Below are positions 1-64,000 of a stretch of DNA of 64,000 bases, in pieces. Where the stretch lies: positions 1,607-65,606 of the forward strand of contig DAOUGZ010000244.1 of the NCBI GenBank assembly GCA_034428955.1, in the 5' to 3' direction. Source of the stretch: Anaerolineae bacterium. Lineage in GTDB: Bacteria; Chloroflexota; Anaerolineae; SpSt-313. Numbering within the stretch: position 1 is the stretch's first letter; every line of letters begins with the position of its first letter. The notes beneath the pieces are model-generated. The model saw only the letters and a program-made list of their open reading frames with translations, made no database searches and was not told the origin of the DNA. A program made the translations under genes and the position numbers.

Positions 1-1
1 C

Positions 2-259
2 GACGCATTGGTGATTGAGGCTACCTACCTCGACGTTGAGGCCGAGATGGCCGCGCAGTTCGGGCACATCACCGCCGCCCAGGCCGCTACACTGGCGCGA
101 GACGCCGACGTACGCTGCCTCTTCCTGGTACATATCTCCCGCCGTTACTCTGAGCGTGCGATAGCGGCGGAGGCCAGGGCCATTTTCCCGAACAGCATCG
201 TGCCGCGCGATCTGGACCACTACAAGATTCTGCGCGACGGCTGCGAGCAGATGGAGTAG
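2..259 (+). CDS. rnz: Ribonuclease Z/BN, C-terminal fragment (truncated by window start)
   Basis: Frame reads DALVIEATY...GHITAAQAA...LFLVHISRRY, matching the RNase Z C-terminal motifs (HEATF-like, GHST-like, L.H.S.RY). Confidence 0.85.
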   Translation, partial: DALVIEATYLDVEAEMAAQFGHITAAQAATLARDADVRCLFLVHISRRYSERAIAAEARAIFPNSIVPRDLDHYKILRDGCEQME

Positions 260-262
260 CCC

Positions 263-1591
263 TTGGACCTGCGCACACTGCTGAGCGAACTGGGGCGCCG
301 AGGCGAGTTGGCGGTTGTGCGCCGGCCTACGGACCCCCACCTCGAGATGGCGGCGGTAGTTGCTGCCCTCGACGGGCGGCCGGTGCTCTTTGAGGATCCA
401 CTGAGCTCCAACTATCGGGTGGCAGCCAATTTGCTGAGTCGGCGCGAGACCGTTGCGCTGGGCCTGAACACCGAGCCGGACCGTCTGCTGGGGCGCCTGG
501 TCGAGGCCTTTCGCGCTCCCTCCACCCCTGCACTGGTGGACAATCCGCCGTGTCAGGAGGTTGTGGAGACGGGGGTAGACCTCGAGACTTTGCCCATCCT
601 TACTCACGGGCCGCGCGATGTTGGCCCGTATGTGACTGCCGGCGTGCTGGTCGCCCACGATCCCAGTTGTGGCCCGAACCTAGCCTTCCATCGCCTGCTT
701 CGCCTGGACCGGCAGCGCTTCGCCGTGCGCCTGGTTGAGGGGCGGGGTACCCACACGGCGTGGATGAAGGCTGAGGGGGACTTGCCCGTCGCCGTCTGCC
801 TGGGCGCGCCACTGACGGTGCTTCTGGCCGGGGCAATGTCCCCGCCGCTGGGCCAGGATGAATTGGCCATCGCCCAATCCCTCGCTGCGACGCCTGTGGC
901 CCGCTGCCAGACGGTGCCCCTGCTCGTCCCTGCGGCGGCGGAGATCATACTGGAAGGCCGGCTGACCCACGACCTGGTGGAGGAGGGTCCCTTCATCGAC
1001 CTCACAGAGACCTATGACATCGTGCGCCGGCAGCCCGTTCTGGTGGTGGAACGCATCACGCACCGGCGCGACCCGATCTACCAGGCTCTGCTGCCGGGCG
1101 GGTTGGAGCACAAGCTGCTCATGGGCATGCCTCGCGAGCCTTCGATCTATGATGCTGTAGCGGAGGTCTGCCGGGTACGCCGGGTATACATGACGCCGGG
1201 GGGCACCTCGTGGCTCCATGCTGTGGTGCAGATCGAGAAGCAGCACCCGGATGACGGACGGCGAGCCATTGAGGCTGCTTTCCGCGGGCACGGGTCCCTC
1301 AAGCACGTCGTGGTGGTTGATGCCGATATCGATCCTTTCGATGCCCGTCAGGTCGAGTGGGCAATCGCTACGCGGGTGCAGGCCGACCGTGACCTGGTTG
1401 TCTGGCCCGGCCGGCCGGGCAGCTCTTTGGACCCCTCGGCGCTGCACGTGCCCGGCTGCAAGGCTCAGACGGCCAAGATGGGCATCGACGCCACGGTATG
1501 GTGGGACACGGACCACGGCCCGTCGGACCCTGAGCAGTACCGGCGTGTCGCTTACCCGCCCGTGGAACTCGCTGCCTATCTTGATGAGTGA
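263..1591 (+). CDS. UbiD-family prFMN decarboxylase, probable anhydromevalonate-phosphate decarboxylase (AMPD)
   Basis: UbiD motifs (PYVTAG, AEIILEG, EEGPFIDLTETYD, EHKLLMGMPREP, KHVVVVDADID..D...VEWAIATR, SSLDPS, AKMGIDAT). TTG start 3 nt after rnz stop. Adjacent to AcnX subunits and IPK. Confidence 0.85.
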   Translation: MDLRTLLSELGRRGELAVVRRPTDPHLEMAAVVAALDGRPVLFEDPLSSNYRVAANLLSRRETVALGLNTEPDRLLGRLVEAFRAPSTPALVDNPPCQEVVETGVDLETLPILTHGPRDVGPYVTAGVLVAHDPSCGPNLAFHRLLRLDRQRFAVRLVEGRGTHTAWMKAEGDLPVAVCLGAPLTVLLAGAMSPPLGQDELAIAQSLAATPVARCQTVPLLVPAAAEIILEGRLTHDLVEEGPFIDLTETYDIVRRQPVLVVERITHRRDPIYQALLPGGLEHKLLMGMPREPSIYDAVAEVCRVRRVYMTPGGTSWLHAVVQIEKQHPDDGRRAIEAAFRGHGSLKHVVVVDADIDPFDARQVEWAIATRVQADRDLVVWPGRPGSSLDPSALHVPGCKAQTAKMGIDATVWWDTDHGPSDPEQYRRVAYPPVELAAYLDE

Positions 1592-2861
1592 GGATCTCAC
1601 AGCTATGCCTGCAGATGACCTGGTGCTTGCTGCCGCCGAACTGGACGCGTTGGCTGGGGTGCACGGGGAGGGCACCCGGCTCGCGGCGCAACTCGTGACG
1701 GCACTGGGAAGAATCTATGGGGCGCGGGATCTGGTGCCCGTGGCCAGCGTGCAGGTAGCGGGTGTCAGTTATCGCAATCTGGGCCCCGCCGGCCTCGCCT
1801 TCCTGCGCGACTGGGCTGACCGCGGCGGGCGGACGTGCGTGCCGAGCTTGCTGAACCCGGCCGGGATGGACTTGCAGTGTTGGTGCGAGCACGGCATCCC
1901 CGAAGAGTTTGGCCGGCGGCAACTGGAGGTCATCGAAGCCTACAGGCGCCTGGGGGTGGAGGCGAGTTGCACCTGCACCCCCTATCTGGTGGGCAATGTG
2001 CCCCACTTTGGGGAACACGTGGCCTGGAGCGAGTCCTCAGCGGTGGCCTTTGCCAATAGCGTGTTGGGGGCGCGGACGAATCGCGAGGGTGGGCCAAGCG
2101 CCCTGGCGGCGGCGATTCTGGGCAAGACGGCGCGCTATGGCCTGCATCTTGATGAGGGGCGGGTACCTACGCTGACGGTCGACGTCACCTGCCCGCTCAG
2201 GTCGGTCGCCGACTTTGGTGCCCTCGGCTATCTGGTGGGGCGGCTGGTCGGCGACGGCGTACCTTTGCTGCGCTTGCTGGCGGGGCCGGAGCCTCTGCAT
2301 TTCGGCGATCTGCTCACTTCGGCATACCTGCCTCACCTGAAAGCTCTCGGTGCGGCGATGGCGGCCAGCGGGGCGGTGGCGCTCTACCATATTGAGGGGG
2401 TCACGCCGGAGGCTTGCCGGCGCCAGGATCCCATTGTGCCCGCAGCAGCGAGGGCCGAGGTGGCCGATCTGGGCCCCGGGTACGCAGCCCTGAACTCGGC
2501 CGGTAGCGAGATAGACTTGGTGAGCATCGGCTGCCCCCATGCGTCGCTGGCCGAGATTGCCCAGATAGCGGAACAGCTGCAGGAGCGGCGAGTGCGCGCT
2601 GCGCTTTGGGTGACCACGGCGCGAGCCACCCTCGAAGAGGCGCGCCGGCGCGGGCTGGCTCAGCGACTGGAGCGGGCCGGCGTGCGGTTGATGGCCGATA
2701 CCTGCCTGGTGGTGGCCCCGATGGCATACCTGGGCTTGCGGACGGTGGCCACCAATTCGGCCAAGTTGGCGACGTATGCGCCGGGCCACTGCGGGCTACA
2801 GACTCGCTTTGGCTCCCTCGCCAAGTGCATCGAAGCGGCCGTCACCGGGCGTTGGGCGTAG
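1584..2861 (+). CDS. Aconitase X catalytic (large) subunit, probable phosphomevalonate dehydratase large subunit (DUF521)
   Basis: AcnX motifs GVSYRNLG, LNPAGMD, CTCTPY, WSESSAVAFANSVLGARTNREGG, LYHIEGVTPE, IGCPH, DTCLVVAP, TNSAK (three Cys for an Fe-S cluster). ATG at 1584 overlaps the UbiD stop; alternative ATG at 1605. Confidence 0.9.
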   Translation: MSEDLTAMPADDLVLAAAELDALAGVHGEGTRLAAQLVTALGRIYGARDLVPVASVQVAGVSYRNLGPAGLAFLRDWADRGGRTCVPSLLNPAGMDLQCWCEHGIPEEFGRRQLEVIEAYRRLGVEASCTCTPYLVGNVPHFGEHVAWSESSAVAFANSVLGARTNREGGPSALAAAILGKTARYGLHLDEGRVPTLTVDVTCPLRSVADFGALGYLVGRLVGDGVPLLRLLAGPEPLHFGDLLTSAYLPHLKALGAAMAASGAVALYHIEGVTPEACRRQDPIVPAAARAEVADLGPGYAALNSAGSEIDLVSIGCPHASLAEIAQIAEQLQERRVRAALWVTTARATLEEARRRGLAQRLERAGVRLMADTCLVVAPMAYLGLRTVATNSAKLATYAPGHCGLQTRFGSLAKCIEAAVTGRWA

Positions 2862-2890
2862 CTGTGGACGGCAGGGGTGAGGTGGGTAGA

Positions 2891-3286
2891 TTGGCGACAG
2901 TTCTGCAGGGGCGTCTGATTCACCACGGGGTGGCCCGTGGGCAGGCGCTCGTCAGCGAGGAACCGATCAGTTTTCTGGGCGGAGTGGACCCGGAGACGGG
3001 AATCGTTGTGGACCCGCGCCATCCGTTGGCGGGTTGTGACATCAGCGGCCGTGTGCTTGTCTTTCCGATGGGGAAAGGGAGCACTGTGGGGTCCTACGTT
3101 CTGTATCAGTTGAGACACAATGGGCACGCGCCGGCGGCGCTGATCAATACCCGTTGCGAGGCGATTGTGGCCGTCGGCGCGATTATCTCCGATATCCCTG
3201 CTGTTGACCAGGTGGACATAACGGCAATAGCGTCGGGCGATTGGGTACGCGTTGAGGATGGAGGGCGCGTCGTTGTCGAGGGTTGA
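2891..3286 (+). CDS. Aconitase X swivel (small) subunit, probable phosphomevalonate dehydratase small subunit (DUF126)
   Basis: G.ALVSEEPISFLGGVDPETG...HPL.G..ISGRVLVFP.GKGSTVGSYVLY..., IVAVGAIISDIP. TTG start at 2891 after GAGGTGG. Confidence 0.9.
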   Translation: MATVLQGRLIHHGVARGQALVSEEPISFLGGVDPETGIVVDPRHPLAGCDISGRVLVFPMGKGSTVGSYVLYQLRHNGHAPAALINTRCEAIVAVGAIISDIPAVDQVDITAIASGDWVRVEDGGRVVVEG

Positions 3287-4085
3287 GTTCGTCTATCTCA
3301 AGCTCGGTGGATCCCTGATCACAGAAAAAACAAAGCGCGAAGCTGCGCGGCGCGACGTGCTCGCTCGCGTGGCCGGGGAGATAGCGCGTGCTCGAGCGGC
3401 GCAGCCCGGCCTGCGCCTGGTTCTGGGGCATGGCAGCGGCTCCTTTGGCCACTATATGGCTGAGGAGTACGGCGTACATCGGGGCGGCCTGGAGGATTGG
3501 TGGGGCTACGCTCAGACAGCCGCTGCAGCGGCACGGCTCAACAGGCTGGTTGTGGAGGCCTGCCTTGCAGCGGGCGTGCCAGCCGTCTCTCTGCAACCCT
3601 CGGCTTCGGCGCGGGCGCGGGGTGGCGAGTTGGTGGACCTGGTGACCTGGCCGATTGCCCAGCTTGCGGAGAGGGACATCGTGCCCGTCGTCTATGGCGA
3701 CGTGGCGCTCGACGAGGCGCAGGGCTGCAGCATCATCTCTACCGAGACCATCTTTGCCTATCTGGCGCTGCGTATCAGGCCACGGCGCATCCTGCTGGCC
3801 GGCGAAGTTGACGGCGTCTACACGGCAGACCCTCAACGTGAGCTCTCGGCCCAGCCCGTACCCGTGCTGACGCCGGAGACATGGGGCGAGGCCGAGCGGC
3901 AGTTAGCCGGTGCGCGTGGCGTGGACGTGACGGGCGGCATGCGCAGCAAAGTCCGCCAGATGCTGGACCTGATCGAGGATGTGCCGGATCTTGAGGTGTC
4001 CATCTTCTCGGGGCTGACGCCCGGGCGTGTAGAGCGTGCTCTGCGCGGCGAGCCGGGCGGGACACTGCTGCGGGCAAGGCGCTAA
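3273..4085 (+). CDS. ipk: Isopentenyl phosphate kinase (amino-acid-kinase fold)
   Basis: YLKLGGSLITEK, LGHGSGSFGH (IPK signature His), PVVYGDV, IISTE, GEVDGVY..DP, DVTGGM..KV. TTG at 3273 follows GGAGG (alternative ATG 3258) and overlaps the upstream stop. Confidence 0.9.
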   Translation: MSRVEFVYLKLGGSLITEKTKREAARRDVLARVAGEIARARAAQPGLRLVLGHGSGSFGHYMAEEYGVHRGGLEDWWGYAQTAAAAARLNRLVVEACLAAGVPAVSLQPSASARARGGELVDLVTWPIAQLAERDIVPVVYGDVALDEAQGCSIISTETIFAYLALRIRPRRILLAGEVDGVYTADPQRELSAQPVPVLTPETWGEAERQLAGARGVDVTGGMRSKVRQMLDLIEDVPDLEVSIFSGLTPGRVERALRGEPGGTLLRARR

Positions 4086-4165
4086 CGAAGCCAGGGCTTT
4101 TCCAGAGCTGACGAGGGTGACATAAGATTGGCTCTGAAGAGGGCGCGCTCGGACGCGAGAAAGCC

Positions 4166-4194
4166 TTGTCAGGTGATAGGTGTTCACGTATAAT
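4166..4194 (+). promoter_or_regulatory. sigma70-type promoter for rseP-tldD-pmbA
   Basis: TTGTCA (4166-4171), 17 nt, TATAAT (4189-4194), ~40 nt before the rseP ATG. Confidence 0.7.
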
Positions 4195-4235
4195 GTCCGA
4201 GTAGCTTGGTCAGAGAGCATGGGCGAGGGGGTATT

Positions 4236-5300
4236 ATGCCCATTACTATCCTTGCGTTCGTTTTGATTTTCAGCCTGGTCGTTTTCGTGCACGAGCTTGG
4301 GCACTTTTTGCTGGCCAAGTGGTCGGGCGCTCGTGTCGAGGAATTTGGTTTCGGCTATCCGCCTCGGCTGTTGCGCATCGGCAAGCGTGGCGATACCGAG
4401 TTCACCCTCAATGCTATTCCCATTGGCGGGTTTGTTCGTGTTACCGGCGACGACAACCCCACGGATCCCGGCAGCCTGGCGCAGCGGAGCCCTTGGGCCC
4501 GCGGTGCCTTCCTGATCGCCGGGCCGGCCATGAACGTGGTCCTGGCGGTAGTGCTCTTTGCCGCCAGCTTTGTGATTGGGGTCCAGATGCCCGTTGGCGG
4601 CCCTGGGGTGGGCGTCTACCAGGTGGCGGCAGATTCCCCTGCTGCCAGCGCGGGCCTGCAAGTCGGCGACACCATCTTGCAGATTGACGGCGAGCCGGTC
4701 GACTCGGTTGAAGAGCTGCAGACGCTGATCGATGCTCGGCTGGGCCAGCCGGTGACCCTCCAGGTGCGCCGCGATGGAAGAGCCCTCGCGGAGCCCCTGG
4801 TGTTGGTTCCCCGGCCGGACCCTCCGGAGGGCCAGGGAGCTATGGGGGTAGCCATTGATGCCCCCCTGGGTAAGGTTTCTTACCCCGTTTGGGAGGCTCT
4901 CTGGCTGGGCCTCCAGCAGGCAGGCTGGACGGTGTGGATGATCATCAGCGGGTTGGTCGCCATGGTGCGCGGGCTGATGCCCGCGGACCTTACGGGCCCC
5001 ATCGGCATCGCGCAGATGACGGCCCAGGTGGCCAAGTCCGGCGTGGCGCAGCTCCTGGAGTGGACCGCGTTCCTGAGCGTCAACCTGTTCATCCTGAACT
5101 TGCTGCCGCTGCCTGCGTTGGATGGCGGCCGGCTGATCTTTGTGGTTCTGGAGGTTCTGCGCGGCGGCCGTCGTGTCGACCCGCAGAAGGAAGGGCTCGT
5201 ACACCTGGCCGGAATTGTCGTGCTGCTCGGCCTGTTCCTGGTCATCTCTTACTTTGACGTCATGCGAGTGATCCGGGGGGGGCCACTTCCCGGCCAGTGA
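4236..5300 (+). CDS. rseP: RIP metalloprotease RseP (M50, one PDZ domain)
   Basis: VHELGH, FGFG..P, IPIGGFV, AGPAMN, PDZ region (SPAASAGLQVGDTIL.IDG), NLLPLPALDGG. Confidence 0.95.
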   Translation: MPITILAFVLIFSLVVFVHELGHFLLAKWSGARVEEFGFGYPPRLLRIGKRGDTEFTLNAIPIGGFVRVTGDDNPTDPGSLAQRSPWARGAFLIAGPAMNVVLAVVLFAASFVIGVQMPVGGPGVGVYQVAADSPAASAGLQVGDTILQIDGEPVDSVEELQTLIDARLGQPVTLQVRRDGRALAEPLVLVPRPDPPEGQGAMGVAIDAPLGKVSYPVWEALWLGLQQAGWTVWMIISGLVAMVRGLMPADLTGPIGIAQMTAQVAKSGVAQLLEWTAFLSVNLFILNLLPLPALDGGRLIFVVLEVLRGGRRVDPQKEGLVHLAGIVVLLGLFLVISYFDVMRVIRGGPLPGQ

Positions 5301-5344
5301 TGGCTTGGAGGCATGAGGAGCAGGCAGAGACGCAGGAGAGTGCA

Positions 5345-6703
5345 ATGCGAGATCTGATCGCCGAGGCACTGCGCGGGCAGCGAGCGGACCATATCGAGGT
5401 GCACATCGAGGAGTCTGAGTCCACCTCGATCCGCTTCCGCGGCCGCGAGCTTGATCAAGTCGGACGTTCTCGCGCCCTAGGGGGAAACGTCCGGGCGCTG
5501 GTGAAGGGCGGCTGGGGCTTTGCCTCATTCAACGATATCCGCCGGCTCCGGTCCTATGTTGAGCGTGCGGTGCACCAAGCTACACTGGTACAACGCGAAC
5601 CGTTCACCCTGGCGCCGAAACCTGTCGTTGAGGACCGTCTGCTGGCCTCGGCGGCGAAGGACGTCCGCGGCGCCAGTGTGGATGACAAGGTCAAGCTGCT
5701 GCAGGGCTACAACGAGGTGCTCTGGGCCTCGGCGTCGCTGCAGACGACGGTCGTTCGCTATAGCGATCTCTTCCGGCGCAGGGTCTATGCCGATTCGGAG
5801 GGCAGCTTTATCGAGCAGGAGGAGCTGGACCTCTCGGCGGCTTTTGCTGCCGTCGCACGTAGGGATGGCGATGTCGAGCAGGCATTCCTCAGCTTGGGCA
5901 GCGCCGGCGACCTGACCGTTCTGGAAGGACGGCACGAGGAGGTCGCTGACGTGGCGCGCCAGGCGGAGAATCTGCTCTCGGCGCGCCGGGCCAAGGCCGG
6001 CACCTACACGGTGATTGCCGACCCCAAGCTGGGCGGCGTCTTTGCTCATGAGGCCTTTGGCCACCTCAGCGAGGCCGATCACGTCTACGAGAACCCCCGC
6101 TTGCGCGAACTGATGGTGTTGGGAAGGCGCTTTGGCGGGCCTCATCTGAACATCCGCGATGGTGCGGCGGTTCCCGGCCACCGCGGTTCGTACGTCTATG
6201 ATGCCGAGGGAGTGCCGGCAAGCGATACCTACCTGATCCGTAAAGGCGTGCTGGTCGGGCGTTTGCACTCGCGGGAAACCGCTGCCAGGATGGGTGAGAC
6301 GCCTACCGGGAACGCGCGCAGCATCAATTACCGCTACCCGCCGATCGTGCGCATGACCAACACATACATCGAACCGGGCGATATCAGCTTTGAGGAGATG
6401 CTGTCCGGCGTCAGGGAAGGCATCTATGTCAAAGGCTCCTATGGCGGCCAGACCAGTATGGAGATGTTTACCTTCTCGGCCGGCGAGGCGTTCATGATCC
6501 GCAACGGAGAACTCGCCGAGCCGCTGCGCGGTGTGAACCTGAGCGGCAACGTCTTCCAGACGCTGGCCAATATCGAGGCTATCGGCAACGATCTGCAGTG
6601 GTCCGAGGGAGGTGGTTGCGGCAAGGGTGAGCAATCGCCCCTTGCGGTGGGCACGGGAAGCCCCCATCTGCTGATCCGCGACGTCGTGATCGGAGGCGAG
6701 TGA
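5345..6703 (+). CDS. tldD: TldD metalloprotease
   Basis: GGVFAHEAFGHLSEAD, YDAEG, GRLHSRETA, TGNAR, PIVRMTNTYI, GGGCGKGEQ.P..VG.GSPH. Confidence 0.92.
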   Translation: MRDLIAEALRGQRADHIEVHIEESESTSIRFRGRELDQVGRSRALGGNVRALVKGGWGFASFNDIRRLRSYVERAVHQATLVQREPFTLAPKPVVEDRLLASAAKDVRGASVDDKVKLLQGYNEVLWASASLQTTVVRYSDLFRRRVYADSEGSFIEQEELDLSAAFAAVARRDGDVEQAFLSLGSAGDLTVLEGRHEEVADVARQAENLLSARRAKAGTYTVIADPKLGGVFAHEAFGHLSEADHVYENPRLRELMVLGRRFGGPHLNIRDGAAVPGHRGSYVYDAEGVPASDTYLIRKGVLVGRLHSRETAARMGETPTGNARSINYRYPPIVRMTNTYIEPGDISFEEMLSGVREGIYVKGSYGGQTSMEMFTFSAGEAFMIRNGELAEPLRGVNLSGNVFQTLANIEAIGNDLQWSEGGGCGKGEQSPLAVGTGSPHLLIRDVVIGGE

Positions 6704-8022
6704 TGCTGACCTTTGCTGAGCAGGTGCTTGCTCACGCTCGCCGGTCGGCCAGTTGGGCCGAGGTCTATACAGTCAGCGAAGAGGAAACGCCCGTCTCGTT
6801 CGAGGCCAACCGCCTGCGCTCAATCGAGACTCGCGAGGCGCGAGGTGTTGCCCTGCGCCTGGTCGTGGACGGCCGGATTGGCTTTGCCAGTTCTTCGAAC
6901 CTCGACGATCCGGCGGCGCTGGTCAACGATGCGCTGGCCACTGCGCGATTTGGCCCGGCTTCCGCGCTGGCTTACCCGACTTGGCGCACGGAGGAAGACA
7001 ACCTTGACCTCTTTGACGATGCCGTGCGCAGCCTGACGAGCGACGAGATGGTCCAGATGGGCCAACGCATCGTGGACCGGGTGCGCGCCCACGGTGAGGA
7101 TATTCTCTGCGACGCCGACATCCGCAAAGAGGTCGGCGAGGTCACAGTGATGAATACGTCCGGCGGTCACGGCACCTACCGCCAGACGATGCTCTATGCC
7201 GGCGTACACGCGAACCGCGTGCGCGACACGGACATGCTGGACATCTACGAGCAAGATGCCTCTTGCCATCTGGGCACGCTGGATACGGAAAGAGCGGTCA
7301 GCGCCATCATTGCCAAGCTGGAGCTTGCCGAGACCGTCGTGCCCGTTCGGACTGGTAATCTGCCCGTGATCTTTACCCCAAAGGGCGTAGCCATGACTCT
7401 GCTGGCGCCGCTGCAGGCAGCCCTGAGCGGCAAAACAGTGCTCGAGGGGGCCTCGCCGCTTGCCGGCAAGCTGGGCGATACGCTCTTTGATCCGGGGTTC
7501 TCACTCTTTGATGACGCCCGTGTGCCTGGCCGGCCCTCCAGTGCACCGATTGACGGCGAGGGCGTGCCGACCCGGCGTACAGCGCTCATTGATCGCGGCC
7601 GGGTAAACGCCTTCTATTACGATTTGCAGACGGCCGGGCGGGCCGGCGTCGAGAGCACCGGGAATGGGCAGCGTGGTCTGGGCAGTCTGCCCTCACCCGG
7701 CATCCACGCGCTGCGGATCGCCGCGGGCACCGTTCCCTATGAGGCCATGCTGGCCGAAATCGAGGAGGGGCTCGTGGTCGACCAAACGATGGGGGCCTGG
7801 GCCGGCAACCTGCTCGGGGGCGAGTTCTCGGGGAACGCGCATCTTGCCTTCAAGGTTGAACGCGGACGGCTTGTCGGCCGGGTCAAGGATACCATGGTGG
7901 CCGGCAATGCGTTCCGCGCCCTGGAGCGGCTGCAGGCCATCGGCGACCGCGCCCATTGGGTGGGCAGCGCCGTGGAAGCCCCCTATCTGTGCTTCCCCTC
8001 GCTCTCGGTCGCGGCACGCTAG
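6703..8022 (+). CDS. pmbA: TldE/PmbA family protein
   Basis: TldD-like fold without HExxH; GASPLAGKLG, PIDGEG, STGNG.RG, GEFSG, GRVKDTMVAGN. Start overlaps the tldD stop (TGATG). Confidence 0.9.
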   Translation: MLTFAEQVLAHARRSASWAEVYTVSEEETPVSFEANRLRSIETREARGVALRLVVDGRIGFASSSNLDDPAALVNDALATARFGPASALAYPTWRTEEDNLDLFDDAVRSLTSDEMVQMGQRIVDRVRAHGEDILCDADIRKEVGEVTVMNTSGGHGTYRQTMLYAGVHANRVRDTDMLDIYEQDASCHLGTLDTERAVSAIIAKLELAETVVPVRTGNLPVIFTPKGVAMTLLAPLQAALSGKTVLEGASPLAGKLGDTLFDPGFSLFDDARVPGRPSSAPIDGEGVPTRRTALIDRGRVNAFYYDLQTAGRAGVESTGNGQRGLGSLPSPGIHALRIAAGTVPYEAMLAEIEEGLVVDQTMGAWAGNLLGGEFSGNAHLAFKVERGRLVGRVKDTMVAGNAFRALERLQAIGDRAHWVGSAVEAPYLCFPSLSVAAR

Positions 8023-8039
8023 GCCGAGCCGGTGAGGAC

Positions 8040-8067
8040 TTGCCGGCTGAGCGCCATGTGCTAGAAT
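8040..8067 (+). promoter_or_regulatory. sigma70-type promoter (extended -10)
   Basis: TTGCCG (8040-8045), 16 nt, TG-C-TAGAAT (8062-8067), upstream of the HEAT-repeat gene. Confidence 0.55.
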
Positions 8068-8127
8068 GAACCGCAAAGCATACCCCGCGGCTCGCGTTGC
8101 CGGGTCGCAGGTTTGAGGATGGAGTTC

Positions 8128-9135
8128 ATGAGCCAACGGACGAAGAGCCGCCAGTGGACCTTTGAGGAAGCCCTCGCGCTGGTTTGCGATGCAGAGCAAG
8201 AGTTGTCGAGGACGATTGTTGCGCTGTTGAGCGACCTGAGCCAAGCCGAAATGGGGCGCCTGGCCGATTGCTGGCTGGCGATGCCGCCTGAGCGCCGGCG
8301 TGAACTCGTCTCCACCATGGTCGATATGGCCGAAGCCGACTTTGAACTCGACTATAACATCATCTTCCGTTGGGCCATGAGATCCGAAGATCCGCTGATC
8401 CGCGAGCGAGCGGTCGAGGGCCTCTGGGAGGACGATCAGCCCACCCTTATCGAGCCGCTGATTCGCCTGATGGAGGAGGATCCGGCGCCCGCGGTCCGAG
8501 CACGGGCGGCTACTTCGCTAGGCCGGTTCGCTTTGCTGGCCGAGCTGGGGGATTTGCCCGATGAGCGGGTCGAGCGCGTTCGCCAGAGCTTGCTCCGCGT
8601 CGTTGAAAAGGCTGACGAGACACCCGAGGTGCGTCGCCGGGCTATTGAATCGGTGGCCTATATGAGCGACGCGCCGGTTCGCGAGATCATTGACAAGGCT
8701 TATGCTTCTCCGGATGATAGCATGCGCCTCAGCGCAGTGTTTGCCATGGGACACACGGCGGACCCGCATTGGGCCGGACCTGTAACGGCCGAGTTGCATA
8801 GCTCCAGCCCGGCGATGCGCTATGAAGCGGCTCGCGCCGCGGGCGAGATTGCGCTGCCCGTCGCCGTCGATCGACTGATCGAACTGCTGGAGGACCGCGA
8901 CGTGGAGGTGCGGCAGATGGCCATCTGGGCGCTCGGGCAGATCGGCGGCAAACGGGCGCGGCGTGCCCTGGAAGCGTGCCGGGCATCTGCTGATGAGACC
9001 GTGCGCGAGGCAGCGGACGAAGCCATTGATGAACTCGACTTTGCCAGCGGTCCGCTGGACCTGCTTCGTTTTGATGCGGACAAGCAACCCGAGGGGGACG
9101 AAGAGGATGAGGTCCTTCCGGACGACGAGTTCTAG
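8128..9135 (+). CDS. HEAT/PBS-lyase repeat protein
   Basis: Repeated 'D..VR..AA..LG' units (DPLIRERAVEGL, DPAPAVRARAATSLG, DVEVRQMAIWALG), acidic tail. Alternative ATG 8119. Confidence 0.85.
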   Translation: MSQRTKSRQWTFEEALALVCDAEQELSRTIVALLSDLSQAEMGRLADCWLAMPPERRRELVSTMVDMAEADFELDYNIIFRWAMRSEDPLIRERAVEGLWEDDQPTLIEPLIRLMEEDPAPAVRARAATSLGRFALLAELGDLPDERVERVRQSLLRVVEKADETPEVRRRAIESVAYMSDAPVREIIDKAYASPDDSMRLSAVFAMGHTADPHWAGPVTAELHSSSPAMRYEAARAAGEIALPVAVDRLIELLEDRDVEVRQMAIWALGQIGGKRARRALEACRASADETVREAADEAIDELDFASGPLDLLRFDADKQPEGDEEDEVLPDDEF

Positions 9136-9216
9136 CGTGCGCTCGCAGACCGGCTGCGGAGGTTGAGGCTGGAAGCGTGCCCGACCTGCCCTGCGAGCAG
9201 TTTTTGAGGTATTGGT

Positions 9217-9504
9217 ATGGCGGCAGCAGAAAGGGTTCGGCTGAGGGCTGTGGTGCATGGCATCGTGCAGGGCGTCAGCTTTCGCTATTACACACAGCGC
9301 GAGGCGCGGCGTTTGGGCTTGCGGGGGTACGTCCGCAACTGCAGCGATGGAACGGTTGAGGTAGTCGCTGAGGGGCCACGACGCGCCGTAGACGAACTCT
9401 ACTCATGGCTGCACTCCGGCCCGCCATCGGCCGAGGTGTGGAATGTGGATGCCATCTGGCATGCTCCCAATGGGAGCGAGGTCTCCTTCGAGGTACGGTA
9501 CTGA
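9217..9504 (+). CDS. acyP: Acylphosphatase
   Basis: VHGIVQGVSFRYYT, GYVRNCSDGTVEVVAEG, GP..A.V. Confidence 0.95.
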   Translation: MAAAERVRLRAVVHGIVQGVSFRYYTQREARRLGLRGYVRNCSDGTVEVVAEGPRRAVDELYSWLHSGPPSAEVWNVDAIWHAPNGSEVSFEVRY

Positions 9505-10730
9505 TGCAGCATACCGCTGTACGCGCCCACCCGGAACGCACGGCTTGGGTGGTGGTTCTGATTGCTTTCGCCATCTTTTGTTTGCTGGTCGTGTGCGTGC
9601 CGCTGGGCGCACGCCACCTGCTCCTATACTCGACAAAAGGGCATCCGGCGACCCTGCGGACCCTCGAAGGCACGGTTGTAGTCGATAACCCCGCTACCGG
9701 CAACGAGTATTCGGTGACCAAGGATCAGACACGTACGCTGGGCGAAGGCACTGTTATCAGCCTCGACGACAATTCGCGAGCCGTGCTGGACTTTTTCGAT
9801 GGTAGTTCCCTCCATCTTCTGCCGGGCAGCCGAGTGTCGATTGAGCGCATGCAGGGGCGGCGCTTTGGTCTCGGTCTCAGTCCGAACACGATCTGGTTGC
9901 GTATCGTCAGCGGGCGTGTCAAAGTCGTCACCTCGGGCACGCCCGATGCGCCGGGCCTCGATTTCCGCCTCCGTTGCTTGCTTCTCGACACCGAGTTGGC
10001 CATCACGACGGATGGGGTGTACGGCGTCGAGGTTGAGCCTGATGGAGCGGAAGTCTTTGCGAACCGCGGCAGCGCAGTTGTCTCTGCCAACGGCAAGAGT
10101 GTTCAACTCGTCGCCTCGGAACGCGCGACCATCGAGGCCGGCCATCAGCCCATAGGGCCGCTGTTCGACGCCCGCGAGATGGTCGACAACGCCGATTTTG
10201 ACGATGGGCTGGCCGGATGGGAAGTCTACAACGATCAGGGGAACGATGGCGGCGATGTGCCCGGCATGGCCGTGCAGGTCGTGGATGGCGGGCTGCCGGC
10301 AGTCCGCTTCTTCCGCACCGGCAGCAATCGCAATCACTGCGAGACGGTTCTCTCTCAGACCATCGGCCGCGAACTCCCGGACCCGGTTTCCTCGCTGGAG
10401 GTTCGTGCCAGCTTCAAGCTGGCCAATCAGAGCCTGTCCGGCGGCGGCGTTCTCGGTTCCGAGTATCCTCTGATGATCCGGCTTCTCTATCGAGACGTGT
10501 ACGGCAGCGAGAACACGTGGGTGCAGGGATTCTACTACGAAAATCCCCTGGGCAACCCCGTCGCCTCATCGGCCAAGTGGTATCCGCGGGGCTCCTGGGA
10601 GCTGTTCGAGTCCGGCAATCTGCTGGAGACGCTGGACCCCAAGCCGTTTGAGATTATCTCAATCCAGGTCTATGCATCCGGCTGGGATTACGAGAGCATG
10701 ATCCGCTGGATCAGTGTGGCCGTCAAATAG
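9504..10730 (+). CDS. Membrane-anchored protein with FecR-like beta domain and C-terminal jelly-roll/CBM-like domain
   Basis: N-terminal TM helix (WVVVLIAFAIFCLLVVCVPLG); FecR-like segment (EGTVI.LD..S.A.L.FFDGS.L.L.PGS.V.I; L.I.SG.V.V); later NADFDDGL.GW start typical of CBM-like domains. ATG overlaps the acyP stop. Confidence 0.6.
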   Translation: MQHTAVRAHPERTAWVVVLIAFAIFCLLVVCVPLGARHLLLYSTKGHPATLRTLEGTVVVDNPATGNEYSVTKDQTRTLGEGTVISLDDNSRAVLDFFDGSSLHLLPGSRVSIERMQGRRFGLGLSPNTIWLRIVSGRVKVVTSGTPDAPGLDFRLRCLLLDTELAITTDGVYGVEVEPDGAEVFANRGSAVVSANGKSVQLVASERATIEAGHQPIGPLFDAREMVDNADFDDGLAGWEVYNDQGNDGGDVPGMAVQVVDGGLPAVRFFRTGSNRNHCETVLSQTIGRELPDPVSSLEVRASFKLANQSLSGGGVLGSEYPLMIRLLYRDVYGSENTWVQGFYYENPLGNPVASSAKWYPRGSWELFESGNLLETLDPKPFEIISIQVYASGWDYESMIRWISVAVK

Positions 10731-11265
10731 AGGCTGTACTCGCGCTCTTCAGTTGCGCATGGTAGCGCCTGCGGAGCCGGCTGAAGAACGCCAGGTGCTC
10801 TGCGGCGCAATAGTCAGGGTAGGTCCACTCTTGCGGCTGGAAGGCGCCGTGGTGAAAGGGAAGTGTCACCTCGGCATAGATGCCCTGGTCGATGTAGATG
10901 CGGTGCCAATAGCTCTTGGTGCTGGCCAGGACGAGCCCAGTCAGAGAGAGGTAGCCTGGATCCAGGTTCACCGGTCTCCGCCCTCCGACGCTCCACTCGG
11001 TCTCTAGCGCGTTCGTCTGTACTTTGATGCCGGCGAGCGCGCCTGGGTCGATGAGGCGCTCGAACGCCAGAAAGCAGCGCCAGGGGCTCTCGCCAAGCTC
11101 ACCCGCATAGTAGCTGGTATAGTCGAACGGCACGAGTGGGCTCTGCTCCTCGATGGGGCCAAAGAGCGCGTTCAGGCGCTGGGTCGTCATGGAGAGCAAC
11201 TCGCTGCGGGCCAGGAGCAGGCCCACGATCAGCTTGACCGGCTCAGGCGGGCGAGCCTTTCCCAC
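10723..11265 (-). CDS. DUF4416 family protein
   Basis: P.PVKLIVGLL, F.YT.YY..E.G, L..IK..TN.LE, R.VNLDPGY, LVLASTK...HRIY...GIYAEVTL, WTYPDY. GTG start after GGAGG. Confidence 0.85.
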   Translation of the reverse strand: MGKARPPEPVKLIVGLLLARSELLSMTTQRLNALFGPIEEQSPLVPFDYTSYYAGELGESPWRCFLAFERLIDPGALAGIKVQTNALETEWSVGGRRPVNLDPGYLSLTGLVLASTKSYWHRIYIDQGIYAEVTLPFHHGAFQPQEWTYPDYCAAEHLAFFSRLRRRYHAQLKSASTASI

Positions 11266-11281
11266 TGTTGCCTCCCCTCCC

Positions 11282-12052
11282 CTACAGACTGTACTCCAGG
11301 GCGGACTGCCCGGCTTCAGTAGAGATTGTGGCCACTACGTGGACGTAGGGCGCGATGCTCGAGTTCTCGAGCTTGCGCTTGAGCAACTCGTCGAGTTGGA
11401 ATATCCCCGCCGGATTGCTCATCAGCACTTCGACCTGGATCGGCGTGGTCTCGCCGGCGCTGAGGTTCACATGCTCAATGGCCGCTGCGGAGACGGCATG
11501 GATGTTGATGGCCCCCGCCTCGAAAGGTATCCGTGACCGTCCCTTGCTCATGTCCAGTGCATCGGCTACCTTGACAATGCCCGCCTCAATGGTGAGGCAG
11601 GGAACATCGACGTCGTGAGCGACTACGGCGTGCAGAGTCTCGGCCAACACGATGGCGGCTTGCGGGGGAGGATAGACCTGCGGCAGCCACTCTCGCAGCT
11701 TGGCCATGGCCAGCGGCACACTATAGGCCTCATGGTTCTCGCGATGGACGGCCATGCCGATGTCGTGGAGGCACGAGGCCAACACTACGATAACCTCGGC
11801 ATCGTCTGTGGTCAGCCCATAGTTCTTGACCACGCTCATCTCCACCCCGGCCTGATTCAGCAGGCGGAGCAGCCTGAGCGCAATGTTGGACACGATGCGT
11901 ATATGCACTTGGCCGTGGTCGCTCATGCCCAGGCGATCCACGGCGTTGATGTTGGCGCTCTTCCAGAGTTGGTGCAACTCGGCGTCGTTGTTAATCAGCT
12001 CGACAATGCGCTGCAGAGTGGGGTTGTGGCGAGTGGGAATGGTTATTGGCAC
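11282..12052 (-). CDS. HD-domain phosphohydrolase
   Basis: SDHG.VH..IV, LHDIG...HR..H, HAVVAHD, VKVADALDM.KGRSRIP. Confidence 0.85.
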   Translation of the reverse strand: MPITIPTRHNPTLQRIVELINNDAELHQLWKSANINAVDRLGMSDHGQVHIRIVSNIALRLLRLLNQAGVEMSVVKNYGLTTDDAEVIVVLASCLHDIGMAVHRENHEAYSVPLAMAKLREWLPQVYPPPQAAIVLAETLHAVVAHDVDVPCLTIEAGIVKVADALDMSKGRSRIPFEAGAINIHAVSAAAIEHVNLSAGETTPIQVEVLMSNPAGIFQLDELLKRKLENSSIAPYVHVVATISTEAGQSALEYSL

Positions 12053-12088
12053 CGATCTTGGACTCCTTATCTCTGTGTGACCGGAGCC

Positions 12089-12151
12089 ATTATACCGCCT
12101 AATAGGTTGAGGCTCAAGTGAGTCCGATGTGCAAAGCTCACTTGAGCCTCA
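12089..12151 (-). promoter_or_regulatory. Promoter of HD gene overlapped by a perfect 15-bp inverted repeat (possible radC terminator or operator)
   Basis: Minus strand TTGAGC (12117-12112), 17 nt, TATAAT (12094-12089). Arms TGAGGCTCAAGTGAG (12108-12122) and CTCACTTGAGCCTCA (12137-12151). Confidence 0.55.
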
Positions 12152-12175
12152 GCATGCGGAGCGAGCGCCGGCTGC

Positions 12176-12886
12176 TCACCCGAAGCCCAGCCCTCGCTCT
12201 TTCAGGCTGACGTATTGCTGGCGGCCGATGATGAGATGGTCCAGGACGTCGATATCGAGGAGTCTGCCGGCCGCGACGATGGACTCGGTTACCCGGATGT
12301 CCTCCGGCGATGGTGTAGGGTCGCCGCTAGGATGGTTGTGCACGACGATCAGTTGAGGTGAGTTGGTCCGTACGGCCTCGCGAAAGACCTCCGCGATGCG
12401 TACCAGTGCCGTGTTGACATTGCCCACATAGATAGTGCTGATGGCGACGACCGAGTTGCGCGTATCCAGCAGGATGACGCGCAGGTTCTCCTGGTCGAGG
12501 AAGGCCATCTCGAGCAGGACCAGATTGGCCGCATCGGCGGGGGAGCGCACTTGCGGGCGGTCTTCGGGGGAGGCGATGAGCAAACGGCGGCCCAGTTCGA
12601 GAGCGGCCTTGAGCTGGCATGCCTTGGCCAGGCCCAGCCCTCTCTCGTTGCAGATTTCGGCAACGCTGGCCTTGGCCAGCCCACCGAGGCCGCCAAAGCG
12701 CGCCAGTAGGCTTGTTGCCAGGTTCAGCACGTTCTGGCCGCCAATACCGGTGCGCAGGATGATGGCCAAAAGCTCGGCGGTGGAAAGAGCACCCGGCCCA
12801 TAGCTCTGCAGCCGCTCGCGAGGTCTGTCGCTGCTGGGGAGCTCCTTGATTGTGGGCCGGTACTCGACGAGGGCAGCGGAGTCCAT
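12176..12886 (-). CDS. radC: RadC/JAB-domain protein
   Basis: RPRERL...[15 protein letters not shown], HhH region, [23 protein letters not shown]. Confidence 0.95.
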
Positions 12887-12993
12887 GGGGCACCTCCTGG
12901 CCTTTCCCCTGGCGCAGGCCGGCTTGGCTGTGCTCTATGCGCCTGCGCCTCGCCTGATGCAGACTGTGTGCTATGGCATCTCCTGGCGGGTGT

Positions 12994-13581
12994 CTATGGT
13001 GAAGCTCTTCGCCACGCAGCCGGCCCGGCCTCTGGGGTCTGCGTTGACTCGGGGTGGCCGTGCTCATCGGTGGTGGCTGTCGGTGTCGCTGTGACGGTCG
13101 GCGCGACAGTGTCAGTCGCCGTCGGGGTTGCGCTTGGTTCTGGTGTAGCCGATGGCGTGGGCGTTTCCGTCTCGGTGGGCGGGGGGCTCGGCGTCGGCGT
13201 TTCGGTTGCTGGGGCCTCTGTCACCGTGGGCGATACATCGCCCGTCTCTTCCCCTGGTGGGGTCTCTGTCAGTGTGGACGTAGGCTTGGCTGTCGGGAAG
13301 ACAAGGGTCATCTGAGTTGGTGTTGGGTCAAGCGTTTGCTCGGGGAGCTGAATGACTGGGACTGGGGTAGGCGTCCTGGGTACGATCGTTGCGGTGGGCG
13401 ACTCGGTGGCGGTCACCGTGGGGGCTGTGAGCAACTGCCGCTTGAGGTAGACGCCACCAAAGCCCAGGCAATACAGGGATGATGCTCCCAAGACGATCAA
13501 CACCACAAGCGCACGGCGCACCCGCGTGGGCGTCCAGCGTGAGGGTGGGTTAGGGTGGGCAGTCGGTTGCATATCCTCCAA
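12994..13581 (-). CDS. Hypothetical membrane-anchored Pro/Thr-rich protein
   Basis: One TM helix (ALVVLIVLGASSLYCLGFGGVYL) followed by ~130 aa of low-complexity PT/TATP repeats; RBS-like GGAG. Alternative ATG 13572. Confidence 0.7.
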   Translation of the reverse strand: MEDMQPTAHPNPPSRWTPTRVRRALVVLIVLGASSLYCLGFGGVYLKRQLLTAPTVTATESPTATIVPRTPTPVPVIQLPEQTLDPTPTQMTLVFPTAKPTSTLTETPPGEETGDVSPTVTEAPATETPTPSPPPTETETPTPSATPEPSATPTATDTVAPTVTATPTATTDEHGHPESTQTPEAGPAAWRRASP

Positions 13582-13774
13582 GGGTCTCCCTGTCTCGGTC
13601 GCCAGAAGGCCGTCCTGTCGGGCCTCCTGGAAGCCAATGCCTTCCGCAGGCCGTCAGGTCTCCCCCACTTGCCGGTGCTCCAATCGCCCACGATCCGCCC
13701 GAAGCGGTCACTCCTCGATTGGTAGCCTGCCGCAGCGGCCGCTGGCGTGCCGGCGCGGATGCGATAGTGTCGCT

Positions 13775-13802
13775 ATTCTACCACAGGCCCATCCCTAGTC
13801 AA
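13775..13802 (-). promoter_or_regulatory. sigma70-type promoter with extended -10, ~190 nt upstream of the Pro/Thr-rich gene
   Basis: TTGACT (13802-13797), 16 nt, TG-G-TAGAAT (13780-13775). Confidence 0.7.
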
Positions 13803-13886
13803 ACACACTTGCCGCTCGCGGAGGGCTCACGCCGCACACAGCTCAGGAACCGGCGGGGTAGAGCGCTGCGCCCTCTGCTGCCTGGG

Positions 13887-14594
13887 TCACTTTGTCGATG
13901 ACGAGCCCGGTTTGCAGAGCATGTAGCCCGCCCCGCGCTTGGTGCTGATCCGTTGCGGCTCGGCCGGGTTGTCCTCGATCTTGCTACGCAGGTAGCAGAT
14001 GTAGAGGTGGATGTAGGACTCCATGTTGCCAAAGTCGGGGCCCCAGGCCCGCCGCAAAAGCTCGCGGTAGGTCACGACCTGCCCGGCGTTCTGGGCGAGG
14101 ATGGCCAGTACGCGGTACTCCTGCGGGGTGAGGTCAACGGGCTCGCCGCGCAGAAAGACCCGCGATGTCGCGAAATCGACGAACAACTCGCCATCGTCAT
14201 AGCTTGCGGCATGGAAGGCGGGGCGCCCGCCTTCAGCCCGGCGCAGCAGTGCATCCACCCGCGCCCGCAACTCGGCGATCCGCACTGGCTTTTGCAGGTA
14301 ATCGTCACCGCCAAGCATGAGGCCCTTGACAATGTTCTCCTCACCCTCTTTGGCCGTTAAAAAGATCAGTGGAATGTTGGTGAACTCGCGCAGTCGCCGG
14401 CAGACCTCCCAGCCGTCCATCTCGGGCATCATCACATCCAAGAAGATCAGGTCAGGATGGAAGGCTAGCGCCTGCTGCAAACCGTCCCGGCCCGAGTGAG
14501 CCGTCACGAGTTCGTACTCGTCAGACAGGAACGCCTGCTTTAACGCTTCCAGGAAGGACTGGTCATCGTCTATAACGAGGATCTTGCGGCGCAC
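13887..14594 (-). CDS. OmpR/PhoB-family response regulator (no adjacent kinase)
   Basis: KILVIDDD, PDLIFLDVMMPEMDGWEVC, PLIFLTAK, GGDDYLQKP, winged helix (LTPQEY.VL..L, WG, LRSKIE..P..P..I.T.RG.GY). GTG start after AAGGAG. Confidence 0.92.
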   Translation of the reverse strand: MRRKILVIDDDQSFLEALKQAFLSDEYELVTAHSGRDGLQQALAFHPDLIFLDVMMPEMDGWEVCRRLREFTNIPLIFLTAKEGEENIVKGLMLGGDDYLQKPVRIAELRARVDALLRRAEGGRPAFHAASYDDGELFVDFATSRVFLRGEPVDLTPQEYRVLAILAQNAGQVVTYRELLRRAWGPDFGNMESYIHLYICYLRSKIEDNPAEPQRISTKRGAGYMLCKPGSSSTK

Positions 14595-14712
14595 CGCCAG
14601 TTTCGCTCCTTTCCGGACCACGTAGGGGCGAGTGTGCAACGAAGGGCTGCAATCAGTGGTACCGTCTTGGCCATCAGGCAGCCAATGCCTCAATTCTCCT
14701 CACTGCCAGGAG

Positions 14713-15522
14713 CTACCCCTGGCAGTGAGGGCAAAAGCAACTGCTTCGCCCTCCCAACCGTGCGCGTGCGATCTCGGTGCCACAGCGTGGGCAAGGCTCT
14801 CCGGCCCGGCCATAGACACACAAATGACTCTGGTGCTCGCCTGGGCGGCCACCGGCGTCGCGATAATCGCTCAGTGTTGTGCCCCGATTGCGGATGCCTC
14901 GCGCCAGCTCTGAGCGGATGGCCGCATGGAGCGACTCAACTTCGGCTGGGGCGAGAGAACCGGCCTCGCGGGAGGGCAGGATGCCGGCGACGAAGAGCGC
15001 CTCGTCCGCATAGATGTTGCCGATTCCGGCTACGACCTGCTGGTTCAGCAGCAGCGGTTTGATGGCTCCGCGCCTGCCCCGCAGCGATTCTGCTAGTGCT
15101 TGCACGGTGAACGAACTCCCTAGCGGCTCAGGGCCTAGCTTGCCCACGATCTGAGCCGCATCTCGCACCAGGTACATGCGGCCAAACTTGCGTGTATCGA
15201 CGAACAGCAGGCGACTGTCCGACAGCTCCAGCGCTACGCGCAGGTGCTCGTGGCCGGCCTCCTTGCTCAGCGGCACCACTAATAGCTGGCCGGTCATCCT
15301 GAGGTGGACGACTAGACTGTCCTGATCCAGGCGCAGGATGATATACTTGCCGCGCCGATCGGCGCCCAGGATGCGCTGCCCGGCCAAACGAGCAGCGAAC
15401 TCGGCAGGCGCCGGCGTGGCGACCGTGCGCTCCCAAAATACCTCCACTCCGCCTATCGCCTGCCCCAGCAGTAGCTGGCGGAGGTCGCGCACAACCGTTT
15501 CAACTTCGGGCAACTCGGGCAC
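14713..15522 (-). CDS. mutM: Formamidopyrimidine-DNA glycosylase
   Basis: PELPEVE, RRGKY, HLRMTG, D.RKFG, GIGNIYADE, C-terminal CPRC...CPHCQ zinc finger. Confidence 0.97.
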   Translation of the reverse strand: MPELPEVETVVRDLRQLLLGQAIGGVEVFWERTVATPAPAEFAARLAGQRILGADRRGKYIILRLDQDSLVVHLRMTGQLLVVPLSKEAGHEHLRVALELSDSRLLFVDTRKFGRMYLVRDAAQIVGKLGPEPLGSSFTVQALAESLRGRRGAIKPLLLNQQVVAGIGNIYADEALFVAGILPSREAGSLAPAEVESLHAAIRSELARGIRNRGTTLSDYRDAGGRPGEHQSHLCVYGRAGEPCPRCGTEIARARLGGRSSCFCPHCQG

Positions 15523-15534
15523 TCGTGCTCCGTT

Positions 15535-16764
15535 CTAGCTCTTCCTGGCACGCCGCCCGCTATAGACAGCCGCCAAGCCCAGAGCGCCGATAGCACCGGC
15601 GCCCGGGCACACACCTCTCGACGAGCGAGTGTCTGCCGCCGCTGTGGGCGTGATCGGAGCCGGCGTGGCACGAGCGGCCAGCCCGAGGCTCTCGCGCCAA
15701 CGAGCATCCAACTCGTCGAGCGTGAGTCCGTAGACTCGCTGCAGCGCATCCTCCTGGCTGGCGCCCTCCTTGAACACGCTCAGCAACTCGCTCATCTTTT
15801 CTCGTCCAAAGGTTGTCAACAGATAGTCAACCAGGCTGTAAGCCTCTCCATAGTACAGGTCGACCTGGCTCGCATCGCCGGTATAGCCAGAAAGCGAGCG
15901 AACCGAAATGAGGGCGTCGCGCTCGATTGCGCTCCGCAAGGCCAGTTCGTTGCCCGCCGGCAGCGCGCCCTCTGCATGCATAGCCAGGCCCTCATCGAGC
16001 CAGCGGGGCAGGGGCGTATAGGGATTCTCGGTGGCCAGGCCGATGACAATGTGGCTCAACTCATGTGCCAGGGTCTGCCGGGCATCGGCATGGCTGCCGA
16101 GAAGCAAGAGTGTGTCGTCGGCCACGGCTACCCCCAACGTTAGGACGCGATCGTCATAGCCCTCGCTACGTCGCATGAGAGCGCCTGCCATATCCGCGGC
16201 GCTCTGGTAGACATAAACTCGTACCGGCTTGTCGAGTGTGATGCCCGCCTCGCTCTGCAGCCGAGCCAAGGCTTCTTGCCCGGCTGCAGCCAGCTCCTGT
16301 GGCAGGGTTGTGCCCGCGATGTCTCCATAGTAGAGTATGTCGATGTCCCCCGCCTCGAGCAGTTGCCAGGCGAAGCGGTCATCGTCATACACAAAGTGGG
16401 CGAGTACTGTATCTACCTGCCGGCCGTCTGCCAGGCTCAAACGCCAGTAGTACTCCATGGCCGTGCCGGGAGCGATATCTCCCGGCTCGAGCTGCTCCTC
16501 ATAGGTCACTTCGACGCGCCGCCCCGGAGCAAAGTCGGGTACCACCCTGGTCGTGAGCCGTTGGTCCTGGTAGCGATAGTAGAGGGTCACGCCTTCGATG
16601 GTTTCGTCGGCCTCGGCTATCAGGCTAAAGGCTAGCCTCTCCGAGAACGTCACGTCGCAGCGGCTCTCCACGACGCGCACCTCTGATTGGCCGTGGACGG
16701 CTGTGGTGTTTAGCAGGAATAAGGCACAAAGGCAGATTGTTACCCAGAGGTGCTTCTTTGGCAT
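15535..16764 (-). CDS. Secreted peptidase MA-like zinc metalloprotease with C-terminal membrane tail
   Basis: Signal peptide (MPKKHLWVTICLCALFLLNTTAVHG), Ig-like N-domain, HELSH + PRWLDEGLA, Y.EAYSLV.YL, tail CPG-hydrophobic-RRARKS. Confidence 0.8.
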   Translation of the reverse strand: MPKKHLWVTICLCALFLLNTTAVHGQSEVRVVESRCDVTFSERLAFSLIAEADETIEGVTLYYRYQDQRLTTRVVPDFAPGRRVEVTYEEQLEPGDIAPGTAMEYYWRLSLADGRQVDTVLAHFVYDDDRFAWQLLEAGDIDILYYGDIAGTTLPQELAAAGQEALARLQSEAGITLDKPVRVYVYQSAADMAGALMRRSEGYDDRVLTLGVAVADDTLLLLGSHADARQTLAHELSHIVIGLATENPYTPLPRWLDEGLAMHAEGALPAGNELALRSAIERDALISVRSLSGYTGDASQVDLYYGEAYSLVDYLLTTFGREKMSELLSVFKEGASQEDALQRVYGLTLDELDARWRESLGLAARATPAPITPTAAADTRSSRGVCPGAGAIGALGLAAVYSGRRARKS

Positions 16765-16779
16765 GAGCCCAGCTCCACG

Positions 16780-16983
16780 CTATAAGACCGCCGGCAGGTC
16801 TTCTACTGCCGTGTGCCGGTAGCGATCACCTTCCTCCACGAGCATCTGAGGGATGTCGTCGCGAATGGGGTACTTGCGCCCGCACTCGTCATTCTGGCAG
16901 ACGAGCCAGCCCCCGTGGACCAACTCTACCTTGGTCCGGCAGGCGGGGCAGGCCAGAATGTCCAGTAGCCACTTCTCAACCAT
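16780..16983 (-). CDS. Trm112-like protein
   Basis: LLDILACPAC...L.C....C...YPIRDDIP.ML; RBS AAGGAG. Confidence 0.9.
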   Translation of the reverse strand: MVEKWLLDILACPACRTKVELVHGGWLVCQNDECGRKYPIRDDIPQMLVEEGDRYRHTAVEDLPAVL

Positions 16984-17038
16984 GTCTTCGGCTCCTTCAC
17001 CCGGCAGAGATCACTGATACTGTAATGCACGTAAAGAG

Positions 17039-17067
17039 ATTCTACCACGGTTATCGGGCCTGCGCAA
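17039..17067 (-). promoter_or_regulatory. sigma70-type promoter for the trm112-peptidase-mutM-regulator run
   Basis: TTGCGC (17067-17062), 17 nt, TG-G-TAGAAT (17044-17039). Confidence 0.6.
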
Positions 17068-17144
17068 GGCTGTTGGGATATGTGGGTGGGGGCACAATGC
17101 TGTGCCGAGTCCACGCTCTTTGGGCTGCTGCAGCGGGGGAAGGC

Positions 17145-17177
17145 AATAAAGAGGGCCGAGGCTCAAGCCTCGGCCCT
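17145..17177 (-). terminator. Intrinsic terminator after the LPxTG gene (end of tad transcript)
   Basis: 11-bp stem AGGGCCGAGGC/GCCTCGGCCCT (17152-17162/17167-17177), 4-nt loop, CTTTATT tail on the minus strand. Confidence 0.75.
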
Positions 17178-17199
17178 GATGAGGGGCAGTGAGGTGTCT

Positions 17200-17760
17200 C
17201 TACTCTTGGCGCCGTAGCCAGCGAGCTGCGCCTGCTAGGCCGGCCAGCAGGAGGCCGAGCACGGGAGTGGCGAGGCCAAGCCCGGTCTGAGGCAGTTCGC
17301 CGGATTCTCCACTGTTCTCTTCGTCGCCGGCTATGGTTGCTTGCGGCACCGGCGACGCGCCGGACGTGGGCGCGGCTGTAGCGAACGTGTTCCCGGGTCG
17401 GGTTTCGGTAGGCAGTGTCGTTGTCGTGGCCTCGGGCTCCGGAGCCGGGTCTGCGAGCTCATCGGGCCCTGCTGTGGGCGTGGGCATGGGGCCCGGCGTG
17501 TATGGGATTGCGGTAGCGGCGACGATGACCACCGGCGTTCGCGTCGATGTGGGCGCCGGCGTGAACGTCATCGTCTCGCTGACTGCGGCTGTCGTGGGCT
17601 CCGGGGTCGCCATGGCTGTCTGATCGTCTGGGGCGGCCCGCCCGTTGAAGAGCTGGAAGGCGAAATGGATGAATAGGCCGGTACCGACCAGCAGAACGAC
17701 GGTGAGCACGCCGATGATCGCGATGGTGCCGGTGTTTCTCTTGGCTGGTGAGGTCGTCAA
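17200..17760 (-). CDS. Pro/Thr-rich surface protein with N-terminal TM helix and C-terminal LPQTG sorting signal
   Basis: N-terminal hydrophobic helix; PT-rich spacer; ends ELPQTG-LGLATPVLGLLLAGLAGAA-RWLRRQE. Confidence 0.75.
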   Translation of the reverse strand: MTTSPAKRNTGTIAIIGVLTVVLLVGTGLFIHFAFQLFNGRAAPDDQTAMATPEPTTAAVSETMTFTPAPTSTRTPVVIVAATAIPYTPGPMPTPTAGPDELADPAPEPEATTTTLPTETRPGNTFATAAPTSGASPVPQATIAGDEENSGESGELPQTGLGLATPVLGLLLAGLAGAARWLRRQE

Positions 17761-17846
17761 AGCTTGCCCTCCGGTGTGAACGACGGCCCAAAGGTGTGCC
17801 TACGAGAAAAAGCCCGCTGTGGGGCCCGTTGGAGTGCTGCCGCATC

Positions 17847-18230
17847 TCACTTTTCTGGGATGTCGGCATCACCCTCCGGGTTCACGAGTTCCAGCACATC
17901 GCCGCATTCCGTTTGGCTGGCCGCCACTGCACCCCTCGGTAACTCTACAACGTAGCGCGCCGACCCGACGATAGGCCCGATGCGCCAAGGGGCTATAGCC
18001 TGAGTCGCCCGCACGATGCGGTTCCCTTCGTCGACAAACAGAACCTCAATGGGAAAAGACATGAAAAAGGTGTGTATGCTGCTGCACGGACGTATGATCA
18101 AGGCTTCGCCGGCGTGCAGTGTGCGTCGGCCGATGAGGCCGCGCAGCCGCATAAAGTAGTTGTCTGCCAGGCCCGCCTTCCCGGCAACGATTGTGCCGCG
18201 AGTCAGGTTGCGCACCTGTAGGTGCTTCAT
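17847..18230 (-). CDS. DUF192 family protein
   Basis: LADNYF.RLRGL.GR..L..GE.L.I.PC.SIHTFFM.FPI.V.F.D, YVVELP.G. Confidence 0.9.
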   Translation of the reverse strand: MKHLQVRNLTRGTIVAGKAGLADNYFMRLRGLIGRRTLHAGEALIIRPCSSIHTFFMSFPIEVLFVDEGNRIVRATQAIAPWRIGPIVGSARYVVELPRGAVAASQTECGDVLELVNPEGDADIPEK

Positions 18231-18279
18231 GTGATTCCCTTCAACTCCCTTCTGCGATTCTGGAGCGGTCAGCTACGGC

Positions 18280-19620
18280 CTAGCGGATAGTATACCCAAA
18301 TAGGTTGGATGGCAGCTGGAAGCCGGCCAACTGGATCTTTTCGCTGAACTTGGGCCGTACGCCGGTGGGGGTGAGTTGCCCCAGCAGGCGCCCGTCACGC
18401 ATACCGGCGTCCTTGAAGAGGAAGAGATCCTGCAGCAGGACGGTATCGCCTTCCATACCGCACAGTTCGGCGACCTGGACGATACGCCGCGAGCCGTCGC
18501 GCATGCGCTGTACGTGGACGACCAGGTCCAGGGCGGAGGCAATCTGCTCGCGGATGGCCCGTAACGGCAGCTCCATGCCGGCCATGAGCACCATCGTCTC
18601 GAGGCGGCGCAGGGTGTCGCGTGCGCCGTTCGAGTGGGCCGTCGTCAGCGAGCCGTCGTGGCCAGTGTTCATGGCCTGCAGCATGTCCAGCGCTTCGCCA
18701 CCGCGCACCTCGCCGACGACAATGCGGTCCGGGCGCATACGCAGGGCGTTGATGACGAGCTGGCGAATGCTGATCTGGCCCTTCCCCTCCAGGTTGGGTG
18801 GTCGCGCCTCGAGCGTTACGACGTGTTCCTGCTGCAACTGCAACTCGGCTGCATCCTCGATGGTCACGATGCGCTCATCGGCGGGGATGAACGAGGAAAA
18901 GACGCCCAGGAGAGTCGTCTTGCCTGCGCCGGTCCCCCCCGAGACGACGATGTTCAGGCGACTCCTGACACAGGATTTCATGAACTCCATAAACTCGGCC
19001 GAGCAGGCTCCAAGCTTGACGAGGTCGTCTGCGCCGAGGGGCACGCGGGCGAACTTGCGGATGGTGAGTACCGGCCCCACCAGGGATAGTGGGGGGATGA
19101 TGGCGTTCACGCGCGAACCATCCGGTAGACGGGCATCGACCATCGGCGATGCCTCGTCAATACGACGGCCCAGCGGGGCGACAATGCGCTCGATGATGCG
19201 CATGAGGTGGGCCGTGTCATCGAAGCGGAGTGGGCTGCGCTCGATCTTGCCCTTGCGCTCGACGTATATCCGGTCCGGCCCGTTCACCATGATCTCGCTG
19301 ACCGTATCATCGTGGAGGAGCGCATCGATCGGCCCGTAGCCCAGGATTTCCGACACGACGCGTTCGAACAACTGCTCGCGCTCGCTGCGCCCCAGGACCA
19401 TGCCGACTTCGCGGATGATGTCGCCGTAGACGTCGGCGATGCGGCGACGAATCGATGCCTGGTCGGTAATATCGCCCTGGGTACGCAGGTCAGCGACCAC
19501 CCGGTCCCGGACCCGCGTGACCAACTGGCGCTGTGCGTCCTCGCGTGTGGTCACGTTGCTGCCGGTTGGCCGCGTTTCCACTCGATCTGTTTGGCTGTTG
19601 CGCGTGGGCCTCATTAGCAT
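18280..19620 (-). CDS. cpaF: Tad/Flp pilus assembly ATPase CpaF/TadA
   Basis: GYGPI..LL.D..VSEIMVNG, PMVDARLPDGSRVNA, Walker A SGGTGAGKTT, TIEDAAEL, LRMRPDRIVVGEVRGGE, AMNTGHDGS. Confidence 0.95.
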   Translation of the reverse strand: MLMRPTRNSQTDRVETRPTGSNVTTREDAQRQLVTRVRDRVVADLRTQGDITDQASIRRRIADVYGDIIREVGMVLGRSEREQLFERVVSEILGYGPIDALLHDDTVSEIMVNGPDRIYVERKGKIERSPLRFDDTAHLMRIIERIVAPLGRRIDEASPMVDARLPDGSRVNAIIPPLSLVGPVLTIRKFARVPLGADDLVKLGACSAEFMEFMKSCVRSRLNIVVSGGTGAGKTTLLGVFSSFIPADERIVTIEDAAELQLQQEHVVTLEARPPNLEGKGQISIRQLVINALRMRPDRIVVGEVRGGEALDMLQAMNTGHDGSLTTAHSNGARDTLRRLETMVLMAGMELPLRAIREQIASALDLVVHVQRMRDGSRRIVQVAELCGMEGDTVLLQDLFLFKDAGMRDGRLLGQLTPTGVRPKFSEKIQLAGFQLPSNLFGYTIR

Positions 19621-19721
19621 GATTCTTGTCCCTCTGAGTGTGGTGTCGTCTCTGGCTGAGGCTCGTTCCGAATGCTGCGCCGCATGGGGCAAAGCGCACC
19701 AATCGTAATCTTTGCGGTGCG

Positions 19722-20111
19722 CTACCGGTCGCTCAGTAATGCAACCAGAATCAGGAGCAGATAGAGCACTCCGTTGGCTACAAGCAGTACCCGGATAGCC
19801 GGCACCTGTAGCAAATCTCGCAGGCGCGACAAGTCCAGGCGGAATCCGGCCTGAGGCCGTGTCCAGTTCTCCTCTGCGGAGAGGCGTAGTTGCAGCGTTT
19901 GGCGGACTCTGGCGATCTCGGCGGAACCCGGATGCCTTCGCTCGAACGCCTGCAGGGCGGCTGCGGCCTCCGACCAGCGGCCCTGCTGCATCAGGGCCTG
20001 GATTTCGTCGAGCCTGGGATCCCGTTCCGCACGCGCCGCCCGCGGAAGCTTTTGCACATTGCTACCACGCAAGGGGGCCTCGCTTGCTCTGTCATTTCGC
20101 ACCGTGTCCAC
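19722..20111 (-). CDS. Small TPR-like protein with C-terminal TM helix
   Basis: Helical hairpin (LDEIQALMQQGRWSEAAAALQAFERRHPGS) plus hydrophobic C-terminus; lies inside the tad operon, 8 nt after the tadC stop. Confidence 0.6.
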   Translation of the reverse strand: MDTVRNDRASEAPLRGSNVQKLPRAARAERDPRLDEIQALMQQGRWSEAAAALQAFERRHPGSAEIARVRQTLQLRLSAEENWTRPQAGFRLDLSRLRDLLQVPAIRVLLVANGVLYLLLILVALLSDR

Positions 20112-20119
20112 TATGGGCT

Positions 20120-21043
20120 CTAGATCGCGCCGAACGCTTCTATGATGGAGGGGACGGCCGGCCCGATCACAACAGCGAACGTGGCTGGCATGATGAAGAA
20201 CACCATCGGGATGAGCATCTTGAGAGGCGCTCCCCGGGCCGCCTCTTGCGCCTTCTGGCGCCGGCGTATTCGCATCTGGTTGGACTGGGTATGAAGCGTA
20301 TCGGAAATGCTAAAGCCCAGTTGCTCTGCCTGCAGCAACACAGCTACCAGCGCGGACAACTCGGCGACGCCGGTACGGTACACCAAACTACGCATGGCTT
20401 CGCGCCAAGTCGCACCGAGGCCGATCTCTACCACCACCCGCCGGAACTCGTAGGCCAGGGCATTATTCCAACTGTCGCCTATACGTTTAAATGCGCTCTC
20501 GATTCCCAGGCCCGCATCAACGCAGACGGTGAGCATATCGAGGGCATCTGCCAGGGCCAGACCGATCTCTTTCTGGCGTGCCTTCATTTTCCGGCGTAGC
20601 CAGTAGACAGGCAACTCCGAGAACAAGATGGCCCCTGCCAGTCCGGCGAGCAGTGAGCGAGCGACCGAGCCGGAGGCGATCGCCAGAATCAGGCACAGTA
20701 TGGCCGTGCCCAATACTGCGACCAATACCCGCAGCCCCAAAAAGTCGAGCGGCTCGAGGCCCATGGGCGAACCGGCCATCAGCAGTTGCTGGCGCAGCTT
20801 TTCCATGTTCCGCCCTGGCGATGCACCGCCCAGGCGCCGCAGGAACCCCCGCAGGGCTGGGCGGATCACGCGTTGGGCGAAAGGCAGCTCTAGCTCCAGC
20901 GTGGAAGCCAGGAGGTGTTGAGAGACGGCGTTCTGTAGTCGCTGGCTTGAGAGTTGCTCGACGCGCTGAACGTCGAACCAGACATAGAATGCGCCTACGG
21001 CGAGTGCCGCCATCCCCGCGGCGAGAACGGCTATCGCTATCAC
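20120..21043 (-). CDS. tadC: Tad pilus inner-membrane platform TadC
   Basis: T2SS-F domain: LADALDMLTVCVDAGL..E.A, EFRRVV.EI.LG...REA, QAEQLG.SI...L..QS..MR..RRQKA.E.A. Confidence 0.92.
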   Translation of the reverse strand: MIAIAVLAAGMAALAVGAFYVWFDVQRVEQLSSQRLQNAVSQHLLASTLELELPFAQRVIRPALRGFLRRLGGASPGRNMEKLRQQLLMAGSPMGLEPLDFLGLRVLVAVLGTAILCLILAIASGSVARSLLAGLAGAILFSELPVYWLRRKMKARQKEIGLALADALDMLTVCVDAGLGIESAFKRIGDSWNNALAYEFRRVVVEIGLGATWREAMRSLVYRTGVAELSALVAVLLQAEQLGFSISDTLHTQSNQMRIRRRQKAQEAARGAPLKMLIPMVFFIMPATFAVVIGPAVPSIIEAFGAI

Positions 21044-21061
21044 CTGTCTACTCCCATTCGT

Positions 21062-22048
21062 CTAGACCTCGATGCGTGTCATGCGCTGAGTGATAAGGAA
21101 GCCGATCAACTCGGAAGTGAGGGCGCCCGCTGGGATGATGCGCACCCAACCGGGCTCGAACATGCGCATCATCCATTCTGGGTTGATTAGCGAAAGCCCG
21201 ATGCCCAGCACGATGGGCAGGCCGACAAGCATGTAGCTGGTCAGGCGCTGCTGCGTCGTGAGGACGCGAATCTCGCCCTGCAGTTGGATGCGCTCCCGAA
21301 TGGTCTCGGCTATCTTTTCCAGCACGAGTGAGAGGTTGCCGCCTACCTCGTGACTGACGTTGACCGCCGTCACTACCAGTTGCAGGTCATCGTTCTCCAT
21401 GCGCTTGACCAGGTTGTTCAGCGCTTCTGCCTGAGACAGGCCAAAACCGATCTCTCGCAGAACGCGCATGAACTCTTCCGAAGCCGGTGGGGGCAGTTCC
21501 CTGCTTACCATATCTAGGGCAGTGGGAAGGGCATGACCACCCTTGAGTGACCCGACGACCAAGGCCAGGACATCAGTGAGTTGGTCATGGAAGGCTTTGA
21601 TCCGTTTGCCCCTCTTGCGCTGTACCAGGAAAAAGGGAATTGCCAGCCCGACGATAACGCCTGCAAACAAGGAGAGTACATAGCCCGTCATCAAGTATCC
21701 AACCGCGCCGCATGCGATCCCCGCCGATATCTCGATGATGACAAACTCGGGCACGGTCGTGTGGACGTTCGCTTGAGCTAGTAGAAGCGCCAGGCGCTGG
21801 GCCGTTCCCTGTCCGCTGAAGAGGCGATCCATGAGGCCGAGTATGGCAGCGAACCCGCCACTTCGCTTGCGTTCCGTCTCGGCGCGCTCTTCCTCGGAGC
21901 GCGTATACATCGACACACGGGCTGTCATGTCATCGGAGCGTTCAACGACCGTGTACACGCCGAGGAAGAAGAACACGATGGCCAACATGCTGATGAGCGC
22001 GGTGATGAGTGCGGTGCCCAACACTATCCTCCCGTCTTGTGGTTGCAA
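21062..22048 (-). CDS. tadB: Tad pilus inner-membrane platform TadB
   Basis: F..QL.D.L.L....LK.GH.L..AL, P.P.SEEF.RV..EI..G, EVGGNL..VL..IA.TIRER..L..EIR.LT.Q.R. Confidence 0.92.
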   Translation of the reverse strand: MQPQDGRIVLGTALITALISMLAIVFFFLGVYTVVERSDDMTARVSMYTRSEEERAETERKRSGGFAAILGLMDRLFSGQGTAQRLALLLAQANVHTTVPEFVIIEISAGIACGAVGYLMTGYVLSLFAGVIVGLAIPFFLVQRKRGKRIKAFHDQLTDVLALVVGSLKGGHALPTALDMVSRELPPPASEEFMRVLREIGFGLSQAEALNNLVKRMENDDLQLVVTAVNVSHEVGGNLSLVLEKIAETIRERIQLQGEIRVLTTQQRLTSYMLVGLPIVLGIGLSLINPEWMMRMFEPGWVRIIPAGALTSELIGFLITQRMTRIEV

Positions 22049-22078
22049 CGGGCGTAGAGAGCGCAGCCGGAAGGTTCG

Positions 22079-23257
22079 CTACTGCTGCTGGATGACGGTG
22101 ACAAGGCTTTTTGCCAGACCGACCAGGTGACGGCTGACCCCACTGTGCTTGTGGCTCTCAACCACGGGCACGCCCCGATTGATGCTATAGGTGACCAGTT
22201 TGACGTCATCGGGTATGGCCTCCTGCGCAGCGGCGCCGAGAGCGTTTTCGATGTCGCGCCGGCCAAGGCCTCCGCGCAAGGGCGAGCGGTTCAGAACCAG
22301 AAGGATGCGCTCCCGCGGCAAGCCCGCCTGCCGCGATTGTTCCACGAACACCCTGGCCCCGCGGAGTGAAGTGATCTCGGGGGTGATCACCAAGAGCACG
22401 CGGTCAGCGACGCTCATTACGGCTGTGGTCTCGTCGTCGAGCAGCGCGCCTGCATCAACAAGGATTATGTCTCGCATGCGGCGAAGGGCGAGAAGTACCT
22501 TGCGTATTCCCTCTGCGCTGATTGTAGTATCAATGTCCTGGAGAAGAAGCGCCTCGATGCCGGAGACATGATGTGTTAGCAGTGCCTCAAAGTCGGGGCG
22601 CTCCAACTCGTCAAGCCTAGGCAGGAGGTGGCCGACATTGGCACCGGACTGCAGATTGAGCATGATATCGAGGGTGCCGGTTGGCAATGCTGCGTCCACA
22701 ACCGCAACGCTGCGGCGAGCTTCCCGGCGAAGAGCAACGGCCAGATTGGTCGTCACCATGCTCGCGCCCACGCCGCCCTTGCTGCCCACGACGGCGATGA
22801 CAAAGCCCGCCTTGTCCTTACGCAGGTCAAGGGCTGCCCCTAACCGTGCGATGAGGTCCTGGGCATCAGCCGGCTTGACCAAATAGTCCGTAGCGCCGGC
22901 CTTGAGACAGGCGACGCGCTCGCTGACGCCTGTGCTGGAACTCAGGATGATGATGGGAGTATCGGCAGTGCCGCTCTGCTGGCGCAACTGGCGGGTCACT
23001 TCGATCCCGCTCATGTCGGAGAGATGGAGTTCCAGGATGATGGCGTCGGGTGCCTCAAGCCGCGCCTTGGATAAGGCATCGGCTGCCGTTCTCCCGCTGA
23101 CGACCTCCCATCCCTGAGCACGCAGGACGCTGCGGAGCATGGCCACAGCACTGGGATCGCGGTCGACGACCAGGATCCGGGTTCGGTAGCCGGGCGTCTC
23201 GGAGCCCTTGACCAGGCGCACGTGAGGGGTACCTGGCGGTGTTGTTTCTGCGCTCAT
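22079..23257 (-). CDS. cpaE: CpaE/TadZ: atypical receiver domain plus MinD-like ATPase
   Basis: N-terminal REC (ILVVDRD, PDAIILELHL, DYLVKP), then GSKGGVGAS..TTNLA, LVITPEITSLR, VLNR, INRGVP. Confidence 0.85.
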   Translation of the reverse strand: MSAETTPPGTPHVRLVKGSETPGYRTRILVVDRDPSAVAMLRSVLRAQGWEVVSGRTAADALSKARLEAPDAIILELHLSDMSGIEVTRQLRQQSGTADTPIIILSSSTGVSERVACLKAGATDYLVKPADAQDLIARLGAALDLRKDKAGFVIAVVGSKGGVGASMVTTNLAVALRREARRSVAVVDAALPTGTLDIMLNLQSGANVGHLLPRLDELERPDFEALLTHHVSGIEALLLQDIDTTISAEGIRKVLLALRRMRDIILVDAGALLDDETTAVMSVADRVLLVITPEITSLRGARVFVEQSRQAGLPRERILLVLNRSPLRGGLGRRDIENALGAAAQEAIPDDVKLVTYSINRGVPVVESHKHSGVSRHLVGLAKSLVTVIQQQ

Positions 23258-24048
23258 TCTTCTTCCTTCACTTGCCATCGAATATTGAGGCGCTGCAAGA
23301 GATACTCACCGTCGATCGGTACGACCTCGTACTGACCCTGGGCTGCCGGGCTCCGGAGAGCCAGGTCCATGGCTGCACCTGAGTCCTGGAAGTACTTGAG
23401 CAGCAGGGCATCCTGAGGGGGGACCGCCAGGAGGATGGCTCGCGGCGCCCCTTGGCCGCCCGATGGCGGCGCGCTGGCACTGCCCTCGGGTTGCGCCCCT
23501 TCACCGTACACCACGGCAGCCACGACCTGATCCTGCAGTAGCGTGAACGTGTTCATGCCCGTCCAAATGTCGGGCTTGGCTTTTTCGAAATCAAAGGTGT
23601 ACAGGATATCGATGTGGTCGCCCGGCCTGATGATGCCGGTGCTGGACAGCAAATCGAACGTGGGGATGGCGACGAGGATTCTGCTGGGGTCCATGACAAA
23701 GGCAGCGCGGGGCCCTACATAGTCCGGCTCTATCAGCCGTCTCTGCAGGACTATCTCGCCCCTGGCGATGTCGGCCGTGGTCAACATGCCGACAATGGAG
23801 ATGGGGTCAGCGTAGGAACCTTCAGGCACCATCTCGGGCGGCACGTCTCGCACTTCCAGGTCGTCCGGCCCAATGACCGTATGTAATGGAATATCGCGGG
23901 CCGCGACGACGGCCGGAATGTGTGCGGGTTCCTCGCTCTCCTCCGGCGGCTGTGACATGCGAAGGACAGTGACAAAGACCAGGGCGCCGGCCATGAAGGA
24001 TAGGAGAAGACCTGCAGCAAACCAGATACAGCCTCTTCGACGGTTCAA
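23254..24048 (-). CDS. cpaB: Flp pilus assembly protein CpaB/RcpC (SAF domain)
   Basis: N-terminal TM; SAF motif VVAARDIP..TVI..DDL; IRPGDHIDIL; T.LQ...V; LLAVPPQDA..L, LALR. TTG start after GAGAAGAGGG. Confidence 0.88.
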   Translation of the reverse strand: MNRRRGCIWFAAGLLLSFMAGALVFVTVLRMSQPPEESEEPAHIPAVVAARDIPLHTVIGPDDLEVRDVPPEMVPEGSYADPISIVGMLTTADIARGEIVLQRRLIEPDYVGPRAAFVMDPSRILVAIPTFDLLSSTGIIRPGDHIDILYTFDFEKAKPDIWTGMNTFTLLQDQVVAAVVYGEGAQPEGSASAPPSGGQGAPRAILLAVPPQDALLLKYFQDSGAAMDLALRSPAAQGQYEVVPIDGEYLLQRLNIRWQVKEEE

Positions 24049-24283
24049 TGTAGCCCTCTTCTCTCCGGGAACGATGTCGCGGACTGGCAGAGAATGCCAA
24101 CACGGCGAGAGCCGAGGCCAGATACTTGACCCCTGGCACTGCATATGTCGTGTCTGGCAGGTAGCATCCTGCGTCTGCATGGGTTTGATGGACGCAAGAG
24201 GCAACAGGGCTGTCACTTCTTGCGCCGGAAAAGAGGGGTTCCGGTCTTGCCTTACCCCTGCCTACTAGAGGGGGTAGAGGGCA

Positions 24284-24395
24284 CGCTGGATACATCGCGC
24301 TGTTGCTGGAATCTGCTTTGGCTCGTGTATCTCGAGCTGTTGGCATCGATTATCTGCGCTGGATACATCGCGCTGTTGCTGGAATCTGCTTTGGC
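24284..24395. repeat. Two identical 39-bp direct repeats separated by a degenerate third unit (period ~36-37 bp)
   Basis: CGCTGGATACATCGCGCTGTTGCTGGAATCTGCTTTGGC at 24284-24322 and 24357-24395; the 34 nt between them resemble the unit (TATCTCGAGCTGTTG vs TACATCGCGCTGTTG). Confidence 0.9.
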
Positions 24396-24413
24396 GGCAG
24401 CGACAACTGCGTT

Positions 24414-25334
24414 CTAGCGCGAGCGAGATCGGGCAATCAGCAAGGCGCCAAGGGCTATGGACATCAGCTTGGTCTCGTGCGGGTCGGAGCGTGAGGAGAC
24501 GATCAGCGGGGATTGGCCGCCTACGACTACGCCTGCCATCTGCCCGCCAGCAAAGTAGGTGATGGCCTTGGCCAGCATGTTGCCCGCTTCTACATCGGGC
24601 GCTATGAGGATTTCGGCTTGGCCGGCGACGGGCGAGTTGATCCCTTTGATGGATGAGGACTCGGCTGAGATAGCATTGTCGAGGGCCAGAGGGCCGTCGA
24701 CAATGCCGCCTTTGATCTGCCCGCGGTCGGCCATCTTGGCCAAGTTGGCGGCATCCATCGTTGTGGGTATCTTGGGATTCACCATCTCGGTGGCGGCCAG
24801 GACGGCGACCTTGGGCTTCTCTATGCCGAGGGCGTGAGCTACCTCGATGGCGTTCTGTACGATCTCAACCTTCTGGGTGATGTCGGGGGCGACTACAACC
24901 CCCGCATCAGTGACGAGCACCAGCCGGTCAAAGCCGGGGATCTCAAAGACCCCTACATGGCTGAACAGGCGACCGGTGCGCAGGCCGGTCGCCTTGTTCA
25001 AGGCGGCACGCAGGAAATCGCCCGTATCAATCTGCCCCTTCATGGCGACGTCCGCCTGCCCCAGGCGTACCAGTTCCATGACCCTGGCTGCTGCCTGCTT
25101 TGTATTGGGCTCGTCGATCACCTTCGCCTCGCCGAGGTCGATGCCGGCGCATTCGGCTAGCGAGTGTATCTTGGTGGCGTCGCCCACCAGGATGCAGTCG
25201 GCGATCTGCTCTGCCCTGGCGGCCTGGGCTGCCTGCAGCACCTCCTTTTCGTGGGCTGCGGCTACGGCTACGGTGATGTAGCCCGCCTCGCGCGCGGCCT
25301 GAAGCATCTTGGGGAATGATGTGATCTTTAGCAA
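24414..25334 (-). CDS. ptb: Phosphate butyryl/acetyltransferase (PTA/PTB family)
   Basis: VAVAAA....VL.A, MKGQIDT..FL.A.L, LFSHV.VFE.PG.D.L..VTDAG, PKVAVLAA.E.VN, DGPLALDNAIS, P..EAGN.L.K, SRSD. Confidence 0.88.
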   Translation of the reverse strand: MLKITSFPKMLQAAREAGYITVAVAAAHEKEVLQAAQAARAEQIADCILVGDATKIHSLAECAGIDLGEAKVIDEPNTKQAAARVMELVRLGQADVAMKGQIDTGDFLRAALNKATGLRTGRLFSHVGVFEIPGFDRLVLVTDAGVVVAPDITQKVEIVQNAIEVAHALGIEKPKVAVLAATEMVNPKIPTTMDAANLAKMADRGQIKGGIVDGPLALDNAISAESSSIKGINSPVAGQAEILIAPDVEAGNMLAKAITYFAGGQMAGVVVGGQSPLIVSSRSDPHETKLMSIALGALLIARSRSR

Positions 25335-25367
25335 AGTTATCTCCTCGGCAACCCGTTCCGGACTCCT

Positions 25368-28256
25368 CTACTTGCCCCGTCGGGCTTGCCGGGACCTGTG
25401 CGCAGATCTGCCGGATCCCGATGCCCCAGTGCGGGTCTCTTTGCGCAGGCAGCAGTTCTTGTACTTGCGGCCGCTACCGCATGGACAAGGCTCGTTGCGC
25501 CCGACACGCTCCGTTGAGCGCTGCGGCTCGGAGGCCTCTGAGGGCGCATTCGTGCGCATCTCGCGCCGTGGAAGAGGCGTGGTCCGCACTAGTTGCGCTC
25601 TGTAGACCCCCTGAGCGACGTCGCGGCGGATAGTGTCGGTCAACTCGGCAAACATCTCGTGGGCCTCGCGCTTGTACTCGATCAGCGGATTCCGCTGGCC
25701 GTAGGCACGGAGGCCGATGCCTTCGCGCAGGGCATCCAGTGCGGTCAGGTGGTGCACCCAGAGGTTGTCGACCGTGTGCAGCATGATCAGGTGCTCGAGC
25801 TGGCGCATCGTCTCCGGTCCCAACTGAGCCTCTCGCGCGTCATAGGCCAGTGCGGCGGCGCTATGCAGGGCGTCTGCGAGTTCTTCCTGCGAGAGCTGGC
25901 TCCATGCCTCCGGATTCTGAGTCGGCTCCAGTGGGAAGAAGGTGCGCACGGCAGCGTAGAGTCCGTTCAGATCCCAATCGTCGCGGTGCTCGGCGCCGGC
26001 GTAGAGCTGCACCAGGCCGTCAACTTGCTCGCGGATCATTTCTGCGATGATCGGCCGCAGGTTCTCTTCCTGCAGAATGAGGCGCCGCTGCTCGTAGATC
26101 AGCTCGCGCTGTTGGTTGACGACATCGTCATACTCGAGAACGTGCTTACGCAGGTCAAAGTTGTAGCCCTCCACCTTGACTTGCGAATTCTCGATGGCCC
26201 GCGTGACCAGCTTGTGTTCGATGGGCACGTTCTCTTCCACGCCCAGCCGGTCCATGATGCCGGCAATCGACTGCCCGCCAAAGCGGCGCATAAGGTCATC
26301 TTCGAGTGAGACAAAGAAACGCGATGAGCCGGGGTCGCCCTGGCGCCCGGAGCGGCCACGGAGCTGGTTGTCGATGCGCCGCGCCTCGTGCCTCTCCGTG
26401 CCGATCACATGCAAGCCGCCCAAAGACACGACCCGCTCATGGTCGCGCTCGTACGTCTCCCTGGCCTCGGCCAGCGCGGCTTCCCAGACCTCAGGCTCCA
26501 CAGCGGTGAGGTCAACCCCCTGGCGGCGGAGTTGCTCGCGTGCCAGGCCTTCTGGGTTACCGCCCAGAAGGATGTCTACGCCGCGGCCGGCCATGTTGGT
26601 GGCGATGGTCACCGCACCCGGCCGCCCTGCCTGGGCCACAATCCCAGCCTCACGCTCATGCTGCTTGGCGTTCAGCACCTGATGGGGGATGCCCCGTCGC
26701 CTCAATAGCTCGGAAAGGATCTCGGACTTTTCGATGGACGTCGAGCCGACGAGGACGGGCTGCCCCTGCTCGTGCCGCTCGGCAATCTCGTCGATCACGG
26801 CCGCGAACTTGGCTCGCTCCGTCTTGTAGACCAGGTCGGGATAGTCAACACGGATCATCGGCCGGTGCGTGGGGATGACGACGACGTCGAGGTCATAGAT
26901 CTTGCTGAACTCTTCGGCCTCGGTGGCAGCAGTGCCGGTCATGCCCGCCAGCTTGCGGTACATGCGGAAATAGTTCTGGAAGGTGATCGTCGCCAGGGTA
27001 AGGCTCTCGCGCTGGACGGGCACGCGCTCCTTGGCCTCGATGGCCTGGTGCAGCCCTTCGGAGTAGCGCCGGCCATGCATCAGCCGGCCTGTGAACTCGT
27101 CGACAATGATGACCTGGCCATCCTGCACGATATAATCCCGGTCGAGCCGGAAGAGCACTTTGGCCCTGAGCGCATTGTCCAGGTAGGAGGTCAGTTCATA
27201 GTGTCCAGGTGCATAGATGTTGTCGATCCCCAGAGCGTGCTCGATCTTTTCCACACCCTCGTCGGTTAGGGACACAGAGCGCATCTTTTCGTCGGTCACA
27301 TAGTCGACGTCGGGCTGGAGGTTTTCTACCAGGCGTGCAAATCGCTGATACTCGGAGGCTGACTCCTCGGCTGGGCCGGAGATGATCAGCGGTGTTCGTG
27401 CCTCATCGATCAGAATGTTGTCGACCTCGTCTACGATAGCATAGTAGAGCTCGCGCTGCACACGCTGGTTCCATTCCCAGGCCATATTGTCGCGCAGATA
27501 GTCAAAGCCGAACTCGTTGTTGGTGCCGTAAGTGATGTCGGCCGCATAGGCTTCGGCGCGCGGCACAGGTCGCAGGTGCTGGTAGCGATCATCAGCCGCC
27601 TGATAGTCCGGATCGTAGACGAACGAGCCTCGATTCGGGTCGGCCGCAGCCGACTGGATGACGGCCACGCTCAGCCCGAGGTAGTGGTATATCGGGCCCA
27701 TCCACTGCACGCCGACCTTGGACAGATAGTCGTTAGGCGTGACGAGGTGAGCACCGTGCCCGGCAAGGGCGTTCAGATACAGCGGCAAGGTGGCAACGAG
27801 GGTCTTGCCCTCGCCGGTCTTCATTTCAGCGATCTTGCCCTGATGAAGCACCATGCCGCCGATGAGTTGCTGGTCAAAGTGACGCATTCCGAGCGTGCGT
27901 ACGGCCGCTTCACGAACTGCCGCAAAGGCCTCAGGCAGGATCTCGGAGAGAATGCCCTCCTCCTGCTCCGTCAGCCTGGTTTCCAGTTCGTGCAGTTCCA
28001 GATCCAGCCGGTTGCGCTCGCTAACATCGAGGGAACGCAGGCGCTCCTCGCGCAGGGCTGCCAGGCGCTGACGCATCTCGCTCGTCGCATCCGCCAGCGT
28101 AGCCCGGAATGAAGCCGTCAGTTCACGCAGTTCCTCAGCCGAGCGCTCTCGCATCTGCGGCTCGAGGGCGTTGATCTGCTCCACAGTCGGCTGCAGCCGT
28201 CGCATCTCTTTGGCGTTTGGGTCTCCAACGAGCTTGGTCAGCAGGGTTCTTAGCAT
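25368..28256 (-). CDS. secA: Preprotein translocase ATPase SecA
   Basis: [78 protein letters not shown]-terminal [18 protein letters not shown]. Confidence 0.99.
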
Positions 28257-28299
28257 CTACTTTCTCCACCTATCAGTCTGGCAAGGGCCTACTGTCGAC

Positions 28300-28328
28300 A
28301 TTATAGCACACCCGCCAACCTGCGCCAA
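28300..28328 (-). promoter_or_regulatory. secA promoter (extended -10)
   Basis: TTGGCG (28328-28323), 17 nt, TG-C-TATAAT (28305-28300). Confidence 0.65.
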
Positions 28329-28562
28329 CACCAAACAGGATAAAATTACTCCGCTTTCGGCTTAGGAAGGCCAGTATATCGGTTCGCTCTACTACTCACC
28401 TTGAATCATGCACCTCCCGGCCACAAGCATCCTACGATGCTCGTTCGGGCCGTTGCGCTGCCGCGCAAGCGCCGGCGCAACCAATCCCGACATTGGGGAT
28501 TATACTACGTTCCCCAGCAAAGGGCCACCATCCCGCGTGGACAGCGCGAGGGCGCATTGCCC

Positions 28563-28607
28563 GAAAACTAGAAGAGGCGGTTCCCGCATCTTTGCAGGAA
28601 CCGCCTC
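28563..28607 (-). terminator. Intrinsic terminator after the decarboxylase beta gene
   Basis: 11-bp stem GAGGCGGTTCC/GGAACCGCCTC (28574-28584/28597-28607) followed by TTCTAGTTTT on the minus strand. Confidence 0.75.
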
Positions 28608-28628
28608 GCTTGAGACCGGTGAGATGCC

Positions 28629-29762
28629 TTAGGCCAGAAGGGCCAGTATGGCACCACCTGCCATAACTGAAGCCAACTGGCCGGCGGTGTTGGACCCCAT
28701 GGCGTGCATGAGCAAAAAGTTGGAGATGTCCTCGTCTTGCCCGACTTTTTGCACAACGCGGGCAGACATCGGGAACGCGGAGATGCCCGAGGCACCGATG
28801 AGCGGGTTGATGCGCCGCCCTGAGAGCACGCACATCACCTTGCCCAGCAGCACGCCGGCTGCAGTGTCGAGGGAGAAGGCGACGACGCCCATGACGATAA
28901 TCAGTATAGTCTGCCACTGCAAAAAGTCGGCGCCGACCATGGTCGAGCCGATGGCCAGGCCCAGGAAGATGGTCGTGACATTGGCCAACTCGTTCTGAGC
29001 AGCCTGGCTCAGGCGCGGTACGACGCCGCTCTCACGCATAAAGTTGCCGAACATGAGCATGCCGATCAGCGGCGTGGCCTTGGGGGCCAGGATGCCCGTG
29101 ACCAGGGTGGTGACGATGGGGAAGAGGATGCGCACCGTCCGGCTCACCGGCTTGGTGACGTAAGGCATCTTGATACGACGCTCTTCCTTTGTGGTCAGCA
29201 GGCGCATGACCGGCGGCTGGATGACCGGCACGAGCGACATGTACGAGTAAGCAGCCACAGCGATGGGACCCAGCAACTTGGGCGCCAGGGTGGCGGCTAC
29301 GTAGATAGAAGTCGGTCCATCGGCTGAGCCGATCATGCCGATGGATGCGGCCTCGCGGAGGGAAAAGCCCATGAGCGTGCAGATCATCATGGTGCCGAAA
29401 ATGCCGAATTGGGCGGCGGCACCGAGGAGCACCATCAACGGGTTCTGGAGCAGTGGCCCAAAGTCGGTCATGGCGCCGATGCCGATAAAGATCAGGCAGG
29501 GAAAGAGCTCGTTGCGTATGCCTACATCGTAGAACAGCCGTAGCAGGCCCGCGGGCTCTTCGCCGCTGGCCGGGGCGAGCATGCCGGTGACCGGGATATT
29601 GGCAAGGATGCAGCCGATGCCCATCGGCACAAGTAGGATGGGTTCGCAATCGTGGACGATGGCAAGATAGAGCATGATGCCACCAACTACCATCATGACC
29701 ACGCTTGGGATGGTCAGCGCCTGGAAGCCGACCAGGATACGACTAAGATCTGTGAGTTCCAT
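28629..29762 (-). CDS. Na+-translocating decarboxylase beta subunit (OadB/MmdB/GcdB family)
   Basis: EP.LL.P.G.G..L.N.P, IFIGIGAMTDFGPL, GAAAQFGIF, ASIG.IG.ADGPT.IY, AAYSYMSLVP.IQPP, GISAFPMSAR, AMG.N.AGQ. Confidence 0.95.
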   Translation of the reverse strand: MELTDLSRILVGFQALTIPSVVMMVVGGIMLYLAIVHDCEPILLVPMGIGCILANIPVTGMLAPASGEEPAGLLRLFYDVGIRNELFPCLIFIGIGAMTDFGPLLQNPLMVLLGAAAQFGIFGTMMICTLMGFSLREAASIGMIGSADGPTSIYVAATLAPKLLGPIAVAAYSYMSLVPVIQPPVMRLLTTKEERRIKMPYVTKPVSRTVRILFPIVTTLVTGILAPKATPLIGMLMFGNFMRESGVVPRLSQAAQNELANVTTIFLGLAIGSTMVGADFLQWQTILIIVMGVVAFSLDTAAGVLLGKVMCVLSGRRINPLIGASGISAFPMSARVVQKVGQDEDISNFLLMHAMGSNTAGQLASVMAGGAILALLA

Positions 29763-29776
29763 TGGTCAGCTCCCAA

Positions 29777-30226
29777 CTATTCGATCACAACAAGCAGGTC
29801 GCCGAATACCACGTTCTCGCCGACCTGCGCTCGCACTTGGCGTACTCTGCCGCTCACCGGCGCCGCGACAGTCATCTCCATCTTCATGGCTTCCAGCGTG
29901 CAGAGGGTTTGCTTCTCTTGCACCTGGTCGCCCTCCTGCACCAGCACAGAGAGGATCTTGCCGGGCATCGGGGCGGTAACCTGCTCACCCTTGCCGCCTG
30001 ATGCAGGCGCTGCAGCGGGCTTTTTCGGCGCCGCGGGCTGAGGAGCCGGGGCGGCGGCAGGCTGTGGCTGCGCAGCCGGTGCCTGGGGCGCAGGCTTGGC
30101 CGTCTGCACCGTATACGCTCGTCCGTTGACGCGCACCTCGATTGGCGTGCCATTGGTCGCGCCCAGATCGTCCACCTCGACGGTGTAGAGCGTGCCGTTT
30201 ACGGTTACTTCAATTCGTTCTGTCAT
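29777..30226 (-). CDS. Biotin carboxyl carrier subunit (MmdC/GcdC/1.3S-like)
   Basis: N-terminal 'VTVNG..Y.VEV' repeats, Ala/Pro linker, APMPG.I, LEAMKME biotinylation motif. Confidence 0.95.
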   Translation of the reverse strand: MTERIEVTVNGTLYTVEVDDLGATNGTPIEVRVNGRAYTVQTAKPAPQAPAAQPQPAAAPAPQPAAPKKPAAAPASGGKGEQVTAPMPGKILSVLVQEGDQVQEKQTLCTLEAMKMEMTVAAPVSGRVRQVRAQVGENVVFGDLLVVIE

Positions 30227-30248
30227 GGATCCCAACCTACCTATCACT

Positions 30249-30596
30249 TCACGACAGGCGCCCGAGAGCTTGCCAGGCGCCTGTACCGGGTGCAAACGTC
30301 ACGACCGTCGTCTTGGGCGCAGGGAAAGTCTCTTTGCGCTGCTGCAGAACGGCCAGGGCTACGGCGATCGCCGCAGCGATCTCTTCCTCGTCATCCTGTG
30401 CGGTTGCTTCGACCTCCGGAAGCGGCCGAACCGGCTGGGCCAGCGGCCCTGCTGTCGTTGCCGGCTTGTCGCGGAAAACTCGCTGCAGTCCGGCGATGAT
30501 CAGCATGAGCCCGCCGAGGGTTACAAAGACCATCGCCATGCCAGCAACCGTGACCAGCACACTCTGACCCAGATCACTCTGTAGAAAACCTGCCAC
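30249..30596 (-). CDS. OadG/MmdD/GcdD-family membrane anchor subunit
   Basis: TM helix (GM..VF..L..L), Pro/Ala linker, EEIAAAIAVAL, C-terminal AWQALGR. GTG start overlaps the end region of the upstream gene. Confidence 0.85.
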   Translation of the reverse strand: MAGFLQSDLGQSVLVTVAGMAMVFVTLGGLMLIIAGLQRVFRDKPATTAGPLAQPVRPLPEVEATAQDDEEEIAAAIAVALAVLQQRKETFPAPKTTVVTFAPGTGAWQALGRLS

Positions 30597-30601
30597 CTTG
30601 C

Positions 30602-32068
30602 CTAATCCTTTCCGATGCGAGAGGCCAACTTCCACAGGGAGACGGCCGGTCGTGCACCATGGCTACCGGGCTGCCCGCCAGCCATCGCGGCTGATGTTGG
30701 CGTTGCCGGCTCCTCGCTCTCCCGGGCGAAACCCTTGGCCCGGCGCTCAAAGAACTCGCGTGCCACCTGCGGGAAGAGGGCGTAAGCGATCACGTCCTCC
30801 TCACTCTGCGCCAGATCGCCGATTTCGGCCTTGGCCTTCTCGTAGCCGGGCTCCAGCATGTCCGCGGGCCGGCACTGGATCGGCTCTTCGTCGCCGATGG
30901 CGAGCTTTTGCAGTTCGGGGTTGATCTTGCCTGGCGGCCGGCCATACAGGCCGCGGATATAGTTCTTGACCTCTTGGGGCACGACCTTGTAGCGTTCGCC
31001 CATGAGAACGTTGAGGGTTGCCTGGGTTCCAACGATTTGGCTGGTTGGCGTCACGAGAGGCGGGTAGCCGAGATCGGCCCGCACATGGGGCATCTCGGCG
31101 AGTACGTCCTGATAGCGGTCCTCGGCCTTTTGTTGGCGCAACTGCGAGACCAGGTTCGAGAGCATGCCACCCGGGATCTGGTAGCGCAGCACGTTGACGT
31201 CGACGCCGTGTAGGCCGCTCTCAAACTTGCCGTACTTGTCCCGTACCTCAGCAAAGTAGGCCGAGATTTCGGAGAGCAGCTCCAGGTCCAGCCCGGTTGC
31301 TCGATCGGTTCCCTCCATCATGTAGACGAAGGGCTCTGTGGGAGGCTGTGAGGTGCTCAGGGCCATGGAGGAGATGGCCGTATCGATGATGTCGGCGCCG
31401 GCCTCGATGGCTTTGAGATAGGTCGCCGTGCCCATACCGCTGGTGTAGTGTGTGTGCACGTGCACGGGCAGGCCCACCTCGGCCTTGAGCCGCTTGACCA
31501 GCTCGTAGGCCGGATAGGGAGCCAAGAGCCCGGCCATGTCTTTGATGCAGATAGAGTCGGCACCCAGGTCGGCAAGTTCCTTGGCCAACTCGACAAAGGC
31601 GTCGAGGCTGTGCACGGGGCTGACCGTATACGAGATGGCCGCCTGGACGTGCCCACCCTCACGCTTGACGACTTCCATGGCATAGGCCATGTTGCGAGTA
31701 TCGTTCAGGGCATCAAAGATGCGAAAGATGTCCACACCGTTTCGCTTGGCGAGGACGATAAAGCGCTCGACGATGTCGTCCGGGTAGTGCCGGTAACCGA
31801 GGATGTTCTGGCCGCGCAGCAGCATCTGGATGGGCGTATGGCGTAGGTGCTTGTGCAGAACGCGCAAGCGCTCCCAGGGATCCTCGTCGAGGAAGCGCAT
31901 GCAGGAGTCAAAAGTAGCGCCACCCCACGCCTCCAATGAAAAGTAACCCACGCGATCCAGCTTGTCGGCAATCGGCACCATGTGCTCAGTACGCATGCGC
32001 GTCGCCAGAAGCGATTGATGGGCATCGCGCAAGCAGGTATCGGTTATCTTGAGAGGTTGTCCGCTCAT
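30602..32068 (-). CDS. Pyruvate/oxaloacetate carboxyltransferase (transcarboxylase 5S / OadA CT domain, no biotin domain)
   Basis: LRDAHQSLLATR, WGGATFD.C.RFL.EDPWERL, MLLRGQN, IKDMAGLL, HVHTHYTSG, QIPGGM.SN, GYPPLVTPTSQIVG.QA; no AMKM domain. Confidence 0.93.
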   Translation of the reverse strand: MSGQPLKITDTCLRDAHQSLLATRMRTEHMVPIADKLDRVGYFSLEAWGGATFDSCMRFLDEDPWERLRVLHKHLRHTPIQMLLRGQNILGYRHYPDDIVERFIVLAKRNGVDIFRIFDALNDTRNMAYAMEVVKREGGHVQAAISYTVSPVHSLDAFVELAKELADLGADSICIKDMAGLLAPYPAYELVKRLKAEVGLPVHVHTHYTSGMGTATYLKAIEAGADIIDTAISSMALSTSQPPTEPFVYMMEGTDRATGLDLELLSEISAYFAEVRDKYGKFESGLHGVDVNVLRYQIPGGMLSNLVSQLRQQKAEDRYQDVLAEMPHVRADLGYPPLVTPTSQIVGTQATLNVLMGERYKVVPQEVKNYIRGLYGRPPGKINPELQKLAIGDEEPIQCRPADMLEPGYEKAKAEIGDLAQSEEDVIAYALFPQVAREFFERRAKGFARESEEPATPTSAAMAGGQPGSHGARPAVSLWKLASRIGKD

Positions 32069-32187
32069 GAACTATTTCCCTCAGGTCAGTTGCATATTCC
32101 TACCACGTAATGCGACTGCGCAACCCTTCTCATAGCTGTGCCTGCTGCTCCAGGTGGCACTAGGCATTACGCAGCACATAGTACGCA

Positions 32188-33738
32188 CTACAACGGCATG
32201 TTCCCATGCTTCTTGTGCGGGTTACTGTCGCGCTTGTTCTGCAGCATCTCTAGCGCGCTGATGAGCTTGGGGCGCGTCTCATGCGGCTCGATTACGTCAT
32301 CGATAAAGCCCCGCGACGCCGCCACGAAGGGGTTGGCGAACTGTTCGCGATACTCGGCTACCAGCCGGGCGCGCGTCGTCGCCGGGTCTGCGGCTGACTC
32401 GATCTGCTTGCGGAAGATGATATTCACCGCACCCTCGGGGCCCATCACCGCAATCTCGGCGTTCGGCCAGGCCAGGTTCGCGTCGCCACGGATGTGCTTC
32501 GAGTTCATCACACAGTAGGCGCCGCCATAGGACTTGCGAGTGATGACGGTTAGCTTGGGCACGGTGGCCTCGCAGTAGGCGAACAGCAGTTGCGCGCCAT
32601 GCCGGATGATACCCCCATGCTCCTGGGCAGTGCCGGGCATAAAGCCGGGTACATCCTCAAAAGTGACCAGGGGGATGTTGAAGCAATCGCAAAAGCGCAC
32701 AAAGCGCGCGCCCTTGACCGAGGCATTGATGTCCAGAACGCCCGCCAGCATCGCCGGCTGGTTGGCGACAACGCCGACGACGCGGCCATTGAGCCGAGCA
32801 AAGCCAACGATGATGTTCTGGGCATAGTGGGCATGCACTTCAAAGAACGAGCCTTCGTCGACGACACGCCGGATAACCTCGTGAGCGTCGTAGGGCTGGT
32901 TGGGCTCTTTGGGGACGAGCGTGTCCAGGTCCGCCGCCATGCGGCCTGCAGAGTCTGTGGGCGCTTTGTAGGGCGGGTCTTCCAGGTTGTTGGCCGGCAG
33001 GTAGCTGAAGAGCTTGCGGATGTTGGCCAGACAAGTTTCTTCGTTGGGCTCAGCAAAATGGGCTACGCCGCTGACCGTAGCGTGAGTCATAGCGCCACCC
33101 AGTTCCTCGAAGGTGACCTCCTCGCCGGTCACGGCGCGGATAACGTCTGGCCCTGTGATGAACATATGGCTGGTGTCTTGGACCATAAAGACAAAGTCGG
33201 TCAGGGCTGGGGAGTATACTGCCCCGCCGGCACACGGCCCCATAATGGCCGACACCTGAGGGACGACACCGGAAGCGAGAGTATTGCGCAGAAAGATGTC
33301 CGCATAGCCGCCGAGGGCATCGACACCTTCCTGAATGCGAGCCCCGCCCGAATCGTTGATGCCGATGATCGGCGCCCCATTCTTCAGTGCCAGGTCCTGG
33401 AGCTTGACGATTTTGGCGGCGTGGGCTGCACCCAGGGAGCCCCCCATGATGGTAAAGTCCTGGGCATAGACGTAGACCAGTCGTCCGTCGATAGCTCCAT
33501 AGCCGGTTACTACACCGTCGCCCAGGGGATGGCTCTTGTCGGCACCGAAGGCTGTCGCCCGGTGCGAGACCAGGGCATCCAACTCTTGGAACGAGCCTGG
33601 ATCCAGCAAGAGTTCCAGGCGTTCGCGAGCGGTGTGCTTGCCCGCTTGGTGCTGCCGGGCGACGCGGTCCTCGCCGCCACCGGCTGCCGCTTCCTCCTTC
33701 ATGCGGCGCAGTTGTGCGATCTTGGGATCAATGCTCAT
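32188..33738 (-). CDS. Acyl-CoA carboxyltransferase (methylmalonyl-CoA decarboxylase alpha / transcarboxylase 12S / PccB family)
   Basis: GK.TARER...[69 protein letters not shown]. Confidence 0.95.
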
Positions 33739-33774
33739 GATGCTCCTCGAGTCTGACAGGATGACCGTTACATG

Positions 33775-34278
33775 TTATTGGTCCAGCCCGCCACAGTCCT
33801 GTGCTTCATCAGCGGCTTCGCCCTGGGGCTCCGGTTCCCAAAGCTCCAGCTCGATGCCGGCCTCAGCCAGAAAGCTGCGAGCCAGCTCATCAGGATAAGA
33901 CTGCGCACAGATCACGCGCTCGATTCCGGCGTTGATGATCATCTTGGCGCAGGTCACGCAGGGTTGCAGGGTGACGTATAGTGTGCCCTCTCGGACGGAC
34001 ACGCCATGGAGCGCTGCCTGTAGAAAGGCGTTCTGCTCAGCGTGGAGCGCCCGGCAGATCTCTTGCCGTTGGCCGGAGGGGATGCCGAGTCTCTGCCGCA
34101 GGCAGCCCGTCTCTTCGCAGTGCGGCAGGCCACGCGGTGCGCCGTTGTAGCCCGTAGCCAGGATGCGCTTGTCCAGCACGATCACCGCCCCAACCTGCCG
34201 CCGAAGACAGGTTGAGCGGGTGGCCACGCGATGGGCGATGTCCATGAAATAGTCATCCCAGGATGGGCGATGTGGCAT
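33775..34278 (-). CDS. dCMP deaminase-family zinc deaminase (ComEB-like)
   Basis: RPSWD.YFM, RSTC.RR.VGAVIV, TGYNG.P.G..HC, HAEQNA, PCVTCAK. Confidence 0.93.
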
Positions 34279-34282
34279 CTCC

Positions 34283-34909
34283 TCAGACCTCCAACCCCAT
34301 GGGGCGCAACACGTGCTCAACGTACGCCTCAGCCGTGACCGGCATCACCTCGCGCCAGAGTCTGAGCGCCGCCAGTGCATACTGGCGATGCTCCCACTGG
34401 GCGCCCTTGTCCAACCGCTTGGTCAGCCAGTTCATCAGCGACCAAGCGTTGACTGTCCAGATGAACTGCGTGTAGATGCCTGTCCCCAGTACTGCACGGG
34501 CTCGCTCCCTACGCCAACCGGCAGCAACCAGCCGCTCGTAGAGATCGAACGATGCCTCCATGTGGGCACGGTAGGCATCTTGGTCGGCCACATCGGCCGG
34601 CACATAGTAATCGCGCTGGGCCAAGCAGTAGCGAAGGGACATCTCGTTGTAGCTGCCGATGCGATGGCGGAACCACTGACGCGCCACAAAGATCGGGCAC
34701 TTGACGTACCAGCGAAAGACCGAGTGCTCAAAGATAGTGTTGACGCTGGGCTTTCGCCGTATCTCGCGGCGGATCAGGCGTTCGTCGGCCTCCGGGCTCT
34801 TGGCGATGGATTGATAGCAGATCCTCGCCGCACGGATGACCGCGACGTCGCCGCCCATCCACTCTTCGAGTTGGATGAACCCTTTGTCGAGGACGGGCAG
34901 ACGCTCCAA
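34283..34909 (-). CDS. thyX: Flavin-dependent thymidylate synthase ThyX
   Basis: [29 protein letters not shown] (RHRx7S), RE.AR.VL, N...L..W...R....AQWE.R. TTG start at 34909 after AAGGAG. Confidence 0.93.
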
Positions 34910-35041
34910 GACAGCTCCTTTCTCAACAGAAGGCCAGACCCGGCGCCAATGAGAGGGCCCGAGGCGCTCCGTACACACAAAAGAACACAGGCAAAGCCTC
35001 AACGCTTCGCCTGCGTAGGCGAAAGACAGGCGTATGAAAGC

Positions 35042-35375
35042 AAAAAGCTACAAGACGGTGTAGTGCCCCGGCCTTCCGTGCTGGGCACCGATGTCGCAGA
35101 CCCTCTCTGAGAGACTGCTACGCCGGCAGCAGTTCAGCACCCAGGCGCAGCGTGGCGGCCCCCAGAGCCTTGCCGCAACGGTGTAGGGTGTGCAAGAGGG
35201 TCACCAGAATGCGTGCACCGCTGGCGCCGGGGGGCTGCCTTTGCCTGGGACCGCGACGGCCACAATCCCCGGTGCGAACTCGCCGGGAGCAGTCGCCGCC
35301 ACAGCCTTTGGGTGGCTTGCCAAGGCGTGTTCGTCCATCTTGAAGGCACCCAAATCGCCCCACGATGCCATTCTA
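35042..35375 (-). ncRNA. Candidate structured leader/ncRNA (~320 nt) of unknown family upstream of thyX
   Basis: Extended -10 TG-G-TAGAAT (35375-35370), several hairpins, 5'/3' long-range pairing CAAGAUGG/CCGUCUUG and a U5 tract at 35046-35042; no convincing ORF. Confidence 0.3.
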
Positions 35376-35482
35376 CCACAAACAGAAGGTGCTGACGAGT
35401 CATAGGACGAGAACGCAGGGGGGCTAGTCGGGGAAGCATGGGGATACCTCGGAGCGCGCCGCTCGCCAGCGGCGCAGGGCGG

Positions 35483-35965
35483 TTACAGTTCCTCCAACGC
35501 CGCCTTCAGCTTACAGTAGGTATCGGCCAGCAACTCGGGGACGACGCGCACATCGGCGAGCACGGGCATGAAATTGGTGTCGCCTTCCCAGCGAGGGACG
35601 ATGTGTAGATGCACGTGCTCGGCGATGCCTGCCCCCGCGGCGTGCCCTAGGTTGGCCCCGATATTGAACGCTTCGGGAGTCATGGTGCGGCGCAGGGCGG
35701 CCAGGCAACGGTTGGCGAGCAGCATCATCTCTGTGAGGGTCTCGGGGGGCAGGTCCTCCGTGCTGGCTACGTGCGCGTAAGGAATGACCATCAGATGGCC
35801 CGCGTTGTAGGGATAGCGGTTGAGTATTACAAAAGCATGCTTACCGCGAAAGAGGATCAGGTTTTCAGCATCCCGGTCCTGTTCTACAACGAGACAAAAG
35901 ATGCAGTCTTCATGGCGTTCTTCGCTGAGGTATTGCATCCGCCAGGGAGACCAAAGGCGTTTCAT
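35483..35965 (-). CDS. HIT-family hydrolase (FHIT/Ap4A-like)
   Basis: LW.PWR..Y, CIFC, LN.YPYN.GHLM..P..H, N.G..AGAGI..HVHLHIVPRW.GD.NFMP. Confidence 0.93.
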   Translation of the reverse strand: MKRLWSPWRMQYLSEERHEDCIFCLVVEQDRDAENLILFRGKHAFVILNRYPYNAGHLMVIPYAHVASTEDLPPETLTEMMLLANRCLAALRRTMTPEAFNIGANLGHAAGAGIAEHVHLHIVPRWEGDTNFMPVLADVRVVPELLADTYCKLKAALEEL

Positions 35966-35967
35966 GG

Positions 35968-36705
35968 CTACCTGCTTTCACTGTGGCCTTGATTGGCGCG
36001 CACAGAAGAGGGCAGATGCTGTCCGGGCACTTCCTTTGGCGCAAGGACGAGCCCGGTACGCGTCGCGCGTGCGTTCGACCAGTTCAGGCCCAACGCTGCG
36101 ACCACGTCTTCGGGCCGGGCCGCGCCGTGCGGGCCGTGCGCCAGCTCTAGCGCGAGGGCCGGCCGGCCCTCGACCTCTGTGACCTCGGCCCGTAGCACGC
36201 GCGGCCTCAGGTCGAAGCTGACTTGCTTTCCCTTCCGCACTCGCCTGAAGGGCAGGCTCTCGGCGGCCATCAGGCGCTGCACTCGCTCTGTCAGGTCGGC
36301 CGGAGGGGCATGGAAGGAAACGAGATAATTGGCGGCCTCGACCTGTGAGGGCAGAGGCGCTTCGGAAAGCGGCACTGGCTCGATGGCGCACAGACTGATC
36401 CCTGCAGGCAACTCGGCACGCAGGCGCCGGGCCAGGTCGATGAGGTCCATGGGGACGTCCAGAAAGACGTCCAGGAGCTCCTCTTGCCCGTCAAAACCGA
36501 CCGGAAGCGGGGCGGCAACAGACAAGCGCGGGTGCGGGTTGAATCCCTTGCTGTAGGCCAGCGGCGCACCCAGCCGCCGCAGGGCTCGCATCCAGGCGCG
36601 GGTCAGGTCCAGATGCGAGGCGTACTTGGCGCTACCGCTCACGGCAAAGGTGATGCGCAGCCGTTGCTCCGGCGCGGCGCCGTCGGCGTTTGGGCTTATG
36701 GACAT
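35968..36705 (-). CDS. Radical SAM-linked protein (TIGR03936/DUF2344-like)
   Basis: RLRI.F...G..KY.SHLD..R...RALRR...P..YS.GFNPHP....A.PLPVG; overlaps the upstream radical SAM stop. Confidence 0.88.
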   Translation of the reverse strand: MSISPNADGAAPEQRLRITFAVSGSAKYASHLDLTRAWMRALRRLGAPLAYSKGFNPHPRLSVAAPLPVGFDGQEELLDVFLDVPMDLIDLARRLRAELPAGISLCAIEPVPLSEAPLPSQVEAANYLVSFHAPPADLTERVQRLMAAESLPFRRVRKGKQVSFDLRPRVLRAEVTEVEGRPALALELAHGPHGAARPEDVVAALGLNWSNARATRTGLVLAPKEVPGQHLPSSVRANQGHSESR

Positions 36706-38549
36706 TCCCAGACCCCCTTCCCGATCTGCCGGCGTTGGGCGGCAAAGGCTTTGGTCACACCGCAGCGGTGGCATCCGTGCCGGCAGTCTGGGGTGGACTC
36801 TCCTTTCACCGCTCGCTCGTACTCGGCCTGCAAGAAGTCTTTCTCCACGCCGACGGAGATGTGCTCCCAGGGCAGCAGTTCGTCGAGACTGCGCTCGCGG
36901 GCGGCATATTGCTCGATAGTCAGCCCCGCGGCCGTGAATGCCTCCTGCCACACCTCGGGTCGAAAGTGCTCGGCCCAGGCATCAAAGACAGCTCCTCGTC
37001 GCCAGGCGCCTTCGATTACGGCAGCCAGCCGGCGGTCTCCCCGGCCGAGTGCGGCCTCCAGTTGGGTGGTCTTGGGTGCCGTCCAGTTGAACTGCAGCCC
37101 ACGACCGCGCAGCCGGTCCCGCAGCGCGTGCTGCCTGCGATCGACCACGTCCAGGTCCACCAGTGGCATCCATTGGAATGGCGTATGGGGCTTGGGGACA
37201 AAGGTGGAGGTGCTCACGTGCACCTGTGCGCGGCCCCGCCGATAGCGGCGGCCAATATTCAGGACGTCGCGCGACAGGCGAGCGATCTCCAGCACGTCTT
37301 CGTCGGTCTCTGTGGGCAGCCCCAGCATGAAGTAGAGCTTGATTCGGTCCCACCCCTGGCTGTAAGCGGCTTCGGCGGTCTGCAAGAGATCTGCCTCGGT
37401 GACGTTCTTGTTGATCACCGCTCGCAGGCGCTCGCTTCCTGCTTCTGGGGCGAAGGTCAGGCCGCTCTTGCGGGTAGCCTGTACGCGCCTAGCCAGGTCG
37501 ATGGAAAAGGCGTCGATGCGCAGCGAAGGCAAGGAGAACGAGATGTGCTGGGGGGCAAAGCGCTCGACCAAAGCATCGAGGAGCGGCTCGATCTCACTGT
37601 AATCGCTGGAAGAGAGCGATAGCAGCCCGACCTCGTCATAGCCGGTGTTGCGCAGCACCTCGCCCACGGCATCTACTACGTCCTCGGGCCGGCGCTCGCG
37701 CACGGGGCGGTAGATCATGCCTGCCTGGCAGAAGCGACATCCCTCCGTGCAGCCACGCTGGATTTCGATGGCGGCGCGGTCGTGCACGACGTCTAGGAAC
37801 GGCACGACCGGTCGCGTCGTGGGCGGGGGCAGGCAGGCCACTATCCGCTTCAGCACCCGCTCCGGCACGTCAGGCGCTACCGGCGTCACGGCTTCGACTT
37901 TGCCCTCGGCGCTGTAAGCCACCTGGTAGAGGCTGGGCACGTAGACGCCCGGCACACCGGCCGCCCGCCGCAGGAGTTCGGCACGGGAAGCGCCGCGGCC
38001 CTGGCGCGCCACATTGAGCACGTCAAACAGCGCCTCTTCACCCTCGCCGATGACGAACAGGTCAAAGAAGGCAGCCAGCGGCTCCGGATTGTAAGTGGCC
38101 GACCCTCCGGCAATGACCAGCGGATGCCTCTCATCGCGGTCGGCACTGCGGAGCGGTATACCGGCCAAGTCGAGCATCTCCAGTACGTTGGTATAGTTGA
38201 GTTCGTACTGGAGGGTAAAGCCGATGACGTCGAAATCGGCCAGCGAGTGCCGGGTCTCCAGCGAGTAGAGAGGCAGACCTTCGGCTCGCAGAGCCGCCGC
38301 CATGTCCGGCCAAGGCGTATACACACGCTCTGCGAGCATGTCTTCGCGCCGGTTGACCAGGTCGTAGAGGATGGCCAGGCCCAGGTTGGGCATGCCGATC
38401 TCATAGATATCCGGGTAGGCCAGGGCAACCTTGACGCTTACAGTCTCCCAGTCCTTGACGACGGCATTCCATTCGCCGCCCGCATAGCGAGCAGGCTTTT
38501 CCACGGCCGGCAGAATGCGCTCGAGTTGCGCGCCGGGCACAATTGGCAT
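36696..38549 (-). CDS. B12-binding-domain radical SAM protein (TIGR03960-like)
   Basis: V.KP.RY.GGE.N..VK, PD.YEIG..NLG..ILY, GFTLQYE..YTN...MLDL, RGCTEGCRFCQAG (CxxxCxxC), FAPEAGS.RLR.VINK, KPHTPFQW. Confidence 0.9.
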   Translation of the reverse strand: MPIVPGAQLERILPAVEKPARYAGGEWNAVVKDWETVSVKVALAYPDIYEIGMPNLGLAILYDLVNRREDMLAERVYTPWPDMAAALRAEGLPLYSLETRHSLADFDVIGFTLQYELNYTNVLEMLDLAGIPLRSADRDERHPLVIAGGSATYNPEPLAAFFDLFVIGEGEEALFDVLNVARQGRGASRAELLRRAAGVPGVYVPSLYQVAYSAEGKVEAVTPVAPDVPERVLKRIVACLPPPTTRPVVPFLDVVHDRAAIEIQRGCTEGCRFCQAGMIYRPVRERRPEDVVDAVGEVLRNTGYDEVGLLSLSSSDYSEIEPLLDALVERFAPQHISFSLPSLRIDAFSIDLARRVQATRKSGLTFAPEAGSERLRAVINKNVTEADLLQTAEAAYSQGWDRIKLYFMLGLPTETDEDVLEIARLSRDVLNIGRRYRRGRAQVHVSTSTFVPKPHTPFQWMPLVDLDVVDRRQHALRDRLRGRGLQFNWTAPKTTQLEAALGRGDRRLAAVIEGAWRRGAVFDAWAEHFRPEVWQEAFTAAGLTIEQYAARERSLDELLPWEHISVGVEKDFLQAEYERAVKGESTPDCRHGCHRCGVTKAFAAQRRQIGKGVWECP

Positions 38550-38630
38550 AGTGAAACCTCTTGTCGGGTGGATAGCGGACAGTAGACAGCAGGCATAACA
38601 CCCCACTGCCCGCTGTTCACTGCCCATCAT

Positions 38631-39026
38631 CTACTGCACGTAGATCATTACTCGTCGCTGCCGCGACCCATCGAACTCGGCCAGGAAGATGCCCTGCCAA
38701 GTGCCCAACACGAGCCGCCCGCCCTGCACGATGAACGAATGGCTTGTGCCGACGAGGCTGGCCTTGATGTGGGCAGCCGCGTTGCCCTCCGCATGCTGGT
38801 AGGGCCCCTCCACAGAGACCAGCCGCTCCAGCGTGCTCACGATATCGGCGGCCACAGTCGGATCGGCATTCTCGTTGACAAGGAGCCCGGCTGTAGTGTG
38901 CGGCACGTAGACGATGCAGGTGCCTGCGGAGATGCCCGACTCGCGCACGGCCTGCTGCACACGGTCGGTGATCTCGATCAGCTCGGCTCGCCTTCGGGTA
39001 CTGATCTGCAACGTCGTCAAGGGCAT
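38631..39026 (-). CDS. yjbQ: YjbQ/UPF0047 family protein
   Basis: VPHTTAG..VNENADP.V..D, Y.H.EGNA.AH.K.SL.G, LGTWQGI...EFDG.R.R. Confidence 0.92.
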   Translation of the reverse strand: MPLTTLQISTRRRAELIEITDRVQQAVRESGISAGTCIVYVPHTTAGLLVNENADPTVAADIVSTLERLVSVEGPYQHAEGNAAAHIKASLVGTSHSFIVQGGRLVLGTWQGIFLAEFDGSRQRRVMIYVQ

Positions 39027-39120
39027 GGGCTACACCTCCCTGCATGGGTCCGGCTCAGGCTTGTTATTGTAGCCGTGAAGTGAGCCCCTGGCAAGCGCAA
39101 GCGGTTGGCGGGCAGTAGCT

Positions 39121-39149
39121 TTGGCGGCGGCTGCAAGCCGTGCTAGAAT
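39121..39149 (+). promoter_or_regulatory. sigma70-type promoter for lpdA-MFS-creatininase
   Basis: TTGGCG (39121-39126), 17 nt, TG-C-TAGAAT (39144-39149). Confidence 0.6.
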
Positions 39150-39190
39150 GGGATGGGAGTGCCCCCCCAACAAGCGTATGGAGTGCAAAT

Positions 39191-40639
39191 GTGGCAGAGA
39201 ACAAGCAATACGATATCGCGGTCATTGGCGGCGGACCTGGGGGCTATGTGGCCGCCATCCGCGCGGCGCAACTGGGCGCTCAAGTCGCGCTGATCGAGAA
39301 GGAGCGCTTGGGCGGGATGTGCCTGAACTGGGGCTGCATCCCGACCAAGGCGCTGGTGCATCAGTCCGAATTGTACTCCGAAGTGTGTCGCGCCGGCGAG
39401 TTCGGAATCGACGTGAGCGGGCCGGTCCAGGTCAACTTCCCGCGGATGATGGCCCGCAAGAATGAGGTCGTCGAGACCCTGGTGAGTGGGGTGGAGACCC
39501 TCGTCAGGGCGCACAAGGTCGATGTGTATCCGGGTACTGGCACTATCCTGCAGCCCGGGCGGGTTCGGGTGAGCCCGAGTGTCTATCATCCAGACACGCG
39601 GCCGCAGGAGGTCGAGGCGCGCAGTCTGATTATCGCCACCGGCTCGCTACCCAAGCCTGTGCCCATCCCCGGGCACGACTTGCCGGGGGTTGTGGATGCG
39701 CGTGGGCTCTTGGATTGCACAGAGCAGCCCAAGACACTGGTCGTGATCGGGGCCAGTGCGTCGGGGACCGAGTTCGCCTCGATCTTTGCTGCGCTGGGCA
39801 CGCGGGTCATCCTGCTGGAGCGGGACGTCTTTCTCAGGGGTGCCGAGGAGCAATTGGCAAAGAGGTTCCGATCTTTGCTGGCTCGGCAGGGTGTCAGAAT
39901 CGAGGTTGGGCTCGAAACCAGACAGATCGTGCAGACGGGCGTGGGGAGCTTGCGTGTGGAGTACGAACGTGGCGGCCGGCCGGCGGCGGTGGAAGGGGAT
40001 CTGGTGCTGAATGCGACGGGCCATATGCCGTTCACGGGCGAGTTGGGCCTGGAGGCCATTGGGCTGGCCACGGAGCGCGGCGCGGTCACGGTTGACCAGT
40101 ACATGCAGACCCGTGTACCGGGCATCTATGCCATCGGAGACGTAACGGCCGTCTATATGCTGGCTCATGTGGCTTCGCATCAGGCCATTGTTGCCGTGCA
40201 CAATGCCCTGGGCCGGCGGGAGGCCATGGACTATCGCTCTGTGCCCAACTGTATCTACACATCGCCCGAGATCGCCGGCGTGGGGATGACCGAGCGCCAG
40301 GCCAAGGAAGAAGGGGTCGACTATGTCACAAGCCGCTTCCCATTCAACGTGAATGGCCGAGCGCTGGGCATGGGCGCTGCGGAGGGACAGGTGCGGATGA
40401 TCTGCGCGCGCGAGGCCAACGGGCGTGGTGGGCGAGTCCTCGGCGTGCATATCATGGGGCCGCGCGCGTCGGACCTGATCGCTGAGGCGGCGCTGGCCAT
40501 CCGCATGGGCGCAACGGCCGAGGATATCACCCACACCATCCATGCGCACCCGACGCTTCCGGAGGCGCTCATGGAGGCGGCCATGGACATGGGCGAGGGC
40601 GCTATCCATTACAAAAGGATCGGCGGGCGAGAGGCCTGA
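39191..40639 (+). CDS. lpdA: Dihydrolipoyl dehydrogenase
   Basis: IGGGPGGYVAAIRAAQLG, GGMCLNWGCIPTK (redox CxxxxC), IIATGS, IYAIGD, LAHVAS, HAHPTLPE. GTG start at 39191. Confidence 0.95.
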   Translation: MAENKQYDIAVIGGGPGGYVAAIRAAQLGAQVALIEKERLGGMCLNWGCIPTKALVHQSELYSEVCRAGEFGIDVSGPVQVNFPRMMARKNEVVETLVSGVETLVRAHKVDVYPGTGTILQPGRVRVSPSVYHPDTRPQEVEARSLIIATGSLPKPVPIPGHDLPGVVDARGLLDCTEQPKTLVVIGASASGTEFASIFAALGTRVILLERDVFLRGAEEQLAKRFRSLLARQGVRIEVGLETRQIVQTGVGSLRVEYERGGRPAAVEGDLVLNATGHMPFTGELGLEAIGLATERGAVTVDQYMQTRVPGIYAIGDVTAVYMLAHVASHQAIVAVHNALGRREAMDYRSVPNCIYTSPEIAGVGMTERQAKEEGVDYVTSRFPFNVNGRALGMGAAEGQVRMICAREANGRGGRVLGVHIMGPRASDLIAEAALAIRMGATAEDITHTIHAHPTLPEALMEAAMDMGEGAIHYKRIGGREA

Positions 40640-40653
40640 GCAGGGAGCCAACC

Positions 40654-42114
40654 ATGAGAAAGCTGCGCTGGTACGACCTGATCACCCACAATATCTACTG
40701 GCTGGGGCTCAGCATGGGCTCGGGGAGCCTGACCCCACTCATTCTGCCATACGTGGTGCAGCAGTTCGTGGGGCCGGATTTCAAGAACACGGCCTACGGC
40801 CTGCAGCGGGCGGCCGGGCTCATCGTGGCCATCCTCGTGCAGCCGGCCGCCGGGCTGCTCAGCGATCGCTGTACTTCGCGCTGGGGGCGCCGACGGCCCT
40901 TTATCGCCCTCGGCGCACTGCTCTCGGCGCTCTGTGTGCTGGCGGTTGGCGTGGCGCCCGGATACTGGCCGCTCCTGGCTGCCGTGCTCCTTCTCCAGTT
41001 CGGTTCAAACATTGCGCATGGGGCGCTGCAGGGCATCATCCCCGATCTGGTTGCCGAGAGCCAGCGAGGGCGTATGTCTGCGGTCAAGGCGATGATGGAA
41101 CTGGCGCCCACTGTCCTTGCAGCGTTCACCATTGCTCCGATGATTGACGCCGGGCAGGTCTGGCTGGCGCTCGGGGTCCTCGCCGCTTTCTATGTCGTCA
41201 CGATGCTGATTACCGTCTTTACCGTGCACGAGACGCCACTGCGCGAGGCGCCCGCGGGCAGCCTCCACCGGCCGCTCCTGCGCGTGCTCGGCCTCCTTCT
41301 GGGGGTTGTGCTGGGCGTTGTCGCCGGACTGCTGGTAGGGGGCGTGGGCGGCGGCCTGGCCGGCCTGGTGACCTGGGCGCTGGCCGGCGAGAGCCAAGCT
41401 TGGCTGGTAGGCGTCGGGCTGGGTGGGCTGCTGGCCATCGTAACCGCTATCGTCGCTGGAGTCTGGGTGGCGGTACATCTGGCAGCCGACGCGCGCCACT
41501 ACCCTTCGTTCACCTGGTGGGTGGTGAACCGCCTGCTCTACCTGGCAGCCATCGGCGCCGTGCAGGGCTTTGCCCTGTACTATGTTGCTGACGTGTTACA
41601 GGTGCCGAACCCGGCAGCGATCACCGGGCAGTTGATGGCCGTGGTGGGAGTGCTCTTGCTGCTGGCGGCGCTGCCCAGCGGCTTTCTGGCCGACCGCTTT
41701 GACCGCCGGCTGATTGTGGGGGTGGCCGGCCTAGTCGCCGCGACCGGAATCGTCATCTTGCTTCTCTCCGACAGCGTGGCGATGGTGATGGCTGCCGGTT
41801 GCCTGATCGGTGTGGCGACCGGCGTGTTCATGACCGTGAACTGGGCGCTGGGAACCGACCTGGTGCCGCCGGCGGAGGCCGGGCGCTTCCTGGGCATCTC
41901 GAACCTGGCCGGCGCGGGGGCGGGCATCGTGGCCTCGGGGATGGGTGGGCCTCTGGCCGACTATATCAACCGCACCAGCCCGGGTTTGGGTTATCAGGTC
42001 GTATTCGGCATATTCGGTGTGTGCTTTCTGCTATCGGCCGCTGTTCTGGCGCTTGTGCGGCGGCCTGCGCCGGCCGGCGCCGACGGCGCGGCGGGCGTTG
42101 TGGCGCCGGCGTGA
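40654..42114 (+). CDS. MFS transporter (sucrose/GPH-like) with enlarged hydrophobic central region
   Basis: GLLSDR..SRWGRRRPF, PDLV...QRG, GFLADRFDRR, WAL.TDLVP..EAGRF.G..N.A. Confidence 0.85.
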   Translation: MRKLRWYDLITHNIYWLGLSMGSGSLTPLILPYVVQQFVGPDFKNTAYGLQRAAGLIVAILVQPAAGLLSDRCTSRWGRRRPFIALGALLSALCVLAVGVAPGYWPLLAAVLLLQFGSNIAHGALQGIIPDLVAESQRGRMSAVKAMMELAPTVLAAFTIAPMIDAGQVWLALGVLAAFYVVTMLITVFTVHETPLREAPAGSLHRPLLRVLGLLLGVVLGVVAGLLVGGVGGGLAGLVTWALAGESQAWLVGVGLGGLLAIVTAIVAGVWVAVHLAADARHYPSFTWWVVNRLLYLAAIGAVQGFALYYVADVLQVPNPAAITGQLMAVVGVLLLLAALPSGFLADRFDRRLIVGVAGLVAATGIVILLLSDSVAMVMAAGCLIGVATGVFMTVNWALGTDLVPPAEAGRFLGISNLAGAGAGIVASGMGGPLADYINRTSPGLGYQVVFGIFGVCFLLSAAVLALVRRPAPAGADGAAGVVAPA

Positions 42115-42133
42115 CTCACAGGAGGGTGGAGAC

Positions 42134-42922
42134 ATGCGTTGGGAGAATCTGACGGGCGCGACGTTTGAGGGTGCGGTGGCGCAGGCACAGGGGGTGTGCA
42201 TCATTCCAGTGGGCGTTCTCGAGTACCATGGCCCGCACCTGCCGCTGGGCACGGATACGTTCCAGTGTCACGCTTTGGCCTGTGCGGCGGCGGAACGTGA
42301 GCCCGCAGTCGTGTTCCCGGCCTATCACTTTGGCGTGAATACGGAGACCAAGCACTACCCGGGCGGCATCGTGCTCAAGGACCGGCTCCTGTTCGAGGTT
42401 CTGGAGAACGTCTGCGAGGAGGTCAGCCGGAACGGCCTCAAGAAGATCCTCCTCCTGAGCGGCCATGGGGGAAACCGCTACTTCCTGCCCCTCTTTGTGC
42501 AACTGGCGCTGGACAAAGGGCGCGACTATACGCCCTACTACGTCGGCGGCTATGATGCCGATCCGGAGCTCTTCCAGCGCATCATGGAGACATCGCTGCA
42601 TGGGCACGCCTGCGAGTGCGAGACGAGCGTTGCCCTCTACTGTTTCCCAGAGCTGGTGCGTATGGACCTCTTGGGCGAGGGAAGCGCCTGGTCCTCGCAG
42701 AAGCGCTTGGCCCACCTGCCTGGGGTGTATACACCGGCCGACTGGTCGGCCCAGTTCCCTAAGCACTGTGCGGGTGACCCGCGGCCGGCGACAGCGGAGA
42801 AGGGCAAGGCCCTCTTTGAAACGCGTGTCGTTGCGCTGGCCAGGCTACTGGGGCAGATCAAGAAAGACCAGGCGGCCCCCCGTGTCTATGCCGAGTTCAA
42901 CGAGCGCATCTACCGGCGCTAG
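42134..42922 (+). CDS. Creatininase-family amidohydrolase
   Basis: P.G.LEYHGPHLPLGTD, SGHGGN, HACE.ETS, G.P..AT.EKG..L; RBS GGAG. Confidence 0.9.
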   Translation: MRWENLTGATFEGAVAQAQGVCIIPVGVLEYHGPHLPLGTDTFQCHALACAAAEREPAVVFPAYHFGVNTETKHYPGGIVLKDRLLFEVLENVCEEVSRNGLKKILLLSGHGGNRYFLPLFVQLALDKGRDYTPYYVGGYDADPELFQRIMETSLHGHACECETSVALYCFPELVRMDLLGEGSAWSSQKRLAHLPGVYTPADWSAQFPKHCAGDPRPATAEKGKALFETRVVALARLLGQIKKDQAAPRVYAEFNERIYRR

Positions 42923-42941
42923 CAAGCAGCGGTGGGCCGTA

Positions 42942-43095
42942 CAGGCACCGGTTCGCCTCATCGTGTGCAGGGCGGCAGAGCTTGCACACGGTGAGGCGAA
43001 CTGGTGCCTGCGCGCTGTTCGGAGAAGGGGAGCGGAGTCACCTCACTGGCCTTGTGGCGAACGCGGGCGCCGGCCCAAATTCGCCGCAAGGCCAG
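42942..43095 (+). repeat. Two long inverted repeats (30-bp and 16-bp stems) downstream of creatininase
   Basis: Arms 42942-42971/42981-43010 and 43046-43061/43080-43095; all four non-WC pairs are G.U when read on the + strand. Confidence 0.85.
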
Positions 43096-43364
43096 GAGTG
43101 GTGCTTCGAAGGCCATGAAAGGGCGGCTGGAAGAGGCTGAGGAAAAGGCGCGGAGCCGGCATAAGGAACGTGAAGATAGCGTAAGCTTCCCATCTCCCTG
43201 GCGAGTATACGATAAGAAGATATCGACATAATATCGGACGCGCGTGGATGAATCGAAGTGGGGCGAGTGGCTTCGGGGCGGCTTGGCCCCGTGGTTGCGG
43301 CCGACGGCGGGATTGCGACGGACGTCGTGCGGACCGAGGAACATAAAGTGGCCTGAGAAGGCGA

Positions 43365-43410
43365 GAGCCGCCGGCGCGAGGATTTCCTCGCGCCGGCGGC
43401 TCCTTTCGTT
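43365..43410 (+). terminator. Intrinsic (possibly bidirectional) terminator
   Basis: Perfect 17-bp stem GAGCCGCCGGCGCGAGG/CCTCGCGCCGGCGGCTC (43365-43381/43386-43402) followed by CTTTCGTT on +; 26 nt past the DUF362 stop on -. Confidence 0.75.
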
Positions 43411-43428
43411 CGCTGACTCTGGCGAGAC

Positions 43429-44526
<1,098 letters not shown>

Positions 44527-44617
44527 GGGCTATCTCCTGATCCGTATGCAATAGGGCTGTGCTCAGCTACACCAGGATAGTCCAAAAGCCGGACTCTGGC
44601 AAGCCTACGCAGACGCT

Positions 44618-45844
44618 CTAGCCCAGTTCCCAAGCATTGTCGCAGACCTTGCGCACGATGGCCACAATGTCATCCATGTCCTCTCGGCTGCCCAGGAACG
44701 GGCTGTGCGGCAGCCACACGGTGGACTGGCCGAGCTTCTCGGCGATTGGCAGCCGGACGGTATGCAGGTTCATGCGCTCGGCAAAGGCATGGGCGACAGG
44801 ACTGTTTTGGGGTGTGGGGCGAAAGAGCGGATAGTTGTTCATGGCCGGGTAGCCCGTACCGGCCGGCAAGCCCTCCGCCTCCAGGGCGTCACAGAAGGTC
44901 TGGTTGTCGATGCCCGAAAAGCGGTCGCGGTCGAAGGCAAAGATGTAGCAGTATCCGCTTCGACGGATCACCTGAGGCGGCACCCTCTGCACGCGAATGC
45001 CCTCGATCCGGTCGAGCTCGGCATCGAGGTAGGCCACGTTGGGGGCACGCCGGGCCATCTGTTCTTCGAAGCGATCCATCTGAGCGTTCAGCAGGGCGGC
45101 CTGCAGCTCCGTGATACGATAGTTGGCGCCCAGGTGGTAGCGCTGCCGGGCTTTATCCTTGGGGCGGCCGCAGTCGATGATCGAGTGGACTGCTTCAGCC
45201 AACCGCCCGTCGTTGGTGACCAGGATGCCGCCCTCGCCGGAGGTCAGGAGCTTGCTCGACTGCAGGCTGAAGGAGCCCAGATGGCCAATGGCACCTGCCC
45301 CCTGTTCCCCCCAGAGGGTGCCGTGAGCATGCGCACAGTCCTCGACGACTACCAGCCCGTGCTCCTGCGCCAGCGCCATCATGGCGTCCATGTTGGCCAT
45401 GCTCATGCCCACATGGACGGGCATGATGGCGCGAGTCCGGCTGGTGACGAGTTGCCTGGCGTGGTCTACGTCCAGGCAATAGGTCTCCGGATCGACATCG
45501 GAGATGATGGGTATGGCGCCCACGCTCAGCACGGCGACTGCAGTGGCCGCAAAGGTATATCCGGGCACAATGACCTCATCGCCCCACCCGATTCCGGCCG
45601 CTTGCAGCGCTACCGATAGGGTGATGGTGCCATTAGCCATCGCGATGCCGTAAGTGGCTTTCTGCATCGCAGCAAAGCGAGCGGCAAAGCGCTCAGCCTG
45701 TGGACCCGGCTCGGGGAAGCCACCCCAGCGCCCCCCACGGATGACCTCGGCCACCGCGTTGACCTCGCGCTCATCATGCTGCGGCCAGCTCACAAAGGGC
45801 CGGGTTCGCAGCGGCGTTCCGCCATTGATTGCCAGCTTGGCCAT
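44618..45844 (-). CDS. DegT/DnrJ/EryC1/StrS PLP sugar aminotransferase, RifK (AHBA synthase)-like subgroup
   Basis: LAINGG.P.R...F.SWP..DE.E, ANGT..L..AL, GDEVIVP.YTF.AT, EDCAHAHG..W, SFSLQSSKLLTSGEGG (PLP Lys), GR.....Y..G.NYR..E.QAA.L. Confidence 0.9.
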   Translation of the reverse strand: MAKLAINGGTPLRTRPFVSWPQHDEREVNAVAEVIRGGRWGGFPEPGPQAERFAARFAAMQKATYGIAMANGTITLSVALQAAGIGWGDEVIVPGYTFAATAVAVLSVGAIPIISDVDPETYCLDVDHARQLVTSRTRAIMPVHVGMSMANMDAMMALAQEHGLVVVEDCAHAHGTLWGEQGAGAIGHLGSFSLQSSKLLTSGEGGILVTNDGRLAEAVHSIIDCGRPKDKARQRYHLGANYRITELQAALLNAQMDRFEEQMARRAPNVAYLDAELDRIEGIRVQRVPPQVIRRSGYCYIFAFDRDRFSGIDNQTFCDALEAEGLPAGTGYPAMNNYPLFRPTPQNSPVAHAFAERMNLHTVRLPIAEKLGQSTVWLPHSPFLGSREDMDDIVAIVRKVCDNAWELG

Positions 45845-46866
45845 CAGTTCTCCTCCTCGTTCTCCGTAGCATCGCCGCCGAGATAGCCTCGCACCTCTTC
45901 GACCAGACGCTGCTGGACCTCGGGCGTGACGGCGATCCCGGCGGCATCCATGGCCAGCAGTGCACTGCCCGCGACAGGCGCCGTCCGCAGCCGCACCGGT
46001 ACGGCCTGGGGGGCGACGGTGCGCACTGAGGCCAGTATGGCCCCCAGCAGCAGGTCACTGCCGGAGCGGAACACGCCCCCAGCGAGGACCAGGTCGAATG
46101 CCTCCTCGTGCATACCTAAGCGGCGAGCGATGGCCGCGGCGTTTGCGCCCAGCTCGCGGCCGACGTAACGGATGATGTCCTGGGCGACCTCGTCGCCCTG
46201 CGCAGCAGCCTGGAAGACCAGCGGGGCTTGCCGAGCACGCGGCGGCTCGATCTGGTGCCGGCAGAGCCCTTCGATTAGCGCCAGAGGGCCACTGGCCTTG
46301 CAGGCATCAACGAACAGCTCGGTTAGCAGTGTGGGCTTGCCGCGCCCCGTATACGCCTGGGCTACAGCCCGCATCGCCAGCCAGACAATGTCGCCTGCGC
46401 CGCCGACGTCGCCCAGCATCTGCCCTTCGCCGAAAGTGCGAAAGCGCTCGCCACGGCGGTTGCAGCCGGCGACGGTCGTGCCGGTGCCTGCAATGACCAC
46501 GACCCCCACGCCGTCGCGGGTCCCTGCGCGCAGGGCGCCGTAGGTGTCGTTGACGAGGACTTGCGGCCCCGGCACCCCCAGCCGCCCGACGACGGGCGCC
46601 AATCGAGCCTCGTCGCTCGGAAAGTCCAGCCCGGCGAGGGCGTAGCCGCCTGCGGAGAGGTCGCCTATCGTAAGACCTGCGGTGGCCAGAGCCTGGGTTG
46701 TCGCCGCCAGGTAGGTCTCATAGGCCCCTTCCAGCCCCACGCCCTCCCAGTTACCGGGCCCAGCGACTCCTGCGCCGCGCAGTTGCCCGTCTTCGGTGGC
46801 GATCAAGGCGTGGGTTTTGGTAGCTCCTGCATCAATGCCCAGAAAGCAGCGAGCCTGCATGCGCAT
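45844..46866 (-). CDS. BadF/BadG-type (NagK-like) sugar kinase
   Basis: FLGIDAGATKT, G..GPGN....G, AG.D...D, VND...AL..G, V..AGTG, G...GD.GG, LAGGVF. Stop overlaps the aminotransferase ATG (TGATG). Confidence 0.88.
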   Translation of the reverse strand: MRMQARCFLGIDAGATKTHALIATEDGQLRGAGVAGPGNWEGVGLEGAYETYLAATTQALATAGLTIGDLSAGGYALAGLDFPSDEARLAPVVGRLGVPGPQVLVNDTYGALRAGTRDGVGVVVIAGTGTTVAGCNRRGERFRTFGEGQMLGDVGGAGDIVWLAMRAVAQAYTGRGKPTLLTELFVDACKASGPLALIEGLCRHQIEPPRARQAPLVFQAAAQGDEVAQDIIRYVGRELGANAAAIARRLGMHEEAFDLVLAGGVFRSGSDLLLGAILASVRTVAPQAVPVRLRTAPVAGSALLAMDAAGIAVTPEVQQRLVEEVRGYLGGDATENEEEN

Positions 46867-46899
46867 CCCTAGCTCCTTTCGGATCCATTGTGCCCCGGG

Positions 46900-48168
46900 T
46901 CATCGATCGAACTGGGGGAGGTGGGGCGCATTCACCAGCAGCAGATCATCCAGGAGGGCCGGCGCGCGGTCGGCGCCCGGGCCGAGCGGATGGGCGATCA
47001 ACGCCATGAGTGCTGCCCCTCGGTCTCCACTCATCGCCGCCTCGGCAGCATAGAGCTCATAGGCCTTGACTGTGCGCACGAGGCTATCCGGTAGGGCCGG
47101 GAGTTCGCGGGCGGGCAACGGATGGACGCCGGATGCGTCGACGCGGCAGGGCAACTCACAGACCCAGTCCGCGGGCCAGCCTGCTACCGCCCCGAGGTGC
47201 CTTGTGTTGATAATGTGGATGTCTCCACGGTTGCTATGGAGAGAGTTGATCAGTTGCACCGCGGCCGTGGAGTAATAGGCGCCGCCGCGCAGCATCAGTT
47301 CGTCAGGCAGCGTGGTGAGGCTAGGATTGGCGTATTGGGCCAGCGTGTCCCTCTCGATCTCCATCACTTGCTCCGCGCGCGAAGGCCCGGTCTGCTGCGC
47401 GATGACGGCTGCAGTGCGGTAGTAGTAGCGCAGGTAGTAGCTCGGTATGGCTTGCAACAGCTCAGCCAGGTAGGGCGGACATGCCGGGTCAGGCTCTTCG
47501 CTGAGGGTCCGGAGCCACTCGGCAAAGACCTGCGGCCACACATCCTCGCCCTTGACTTGCGCACCACTGAGCCAGCTCAGGTGGTTGAGGCCGAGGTAGT
47601 CCAGCTCGACGTCGCGGGGCTCGGCTCCGGTCTGGGTCGCGATGCGCATCTGGTAGCCGATCGGCGAGTTGCACAGGCCGACGGAACACGTCTCGGGCGC
47701 ATAGCGCTGTAGCGCTTCGGTGACCAGGCCGCTGGGGTTGGCAAAGTTGATCAGCCAGGCACTCGGGCAGAGGCGTTGCATATCACGGGCGATGCCGACG
47801 ATCACCGGCACGGTTCGTAGCGCCTTGGCAAAGCCGCCGACACCGGTCGTCTCCTGGCCGACCAGGCCCCAACGGCGACCCAGGTGCTCATCCTCCCGCC
47901 GGGCTGCCATCCCCCCTACCCGAATCTGGGTGACTACGAACCGCGCCCCCGCCAGAGCTTGCTCTCGCTCGGTTGTCAGGTGGACCTCGAAAGGGCTACC
48001 CGCTGCCGCTACCAAGCGTCGGGCGAACCCGCCGACAGTCTCCAGCCGGCCCGGATCGATGTCCATCAGCCAGAGCTCTTTGAGAGAGAGGTTGGCAGCG
48101 CCCTGGACGAAGCCGCTGACCAATTCGGGGCTGTAGGTGGAACCTCCGCCAATTACGGCTATCTTCAT
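46900..48168 (-). CDS. GH4 6-phospho-beta-glucosidase (ChbF/LicH-like)
   Basis: KIAVIGGGSTY.PEL, Q.RVGG..AR..DE.L, GQET.G.GG..KALRT, NFANPSG, GLCN.P, GLNHLSW, RGGAYYS. Confidence 0.92.
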   Translation of the reverse strand: MKIAVIGGGSTYSPELVSGFVQGAANLSLKELWLMDIDPGRLETVGGFARRLVAAAGSPFEVHLTTEREQALAGARFVVTQIRVGGMAARREDEHLGRRWGLVGQETTGVGGFAKALRTVPVIVGIARDMQRLCPSAWLINFANPSGLVTEALQRYAPETCSVGLCNSPIGYQMRIATQTGAEPRDVELDYLGLNHLSWLSGAQVKGEDVWPQVFAEWLRTLSEEPDPACPPYLAELLQAIPSYYLRYYYRTAAVIAQQTGPSRAEQVMEIERDTLAQYANPSLTTLPDELMLRGGAYYSTAAVQLINSLHSNRGDIHIINTRHLGAVAGWPADWVCELPCRVDASGVHPLPARELPALPDSLVRTVKAYELYAAEAAMSGDRGAALMALIAHPLGPGADRAPALLDDLLLVNAPHLPQFDR

Positions 48169-48222
48169 CGTGCAGTTCCCTTTCTGACCATAGTGGGGGT
48201 GCGGCCCCCCATCGCTGGTGGG

Positions 48223-49116
48223 CTAGGCCCCGCGCATGAGGTCACGCAGCATCCGGTAGCCGATGAGCTTGATGCCCAGATTGCGCACATAGTTGCGCAG
48301 GTCGGGGCTCAAGAAGGCCTGATAGTTGGCGACACGACATTGCCAATCGGGCGCAATGGCGCGCAACTCGGGCGTATCCACGGCTGGGTGGATGATCAGG
48401 TGGGTCAGCCCAGGTGGGAGGGAGCCGAAAACCTTCTTGGCCAGCGGCACATGGTCGCCGGGCTGGTCCAGGGGGAGGCCGGTCAGATAGTCGAGCAGCG
48501 GCAGGCCTTGTTCCTCTAGCTGCTGCACGAGCATGGCTGCGAGGGAGGCTGTGTGCGAGTCCATGCCCATACTGCGCCAGCCGGCCTCGTCCATGCGCAA
48601 GATCATCGGCGGCAGGCCGTGCTCCCCGGCTAACTGGACGTAACCGAGCATGAACTTGGGGTGGGCGACGGCCCCCATGTGGGTGTCCAGGTGCGTCACG
48701 TCGATGCCGGCCGCCAGCGCCCTTTCCATCTGGGCGGCAAGCTCCATCTGCACGGCTTCGGGAGTGCCATGCTCCTGCACGGCCTCTGAAGTGTGATGGA
48801 AGTACCCCTCGCTATCCAGCAGGCCCGAGGCGGCATCGCGGGTGGAAAGCGGCCCCCAACGGTAGGCTTCGAACTCGGAGGTCAGGGTCGAATGTACCCC
48901 CAGGTCTGCCTGGGGATGCTCGCGGCAGAAAGCGGCGACGGCCGGGAACCAGGGGCAGGGCGTCATGATGGCCCCTGAGGTAACAAGCCCGAACTCGAGC
49001 AGTTCGGCCAACGCCGGGAGGGTGGCCTGGCACATCCCGACGTCGTCGGCGTGGACGATCACGACACGGTCGGTGTCGGCCAAGCCGAGTTTGCGCAGAA
49101 CGGGGTTGGGGTTCAT
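48223..49116 (-). CDS. chbG: ChbG/YdjC-family carbohydrate deacetylase
   Basis: HADDVG, SG..M.PCPW, G.H.TL.SE, THLDTHMG, H...HP. Confidence 0.88.
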   Translation of the reverse strand: MNPNPVLRKLGLADTDRVVIVHADDVGMCQATLPALAELLEFGLVTSGAIMTPCPWFPAVAAFCREHPQADLGVHSTLTSEFEAYRWGPLSTRDAASGLLDSEGYFHHTSEAVQEHGTPEAVQMELAAQMERALAAGIDVTHLDTHMGAVAHPKFMLGYVQLAGEHGLPPMILRMDEAGWRSMGMDSHTASLAAMLVQQLEEQGLPLLDYLTGLPLDQPGDHVPLAKKVFGSLPPGLTHLIIHPAVDTPELRAIAPDWQCRVANYQAFLSPDLRNYVRNLGIKLIGYRMLRDLMRGA

Positions 49117-49443
49117 CGGGTTCCCTCCTGTTACCTGTCGGATGGAGGGCGCTGGGGGCGCCGCCCAGGTGTCGATGGAATTTCACACAGTATGGGCTGT
49201 CCGAGTCCAACGTATGACCTTATGATACGTCAGGCTCTCGATCCTGCAAAACGACTTGCCCCGAACGGATAACCTGGCCCGCGAGCCTTGCGACGACCGC
49301 CCTCTGCACCATTTCGTGCCCCAGGGCTCGGCGTTGTATAATACACACGGCTCGCTGGCAGAGCCGCTCATATCGGCGTGGAGGATTGTGAGGAAGCTGA
49401 GCGCCAGTCTGCGCTCGCGGGTGTTCCAACCAAGGAAGGTATC

Positions 49444-50841
49444 ATGCCAAGCAACCAAGCCTGTTCTGAGCCCATAGACATCAAGATTGCCTACGTCGGC
49501 GGCGGAAGCCGCGGCTGGGCGCGCAACTTGATGCGCGATTTGGCCCTCTGCCCCGACCTAACAGGAACGGTGGCCCTGTACGACATCGACCTGGAGAGCG
49601 CCCGGTTGAATGAGCGTCTGGGTAACTGGCTACAGGGCCGGCCAGGAGTTGTCTCTCACTGGCGTTACCAGGCTGTTCCGACTCTCGAGGAGGCACTACA
49701 GGGCGCCGATTTTGTGGTCATCTCTATCCAGCCGGGTTCATTGGAGTGTATGGCCAGCGAAGTGGCCATCGCCGAGCAGCACGGGTTGTTCTTCCCCGTC
49801 GGAGACAGCACCGGCGCGCCCGGCTTGATGCGCAGCCTGCGCGCTGCAACCATCTATGCCGGCTTTGCCCGGCACATCGCTGCGATATGCCCTGCGGCCT
49901 GGGTGATCAACTATACGAACCCGATGACGGTGTGCACGCGAACGCTGACGCGGGTCGAGCCTGGCCTCAAAGTCTTTGGTTGCTGCCATGAGGTGTTTGG
50001 GACGCAGCGATTGCTGGCCGGCCTGGTTAGCGAATACTTGGGCGTCTGCCCCGTTCCTTCGCGCGATGAGATCCGGGTGAACGTCCTGGGCATCAATCAC
50101 TTTACCTTCATCGACCGCGCGTTCTACCAGGATCACGACCTGCTGGCCCTGTTGCGCGAACACATCGCCAAGCCGGGCACTATGCGCTCCTACACCCGGG
50201 TAGAAGTGGAAGGCTGGGGGAGCTGGTTCCGCGATGGGTCGCAGGTCAAGTTTGAGCTATTCCGGCGCTTTGGCCTGCTCGGGGCGGCGGGCGACCGGCA
50301 TCTTGTCGAGTTTCTGCCGGGGTTTATCCGTTCGCCGGAAGAACTATTCCGTTGGGGCGTCATCCGCACGCCGATCTCCTACCGCATGCAGCGCTGGATC
50401 GATGCGCGCCAAGAGACGCTGGACATTCTGGCCGGCCAGACTTGCTTTGCTCTTGATGCCTCCGGCGAGGAGGGGGTAGCCCAGATGCGCGCGCTTTTGG
50501 GGCTGGGCGATCTGGTGACCAACGTGAACGTCGAGAATGTGGGCCAGATACCCAACCTGCCATTGGGGGCCGTTGTGGAGACGAATGCATACTTTGGCCG
50601 CGATGAGGTTCGTCCGCTCAATGCCGGCCCGCTGCCTCCCGGACTGCACGCCTTGATCGCGCGGCACGTGGCTAACCAGGAGATGATCATCGATGCCGCG
50701 CTGAAACGAGACAGCGACTTGGCCTTCCAGGCCATCTTCAACGACCCGGCGAACCACCTGCCCCTTGATGAGGCGGCGGCGATGTTCAACGAGATGCTGC
50801 GGGCGACGCGCGAGTATCTGCCCGGCTGGCGCATAGACTAA
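49444..50841 (+). CDS. GH4 alpha-glycosidase (alpha-galactosidase/alpha-glucosidase subgroup)
   Basis: KIAYVGGGSRGW, GD.TG..G..R.LR, NYTNPM, GCCHEV, G.NHF, G.AGDRH..EF, SGEE, N..N.GQI.NLP.G..VETN. Confidence 0.9.
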   Translation: MPSNQACSEPIDIKIAYVGGGSRGWARNLMRDLALCPDLTGTVALYDIDLESARLNERLGNWLQGRPGVVSHWRYQAVPTLEEALQGADFVVISIQPGSLECMASEVAIAEQHGLFFPVGDSTGAPGLMRSLRAATIYAGFARHIAAICPAAWVINYTNPMTVCTRTLTRVEPGLKVFGCCHEVFGTQRLLAGLVSEYLGVCPVPSRDEIRVNVLGINHFTFIDRAFYQDHDLLALLREHIAKPGTMRSYTRVEVEGWGSWFRDGSQVKFELFRRFGLLGAAGDRHLVEFLPGFIRSPEELFRWGVIRTPISYRMQRWIDARQETLDILAGQTCFALDASGEEGVAQMRALLGLGDLVTNVNVENVGQIPNLPLGAVVETNAYFGRDEVRPLNAGPLPPGLHALIARHVANQEMIIDAALKRDSDLAFQAIFNDPANHLPLDEAAAMFNEMLRATREYLPGWRID

Positions 50842-50860
50842 AGGTGATGAGGACCGCTAC

Positions 50861-51757
50861 ATGAACGAGCCCACAATGCACGAGTTCTCAGACCTCTTTG
50901 CGGCCCCCGGCTCCTGGTATCGGGGCAATCTGCATACGCACACAACCGAATCCGACGGAGCTTATAGCCCTGCTGAGACGGCTGCTTGGTACAGAGAGCA
51001 TGGTTATGATCTGGTGGTGGTTACCGATCACAACCGCCTGACGGACGTGGATGGGCTGAGCGATCCGGGTTTCTTGGTTCTTCCGGGCATCGAAGTCCAT
51101 CCGGATTGCGATGCGCTGGGAGAACCCTACCACATCGTGGCCGCCGGGGTGAGTTGCGAGGTGTCTTTCACCCGTGCAGACCCTGCCCAGGCAGCGATTG
51201 ATGCCTTGCGCGAGCAGGGCGCTGTGGTGTGGCTAGGGCACCCCTACTGGATTGGTATGACTCTGCCCGAGATGATCGACCTGCAGGGAACCATCGGCCT
51301 GGAGGTGTACAACGCGACCTGCGCGCGGGTCGGCAAAGGGCTGTCAACCGTTCACTGGGACGATCTGCTGGCACGCGGTAGGCTGCCCCTGGCCTTGGCT
51401 GTGGATGATTGCCATGCCGACCAGGACCTGGGTCGTGGCTGGGTGATGGTCAAGGCTACGGAACTCTCGCGCGAGGCCATTCTGCAGGCCCTGTCTGCGG
51501 GCCGCTTTTATGCAACACAAGGGCCCGAGATTCACGATGTGCAGGTGACGGGCGACGAGGTGTACGTGCGCTGCTCCCCAGTGTGTGAGATCACGTGTGT
51601 GAGCCTGGCCGGCTCGGGCAGTCAGGTCGTTGCCGCCGACTCCGGCGAGGGGCTCACCGAGGCGACGTTCTCTTTGCGCAGGTGCCGGGTGTATCTGCGA
51701 ATAGAGTGCACCGATGCCCAGGGGCGTGTGGCCTGGTCTCAGCCGATGCTCTTGTGA
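50861..51757 (+). CDS. PHP-like metallohydrolase (CehA/McbA family)
   Basis: WYRGNLHTHTTESDG, VTDHN, GIEVH, GHPYW, GLEVYN, AVDDCH, L..GRFY.T.GP, Y.R.EC.D. Confidence 0.82.
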   Translation: MNEPTMHEFSDLFAAPGSWYRGNLHTHTTESDGAYSPAETAAWYREHGYDLVVVTDHNRLTDVDGLSDPGFLVLPGIEVHPDCDALGEPYHIVAAGVSCEVSFTRADPAQAAIDALREQGAVVWLGHPYWIGMTLPEMIDLQGTIGLEVYNATCARVGKGLSTVHWDDLLARGRLPLALAVDDCHADQDLGRGWVMVKATELSREAILQALSAGRFYATQGPEIHDVQVTGDEVYVRCSPVCEITCVSLAGSGSQVVAADSGEGLTEATFSLRRCRVYLRIECTDAQGRVAWSQPMLL

Positions 51758-51830
51758 GGCCATGCATTGTCTGCTGGTACGGATTGTGCTTGCGCTGGCT
51801 ACAGCTTATTGGCAGTTGGAGGTGTAGCCG

Positions 51831-52097
51831 ATGGTAGAGCAGACTCTGGCCCCCATCAGCCGTGTCGATGTAGAGAAACTCTACTCGGAAAACATGGCTC
51901 CCGAGTCCTGGCTGGAACTCGAGGTGCGGACGGTGGAACTGCTGGAGAATGGAGTGCTCGCTGAGGGCCAGTCTCGAGCGCTGATCTATGCACTACGCTC
52001 CCTTGCCGAGCGGGGCGAGCCCGTGCCGCAGGATCCCAGCGAGTTGTACCTGCAGGCGAGGCCGGTCTTGGAGAGTCTGCCCCAACCGATCGCCTAG
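51831..52097 (+). CDS. Hypothetical protein (88 aa, acidic, helical)
   Basis: ATG after GGAGGT; protein-like composition; no recognised motif. Confidence 0.65.
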   Translation: MVEQTLAPISRVDVEKLYSENMAPESWLELEVRTVELLENGVLAEGQSRALIYALRSLAERGEPVPQDPSELYLQARPVLESLPQPIA

Positions 52098-52399
52098 TGC
52101 GGCGCCAAGCATCCCCCGGCGGCCGCTGGTGTCGCCCCGCATGGGGGCACTCGGCGCCGCGCCAGGCGAACCTCACCCCTTCCCCGGCAGCGCACCGCAG
52201 AGGTTGTCGGCCCCTCGGATACTCGAATCGTGGTCGCATCGAGAGACGGCGCCGGCGCACTCGTTGTGGCCGCGCCTCTTTCTTGCTGCTCAGACGGAGA
52301 CAGCAGCCCTGTCACGCAACCTAGGATCGTGAGAGCCACAAAGGCCACGAGCAACATGGCCCTGCCCCGTACCGGCTTTCTGTCATCCCCAGGTTCCAC
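52094..52399 (-). CDS. Hypothetical small membrane protein (possibly degenerate)
   Basis: GTG after GAGGGG; TM-like MLLVAFVALTILGCVTGLLS followed by a PT-rich linker; the Arg/Cys-rich last third does not look protein-like. Confidence 0.3.
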   Translation of the reverse strand: MEPGDDRKPVRGRAMLLVAFVALTILGCVTGLLSPSEQQERGAATTSAPAPSLDATTIRVSEGPTTSAVRCRGRGEVRLARRRVPPCGATPAAAGGCLAPH

Positions 52400-52495
52400 A
52401 TCCCCTCGCCGGCCCGCAGATTGAATGGAGCGAGGTAAGCAACAGCCGTGCCAGATGCTTGCCGGGACTGACCGCAACGAGTACGGTGCTCGGAT

Positions 52496-53386
52496 TCAAC
52501 GCACAACGAACGGAAGGAAGAGGTAGCGACGTGCAAAGCGGACCGAGACCGAGGTTCCGTCGCTCGTCACGGTAACGGTATCGTGCAGGTCGGTGCGATA
52601 GACGGCCGCGGGGAGCGCCAGGAGCCTATCGATTACTGCGGGCGATGGGTGTCCGTAAGGGTTCGTCGCGCCGACCGAGATGACGGCGACCTCGGGAGCG
52701 ACAGCTTGCAGGAACTCGCGGCGGCTCGATTCCTTCGCGCCGTGATGGGCTACCTTGAGCACATCGGCAGCCAGTTCATAGCCGCGAGAGAGAATCTCCT
52801 CCTCCGCCTGGCTGGTGATGTCCCCGGTAAACAGGAAGGCCGTGTCCTCATAGGAGAGGCGGCAGACGAGCGAGTTGGCATTGGCATCGCCGCCGAGAGT
52901 GAATGGGTGCAGCATCGCCAACTGAGCGGCGCCGATTTGCTCGTGCTTGCCTGCCCTCTGCACGATCATGGGCAGGGCCCGCTCTTCGGCCAATTCACGG
53001 AAGCGGGTGTAGGTGGCGGTAGGATAGTTCTCGCCCGTATACCAGAGGTTGCTGGTGGGGATCTCGTCCAGCACGGCGATGAGGCCACCTACGTGGTCCG
53101 CGTGCGGGTGAGAGAGGACCATGTACTCGATGCCGTCGCAGCCGTGAGACTCGAGATAAGCCACGACGAAGGGGCCGGCATGCACGGGGCCGCCGTCAAT
53201 GAGCACGTCCTGCCCGTCCGGCAGTTGCACCCAGATGGCATCACCCTGACCTACGTCCAAGAAGGTGACGGTCAGCAGCGCAGGCCCATCTGCCAGTGAT
53301 GCGGCTGTGCCCACGAGGGCCAACAGAGCGCCGCACAGCAGAAGGAGGATAGCGCCCGCCAGAGCCAACCGCCGCAGCCCCATCAT
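52496..53386 (-). CDS. Secreted ComEC/Rec2-like metallo-beta-lactamase-fold hydrolase
   Basis: Signal peptide; V.FLDVGQGDA, LIDGG, SHPHADH.GG, N..SLV, FTGD, LKV.HHG, SVG..N.YGHP, YRTD; tail RRYLFLPFVVR. Confidence 0.88.
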   Translation of the reverse strand: MMGLRRLALAGAILLLLCGALLALVGTAASLADGPALLTVTFLDVGQGDAIWVQLPDGQDVLIDGGPVHAGPFVVAYLESHGCDGIEYMVLSHPHADHVGGLIAVLDEIPTSNLWYTGENYPTATYTRFRELAEERALPMIVQRAGKHEQIGAAQLAMLHPFTLGGDANANSLVCRLSYEDTAFLFTGDITSQAEEEILSRGYELAADVLKVAHHGAKESSRREFLQAVAPEVAVISVGATNPYGHPSPAVIDRLLALPAAVYRTDLHDTVTVTSDGTSVSVRFARRYLFLPFVVR

Positions 53387-53429
53387 TACCCCCCCAGTTC
53401 CAGCGAGCCGGTTTGTTGCGCCAGGCTCC

Positions 53430-53470
53430 CCCTATTCCATCCTCGCCCGGCAACAGGGGATGGAATAGGG
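53430..53470. repeat. 13-15-bp inverted repeat between the MFS stop and the comEC-like start
   Basis: CCCTATTCCATCC (53430-53442) / GGATGGAATAGGG (53458-53470); no U-tract. Confidence 0.7.
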
Positions 53471-53552
53471 ACTGACTGATGGGTTGTTACCGGTCGGAGC
53501 ATAAACTTCTAAAGCTGCTTGTGCGCCACTGGAGCGCCTGTCGCCTAAGCGA

Positions 53553-54785
53553 TTAGCGCACCGGTTGACAGGTGGTGCCGGTCGAATTGGTGAAGACGTA
53601 GCGGGCTCGCGCCGTGAGCAGCACATAGATGCCGATGGCCACAGCGAGATCCGCACCGATGAACACCATGGTGATGCTCGGGCCGACGGACTCGAAGAAC
53701 TGGCCGATGAGCCAGGGCACGACCATGCCCCCGGCACTGGCGCCCATACCGAACAGGCCGGTGATGTGGCCGGTGATGGCCATATGTCGCTCGGCCAGCG
53801 AGATCGTAATCGGGAAGATGGAGGCCATGGCCAGGCCCGCGAGAAGTGTGCCGGCCCAGGTGGCCACAGCAGAGCCGGGGCAGAGCAGGATCAGGCCCAC
53901 GCCGGCCAGACAGCCGGCCAGATCGCCCAGGAGGATGGTAGACGGCGACAGGCGTGCGGCGATGGGGATGGCCAGCAGGCGCCCGACGGTCAGCGAGCCC
54001 CAGAAAGCTGAGGTCAGGTAGGCGGCGGTGACGCTGTCGTTTACACCGAGCCGCACGGCATAGGTGTATATCCAGTCGCCAAAGCCGACCTCGGCGCCCA
54101 CGTAGAGAAAGAGGAAGGCAGCAATGAGCCCGATAAGCAGGCCATCCGCTCGGCCGGCGAGCCGGTCCTCCGTGGCTGCCGGCGAGGCAGGGCTGGGCAA
54201 ATGCAGCAGCCAGAGCGCAGCCGGGAGCATGAGCAGGGCCAGGATCCAATAGGCCCAACGAATCCCGCCGCTCTCGGCGACGACTCTGGCGATGATCACC
54301 GGCGACAGACAAGCGCCGAGACCCCAGAAGAAGTGCATGCCGTTCATGAACGGCCCAACCCGGTGCCCGTGCGTCCACATCAGCAGGGTATTGCCACCGA
54401 CGTCCAGGGTGCCCTGGGCGATGCCCAGGGCTAGGCGCACCATGATCAGCAGCCACAGGCTCGGCAACACAGGAACGAGCGCCAGCGTCAGGGCCAGGAG
54501 GAGCAGCATTCCAACCATTACCGGGTGCCCAGGTAGGCGGTCGTAGGCGCGCCCACCCTGGTACGAGCCGATGAGGTATCCCAGCGAGCTTGCGGTAAAG
54601 AGGAGGCTGACGCCGCTCAGCGGCGTACGGACGTTGGCTGCCAGAGCGGGGAGCGTGGGACCTAGCGAAGCGCCGGCCAAGCCGAGGGCTACAAAGGCCG
54701 CATAGTAGGCAGCAGTCCGATGGGTGGTGCCCTGGTTGGCTGAGGTCGCGTCCGCGGGCAGCGGCTTGGCTTCGCTTCGATGCAT
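53553..54785 (-). CDS. MFS transporter (fucose-permease/TsgA-like)
   Basis: GP.LP.LA, SLGY.IGS, G..D.GGNT.....HG..V...MN..HFF.GLGA...P, YVG.E..F..W, FWG..T.GR, ASIFP. Confidence 0.88.
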   Translation of the reverse strand: MHRSEAKPLPADATSANQGTTHRTAAYYAAFVALGLAGASLGPTLPALAANVRTPLSGVSLLFTASSLGYLIGSYQGGRAYDRLPGHPVMVGMLLLLALTLALVPVLPSLWLLIMVRLALGIAQGTLDVGGNTLLMWTHGHRVGPFMNGMHFFWGLGACLSPVIIARVVAESGGIRWAYWILALLMLPAALWLLHLPSPASPAATEDRLAGRADGLLIGLIAAFLFLYVGAEVGFGDWIYTYAVRLGVNDSVTAAYLTSAFWGSLTVGRLLAIPIAARLSPSTILLGDLAGCLAGVGLILLCPGSAVATWAGTLLAGLAMASIFPITISLAERHMAITGHITGLFGMGASAGGMVVPWLIGQFFESVGPSITMVFIGADLAVAIGIYVLLTARARYVFTNSTGTTCQPVR

Positions 54786-54860
54786 GGCTCATTCCCTGTG
54801 CTCAGGTTGCGCCTGATGCCGCGGGGGAGAGGCAGCCCGCTCACCATCAGACGCAAGAGC

Positions 54861-54889
54861 ACTATAGCACAAGTGCAGGGGATGGGCAA
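54861..54889 (-). promoter_or_regulatory. sigma70-type promoter for the MFS gene; 12-bp leader hairpin downstream
   Basis: TTGCCC (54889-54884), 17 nt, TG-C-TATAGT (54866-54861). Hairpin arms 54856-54845/54818-54807 with one G.U on the sense strand. Confidence 0.55.
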
Positions 54890-54902
54890 CTTGTGTAAGG
54901 AG

Positions 54903-55913
54903 TCACGAGACGCCGTTGAGGTCTACGATGTAACGCCACCAGTTGTTGGCTATGCCGTCTCTTTCGCCCTCGGCGCGAGGGATGTGGCTCAGCCACCAGA
55001 TGTGGTGAGCGCGGGCGTCGCCGCAGCCCCAGTCTTCGCAGGTGACGGTGCGGGCCACACCGGGGAGGTCCGGGTAGGCGTACCAATCATCGCAGTAGCT
55101 TGTCACCGGCCTGGGGTTGCCCCAGTCATAGTCGCGAAGGCTGTTCGGCGCCAGGTGAGCGTTTCCACACTGAGCGCGCCCCGGCGCTGTCCTATCGTAG
55201 CGGGTGAACAGGTGCCACATGTTGCGGCCGCGACCGAGCCGTTCGTAGACGCGACTCATCGTCGACTCCACACGGTGGCAGAAATTCTCCAGCATACAGC
55301 CAACGTCGCGCTCATAGTTGAAGGCCATGACGGCAAAACGGCCCTCGGCGCTCTCTGTGTTGGGAACGGGGGGTGAGTTCAGCCAAAAGGCCCCCCGCCC
55401 GACCATGGTGGACTCATAGTCCCCGGAGTAGGGGAAGGCAAAGAACCAGGCCTCATCGATCTCGCCGCGATTGTAGCGGCCGATGAGGTCGAATGCAGCC
55501 ACCTGCGCTTGGTAGTCGATGGCGTCCGGCTGGTGAAAGGTGCGTGTGCGCCAGGCCTGAACATAGCTCTCGCCCGTATAGCGAAAGCCATCCTGCTTCA
55601 CTGGGAACCAATCCGCGTTGATGCGCTCAACGATATCATAGTCCAGGTACCCCCCGCTGGCCTCGCGCAGGTCGTGGATGTACTGCTCGGCCAGCCGGCC
55701 CGGGTCGTTCCAGGCAAAGATGTCCGTCAGCCGGCGCCCGTCCTCGGACTCGACGGCTGGATTGTGTACGATCATCAGCACCTTGGGCCGCACCATCTCT
55801 ATAGCGGGCCGCGGAGCCGGCGCGGGCTGAGACGAGAGTTCCGGCTCTGGGGTTTGGAGCCCCAATGCGCGCCGCCCGGCACGCAGGATGTCCTCCAGCA
55901 TGCTGCCCTGCAC
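54903..55913 (-). CDS. Hypothetical protein (336 aa, Trp/His-rich)
   Basis: Long ORF with RBS GGAGGAG; protein-like composition; contains FNYER...MLENFCHRVES and AHHIWW; family not recognised. Confidence 0.75.
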   Translation of the reverse strand: MQGSMLEDILRAGRRALGLQTPEPELSSQPAPAPRPAIEMVRPKVLMIVHNPAVESEDGRRLTDIFAWNDPGRLAEQYIHDLREASGGYLDYDIVERINADWFPVKQDGFRYTGESYVQAWRTRTFHQPDAIDYQAQVAAFDLIGRYNRGEIDEAWFFAFPYSGDYESTMVGRGAFWLNSPPVPNTESAEGRFAVMAFNYERDVGCMLENFCHRVESTMSRVYERLGRGRNMWHLFTRYDRTAPGRAQCGNAHLAPNSLRDYDWGNPRPVTSYCDDWYAYPDLPGVARTVTCEDWGCGDARAHHIWWLSHIPRAEGERDGIANNWWRYIVDLNGVS

Positions 55914-56163
55914 TCCTCCCCTGGTATTGTCCTGTCAGTGTACGTACGAAGGCGCGCGCTGTCCAGGCCAATCGCTGCGGCCCGGCGCCTCCTGGTATAG
56001 TTGTTGCTGGCTGCGGGGGTGCCTGGCGCCTCACCACGGAAGTGAGGCTGGTTGGGCCTCAGCTAGAGTGCACCGCACAGCTTCTGATGAGCGCGACTTG
56101 CCTCATGCGGCGCCACGTCACTCATCAGAACCTGTGCGGCGCAGCACTAGAAGGAGCGATACA

Positions 56164-56553
56164 GTGAAGAGAGACGAATTCCTGCGCCGCGTGATGGTTT
56201 GCACCGGCCGGGAAGACATGGCCGAGGCCGAAAGGGCAACCGTCCAGGTGCTCGGCTTGCTGACCGATGCGATCCCTCGCGACGAGGTGCGCGATATGGC
56301 CAGCCAGCTCCCCAAGGAGCTGAAAAAGCATCTGTTGCAGGAACTGAGCCAAGCGGGGCCGGTTCAAGCGGTGGATTCGGCGGCTTTTGTGAGCCGCGTG
56401 CAGAGCGACCTTGGCCTGGGCACGCGCGGCGAGGCGGACTGTGTGGCGAAGGGTGTGCTGTCCGTCCTGAGAGATGCGGTCAGCCCGGGCGCGATGGAGG
56501 AGGTCGAGCGGCAACTCCCCGAGGAGTTTCGTGAGGTCATGCTGATCGATTGA
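56164..56553 (+). CDS. DUF2267-domain protein
   Basis: ..DEFL.RV.......A..AT..VL..L...I...E..D.ASQLP.EL, F..RV, A......V...L..AV..G....V..QLP. GTG after AAGGAG. Confidence 0.85.
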   Translation: MKRDEFLRRVMVCTGREDMAEAERATVQVLGLLTDAIPRDEVRDMASQLPKELKKHLLQELSQAGPVQAVDSAAFVSRVQSDLGLGTRGEADCVAKGVLSVLRDAVSPGAMEEVERQLPEEFREVMLID

Positions 56554-56639
56554 GCGCGCCTGCCGGGCGCTTTTTGCTGTCAGAGGGGTGATCTGGCCAT
56601 GGTACGAGTTATGCCGCGATAGAGCAGGAGGTGGTGTTG

Positions 56640-56840
56640 ATGCCAAAGGAGCAAGAGTACAAGGAAAAGACGGTCATGTCCCGTATGGATATCGCCGACC
56701 GGTTGCGCCTCATTGCCGACGCTGTCGAATACGGCTCGTTCAATGCCGGCAATATGCGCGTTGTCGTGCCCGAGGAGGCCAGGCTTGCGATCGAGATCGA
56801 GCCGGAGGAGATGGAACTCGAGATCAAGTGGCGTGGCTAG
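56640..56840 (+). CDS. Amphi-Trp domain protein
   Basis: E.K...SR.DIA..LR.IAD....G.......V..PEE..L.IE.E..E.ELEIKW; RBS GGAGG. Confidence 0.75.
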   Translation: MPKEQEYKEKTVMSRMDIADRLRLIADAVEYGSFNAGNMRVVVPEEARLAIEIEPEEMELEIKWRG

Positions 56841-56863
56841 TAGAGTTTCACAGTGACGCAATG

Positions 56864-57103
56864 CTAGGGGGATAGCGTCTCGGGGCCCGTTGGCGTGGCT
56901 GTGGCTGGGCCCTGGGCCGGAGCACTGGCGGTGGCAGTGGCCTGCCGGGCGACCCGAGCAGCCATCGGTACGAACGCGCACAGGCTGCAGGGCGGGCAGA
57001 GCAGCAGCACCGCGCTCAAGAGGATGATGAGCATCCTTGTGGCCGGCCCCCGATGCCAGAGGCCGGCGATCTCGCTGGAGACGGCCTGGAAAAGCCGTTG
57101 CAC
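56864..57103 (-). CDS. Hypothetical small membrane protein (79 aa)
   Basis: GTG after GGAAAGGAG; TM helix ending LLLCPPCSLCAFVP; PT-rich tail. Confidence 0.55.
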   Translation of the reverse strand: MQRLFQAVSSEIAGLWHRGPATRMLIILLSAVLLLCPPCSLCAFVPMAARVARQATATASAPAQGPATATPTGPETLSP

Positions 57104-57165
57104 GGCAGGTACTCCTTTCCTTGCCCAGGCCTGAGCCGTTGCAGAGCTTTGGGCCGGCGGAAATG

Positions 57166-57208
57166 CAAAACCTCCCCCTCGCGACTGTGATACCGCTGGG
57201 GGGAGGTG
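57166..57208 (-). terminator. Terminator-like hairpin downstream of the tRNA
   Basis: CCTCCCCC...GGGGGAGG arms followed by TTTTGC on the minus strand. Confidence 0.5.
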
Positions 57209-57220
57209 ACCATTCTGTTA

Positions 57221-57295
57221 TGGTACCCCTGGGGCGACTCGAACGCCCGCGCACGGCTCCGGAGGCCGCTGCTCTATCCACTGAGCTACAGGGGC
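57221..57295 (-). tRNA. tRNA-Arg (anticodon CCG)
   Basis: Reverse complement GCCCCTGTAGCTCAGTGGATAGAGCAGCGGCCT-CCG-GAGCCGTGCGCGGGCGTTCGAGTCGCCCCAGGGGTACCA: cloverleaf, GTTCGA T-loop, encoded CCA. Confidence 0.97.
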
Positions 57296-57307
57296 TCAAC
57301 GAGGCAT

Positions 57308-57336
57308 AGTGTACCACAACCGCCCGCTCGGGTCAA
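57308..57336 (-). promoter_or_regulatory. tRNA promoter
   Basis: TTGACC (57336-57331), 17 nt, TG-G-TACACT (57313-57308). Confidence 0.75.
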
Positions 57337-57493
57337 ACATGCGGCGGGTCGGCATCTGGGCTATCTTGGGCATGTGTTGCCGGTGTTGGTAGGTGGCGTC
57401 AGGCAGCGCTGCGGCGCAAGGGGTCAGGGCTCTCGCCCTTGCACGGGGCGAGGGCCTTTTGCTGCCCTCACGCTGTAGGAAGGAGGCGGCCGC

Positions 57494-57898
57494 GTGGCGC
57501 ATCGGCTGGTTCTGCATTTCGATGGTGGGAGTCGTGGAAACCCCGGCCCGGGCTATGGGAGCTATGTCCTCGTTGATGGCGACCGCGAGTTGGCGCGTCG
57601 GCGGCTTGACCTGGGGCTGCGCATGACGAACAACGAGGCGGAGTATGAAACGCTCATCGCCGGGCTGGCAGACACGCTGCATTGGCTCGAGGGCCGGTGC
57701 ATAGAGCCGTCGCAGGTGCGGCTCCAAGTGCGGGGCGATAGCCAGCTCGTGCTCCGCCAGCTCGCGGGTACCTGGAAATCCCGCGAGCCGCGGATGGCTG
57801 CCCTGCGCGATCGCGCACTGGCCCTTCTGCGTCGCTTTGGATGCTATGACCTGCGCCACGTCCCGCGGCAGGAGAGCGTGGAGCTATTGGGGCATTGA
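57494..57898 (+). CDS. rnhA: Ribonuclease HI-like protein (short type-1 RNase H as in actinobacteria/archaea)
   Basis: FDGGSRGNPG.G.G, TNNEAEY..LI.GL, V.GDSQLV..Q..G.WK, HVPR.. Confidence 0.88.
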   Translation: MAHRLVLHFDGGSRGNPGPGYGSYVLVDGDRELARRRLDLGLRMTNNEAEYETLIAGLADTLHWLEGRCIEPSQVRLQVRGDSQLVLRQLAGTWKSREPRMAALRDRALALLRRFGCYDLRHVPRQESVELLGH

Positions 57899-57939
57899 CG
57901 GCCGACTACATGGGAACGGCCGGCATGGGAGGCAGCGGC

Positions 57940-60900
57940 ATGTTCAGGCCGGCATCGAGCAAGGTGGACTGGTTGGCGATGGAGGAGGGCATCCTGCGTT
58001 TTTGGCGGGAGCATGATACCTTCGCCAAGAGCCTCAAACAGCGGCAGGGGGCGCCGCGCTACGTCTTCTATGAGGGGCCACCCACGGCCAACGGGCGACC
58101 CCATGTGGGGCACGTCCAAACGCGGGTGATCAAGGACCTGATCCCGCGCTATCGGACGATGAAGGGAGCCTATGTCCTGCGCAAGGCCGGCTGGGACTGC
58201 CACGGTCTCCCGGTCGAGATCGAGGTGGAAAAGGAGCTTGGCTTCGCGGGCAAGCAGGCCATCGAGGCTTATGGCGTCGCCCGCTTCAACGAGCGCTGTC
58301 GGGCCTCCGTCTTTCGCTATGTGGACGAGTGGCGCCGCCTGACGGAGCGCATCGGCTTCTGGATCGACCTGGACCGCCCCTACATCACGATGGACAACGA
58401 CTATATCGAATCCGTTTGGTGGGCACTAAAGCGCCTCTGGGAAGGGGGGCTGCTCTATCAGGGTTATCGGGTCATGCCCTACTGCCCACGCTGCGGCACT
58501 GCCCTTTCGGACCACGAGGTCGCCCAGGGCTACGAGGAGGCGGAGGATCCCTCAGCCTACGTCCAGTTCCCCGTGTGTGGCGAGCCCGACACCTTTTTCC
58601 TCGCCTGGACCACTACCCCTTGGACCCTCCCCGCCAACGTGGCCCTGGCCGTGAATCCTGAGGTGCGCTATGCGCTGGCTGAACAGGACGGCCTGCGGCT
58701 GATCCTGGCTGAGGATCTGCTGGGGGAGGCGCTGCGGGGCGAATACCGCGTGCTGGAGACGATGTACGGCCGTACGCTCTTGGGTCGGCATTATGAGCCA
58801 CTCTATCGCTTCTTGCCCGTCGAGCAGGACTATGCCTATGTTATCGCGGGCGATTTTGTAACCACTGAGGAGGGTACGGGGATCGTGCACATCGCGCCGG
58901 CCTTTGGGGGCGATGACCTGGCCGTTGCCGAAAAGCACGACCTGCCCGTGCTGCAGACGGTGGATGCGGCGGGGCGCTTTGTCGACGCGGTAGAGCCGTG
59001 GCGTGGGCTGTTCGTGAAGGATGTCGACCCGCTGATCGAGGAGGACTTGCGCCGGCGCGGTCTGCTCTACCACTTGGGGCGCCACAGGCACAGCTACCCC
59101 TTTTGCTGGCGCTGCCACGCCTCGCTGCTCTACTACGCTCAGACGACCTGGCTAATAAAGACGACCGCCATCCGCGACGAGCTGGTAGCCACGAACCAGG
59201 GGATCAACTGGTACCCGGAGCATATCAGGGAGGGACGCTTTGGCAACTGGCTGGCCAACAACATCGACTGGGCGCTGGGCCGCGAGCGCTATTGGGGTAC
59301 GCCCCTGCCGGTTTGGCAGTGCGATAGCTGTCGCGAGCAGGAGGCCATCGGCAGCGTGGCCGAACTCGCGGAGCGCTGCGGCTGCTCCCTGGATGGCCTC
59401 GACCTGCACCGGCCCTATGTCGATGAGGTGGTGTTCGCTTGCCAATGCGGGGGCCGGATGCACCGCGTGCCTGAGGTCATCGACTCCTGGTTCGACTCGG
59501 GCTCTATGCCCTTCGCCCAGTGGCATTACCCCTTTGAGAACGCCGAACGCTTTGCTGAGCAGTACCCGGCCGATTTCATCTCTGAAGCCGTGGATCAGAC
59601 CCGCGGCTGGTTCTACACTCTGCATGCTATCTCGAACCTGCTGTTTGGGCAGGCCGGTTATCGCAACTGCTTGGTTCAGGGGCTGGTGCTGGATGCCGAG
59701 GGGCGCAAGATGTCCAAGTCTCTGGGCAACGTCACCAGCCCGTGGGAGGTGCTGGAGGCATACGGCGCCGATCCGCTGCGCTGGTATCTGTGCGCGGTGG
59801 CAGCCCCCTGGGCGGAGAAGCGCTTTTCGGTGGACCTGGTGGGTGAAGCCTACCGCAGGTTCTTGCTGACGCTGTGGAATACCTATGCTTTCTTTGTCAC
59901 CTATGCCAACATCGATGGCTACAGGCCGGGGACACAGCCGACCCCGGTTTGCGAGCGCCCGCTCCTGGATCGATGGGTCCTCTCGGAGCTGAACTCGCTG
60001 GTCGAGATAGTAGACGACGGCCTGGCACGTTATGATATCACCGGCAGCGCGCGGCGCATCGCCGAGTTCGTGGATGACCTCTCGAACTGGTACGTGCGCC
60101 GGTCGCGCCGCCGCTTCTGGAAGAGCGAGCATGACACCGACAAGGTGGCTGCCTACGACACGCTCTACGCCTGCCTGACCACGCTGGCCGGCCTGCTGGC
60201 GCCGTTTACCCCCTTTGTGGCCGAGGAGATATACCGGAATCTGATCTGTTCGGTTGATGCTCGTGCACCGGAGAGCATACATCTCACTCTCTTCCCGGCT
60301 GCGGACCCCGGTTTGATTGATCGCGAACTGATGGCGGGTATGCGCCTGGCGCTGCGCCTGGCCAGCCTGGGCCATGCTGCGCGCAACAAGGCCGGGATCA
60401 AGCTGCGCCAGCCCCTCGCTGAGGCCGTGGTGCGCCTGGCGGCGCGCGCCGAGCGACCCCAGGTGGAGCGTTTCGCCGACCTCATCGCTGATGAGTTGAA
60501 CGTCAAGGCGTTGCGTGTGGCCGAGGACGAGGGTGCGCTGGTGGCCTACGAGGTGCGGCCCCTGCCGGCCGTACTGGGCAAGCGCTTCGGTCCGCTCTTT
60601 CCCACGATCCGCGCATTGGCCATTGAGCGAAGCGCAGAGTTGGGGCCGCAGCTTCGCGCCGGCCGCTCTGTGACCCTGTTGGTGGAGGGGCGGGAGGTCA
60701 CACTGGTGCCGGAAGAGGTCGAGGTGCGGCTGGTTGAGAGGGAGGGGTACAGCGTTGCCGAGGAGGGTGGCTACCTGGTGGCCGTTTCTACGCTGATTGG
60801 TGATGCCCTGCGCCGGGAGGGACTGGCCCGAGAGGTCGTGCGCCGCATCCAGGTCATGCGCAAGGACGCCGACCTGCGCATCGAGGAGCCGATCGAGACC

Positions 60901-61086
60901 TATTTCCAGGCCGCCGGCGAACTGCGTCGTGTACTGGAGGATTGGGCCGGTTACGTCGGCCAAGAGACGCTCTCGCGGCGCCTGTTGGAGGGCGAGCCGC
61001 CACCCGGCGCCTATGTCGAGCGCCAACGCGTCGACGGACAGGAAGTGGTTCTCGGCATCGTCCCGGCAGGTGTGGCGGAGGCATAA
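57940..61086 (+). CDS. ileS: Isoleucine-tRNA ligase, type 2 (IleRS2)
   Basis: FYEGPPTANG.PHVGH, GWDCHGLPVE, WTTTPWTLP.N.AL, DW...R.RYWGTP.P, DQTRGWFY.L, GRKMSKS.GN; IleRS2-type C-terminus (EG.AREVVRRIQ.MRK) with no zinc finger. Confidence 0.97.
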   Translation: MFRPASSKVDWLAMEEGILRFWREHDTFAKSLKQRQGAPRYVFYEGPPTANGRPHVGHVQTRVIKDLIPRYRTMKGAYVLRKAGWDCHGLPVEIEVEKELGFAGKQAIEAYGVARFNERCRASVFRYVDEWRRLTERIGFWIDLDRPYITMDNDYIESVWWALKRLWEGGLLYQGYRVMPYCPRCGTALSDHEVAQGYEEAEDPSAYVQFPVCGEPDTFFLAWTTTPWTLPANVALAVNPEVRYALAEQDGLRLILAEDLLGEALRGEYRVLETMYGRTLLGRHYEPLYRFLPVEQDYAYVIAGDFVTTEEGTGIVHIAPAFGGDDLAVAEKHDLPVLQTVDAAGRFVDAVEPWRGLFVKDVDPLIEEDLRRRGLLYHLGRHRHSYPFCWRCHASLLYYAQTTWLIKTTAIRDELVATNQGINWYPEHIREGRFGNWLANNIDWALGRERYWGTPLPVWQCDSCREQEAIGSVAELAERCGCSLDGLDLHRPYVDEVVFACQCGGRMHRVPEVIDSWFDSGSMPFAQWHYPFENAERFAEQYPADFISEAVDQTRGWFYTLHAISNLLFGQAGYRNCLVQGLVLDAEGRKMSKSLGNVTSPWEVLEAYGADPLRWYLCAVAAPWAEKRFSVDLVGEAYRRFLLTLWNTYAFFVTYANIDGYRPGTQPTPVCERPLLDRWVLSELNSLVEIVDDGLARYDITGSARRIAEFVDDLSNWYVRRSRRRFWKSEHDTDKVAAYDTLYACLTTLAGLLAPFTPFVAEEIYRNLICSVDARAPESIHLTLFPAADPGLIDRELMAGMRLALRLASLGHAARNKAGIKLRQPLAEAVVRLAARAERPQVERFADLIADELNVKALRVAEDEGALVAYEVRPLPAVLGKRFGPLFPTIRALAIERSAELGPQLRAGRSVTLLVEGREVTLVPEEVEVRLVEREGYSVAEEGGYLVAVSTLIGDALRREGLAREVVRRIQVMRKDADLRIEEPIETYFQAAGELRRVLEDWAGYVGQETLSRRLLEGEPPPGAYVERQRVDGQEVVLGIVPAGVAEA

Positions 61087-61191
61087 GTGCGCTGGGGCAG
61101 CCTTGGCCCACTGCTGAGAGCTCTGTGGCTGTGCCTGCACAGATGACATAAGCGTGTTTCTGGATGAGCCTTACCTGGGGCTTGAACCTGC

Positions 61192-61220
61192 TTGCTTTGG
61201 AGGGCAGAATCGGCTACAAT
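61192..61220 (+). promoter_or_regulatory. Promoter for dksA-like-lspA-rluD
   Basis: TTGCTT (61192-61197), 17 nt, TACAAT (61215-61220). Confidence 0.55.
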
Positions 61221-61273
61221 CCCTCCATCGCGCTCCACGGGTCTGCCGTGGGAGCAGGATGAGGTGCTGACGT

Positions 61274-61654
61274 ATGACCCGCAAGGGGGACAACGTCGCT
61301 GCTCTGCGTCGACGGCTGGAGGCGGACCATCGGCGCTTACTCTCAGAGGTCCGCCGGCTTGCCGGAGAACGTGTGGAGCAGGTCGGCCATGCGAACCACA
61401 TGGCCGAGGGTGCCAGCGATGCCTTTGAGCAGGCCAAGAGCTTGACTCTCTGTGGGCACTTTGAGAGTTTGCTGGCGGAGGTGCGCGGAGCCCTCCGGCG
61501 GCTCGACGAAGGAACGTACGGCCTGTGCCAGTCTTGCGGCCAGGCCATCGATGCGGCGCGGTTGGAGGCGCTTCCGTACGCCTCTCTCTGCTTCAGATGC
61601 CAGGCTAGTGCCGAGCAGCGCAGGCGCCCGCTGCGCCAGTCTCTGGCCTCCTGA
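61274..61654 (+). CDS. TraR/DksA C4 zinc-finger protein
   Basis: Coiled coil with NHMAE.ASD.FE, AL.R...GTYG.CQSCG..I...RL.A.P.A..C..CQ. Confidence 0.9.
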   Translation: MTRKGDNVAALRRRLEADHRRLLSEVRRLAGERVEQVGHANHMAEGASDAFEQAKSLTLCGHFESLLAEVRGALRRLDEGTYGLCQSCGQAIDAARLEALPYASLCFRCQASAEQRRRPLRQSLAS

Positions 61655-61717
61655 CTGCGCCTGCCGGATAGATAACGCCCCTGTACAGTGGCTTACCAGA
61701 TGGGAGAGAATCGACCG

Positions 61718-62248
61718 ATGTCTATGCTGCGCAGCAAATGGCGCGAGGTCCTGATCGTCGCCGTGGCGGCGCTTGCCTTGGGCCTTGATCAGTTGAGCAA
61801 GGCCGCTGTCGTGCGCCATCTCGCGCCGCAGGTGCCCTGGAACCCAATCGACTGGCTGCGCCCGATCGTCAGCCTGACCTATGTGACCAACACGGGGGCT
61901 GCTTTTGGGCTCTTCCCCCAGTTGGGCAGCCTGTACATCGTCCTGGTGCCGGCCATCGTGGTGGCGCTGCTGGTCTTCTACCGGCGCTTTGCGCTCTCGA
62001 GCTGGCTGATGCGGGTCTCTTTGGGCTTGCAGTTGGGTGGCGCCCTGGGCAATCTGATCGACCGTGTGCGGCTCGGCCATGTCATCGACTTTATCGACTT
62101 TAAGGTCTGGCCTGTGTTCAACGTGGCCGACTCTTGTGTCGTGGTCGGTGTGGTCATATTGGCCATCTTGATGCTACGCCAAGCCCCGGAGGAAGCGCCG
62201 CAACTCCGGGGGCAGAGCCAGAGCCAGGGGTTGAGCCTGGAGGAGTAG
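61718..62248 (+). CDS. lspA: Signal peptidase II
   Basis: DQLSK, NTGAAFG, GGALGNLIDR...G.VIDFID, WPVFNVADS. Confidence 0.95.
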   Translation: MSMLRSKWREVLIVAVAALALGLDQLSKAAVVRHLAPQVPWNPIDWLRPIVSLTYVTNTGAAFGLFPQLGSLYIVLVPAIVVALLVFYRRFALSSWLMRVSLGLQLGGALGNLIDRVRLGHVIDFIDFKVWPVFNVADSCVVVGVVILAILMLRQAPEEAPQLRGQSQSQGLSLEE

Positions 62249-62254
62249 GGGCCG

Positions 62255-63184
62255 GTGGCTGCTGTGCAGATGATAGAGCGCCTGCAGGTGATGGCGGAGG
62301 AGGCGGGCGAGCGACTCGACCGCTTCGTCGTAGCTCACCTGGCCCCCGCGCTCTCCCGTGCGGCTGTCCAGCGGCTGATCGAGAGCGGCGACATCCTGGT
62401 CAACCACGCGACGGCCAAGCCCAGTTACCGTGTCGAGGAGGGCGACGTCGTTGAGGTTAGCATGCCCGAGCCGGCGGCCGCCGAGCCCACAGCCGAGGCG
62501 ATGCAGCTAGACGTTGTCTATGAGGACGAGGCGCTGGCCGTGATCAACAAGCCGGCCGGGCTGGTGGTACACCCTGCTCACGGTCACGCTGCCGGGACGC
62601 TGCTGAACGGCCTCCTGGCGCGCTACCCGGAACTCCGTTCCTGGCCGGCGGAGGAAGGCTTTCCGGGCCTCGTCCACCGGTTGGACCGTGATACGTCGGG
62701 GCTCTTGGTCGTGGCGCGCAAGCCGGCCGTCCGCGCGGCTCTGCGTGCCCAGTTCAAGGCTACCCAGGTGCACAAGGTCTACTTGGCTCTGGTCATCGGC
62801 CGGCCGGAGCTCGAGTTGGCGCGGATCGAGGCCCCCATTGGGCGCGATCCGCAACAGCGCAAGCGAATGGCCGTGTTGCCCGAGGGCGGCAAGCGCGCCA
62901 TGACCGAATACCGCGTCCTCGAGCGCCTGGGCGATTATACCCTCCTGGAGGTACGCCCCGAGACTGGGCGAACCCACCAAATCCGGGTTCACCTGGCTGC
63001 CATCGGATACCCCGTTGTCGGAGACCGCGTCTACGGTCCGCAGCGCCAGCGCCTGGCGCTTGGTCGCCTGTTTCTGCACGCGGCGCAACTGACCTTCCGC
63101 CATCCTGTTAGCGGCCAGGAAGTGACCTTTGAGGCCCCACTTCCTCCAGAGCTACAGGCCGTTCTCACGAGGCTCCGCGCCTAA
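62255..63184 (+). CDS. rluD: RluA/RluD-family pseudouridine synthase (S4 domain)
   Basis: RLD.FV, SR...Q.LI..G, NKPAGLVVHP, GLVHRLDRDTSG, K.Y.ALV, TGRTHQIRVH, GD..YG, LHA..L.F.HP. Confidence 0.93.
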   Translation: MAAVQMIERLQVMAEEAGERLDRFVVAHLAPALSRAAVQRLIESGDILVNHATAKPSYRVEEGDVVEVSMPEPAAAEPTAEAMQLDVVYEDEALAVINKPAGLVVHPAHGHAAGTLLNGLLARYPELRSWPAEEGFPGLVHRLDRDTSGLLVVARKPAVRAALRAQFKATQVHKVYLALVIGRPELELARIEAPIGRDPQQRKRMAVLPEGGKRAMTEYRVLERLGDYTLLEVRPETGRTHQIRVHLAAIGYPVVGDRVYGPQRQRLALGRLFLHAAQLTFRHPVSGQEVTFEAPLPPELQAVLTRLRA

Positions 63185-63328
63185 CCCGCTACCTCGCACT
63201 CCTCCGGCTATCATATACCGCCCGTAACGCACCGTGGCGCTGTATCGGCCCTGCCTGGGTTGGCGGCGCCCACTATCGTCTGGGCCAGTAAGAAGCAACA
63301 TGGACTACAATCAGAAGGAGACTCCGCC

Positions 63329-64000
63329 ATGCGTGAAGTGACCGTCGCCGTCGTACAGATGGCGCCCGAGCTGACCAAGGTCGGCGAGAACCTCAAACGG
63401 ATGATCGACATCACCGACGAAATCTGCCGGGCGCAGAAAACGGACATCATCATCTTCCCCGAGTTGATCACCACCGGCTACGAGTGCGGCGTGCGCTTCA
63501 CAGACCTCGCCGAGCGCATCCCCGGGCCGGCCGTGAACATTATCGCCGAGCAGGCCAAGGACTATAACACCTTTATTGCCTTTGGCATGGTCGAGAAGCA
63601 CCGCGTCGAGAGCGTACTCTACAACGCGGCCGTCCTGATAGACAACGAAGGCGAAATCGCTTATACCTACCGCAAGGCGCATCTCAAGGGCGAAGAGCGC
63701 CTGGCCTTCCGCCCCGGCTTTAAGAACCTGGCGGTAGAGACGCCCTTCGGGCAGGTGGGCCTGCTCTTGGGCTGGGACCTGGCCTTCCCCGAAGCGGCGC
63801 GTTGCCTGACCTTGCAGGGTGTCGATCTGCTCTGCGTGCTGGCCAACTGGGAGAATCCCAACGCCGCCGAGTGGCGCGCCTATATCACCGCGCGTGCTTT
63901 TGAGAACGCCATCTTTGTGGCTGCCGCCAACCGCTTGGGGGAGGAATACACCATTTCCTTCTTTGGCGATAGCCTGATCATGGGGCCACGCGGCGAGGTG
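63329..64000 (+). CDS. Carbon-nitrogen hydrolase (nitrilase superfamily), truncated by window end; catalytic Cys replaced by Gly
   Basis: Not in the ORF track because it has no stop. ATG after AAGGAG; VAVVQM, IFPE (E45), YNAAV, YRKAHL (K116), GLLLGWDLAFPE (G148 where C is expected), ARA.EN..FV..AN..G, F.G.S.I.GP.GE. Confidence 0.9.
   Translation, partial: MREVTVAVVQMAPELTKVGENLKRMIDITDEICRAQKTDIIIFPELITTGYECGVRFTDLAERIPGPAVNIIAEQAKDYNTFIAFGMVEKHRVESVLYNAAVLIDNEGEIAYTYRKAHLKGEERLAFRPGFKNLAVETPFGQVGLLLGWDLAFPEAARCLTLQGVDLLCVLANWENPNAAEWRAYITARAFENAIFVAAANRLGEEYTISFFGDSLIMGPRGEV

Follow-up and report, generated by a model that had tools for sequence, protein, structure and literature searches.

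A putative archaeal-type mevalonate pathway operon behind rnz in an uncultured Chloroflexota bacterium

Archaeal phosphomevalonate dehydratase (PMDh), represented by the enzymes of T. kodakarensis (TK1249/TK1248; PDB 7CNR, 7CNS) and A. pernix, is composed of two subunits. PMDh is defined by its Fe-S ligand sites, with Cys at sites A, 1 and B and none at site C (PMC10040528, PMC8184944), and the residues contacting mevalonate 5-phosphate (MVA5P) have been listed (PMC8184944). The two archaeal enzymes studied are 38% and 44% identical to each other (PMC10040528). In the phylum Chloroflexota, the haloarchaea-type pathway of Roseiflexus and Anaerolinea comprises mevalonate kinase (MVK), phosphomevalonate decarboxylase (PMD) and isopentenyl phosphate kinase (IPK), and a single ATP-consuming decarboxylase of the GHMP family converts MVA5P into isopentenyl phosphate (PMC11052028, PMC9254496). 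The archaeal mevalonate pathway itself has been reported experimentally in Ca. Promineifilum breve by Kanno et al. (2024, Appl Environ Microbiol), as cited in PMC13001223 and PMC12547664. This precedent had been named in a sequence-only reading of the DNA studied here, and the two citing papers show it to be genuine.

The DNA analyzed (the window) is a stretch of 64,000 nucleotides from an uncultured member of the Chloroflexota, of the Anaerolineae type. It opens with the 3' end of rnz (RNase Z; 2..259, + strand), truncated by the window edge; bases 8-259 code for the C-terminus and match positions 226-302 of the 302 in the TIGR02651 RNase_Z profile (E 2.8e-18). The sequence-only reading had placed four tightly coupled genes directly behind rnz, and all four were found where it put them, on the + strand. 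They code for a UbiD-family decarboxylase, the putative anhydromevalonate phosphate decarboxylase (AMPD; 263..1591, 442 aa, TTG start), the AcnX large subunit, putatively that of PMDh (1584..2861, ATG 1584 with an alternative start at ATG 1605), the AcnX small (swivel) subunit, again putatively of PMDh (2864..3286), and IPK (3258..4085). The small subunit starts at GTG 2864 or, more likely, at TTG 2891 behind GAGGTGG, and IPK either at ATG 3258 or at TTG 3273 behind GGAGGG. The rnz stop and the UbiD start are separated by 3 nt, the end of the UbiD gene overlaps the large-subunit ATG 1584 by 8 nt, the gap between the two AcnX genes is at most 30 nt, and the 3' end of the small-subunit gene overlaps the IPK start by 14-29 nt. 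Neither promoter-like nor terminator-like sites were found on the + strand in positions 1-4165. The sole + strand promoter-like match in 1-5000, where shuffled sequence gives a mean of 0.5, is TTGTCA-17-TATAAT at 4166..4194 (+ strand, 11 of 12 consensus matches). It lies within the 120-nt gap ahead of rseP, the next gene downstream of the operon, and likely marks the 3' boundary of the transcription unit. We propose from this layout that rnz and the four genes are co-transcribed.

In our view the four genes, co-transcribed with rnz, very probably code for the set of three enzymes by which the archaeal (Aeropyrum-type) mevalonate pathway is defined beyond the MVK step. According to this scheme, PMDh, a heterodimeric [4Fe-4S] AcnX of type IIb, would convert (R)-mevalonate 5-phosphate into trans-anhydromevalonate 5-phosphate (tAHMP). 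AMPD, a UbiD-family enzyme dependent on prFMN, would decarboxylate tAHMP to isopentenyl phosphate, which IPK would phosphorylate to IPP. MVK, the upper pathway, the prFMN synthase UbiX and IPP isomerase would be coded elsewhere in the genome. The locus had been described as the 'lower half' of the pathway; this holds for the PMDh, AMPD and IPK genes but not for MVK, which is missing from both the operon and the window. Pfam searches of all other called genes found no HMG-CoA synthase (HMGS), HMG-CoA reductase (HMGR), MVK, IDI, UbiX or acetoacetyl-CoA thiolase in the 64-kb window, matching the earlier statement that UbiX, MVK and HMG-CoA synthase/reductase lie outside it; the same searches of the window found no MEP pathway genes. 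The sequence data show the identity of the genes, the PMDh residue signature, the membership of IPK in its equivalog family, the clade into which the UbiD protein falls and the conservation of the neighbourhoods, whereas the actual substrates of the enzymes, and their role as the cell's working IPP route, are inferred.

The AcnX large subunit matches PF04412 at 4.9e-141, and the small subunit matches PF01989 at 8.3e-35 and NF003046 with 171.6 bits (cut-off 163). The subunits are encoded by two separate adjacent genes, as in type IIb. With T. kodakarensis PMDh-L (7cnr_A) the large subunit shares 46.3% identity at E 7.5e-96, compared with 4e-67 for the match to cis-3-hydroxyproline dehydratase, and the small subunit is 57.3% identical to TK1248 (7cnr_B). 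Both values exceed the 38% and 44% found between the two archaeal enzymes that have been studied. The three Cys motifs noticed in the sequence-only reading (CTC, GCPH and DTC) are present, in register with Cys110, Cys283 and Cys342, the Fe-S ligands of T. kodakarensis PMDh at sites A, 1 (GCPH) and B; the site-C column is occupied by Val. All 14 landmark residues of the large subunit are identical to those of the T. kodakarensis enzyme. The MVA5P contacts are identical throughout, both in the large subunit (A47, G48, V49, S50, N53, N79, E129, S130, S131, K361, Y365) and in the small one (L27, S62, T63, V64). By these residues, the assignment of the window AcnX to the archaeal PMDh type (IIb) is well supported. 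It thus has the subunit composition, the Cys triad and every MVA5P contact in common with the T. kodakarensis enzyme, the difference being that the putative PMDh of the window sits in a bacterial host.

Cis-3-hydroxyproline dehydratase was also considered as an identity for AcnX and rejected. Asp203, Ile206, Trp35 and Thr72 are changed to Ala, Ser, Leu and Val, respectively, Cys510 is replaced, the motif C-L-V stands instead of Cys-x-Cys with the site-C Cys, and the NF051439 score of 322 bits stays below the cut-off of 700.

The identity of the fourth operon gene as IPK is confirmed at the level of curated profiles, since the protein clears the cut-off of the NCBIfam equivalog NF040647 IPPK_Arch (178.1 bits vs 120). 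Among solved structures it matches M. thermautotrophicus IPK best (3ll9, 1.8e-43). The GHGSGSFGH motif on which the original assignment relied is present and aligns with HGAGSFGH of 3ll9, with the catalytic His in G-S-F-G-H.

The UbiD protein has a three-domain architecture (Pfam UbiD_N, UbiD and UbiD_C) and scores 352 bits with TIGR00148 (cut-off 245). Its NLAFHR and EEGPFID segments align with NLGIYR and EGPYGD of E. coli UbiD and fit the N-x4-R and E-G-P-[FY]-x-[DE] motifs, which we take to be catalytic, as in Fdc1 and UbiD. In a neighbour-joining tree whose internal branches are very short and whose tips are mostly unnamed, computed without support values and without the experimentally characterised AMPD sequences of A. 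pernix and M. mazei, the protein falls inside one Chloroflexota clade. The sisters and nearest outgroups of this clade in the tree are proteins of DPANN, Marsarchaeota, Methanosarcinales, Methanobacteriota and Thermococci, and the nearest named outgroups are archaeal homologs 44-50% identical to the window protein. The Marsarchaeota relative is labelled anhydromevalonate phosphate decarboxylase by UniRef, and a homolog with 61% identity (P0096) is given the same name by IMG. Archaeal AMPD, as exemplified by the Marsarchaeota protein, matches the window UbiD in length and domain architecture and has the N-x4-R and E-G-P-F-x-D motifs, whereas the Chloroflexota proteins form a clade of their own.

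The nearest solved structure, however, is that of HmfF, a furandicarboxylate decarboxylase (6h6x, E 4e-72, full length). The window protein also retains the specificity His of HmfF (H296/297; PDB 6H6X, 6H6V), and we found in it no sequence landmark separating AMPD from HmfF. The substrate assignment therefore comes entirely from context and clade. In contrast to HmfF, there are no hmf genes near the window UbiD, and since the neighbours of its clade are AcnX, MVK and IPK, the clade can be tied to the mevalonate pathway. On these grounds of gene context and clade, we regard the protein as a putative AMPD. Many of its homologs carry the IMG label '2,5-furandicarboxylate decarboxylase 1', which is probably an annotation carry-over.

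Relatives of the window UbiD occur in at least 566 stretches of species-representative genomes, and the best 80 (52-72% identity), nearly all from Chloroflexota, were taken for the analysis of loci. Among these best 80 of at least 566, AcnX lies downstream of UbiD in 27, MVK is present in 20 (directly upstream of UbiD in 13; TIGR00549 255 bits vs 163) and IPK in six. Considering those of the best 80 with adequate flanks, 28 of 47 contain AcnX and/or MVK. About half of the 80 best loci have no pathway partner within 10 kb, and UbiX was not found in their flanks. The order rnz-UbiD-AcnXL-AcnXS-IPK-rseP is identical in six of the best 80; the rnz-UbiD junction recurs in L001, L006, L012, L021, L041 and L058. 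The route had been thought rare, a view that is contradicted by the almost exclusively Chloroflexota origin of the best 80 of at least 566 relatives and by the six identical operons. Instead, the loci indicate that an archaeal-type route is widespread in MAGs of Anaerolineae, Caldilineales and Ardenticatenales and common in the phylum.

That many related UbiD loci have no AcnX nearby could also mean that the AcnX/UbiD pair acts on some other hydroxy-acid and unsaturated acid, in a dehydration-decarboxylation that has nothing to do with mevalonate, for instance in catabolism or secondary metabolism, with IPK a mere neighbour. UbiD enzymes are functionally diverse, HmfF being the nearest solved one here, and AcnX subclasses IIc-IIf have no known function (PMC8184944). 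We nevertheless find such a substrate quite improbable: every MVA5P-binding and Fe-S residue of PMDh is retained in the window AcnX, and, among the best 80 of at least 566 loci, six lineages show translational coupling between IPK and AcnX, and MVK stands beside the UbiD clade in 20 loci. Moreover, no hmf-type or aromatic-catabolic genes are located nearby, either in the window or in the flanks of these 80 loci.

For each of the three enzymes, the closest homologs that have been characterised come from archaea, as would be expected if an archaeal fragment had been joined to a bacterial contig during assembly or binning. The probability of such an artefact appears negligible, because the G+C (0.666) and GC3 (0.76-0.78) of the operon equal those of its neighbours, the four genes overlap one another and abut a bacterial rnz, and the flanking genes (RseP, SecA, LspA, Fpg, Tad pilus) are bacterial. 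In addition, six independent assemblies from Chloroflexota show the same junctions, at identities of 51-81%. The matching composition, together with the coupling to rnz kept in relatives, also bears out the suggestion that the operon is stably integrated.

If the operon does encode the archaeal-type route, it may still not be the sole or main source of IPP, operating beside a PMD step or the MEP pathway as an ATP-saving or oxygen-dependent alternative. Some Chloroflexota, Anaerolinea thermophila among them, are documented to have the haloarchaea-type combination of PMD and IPK (PMC9254496, PMC11052028), and PMDh is oxygen-sensitive (PMC10040528, PMC12547664). MVK, IPK and isopentenyl phosphate are common to both pathways; in the window route, an Fe-S dehydratase and a prFMN decarboxylase would replace the PMD step. 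We consider coexistence possible but unlikely. Neither the window nor the ±10-kb flanks of the best 80 of at least 566 related loci yielded a PMD/DMD-type GHMP gene; the sole recurrent GHMP kinase in these flanks is MVK. In the 2024 work of Kanno et al., PMDh and AMPD are reportedly missing in close relatives relying on PMD, a pattern that suggests replacement rather than coexistence.

As far as it is described in the papers citing it, Ca. Promineifilum breve has both the phylum and the enzyme set (PMDh, AMPD and IPK) in common with the window, so that the archaeal-type route was already known in 2024 from one related bacterium and the window operon would add another case. Our comparison is based on loci from MAGs of the genus, P. 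breve's own sequence not being among them. In two Promineifilum MAGs (L037 and L065), AMPD is 56% identical to that of the window and belongs to the same Chloroflexota clade. However, the loci of Promineifilum, Ardenticatenaceae and Leptovillus have the large and small AcnX subunits fused, in that order, into a single ORF of ~590 aa (583-669), which is 33-37% identical to the window large subunit and differs at three contact positions (S47, T53, N131). In these loci, one to three genes, mostly for a transporter, stress-protein or channel, separate UbiD from AcnX, and IPK is not adjacent, whereas the window has a two-gene archaeal AcnX within a contiguous rnz-AMPD-PMDhL-PMDhS-IPK operon. The distinction between a two-subunit dehydratase and a fused, divergent Promineifilum-type form, as predicted from these genes, is new here.

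More tentatively, the archaeal-type route could be the standard IPP pathway of much of Chloroflexota (Anaerolineae, Caldilineales, Ardenticatenales and Thermoflexales); we place this at slightly less than an even chance. AMPD would have been gained once, its nearest relatives being DPANN-like archaea, and would now work with two dehydratases, the two-subunit archaeal-like window type and the fused divergent Promineifilum type. If this is true, the window-type operon would stand nearest to the cassette as it was first transferred, and the pathway could no longer serve as an archaeal marker. The active site predicted for the window dehydratase, within its compact rnz-AMPD-PMDh-IPK operon, is almost indistinguishable from the archaeal type. 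Relative to T. kodakarensis PMDh, the large subunit carries two insertions, one of 9 residues following LNPAG and one of 11 residues around residue 235.

Gene calls and profile matches bore out the four-gene plus-strand operon that the sequence-only reading had placed directly behind rnz, at 263-4085. The 3' end of rnz (8-259, +) covers the final 77 positions of TIGR02651, the RNase Z model. It is followed by a UbiD-family gene (263-1591, +) with UbiD_N, UbiD and UbiD_C domains (TIGR00148, 352 bits vs 245), and by genes for the AcnX large subunit (AcnXL; 1584-2861, +; PF04412, 4.9e-141), the AcnX small subunit (AcnXS; 2864-3286, +; PF01989, 8.3e-35; NF003046, 171.6 vs 163) and isopentenyl phosphate kinase (IPK; 3258-4085, +; PF00696; IPPK_Arch, 178.1 vs 120). 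The junctions are tight. Only 3 nt separate the rnz stop from the TTG start of the UbiD gene, and the AcnXL and UbiD genes share 8 nt when AcnXL is read from ATG 1584 (ATG 1605 could also serve as its start). AcnXS starts 2-30 nt past the AcnXL stop, the better Shine-Dalgarno sequence (GAGGTGG) being found at TTG 2891, and its end is overlapped by 14-29 nt by the IPK gene, where GGAGGG precedes TTG 3273. No promoter-like or terminator-like site was found on the plus strand at 1-4165, and the 120-nt gap ahead of rseP holds a sigma-70-like site (11/12; 4166-4194). Based on the junctions, the lack of an internal promoter or terminator and the site before rseP, we therefore consider rnz-UbiD-AcnXL-AcnXS-IPK as the unit. 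The G+C content of the operon (0.666; GC3 0.76-0.78) is the same as in the remainder of the window. On this composition, together with the same junctions in independent assemblies, misassembly was rejected.

[quoted passage not shown] For both AcnX subunits the best solved-structure match is the type II enzyme of T. kodakarensis (7cnr_A for AcnXL, E 7.5e-96; 7cnr_B for AcnXS, E 7.8e-39). Identity to the Thermococcus PMDh is 46.3% for AcnXL and 57.3% for AcnXS, so the window AcnX is nearer to it than the two studied archaeal PMDh are to each other (38% and 44%; PMC10040528). Three Cys residues (sites A, 1 and B) hold the cluster of PMDh, which lacks the site-C Cys seen in type I enzymes. In the large subunit, the contacts to mevalonate 5-phosphate are A47, G48, V49, S50, N53, N79, E129, S130, S131, K361 and Y365; the small subunit contributes L27, S62, T63 and V64, and type I AcnX has Asp203, Ile206, Trp35 and Thr72 instead (PMC8184944, PMC10040528). 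In a MAFFT alignment the window AcnX equals the Thermococcus enzyme at every PMDh ligand and contact column, and the site-C column holds Val. The CTC, GCPH and DTC motifs noticed earlier in AcnXL proved to be exactly the three Fe-S ligands. The alternative raised at that time, grouping with hydroxyproline dehydratases, finds no support at the residue level, and the NCBIfam cis-3-Hyp dehydratase model gives only 322 bits where 700 are required. Judged from its sequence, the window AcnX is of the mevalonate type (PMDh).

Among solved structures, the UbiD protein is closest to the 2,5-furandicarboxylate decarboxylase HmfF (6h6x, 4e-72), with E. coli UbiD next, and it carries the N-x4-R and E-G-P-F-x-D motifs. 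Furan specificity in HmfF is set by His H297 (PMC7976604). We considered this position as a discriminator between AMPD and HmfF and rejected it, since the His is conserved in the window protein. No residue separating the two was found; therefore, the AMPD assignment rests on relatives and gene context. In a search of 5.8 billion proteins, the clusters sharing 59% identity or more numbered over 120. All those with a name come from MAGs of Anaerolineae, Caldilineae or Chloroflexi, and one bears the IMG name 'anhydromevalonate phosphate decarboxylase'. Among 1.84 billion cluster representatives, 609 proteins were found at E <= 1e-30.

We also compiled the neighborhoods of the UbiD gene, taking one genome per species. 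At least 566 UbiD relatives were detected, and the best 80 of these (52-72% identity, almost all from Chloroflexota) were examined by tblastn and ORF clustering. The route, earlier regarded as rare, thus appears to be common in Chloroflexota MAGs instead. AcnX lies downstream of the UbiD gene in 27 of the best 80 loci (21/50 when only loci with 6 kb or more downstream are counted). A GHMP kinase occurs in 20/80 and is mevalonate kinase (MVK) according to the curated equivalog TIGR00549 (255 bits vs 163); in 13/80 MVK is directly upstream of the UbiD gene. IPK is present in 6/80. Where both flanks were long enough (47 of these loci), AcnX and/or MVK is present in 28. A UbiD clade that recurs across the phylum beside PMDh-type AcnX, MVK or IPK is very likely AMPD. 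Many clade members (P0021, P0034, P0038, P0125, P0128, P0134 and others) are named '2,5-furandicarboxylate decarboxylase 1' by IMG, which, because of the AcnX, MVK and IPK neighbors, looks like systematic mis-annotation of AMPD as HmfF.

Several layouts can be distinguished. Type A, rnz-UbiD-AcnXL-AcnXS-IPK-rseP, is found in the window and in loci L001, L006, L012, L021, L041 and L058; among the best 80, L001 and L012 are closest to the window (72% UbiD identity). Type A' is UbiD-AcnXL-AcnXS without IPK (other Anaerolineales, 'Chloroflexaceae' and Thermoflexales MAGs). The UbiD-AcnXL-AcnXS core is also carried by a complete relative, CP070811.1 (L046). In type B, 1-3 genes, mostly for an Na+/H+ exchanger, Usp and MscS, stand between UbiD and AcnX (Promineifilum sp., Ca. 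Promineofilum glycogenicum, Ardenticatenaceae, Leptovillus). Type C is MVK-UbiD-LigT-SLOG with no AcnX within 10 kb (Caldilineales, Amarolinea). The recurrent gene of ~200 aa downstream of UbiD in Caldilineales-type loci was considered as UbiX and turned out to encode a LigT phosphoesterase, the next gene encoding a SLOG protein.

In type B, the large and small parts of AcnX are fused, in that order, into one ORF of about 590 aa; the type I AcnX fusion has the reversed order. The fused ORFs, with exchanger, Usp and MscS genes as neighbors in Promineifilum/Ardenticatenaceae/Leptovillus-type genomes, are those of L037:1614-3488, L065:13439-15235, L050, L053-L055, L069, L077, L078 and L080. The type B protein is just 33-37% identical to the window AcnXL; the Cys triad is kept, and three contact positions differ. 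Such divergence argues that the window dehydratase does not belong to the lineage seen in the MAG loci of Promineifilum, the genus in which the bacterial pathway was reportedly demonstrated. As far as residues can tell, it is the classical archaeal form, unlike the lineage in that genus. A complete type B layout (FtsZ-UbiD-exchanger-Usp-...-fused AcnX) is also present in L078 (DASRZI010000501.1), labelled Candidatus Zixiibacteriota, which is probably a binning or labelling error rather than a Zixibacteria pathway.

A neighbor-joining tree was built from the window UbiD protein with 77 locus proteins and 124 full-length representatives. In it the Chloroflexota proteins all fall into a single clade, a placement that is indicative only, because internal branches are short and carry no support values. 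The sister of this clade is a pair of DPANN MAG proteins, from Iainarchaeum (L066) and Diapherotrites (P0122). Further out, the first named groups are an Elusimicrobiota MAG, Marsarchaeota (UniRef name AMPD), Methanosarcinales, Methanobacteriota and Thermococci. The DPANN proteins (L066:9998-11299 of Candidatus Iainarchaeum MAG JAGGYF010000003.1, and P0122) are 54% and 50% identical to that of the window. With 41% G+C and an XPD-type helicase nearby, L066 does not resemble a mis-binned Chloroflexota contig. The pair may point to the donor lineage of the Chloroflexota AMPD, or to a recipient.

A 2018 study reportedly described the archaeal pathway (PMDh, AMPD, IPK) in A. pernix. Its occurrence in the bacterium Ca. 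Promineifilum breve, pointed out earlier, agrees with Kanno et al. 2024, as that work is cited in PMC13001223 and PMC12547664, and a 2026 review credits some Chloroflexota with an archaeal-type pathway (PMC13001223). The literature searched contained no earlier report of the route being widespread in Anaerolineae, and the pathway's original describers may have seen part of this. As far as we found, the published bacterial record is one uncultured species. The window and the best 80 relatives suggest that bacterial versions are numerous and have at least two dehydratase designs. The new angle is modest: the dehydratase occurs in two forms, AMPD apparently forms just one clade, and the operon coupled to rnz is conserved. 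Known pathway chemistry is unchanged. Each IPP costs one ATP less by the archaeal pathway than by the other mevalonate routes, and work is under way to engineer it for isoprenoid production (PMC12547664, PMC13198327). In the window type, the archaeal active site is preserved at every residue within a bacterial background that is mesophile-like and high in G+C, offering a set of PMDh and AMPD candidates of non-hyperthermophile origin. Two evolutionary questions are touched as well: how one mevalonate variant took the place of another (phosphomevalonate decarboxylase, PMD, or PMDh plus AMPD) in a single phylum, and which archaeal lineage was the donor.

About 50 further window genes were called and scanned against Pfam. 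Their products are of the usual bacterial kind (RseP, TldD/PmbA, Fpg, a Tad pilus cluster, SecA, ThyX, IleRS, LspA, RluD, an Na+-translocating biotin decarboxylase cluster and others), and the host is a bacterium. The scan revealed no MVK, HMG-CoA synthase/reductase, IDI, UbiX, PMD/DMD or MEP-pathway gene, in agreement with the earlier remark that UbiX, MVK and HMG-CoA synthase/reductase are missing from the window. The description of the operon as the 'lower half' of the pathway holds for the PMDh, AMPD and IPK genes and needs qualifying for the whole, because MVK would have to lie elsewhere, outside both operon and window. An HMGL-like domain at 30602-32068, considered as HMG-CoA lyase/synthase, is instead part of an oxaloacetate/methylmalonyl-CoA decarboxylase alpha subunit. 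The corresponding four-gene Na+-translocating biotin-dependent decarboxylase cluster (28629-33738, -) comprises OAD beta, a biotin carrier, this OadA-like alpha subunit and a 12S-type carboxyltransferase.

Further observations concern other parts of the window. ORFs of 441 aa (9405-10730, +) and 256 aa (11282-12052, -), well formed by codon-position G+C, flank a DUF4416 gene and have no Pfam match at 1e-5. The Tad/Flp-type pilus assembly cluster (18280-24216, -) encodes a CpaF-like ATPase, TadB, TadC, a response-regulator-ParA fusion (CpaE-like) and CpaB with SAF and RcpC domains, and a phosphate acetyl/butyryl-transferase gene lies at 24414-25334. An Rfam search of the window detected neither a T-box nor any other family at gathering score; the sole RNA gene detected, tRNA-Arg (CCG) (57221-57295, -), sits in an ORF-poor stretch just upstream of ileS (57895-61086). 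A sugar-utilization group at 45844-50841, immediately preceded by DegT aminotransferase and DUF362 genes, includes two family-4 glycoside hydrolases, a YdjC-family deacetylase and a BadF/BcrA-type ATPase that is N-acetylglucosamine-kinase-like.

What the first reader, a model, noticed from the sequence alone, without database searches (positions are those of the whole stretch)
44618..49116. chbG - GH4 phospho-beta-glucosidase - BadF kinase - RifK-like aminotransferase: a possible undescribed amino-sugar glycoside pathway
Seen: four co-oriented genes (gaps 54, 33 and -1 nt; kinase and aminotransferase coupled by TGATG), with no PTS and no Gfo/Idh/MocA dehydrogenase. Established: ChbG+ChbF degrade PTS-phosphorylated chitobiose in E. 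coli; GH4 enzymes act through a transient NAD+-dependent C3-keto intermediate; RifK/NtdA-type PLP enzymes interconvert 3-keto and 3-amino sugars (kanosamine chemistry). Inference: a PTS-independent route in which the kinase makes the 6-phosphate, ChbG de-N-acetylates, GH4 cleaves and the aminotransferase removes or adds a C3 amino group. Candidate substrates are 3-amino/3-acetamido glucosides such as kanosamine-containing disaccharides or aminoglycoside fragments. A C3-type transaminase is not expected for plain GlcNAc (C2-amino) catabolism.
Basis: partly seen in the sequence, partly recalled or inferred. Interest (0 to 1): 0.6.

Follow-up and report, generated by a model that had tools for sequence, protein, structure and literature searches.

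The report
Kinase-fed amino-sugar glycoside operon with transaminase
Four neighbouring genes in a Chloroflexota-type genome probably break down an imported amino-sugar glycoside without a PTS, and the fourth, an aminotransferase kept beside them in dozens of uncultured species, has no described role in any such pathway.

Summary
The four genes are real, intact and placed as described: a YdjC deacetylase, a GH4 of the 6-phospho-beta-glucosidase clade, a BadF/NagK-like kinase and a DegT-family aminotransferase (AT). Kinase and AT overlap in TGATG.

The AT linkage is far above chance. Of 81 AT-orthologue loci from Chloroflexota, Actinomycetota and Bacteroidota, 41 carry the kinase, 32 a GH4, 29 a Gfo/Idh/MocA dehydrogenase and 40 an N-deacetylase. 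Sugar transporters and LacI or ROK repressors are common.

The YdjC, GH4 and kinase genes look like a PTS-independent version of E. coli ChbG/ChbF or Streptomyces CsnH/CsnK.

The AT is closest to 2-deoxy-scyllo-inosose aminotransferases (33-36% identity). AHBA synthase/RifK comes next and NtdA is distant. I read it as a catabolic transaminase on a non-nucleotide amino sugar, followed by a ketoreductase.

AT-bearing genomes still carry NagB-type deaminases, so it does not simply replace NagB.

I found no paper describing such a pathway. This scan has flagged the same cluster on other genomes. Verdict: a new variant of a known kind, moderately interesting.

The parts
48223..49116 (-). YdjC/ChbG-family carbohydrate de-N-acetylase (297 aa), first gene of the operon
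   Evidence: Pfam PF04794 at 1e-52. NCBIfam carbohydrate deacetylase model at 6e-50, below its cut-off. Best PDB matches are 8jqe, a YdjC family protein (3e-39), and TTHB029 2e67 (1.5e-26). Orthologues at 43-65% identity lie near the AT in 13-16 loci.
46900..48168 (-). GH4 NAD+/Mn2+-dependent glycosidase of the 6-phospho-beta-glucosidase clade (422 aa)
   Evidence: Full-length matches to PDB 5c3m and 1s6y (E 1e-106, 1e-105) and to Thermotoga maritima BglT 1up4 (1e-86). The GLCN(S/V)PI and GLNH segments are conserved in the printed alignment. CNSP motif at residues 166-169. Orthologues at 45-58% identity lie near the AT in 32 of 81 loci.
45844..46866 (-). BadF/NagK-type sugar kinase (340 aa), translationally coupled to the AT
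   Evidence: Pfam PF01869 at 2e-27. NCBIfam NagK_SO3507 at 1e-26, below its cut-off. Best PDB matches are the MurNAc/GlcNAc kinase 8zo3 (3e-26) and the hexokinase entry 2e2n (3e-24). TGATG overlap with the AT. Present in 41 of 81 AT loci and the commonest gene immediately upstream of the AT.
44618..45844 (-). DegT/DnrJ/EryC1-family PLP aminotransferase (408 aa), an uncharacterised orthologue group
   Evidence: Pfam PF01041 at 2e-89. K198 in the SLQSSK motif and the NGT, D169-x-A-H172 and TSGEGG motifs are invariant in 32 orthologues. AlphaFold model with pLDDT 95.8. Best folds are RbmB 5w70 (TM 0.92, 36% identity), BtrR (33%), AHBA synthase (31%) and Fic25 (31%). Thousands of homologues at 50-77% identity are annotated only generically.
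49222..49250 (-). Promoter-like -35/-10 pair upstream of the YdjC gene
   Evidence: TTTGCA, 17 nt, TATCAT; 9 of 12 positions match. This is a consensus match only.
43429..44526 (-). DUF362 protein (365 aa), 91 nt downstream of the AT; probably a local passenger and not part of the conserved system
   Evidence: Pfam PF04015 at 1e-23. No homologue near the AT in any of 83 loci. A promoter-like site lies in the AT-DUF362 gap at 44602-44574.
43365..43402 (.). Perfect 17-bp GC-rich hairpin closing the converging transcription units
   Evidence: Terminator-like site. Its T-run lies on the + strand.

Best explanation
This is a PTS-independent, kinase-fed catabolic operon for an N-acetylated amino-sugar beta-glycoside, most plausibly of the chitobiose or chito-oligosaccharide type. 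It has an extra transamination branch that no described pathway contains. All steps below are inferred.

1. The glycoside enters through a transporter encoded elsewhere. Relatives have a CUT1 ABC system or an MFS gene in the cluster.
2. YdjC removes an N-acetyl group, as ChbG does.
3. The BadF kinase phosphorylates O-6 with ATP, replacing the PTS.
4. The GH4 cleaves the 6-phospho-beta-glycoside by its NAD+/Mn2+ oxidation-elimination mechanism. The products are an amino-sugar 6-phosphate and the aglycone sugar.
5. The aminotransferase moves a ring amino group from a non-nucleotide amino sugar or amino-sugar phosphate to a 2-oxo acid, leaving a keto sugar.
6. A Gfo/Idh/MocA-type reductase reduces the keto sugar to an ordinary hexose (phosphate). 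In this genome that gene lies outside the cluster; in many relatives it lies inside.

The run from kinase through deacylase and transaminase to reductase parallels NagK, NagA and NagB but uses unrelated enzymes. Which carbon is deaminated is unresolved. If step 5 is right, my split is about 35% C3 (a reversed kanosamine route), 30% C2 of glucosamine, 15% an aminocyclitol aglycone and 20% something else.
For: Family assignments and intact motifs support all four enzymes.

The neighbourhood is conserved. In 81 AT-orthologue loci the counts are kinase 41, GH4 32, Gfo/Idh/MocA 29, ceramidase-like amidase 24, YdjC 13, CE4 8, PIG-L 6, any transporter 44, and LacI or ROK 20. 63 loci (78%) hold at least one core partner.

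On the AT tree the linkage is scattered over all clades, including an Actinomycetota clade, so it has been kept over a long time. A complete 2.6-Mb genome of the same class has the bare GH4-kinase-AT trio.

The gene just upstream of the AT is the kinase in 18 loci, the ceramidase-like amidase in 15 and Gfo/Idh/MocA in 5. Other loci put an HDAC-like deacetylase, an amidase-signature amidase with an SDR, or a GH35/GlmA-like glucosaminidase with Gfo/Idh/MocA next to the AT. Single database proteins fuse the AT to the amidase, to an amidohydrolase or to Gfo/Idh/MocA.

The four closest solved folds are BtrR/RbmB, AHBA synthase and Fic25. The titles of the BtrR (2-DOS aldimine) and Fic25 (N2-acetyl-DADH adduct) entries name non-nucleotide ligands.

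A second kinase-GH4 pair with an ABC transporter in the same genome has neither a deacetylase nor an AT. This ties the AT to amino or N-acetyl substrates.

The published csnR-csnEFG-csnH(GH4)-csnK cluster for glucosamine oligosaccharides gives a precedent for ABC uptake with a GH4 and a kinase (PMC5635096; bioRxiv 10.1101/2023.09.20.558697).
Against: No enzyme here has been assayed, and every step rests on homology and context. This window has no transporter, regulator or Gfo/Idh/MocA gene in the cluster.

The kinase resembles monosaccharide 6-kinases (MurK, an archaeal hexokinase), so disaccharide phosphorylation is assumed rather than shown.

In the Actinomycetota loci a GlmS-C/NagB-II-like SIS gene sits in the same cluster as the AT. 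All 5 AT-bearing genomes tested have NagB-type candidates. The transaminase would therefore be redundant if its substrate were glucosamine 6-phosphate.

Some relatives add a galactokinase-like GHMP kinase, a sugar-1-phosphate nucleotidyltransferase and an SDR epimerase/dehydratase. These could point to an NDP-sugar substrate.

Most kinase homologues in a 201-genome phylum sample have no adjacent AT, so the AT is an accessory part.
Confidence: 0.6

Rival explanations
1. The substrate is a 3-amino or 3-acetamido glucoside (kanosamine-type). The AT interconverts 3-amino and 3-keto groups and so makes or uses the same 3-keto species on which GH4 chemistry depends. KIN, AT and a reductase would run the kanosamine pathway (RifN/RifK/RifL, NtdABC) backwards.
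For: The only precedent I know for transamination of a non-nucleotide sugar phosphate is at C3, by NtdA/KabA (established knowledge). AHBA synthase/RifK is the second-closest solved relative. The recurring kinase, AT and Gfo/Idh/MocA trio mirrors RifN, RifK and RifL. The partner Gfo/Idh/MocA matches the UDP-GlcNAc 3-dehydrogenase and levoglucosan dehydrogenase models as well as IolG. A C3 amine would not be redundant with the NagB-type genes present.
Against: NtdA itself is a distant match (E 2e-23). YdjC, CE4 and PIG-L deacetylases are known for 2-acetamido groups. A GH4 needs a 3-OH on the glycon, so a 3-amino sugar could only be the aglycone. 3-amino hexoses are rare in nature, whereas this cluster is common in sludge, sediment and soil MAGs.
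Confidence: 0.15
2. The amine belongs to an aminocyclitol aglycone, such as a scyllo-inosamine or 2-deoxystreptamine-type aminoglycoside fragment. The AT would run the BtrR/StsC reaction in reverse after GH4 cleavage.
For: The closest relatives by sequence and fold are 2-deoxy-scyllo-inosose aminotransferases. The partner Gfo/Idh/MocA scores best against inositol 2-dehydrogenase IolG. The partner PIG-L scores best against BshB1-type deacetylases.
Against: No 2-deoxy-scyllo-inosose synthase and no iol genes appear among the neighbour clusters that were annotated. Identity to BtrR and RbmB is only 33-36%. Such substrates seem too rare for so widespread a cluster.
Confidence: 0.08
3. The AT is an anabolic or salvage enzyme that makes an NDP-amino sugar for the cell envelope, and it only shares an operon with sugar-salvage genes.
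For: The DegT family is mostly NDP-sugar aminotransferases. A subset of loci carries a GHMP sugar-1-kinase, a nucleotidyltransferase and an SDR epimerase/dehydratase upstream of the kinase and AT. Some loci are flanked by YfhO or Wzy-type envelope genes.
Against: LacI or ROK repressors, CUT1 ABC importers, glycosidases and deacetylases dominate the neighbourhood. The closest folds are not the NDP-sugar aminotransferases, which rank lower. No glycosyltransferase is conserved nearby.
Confidence: 0.08
4. YdjC, GH4 and the kinase degrade chitobiose completely on their own, and the AT is a functionally unrelated passenger gene.
For: The three enzymes plus NagA and a NagB-II-like gene elsewhere in the genome would suffice on paper. 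Most kinase-GH4 modules in the phylum sample lack an AT.
Against: The AT is linked to these genes in three phyla and in all clades of its tree, and it is translationally coupled to the kinase here.
Confidence: 0.04

Closest known systems
E. coli chb operon core: ChbG (YdjC deacetylase) plus ChbF (GH4 6-phospho-beta-glucosidase)
   Same: The same two enzyme families sit side by side. The logic is the same: de-N-acetylate, then cleave a 6-phosphorylated beta-linked amino disaccharide by NAD+/Mn2+ chemistry.
   Different: There is no PTS EIIABC and no ChbR. An ATP-dependent BadF kinase is the likely source of the 6-phosphate. A DegT aminotransferase is added, which chb lacks.
Streptomyces/Kitasatospora csnR-csnEFG-csnH-csnK cluster for chitosan-derived glucosamine oligosaccharides (PMC5635096; bioRxiv 10.1101/2023.09.20.558697)
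   Same: It combines non-PTS (ABC) uptake with a GH4 and a sugar kinase under a ROK repressor. The Actinomycetota relatives of this AT have ROK, SBP, two permeases, GH4, a kinase and MalK around the AT.
   Different: The papers read here mention no aminotransferase, Gfo/Idh/MocA or deacetylase in csnR-K. One of them calls CsnK a ROK-family kinase, whereas the kinase here is BadF-type. Orthology to CsnH and CsnK could not be tested because no Streptomyces sequence was on hand.
2-deoxy-scyllo-inosose aminotransferases BtrR and RbmB (aminoglycoside biosynthesis)
   Same: They are the closest solved relatives of the AT (E 1e-77, TM 0.87-0.92, 33-36% identity). The title of PDB entry 5w71 shows BtrR bound to a non-nucleotide ligand, 2-deoxystreptamine.
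   Different: Those enzymes sit in biosynthetic gene clusters with a 2-deoxy-scyllo-inosose synthase. This AT sits in catabolic-looking sugar operons with repressors, importers, glycosidases and deacetylases.
Kanosamine pathway enzymes (RifK/RifL/RifN; NtdA/NtdB/NtdC)
   Same: They combine a DegT-fold aminotransferase, a Gfo/Idh/MocA dehydrogenase and a sugar kinase or phosphatase acting on glucose-type substrates. The same three families recur around this AT.
   Different: Those pathways run in the biosynthetic direction. NtdA is only a distant match (E 2e-23). This window has no Gfo/Idh/MocA gene in the cluster.

Membership tests
chb-type chitobiose system (E. coli ChbBCARFG) | YdjC/ChbG-family deacetylase | tested here: met
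   PF04794 at 1e-52 over the full length. PDB YdjC proteins at 3e-39 and 1.5e-26.
chb-type chitobiose system (E. coli ChbBCARFG) | GH4 of the 6-phospho-beta-glucosidase clade (ChbF-like) | tested here: met
   The best PDB matches are all 6-phospho-beta-glucosidases, E 1e-106 to 1e-86, over the full length. The Cys and His segments are conserved. CNSP motif. Reading this motif as clade-specific rests on my memory of the GH4 literature.
chb-type chitobiose system (E. coli ChbBCARFG) | PTS EIIA/B/C uptake and phosphorylation | tested here: not met
   No PTS gene lies in the window flanks. No PF02378 EIIC was found in the 92.8%-complete genome, although an enzyme I homologue exists on another contig.
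csnR-K glucosamine-oligosaccharide cluster (Streptomyces) | ROK repressor and CsnEFG ABC importer in the cluster | tested here: not met
   Neither is present in this window. ABC genes are present in the closest relative L001, and ROK plus ABC genes in the Actinomycetota loci.
csnR-K glucosamine-oligosaccharide cluster (Streptomyces) | GH4 (CsnH) plus sugar kinase (CsnK), orthologous to the Streptomyces genes | tested here: inconclusive
   A GH4 and a kinase are present, but the kinase is BadF-type. No Streptomyces protein appeared among the top 120 hits of the search made for this purpose.
RifK/NtdA-type 3-keto-sugar aminotransferases | Closest characterised relative is RifK or NtdA | tested here: not met
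   BtrR and RbmB rank first (265 bits). AHBA synthase/RifK is second (202 bits) and NtdA scores 87 bits. Foldseek gives the same order.
RifK/NtdA-type 3-keto-sugar aminotransferases | Acts at C3 of a glucose-type substrate | not testable with these tools
   Needs enzyme assays or a ligand-bound structure.
RifK/NtdA-type 3-keto-sugar aminotransferases | Partner Gfo/Idh/MocA 3-dehydrogenase (RifL or NtdC) | tested here: inconclusive
   Absent from this cluster. A Gfo/Idh/MocA gene is present in 29 of 81 related loci, but its regiochemistry is unknown. Its best matches are IolG, UDP-GlcNAc 3-dehydrogenase, aldose-aldose oxidoreductase and DgpA.
DegT/DnrJ/EryC1 PLP aminotransferases (fold type I) | PLP-binding lysine and family motifs, as opposed to the His-bearing dehydratases | tested here: met
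   PF01041 at 2e-89. K198 is invariant in 32 orthologues. Confident model, pLDDT 95.8. That the dehydratases of this family carry His at this position is from my own knowledge.
2-deoxy-scyllo-inosose aminotransferases | Located in an aminoglycoside gene cluster with a 2-deoxy-scyllo-inosose synthase | tested here: not met
   No such gene lies in the window flanks or among the recurrent neighbour clusters that were annotated.

The most novel reading that the evidence does not exclude
The kinase, an N-deacylase, this aminotransferase and a Gfo/Idh/MocA reductase form an undescribed route that parallels NagK, NagA and NagB. It strips the amino group from a non-nucleotide N-acetyl-amino sugar by transamination and ketoreduction instead of deamination. 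In its most striking form it acts at C3. The transaminase would then turn a 3-amino glycoside or sugar phosphate into the very 3-keto species that GH4 and Gfo/Idh/MocA enzymes handle, which is the kanosamine pathway run backwards.
Probability: 0.3. Interest if true: 0.75.

Novelty: new variant of a known kind. Interest (0 to 1): 0.55.

Why it matters
Amino sugars from chitin, chitosan, peptidoglycan and bacterial glycans are a large carbon and nitrogen pool in soil, sediment and sludge. Textbook catabolism removes their nitrogen as ammonia through NagB-type deaminases.

A widespread, repressor-controlled operon that adds a sugar transaminase, usually with a deacylase and a ketoreductase, would be a different solution. 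It would conserve the nitrogen as an amino acid. It may also open up amino sugars that NagA and NagB cannot process.

The operon would assign a function to a large orthologue group that is now labelled only as a DegT/DnrJ/EryC1/StrS family aminotransferase or as dTDP-4-amino-4,6-dideoxygalactose transaminase. It would also assign one to a family of bacterial ceramidase-like amidases that has no solved or characterised member. All four proteins are small and soluble, so the model can be tested directly in vitro.

Tried and rejected
1. Does the AT replace NagB? The own genome has no classical NagB but does have a NagB-II-like SIS protein (255 bits) and three NagA homologues. All 5 other AT-bearing genomes tested have NagB-I or NagB-II-like candidates. 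Simple replacement is rejected.

2. Literature. Searches for GH4 with aminotransferase, glucosamine, kinase, deacetylase and oxidoreductase; for kanosamine catabolism; for DegT with 6-phospho-beta-glucosidase; and for PDB codes 8JQE and 8GYH found nothing relevant. The library covers open-access papers only.

3. Link to Streptomyces CsnH. A search with an Actinomycetota GH4 returned only MAG proteins.

4. The ceramidase-like partner has no sequence match in the PDB. The ESM Atlas only confirms an alkaline ceramidase family label.

5. The window's own neighbours (DUF362, creatininase-like, MFS, PHP hydrolase, second GH4) are not conserved with the AT. They appear in 0 or 1 of 83 loci. The second GH4 is LplD-like (3fef, E 9e-137). 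I left these out of the system.

7. The fused proteins P0121, P0124 and P0125 are single sequences and may be assembly or frameshift artefacts. I count them as weak evidence only.


Full report
OBSERVATION. The minus strand of the window carries four co-oriented ORFs at 48223-49116, 46900-48168, 45844-46866 and 44618-45844. The gaps are 54 nt, 33 nt and a 1-nt overlap. The kinase/AT junction reads gaggaggagaacTGATGgcc. Pfam and NCBIfam assign a YdjC deacetylase, a GH4 glycosidase, a BadF/BcrAD-type kinase whose best NCBIfam model is NagK_SO3507, and a DegT/DnrJ/EryC1 aminotransferase (AT). A promoter-like site precedes the YdjC gene. A perfect 17-bp hairpin at 43365-43402 follows the next gene downstream, a DUF362 protein. 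The cluster and its flanks contain no PTS, regulator, dedicated transporter or Gfo/Idh/MocA gene.

THE FOUR ENZYMES. The GH4 aligns end to end with solved 6-phospho-beta-glucosidases: 5c3m and 1s6y at E 1e-106 and 1e-105, and Thermotoga maritima BglT at 1e-86. It keeps the GLCN(S/V)PI and GLNH segments and has CNSP at residues 166-169. The YdjC protein matches solved YdjC proteins over its full length. The kinase is closest to a MurNAc/GlcNAc kinase and to an entry titled hexokinase (2e2n). These are monosaccharide 6-kinases, so its use of a disaccharide is an assumption. The AT keeps the PLP lysine K198 and the family motifs, which are invariant in 32 orthologues. It folds with pLDDT 95.8.

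By sequence and by fold the AT is closest to the 2-deoxy-scyllo-inosose aminotransferases RbmB and BtrR (E 1e-77, TM 0.87-0.92, 33-36% identity). Next come AHBA synthase (31%) and Fic25 (31%). The NDP-sugar aminotransferases rank lower and NtdA is distant at E 2e-23. The BtrR and Fic25 entries are titled with non-nucleotide ligands. AHBA synthase/RifK is also known to take a UDP-sugar (my knowledge). Calling the AT RifK-like is therefore only roughly right.

IS THE LINKAGE CONSERVED? Homologues of the AT at 50-77% identity number in the thousands and carry only generic names. I fetched 80 orthologue loci from species genomes of Chloroflexota, Actinomycetota and a few Bacteroidota-labelled MAGs, plus three contigs found by exact protein look-up. 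I searched them with the window proteins, clustered all neighbouring ORFs de novo and annotated the frequent clusters.

In non-overlapping gene maps of 81 loci, the counts within 7 kb of the AT are as follows:
- kinase 41, GH4 32, both together 25
- Gfo/Idh/MocA 29
- a roughly 400-aa ceramidase-like amidase 24
- YdjC 13, CE4 8, PIG-L 6
- any transporter 44
- LacI 11, ROK 9, MalK 11

63 loci (78%) hold at least one core partner. The gene directly upstream of the AT is the kinase in 18 loci, the amidase in 15 and Gfo/Idh/MocA in 5.

The typical Chloroflexota order is [LacI] [SBP-perm-perm or MFS] [Gfo] GH4 [YdjC] kinase [amidase] AT. The Actinomycetota order is Gfo-perm-perm-SBP-ROK facing away from the AT, followed by GH4, a GlmS-C/NagB-II-like SIS gene, CE4, kinase and MalK. 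The closest relative (77% identity) has GH4-kinase-AT-amidase-SBP-perm-perm-PIG-L. A complete 2.6-Mb genome of the same class has the bare GH4-kinase-AT trio.

On a quick ML tree of the AT, the GH4/kinase context is spread over all clades. The own genome has only two homologues of this kinase, so chance adjacency is excluded.

WHAT THE CONTEXT SAYS ABOUT THE AT. An amide hydrolase accompanies the AT in about half of the loci, and it comes from changing families. These are YdjC, CE4, PIG-L and the ceramidase-like amidase (40 of 81 loci), plus an HDAC-like enzyme and an amidase-signature amidase with an SDR. In a paralogous cluster of the own genome the partners are two ceramidase-like genes and a D-aminoacylase-type amidohydrolase. 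A dehydrogenase (Gfo/Idh/MocA or SDR) is the other steady partner. One locus pairs the AT with a GH35/GlmA-like glucosaminidase and Gfo/Idh/MocA. Single proteins in the database fuse the AT to the amidase (full length), to an amidohydrolase or to Gfo/Idh/MocA. This is weak evidence, because each is a singleton.

The simplest reading is a three-step module: N-acyl amine to amine, amine to ketone, ketone to alcohol. The kinase is placed before it. This is an analogue of NagK, NagA and NagB built from unrelated enzymes. A second ABC-kinase-GH4 module in the same genome has neither a deacetylase nor an AT, which ties the AT to amino or N-acetyl substrates.

WHICH AMINE? Arguments for C2 (glucosamine):
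- All the partner deacetylase families are known for 2-acetamido groups.
- The partner glycosidases would release GlcN or GlcN-6-P.
- The published csnR-K cluster (ABC, GH4, kinase) serves glucosamine oligosaccharides.

Arguments against C2:
- The own genome has a NagB-II-like gene and three NagA homologues.
- All 5 other AT-bearing genomes tested have NagB-type candidates.
- The Actinomycetota clusters carry an SIS deaminase-like gene beside the AT, so a GlcN-6-P transaminase would be redundant.

- The only precedent I know for transaminating a non-nucleotide sugar phosphate is NtdA/KabA at C3.
- The kinase, AT and Gfo trio mirrors RifN, RifK and RifL.
- RifK is the second-closest relative.

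Arguments against C3:
- NtdA is distant.
- 3-amino sugars are rare.
- A GH4 cannot act on a glycon without a 3-OH.

An aminocyclitol aglycone is suggested by the BtrR and IolG similarities but has no support from iol or 2-deoxy-scyllo-inosose synthase neighbours. Some loci add a galactokinase-like GHMP kinase, a nucleotidyltransferase and an SDR, which keeps an NDP-sugar reading alive. I cannot settle the position with these tools.

COMPARISON WITH KNOWN SYSTEMS. YdjC and GH4 match the ChbG and ChbF logic of E. coli, but the PTS is replaced by a kinase. The genome has an enzyme I homologue on another contig but no PF02378 EIIC was found. The non-PTS arrangement of importer, GH4 and kinase is the logic of Streptomyces csnR-K. 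Neither system, as described in the papers I could read, contains an aminotransferase, a Gfo/Idh/MocA or the ceramidase-like amidase. Four literature searches found no description of such a pathway.

THIS SCAN HAS SEEN IT BEFORE. Earlier notes on other genomes (e1-3227154, e1-3932942, e1-950523, e1-1519778) describe the same GH4, kinase and AT core and reached the same verdict of uncharacterised. They are leads, not independent evidence.

VERDICT. This is a real, intact and conserved operon. It is best read as a PTS-independent Chb/Csn-like catabolic system for an amino-sugar glycoside, with an added and still uncharacterised transamination branch (confidence about 0.6). Novelty: a new variant of a known kind. 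Interest: 0.55.

Noticed in passing
window 49378-51757 (+): The divergent neighbour is a GH4 very close to B. subtilis LplD, an alpha-galacturonidase (PDB 3fef, E 9e-137; CHEV motif). A CehA/McbA-type PHP metallohydrolase follows it. The pair is not conserved with the AT cluster and probably serves another glycoside.
   Followed up: partly
G000 contig C312 = L084:3355-16849: A paralogous AT (about 400 bits to the family model) sits in a run of 2-hydroxyacid dehydrogenase, enolase-superfamily enzyme, ceramidase-like amidase, D-aminoacylase-type amidohydrolase, AT, xylose-isomerase-like TIM barrel, a second ceramidase-like amidase, Gfo/Idh/MocA, URO-D-like protein and a second enolase-superfamily enzyme. 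It looks like a route for an N-acyl amino-sugar acid, perhaps oxidised chitin products.
   Followed up: partly
G000 contig C32 = L085:7946-13714 (-): A second SBP-permease-permease-BadF kinase-GH4 operon in the same genome has no deacetylase or AT. It shows that the kinase-fed GH4 design is used more than once here.
   Followed up: partly
whole genome G000: The genome is very rich in NAD-dependent sugar enzymes. My neighbour-derived HMMs find about 17 GH4 paralogues, about 45 Gfo/Idh/MocA homologues and 8 DegT-family proteins in 5.04 Mb.
   Followed up: no
G000 contig C192:349-4192: A PTS enzyme I homologue (591 bits, above the cut-off) lies next to a NagA homologue, yet no PF02378 EIIC was found in the 92.8%-complete genome. 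It may belong to another PTS class or to a regulatory or Dha-type phosphorelay.
   Followed up: no
window 42942-43410: A hairpin-rich intergenic region lies between the converging units. It ends in a perfect 17-bp GC-rich stem (43365-43402) with a T-rich tail on the + strand.
   Followed up: no
L079:6053-11254 and similar loci L039, L041, L061, L011: A different AT architecture occurs in Aggregatilineales-type genomes: SDR, amidase-signature amidase, lactate-permease-like transporter and AT, with no GH4 or kinase.
   Followed up: partly
window 39140-42922 (+): A dihydrolipoyl dehydrogenase gene, an MFS transporter with weak GPH-family matches and a creatininase-family amidohydrolase lie in a row and converge on the cluster. 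The amidohydrolase has weak matches to MftE, creatininase and IolN. Only 1 of 83 AT loci has a homologue of the amidohydrolase.
   Followed up: partly
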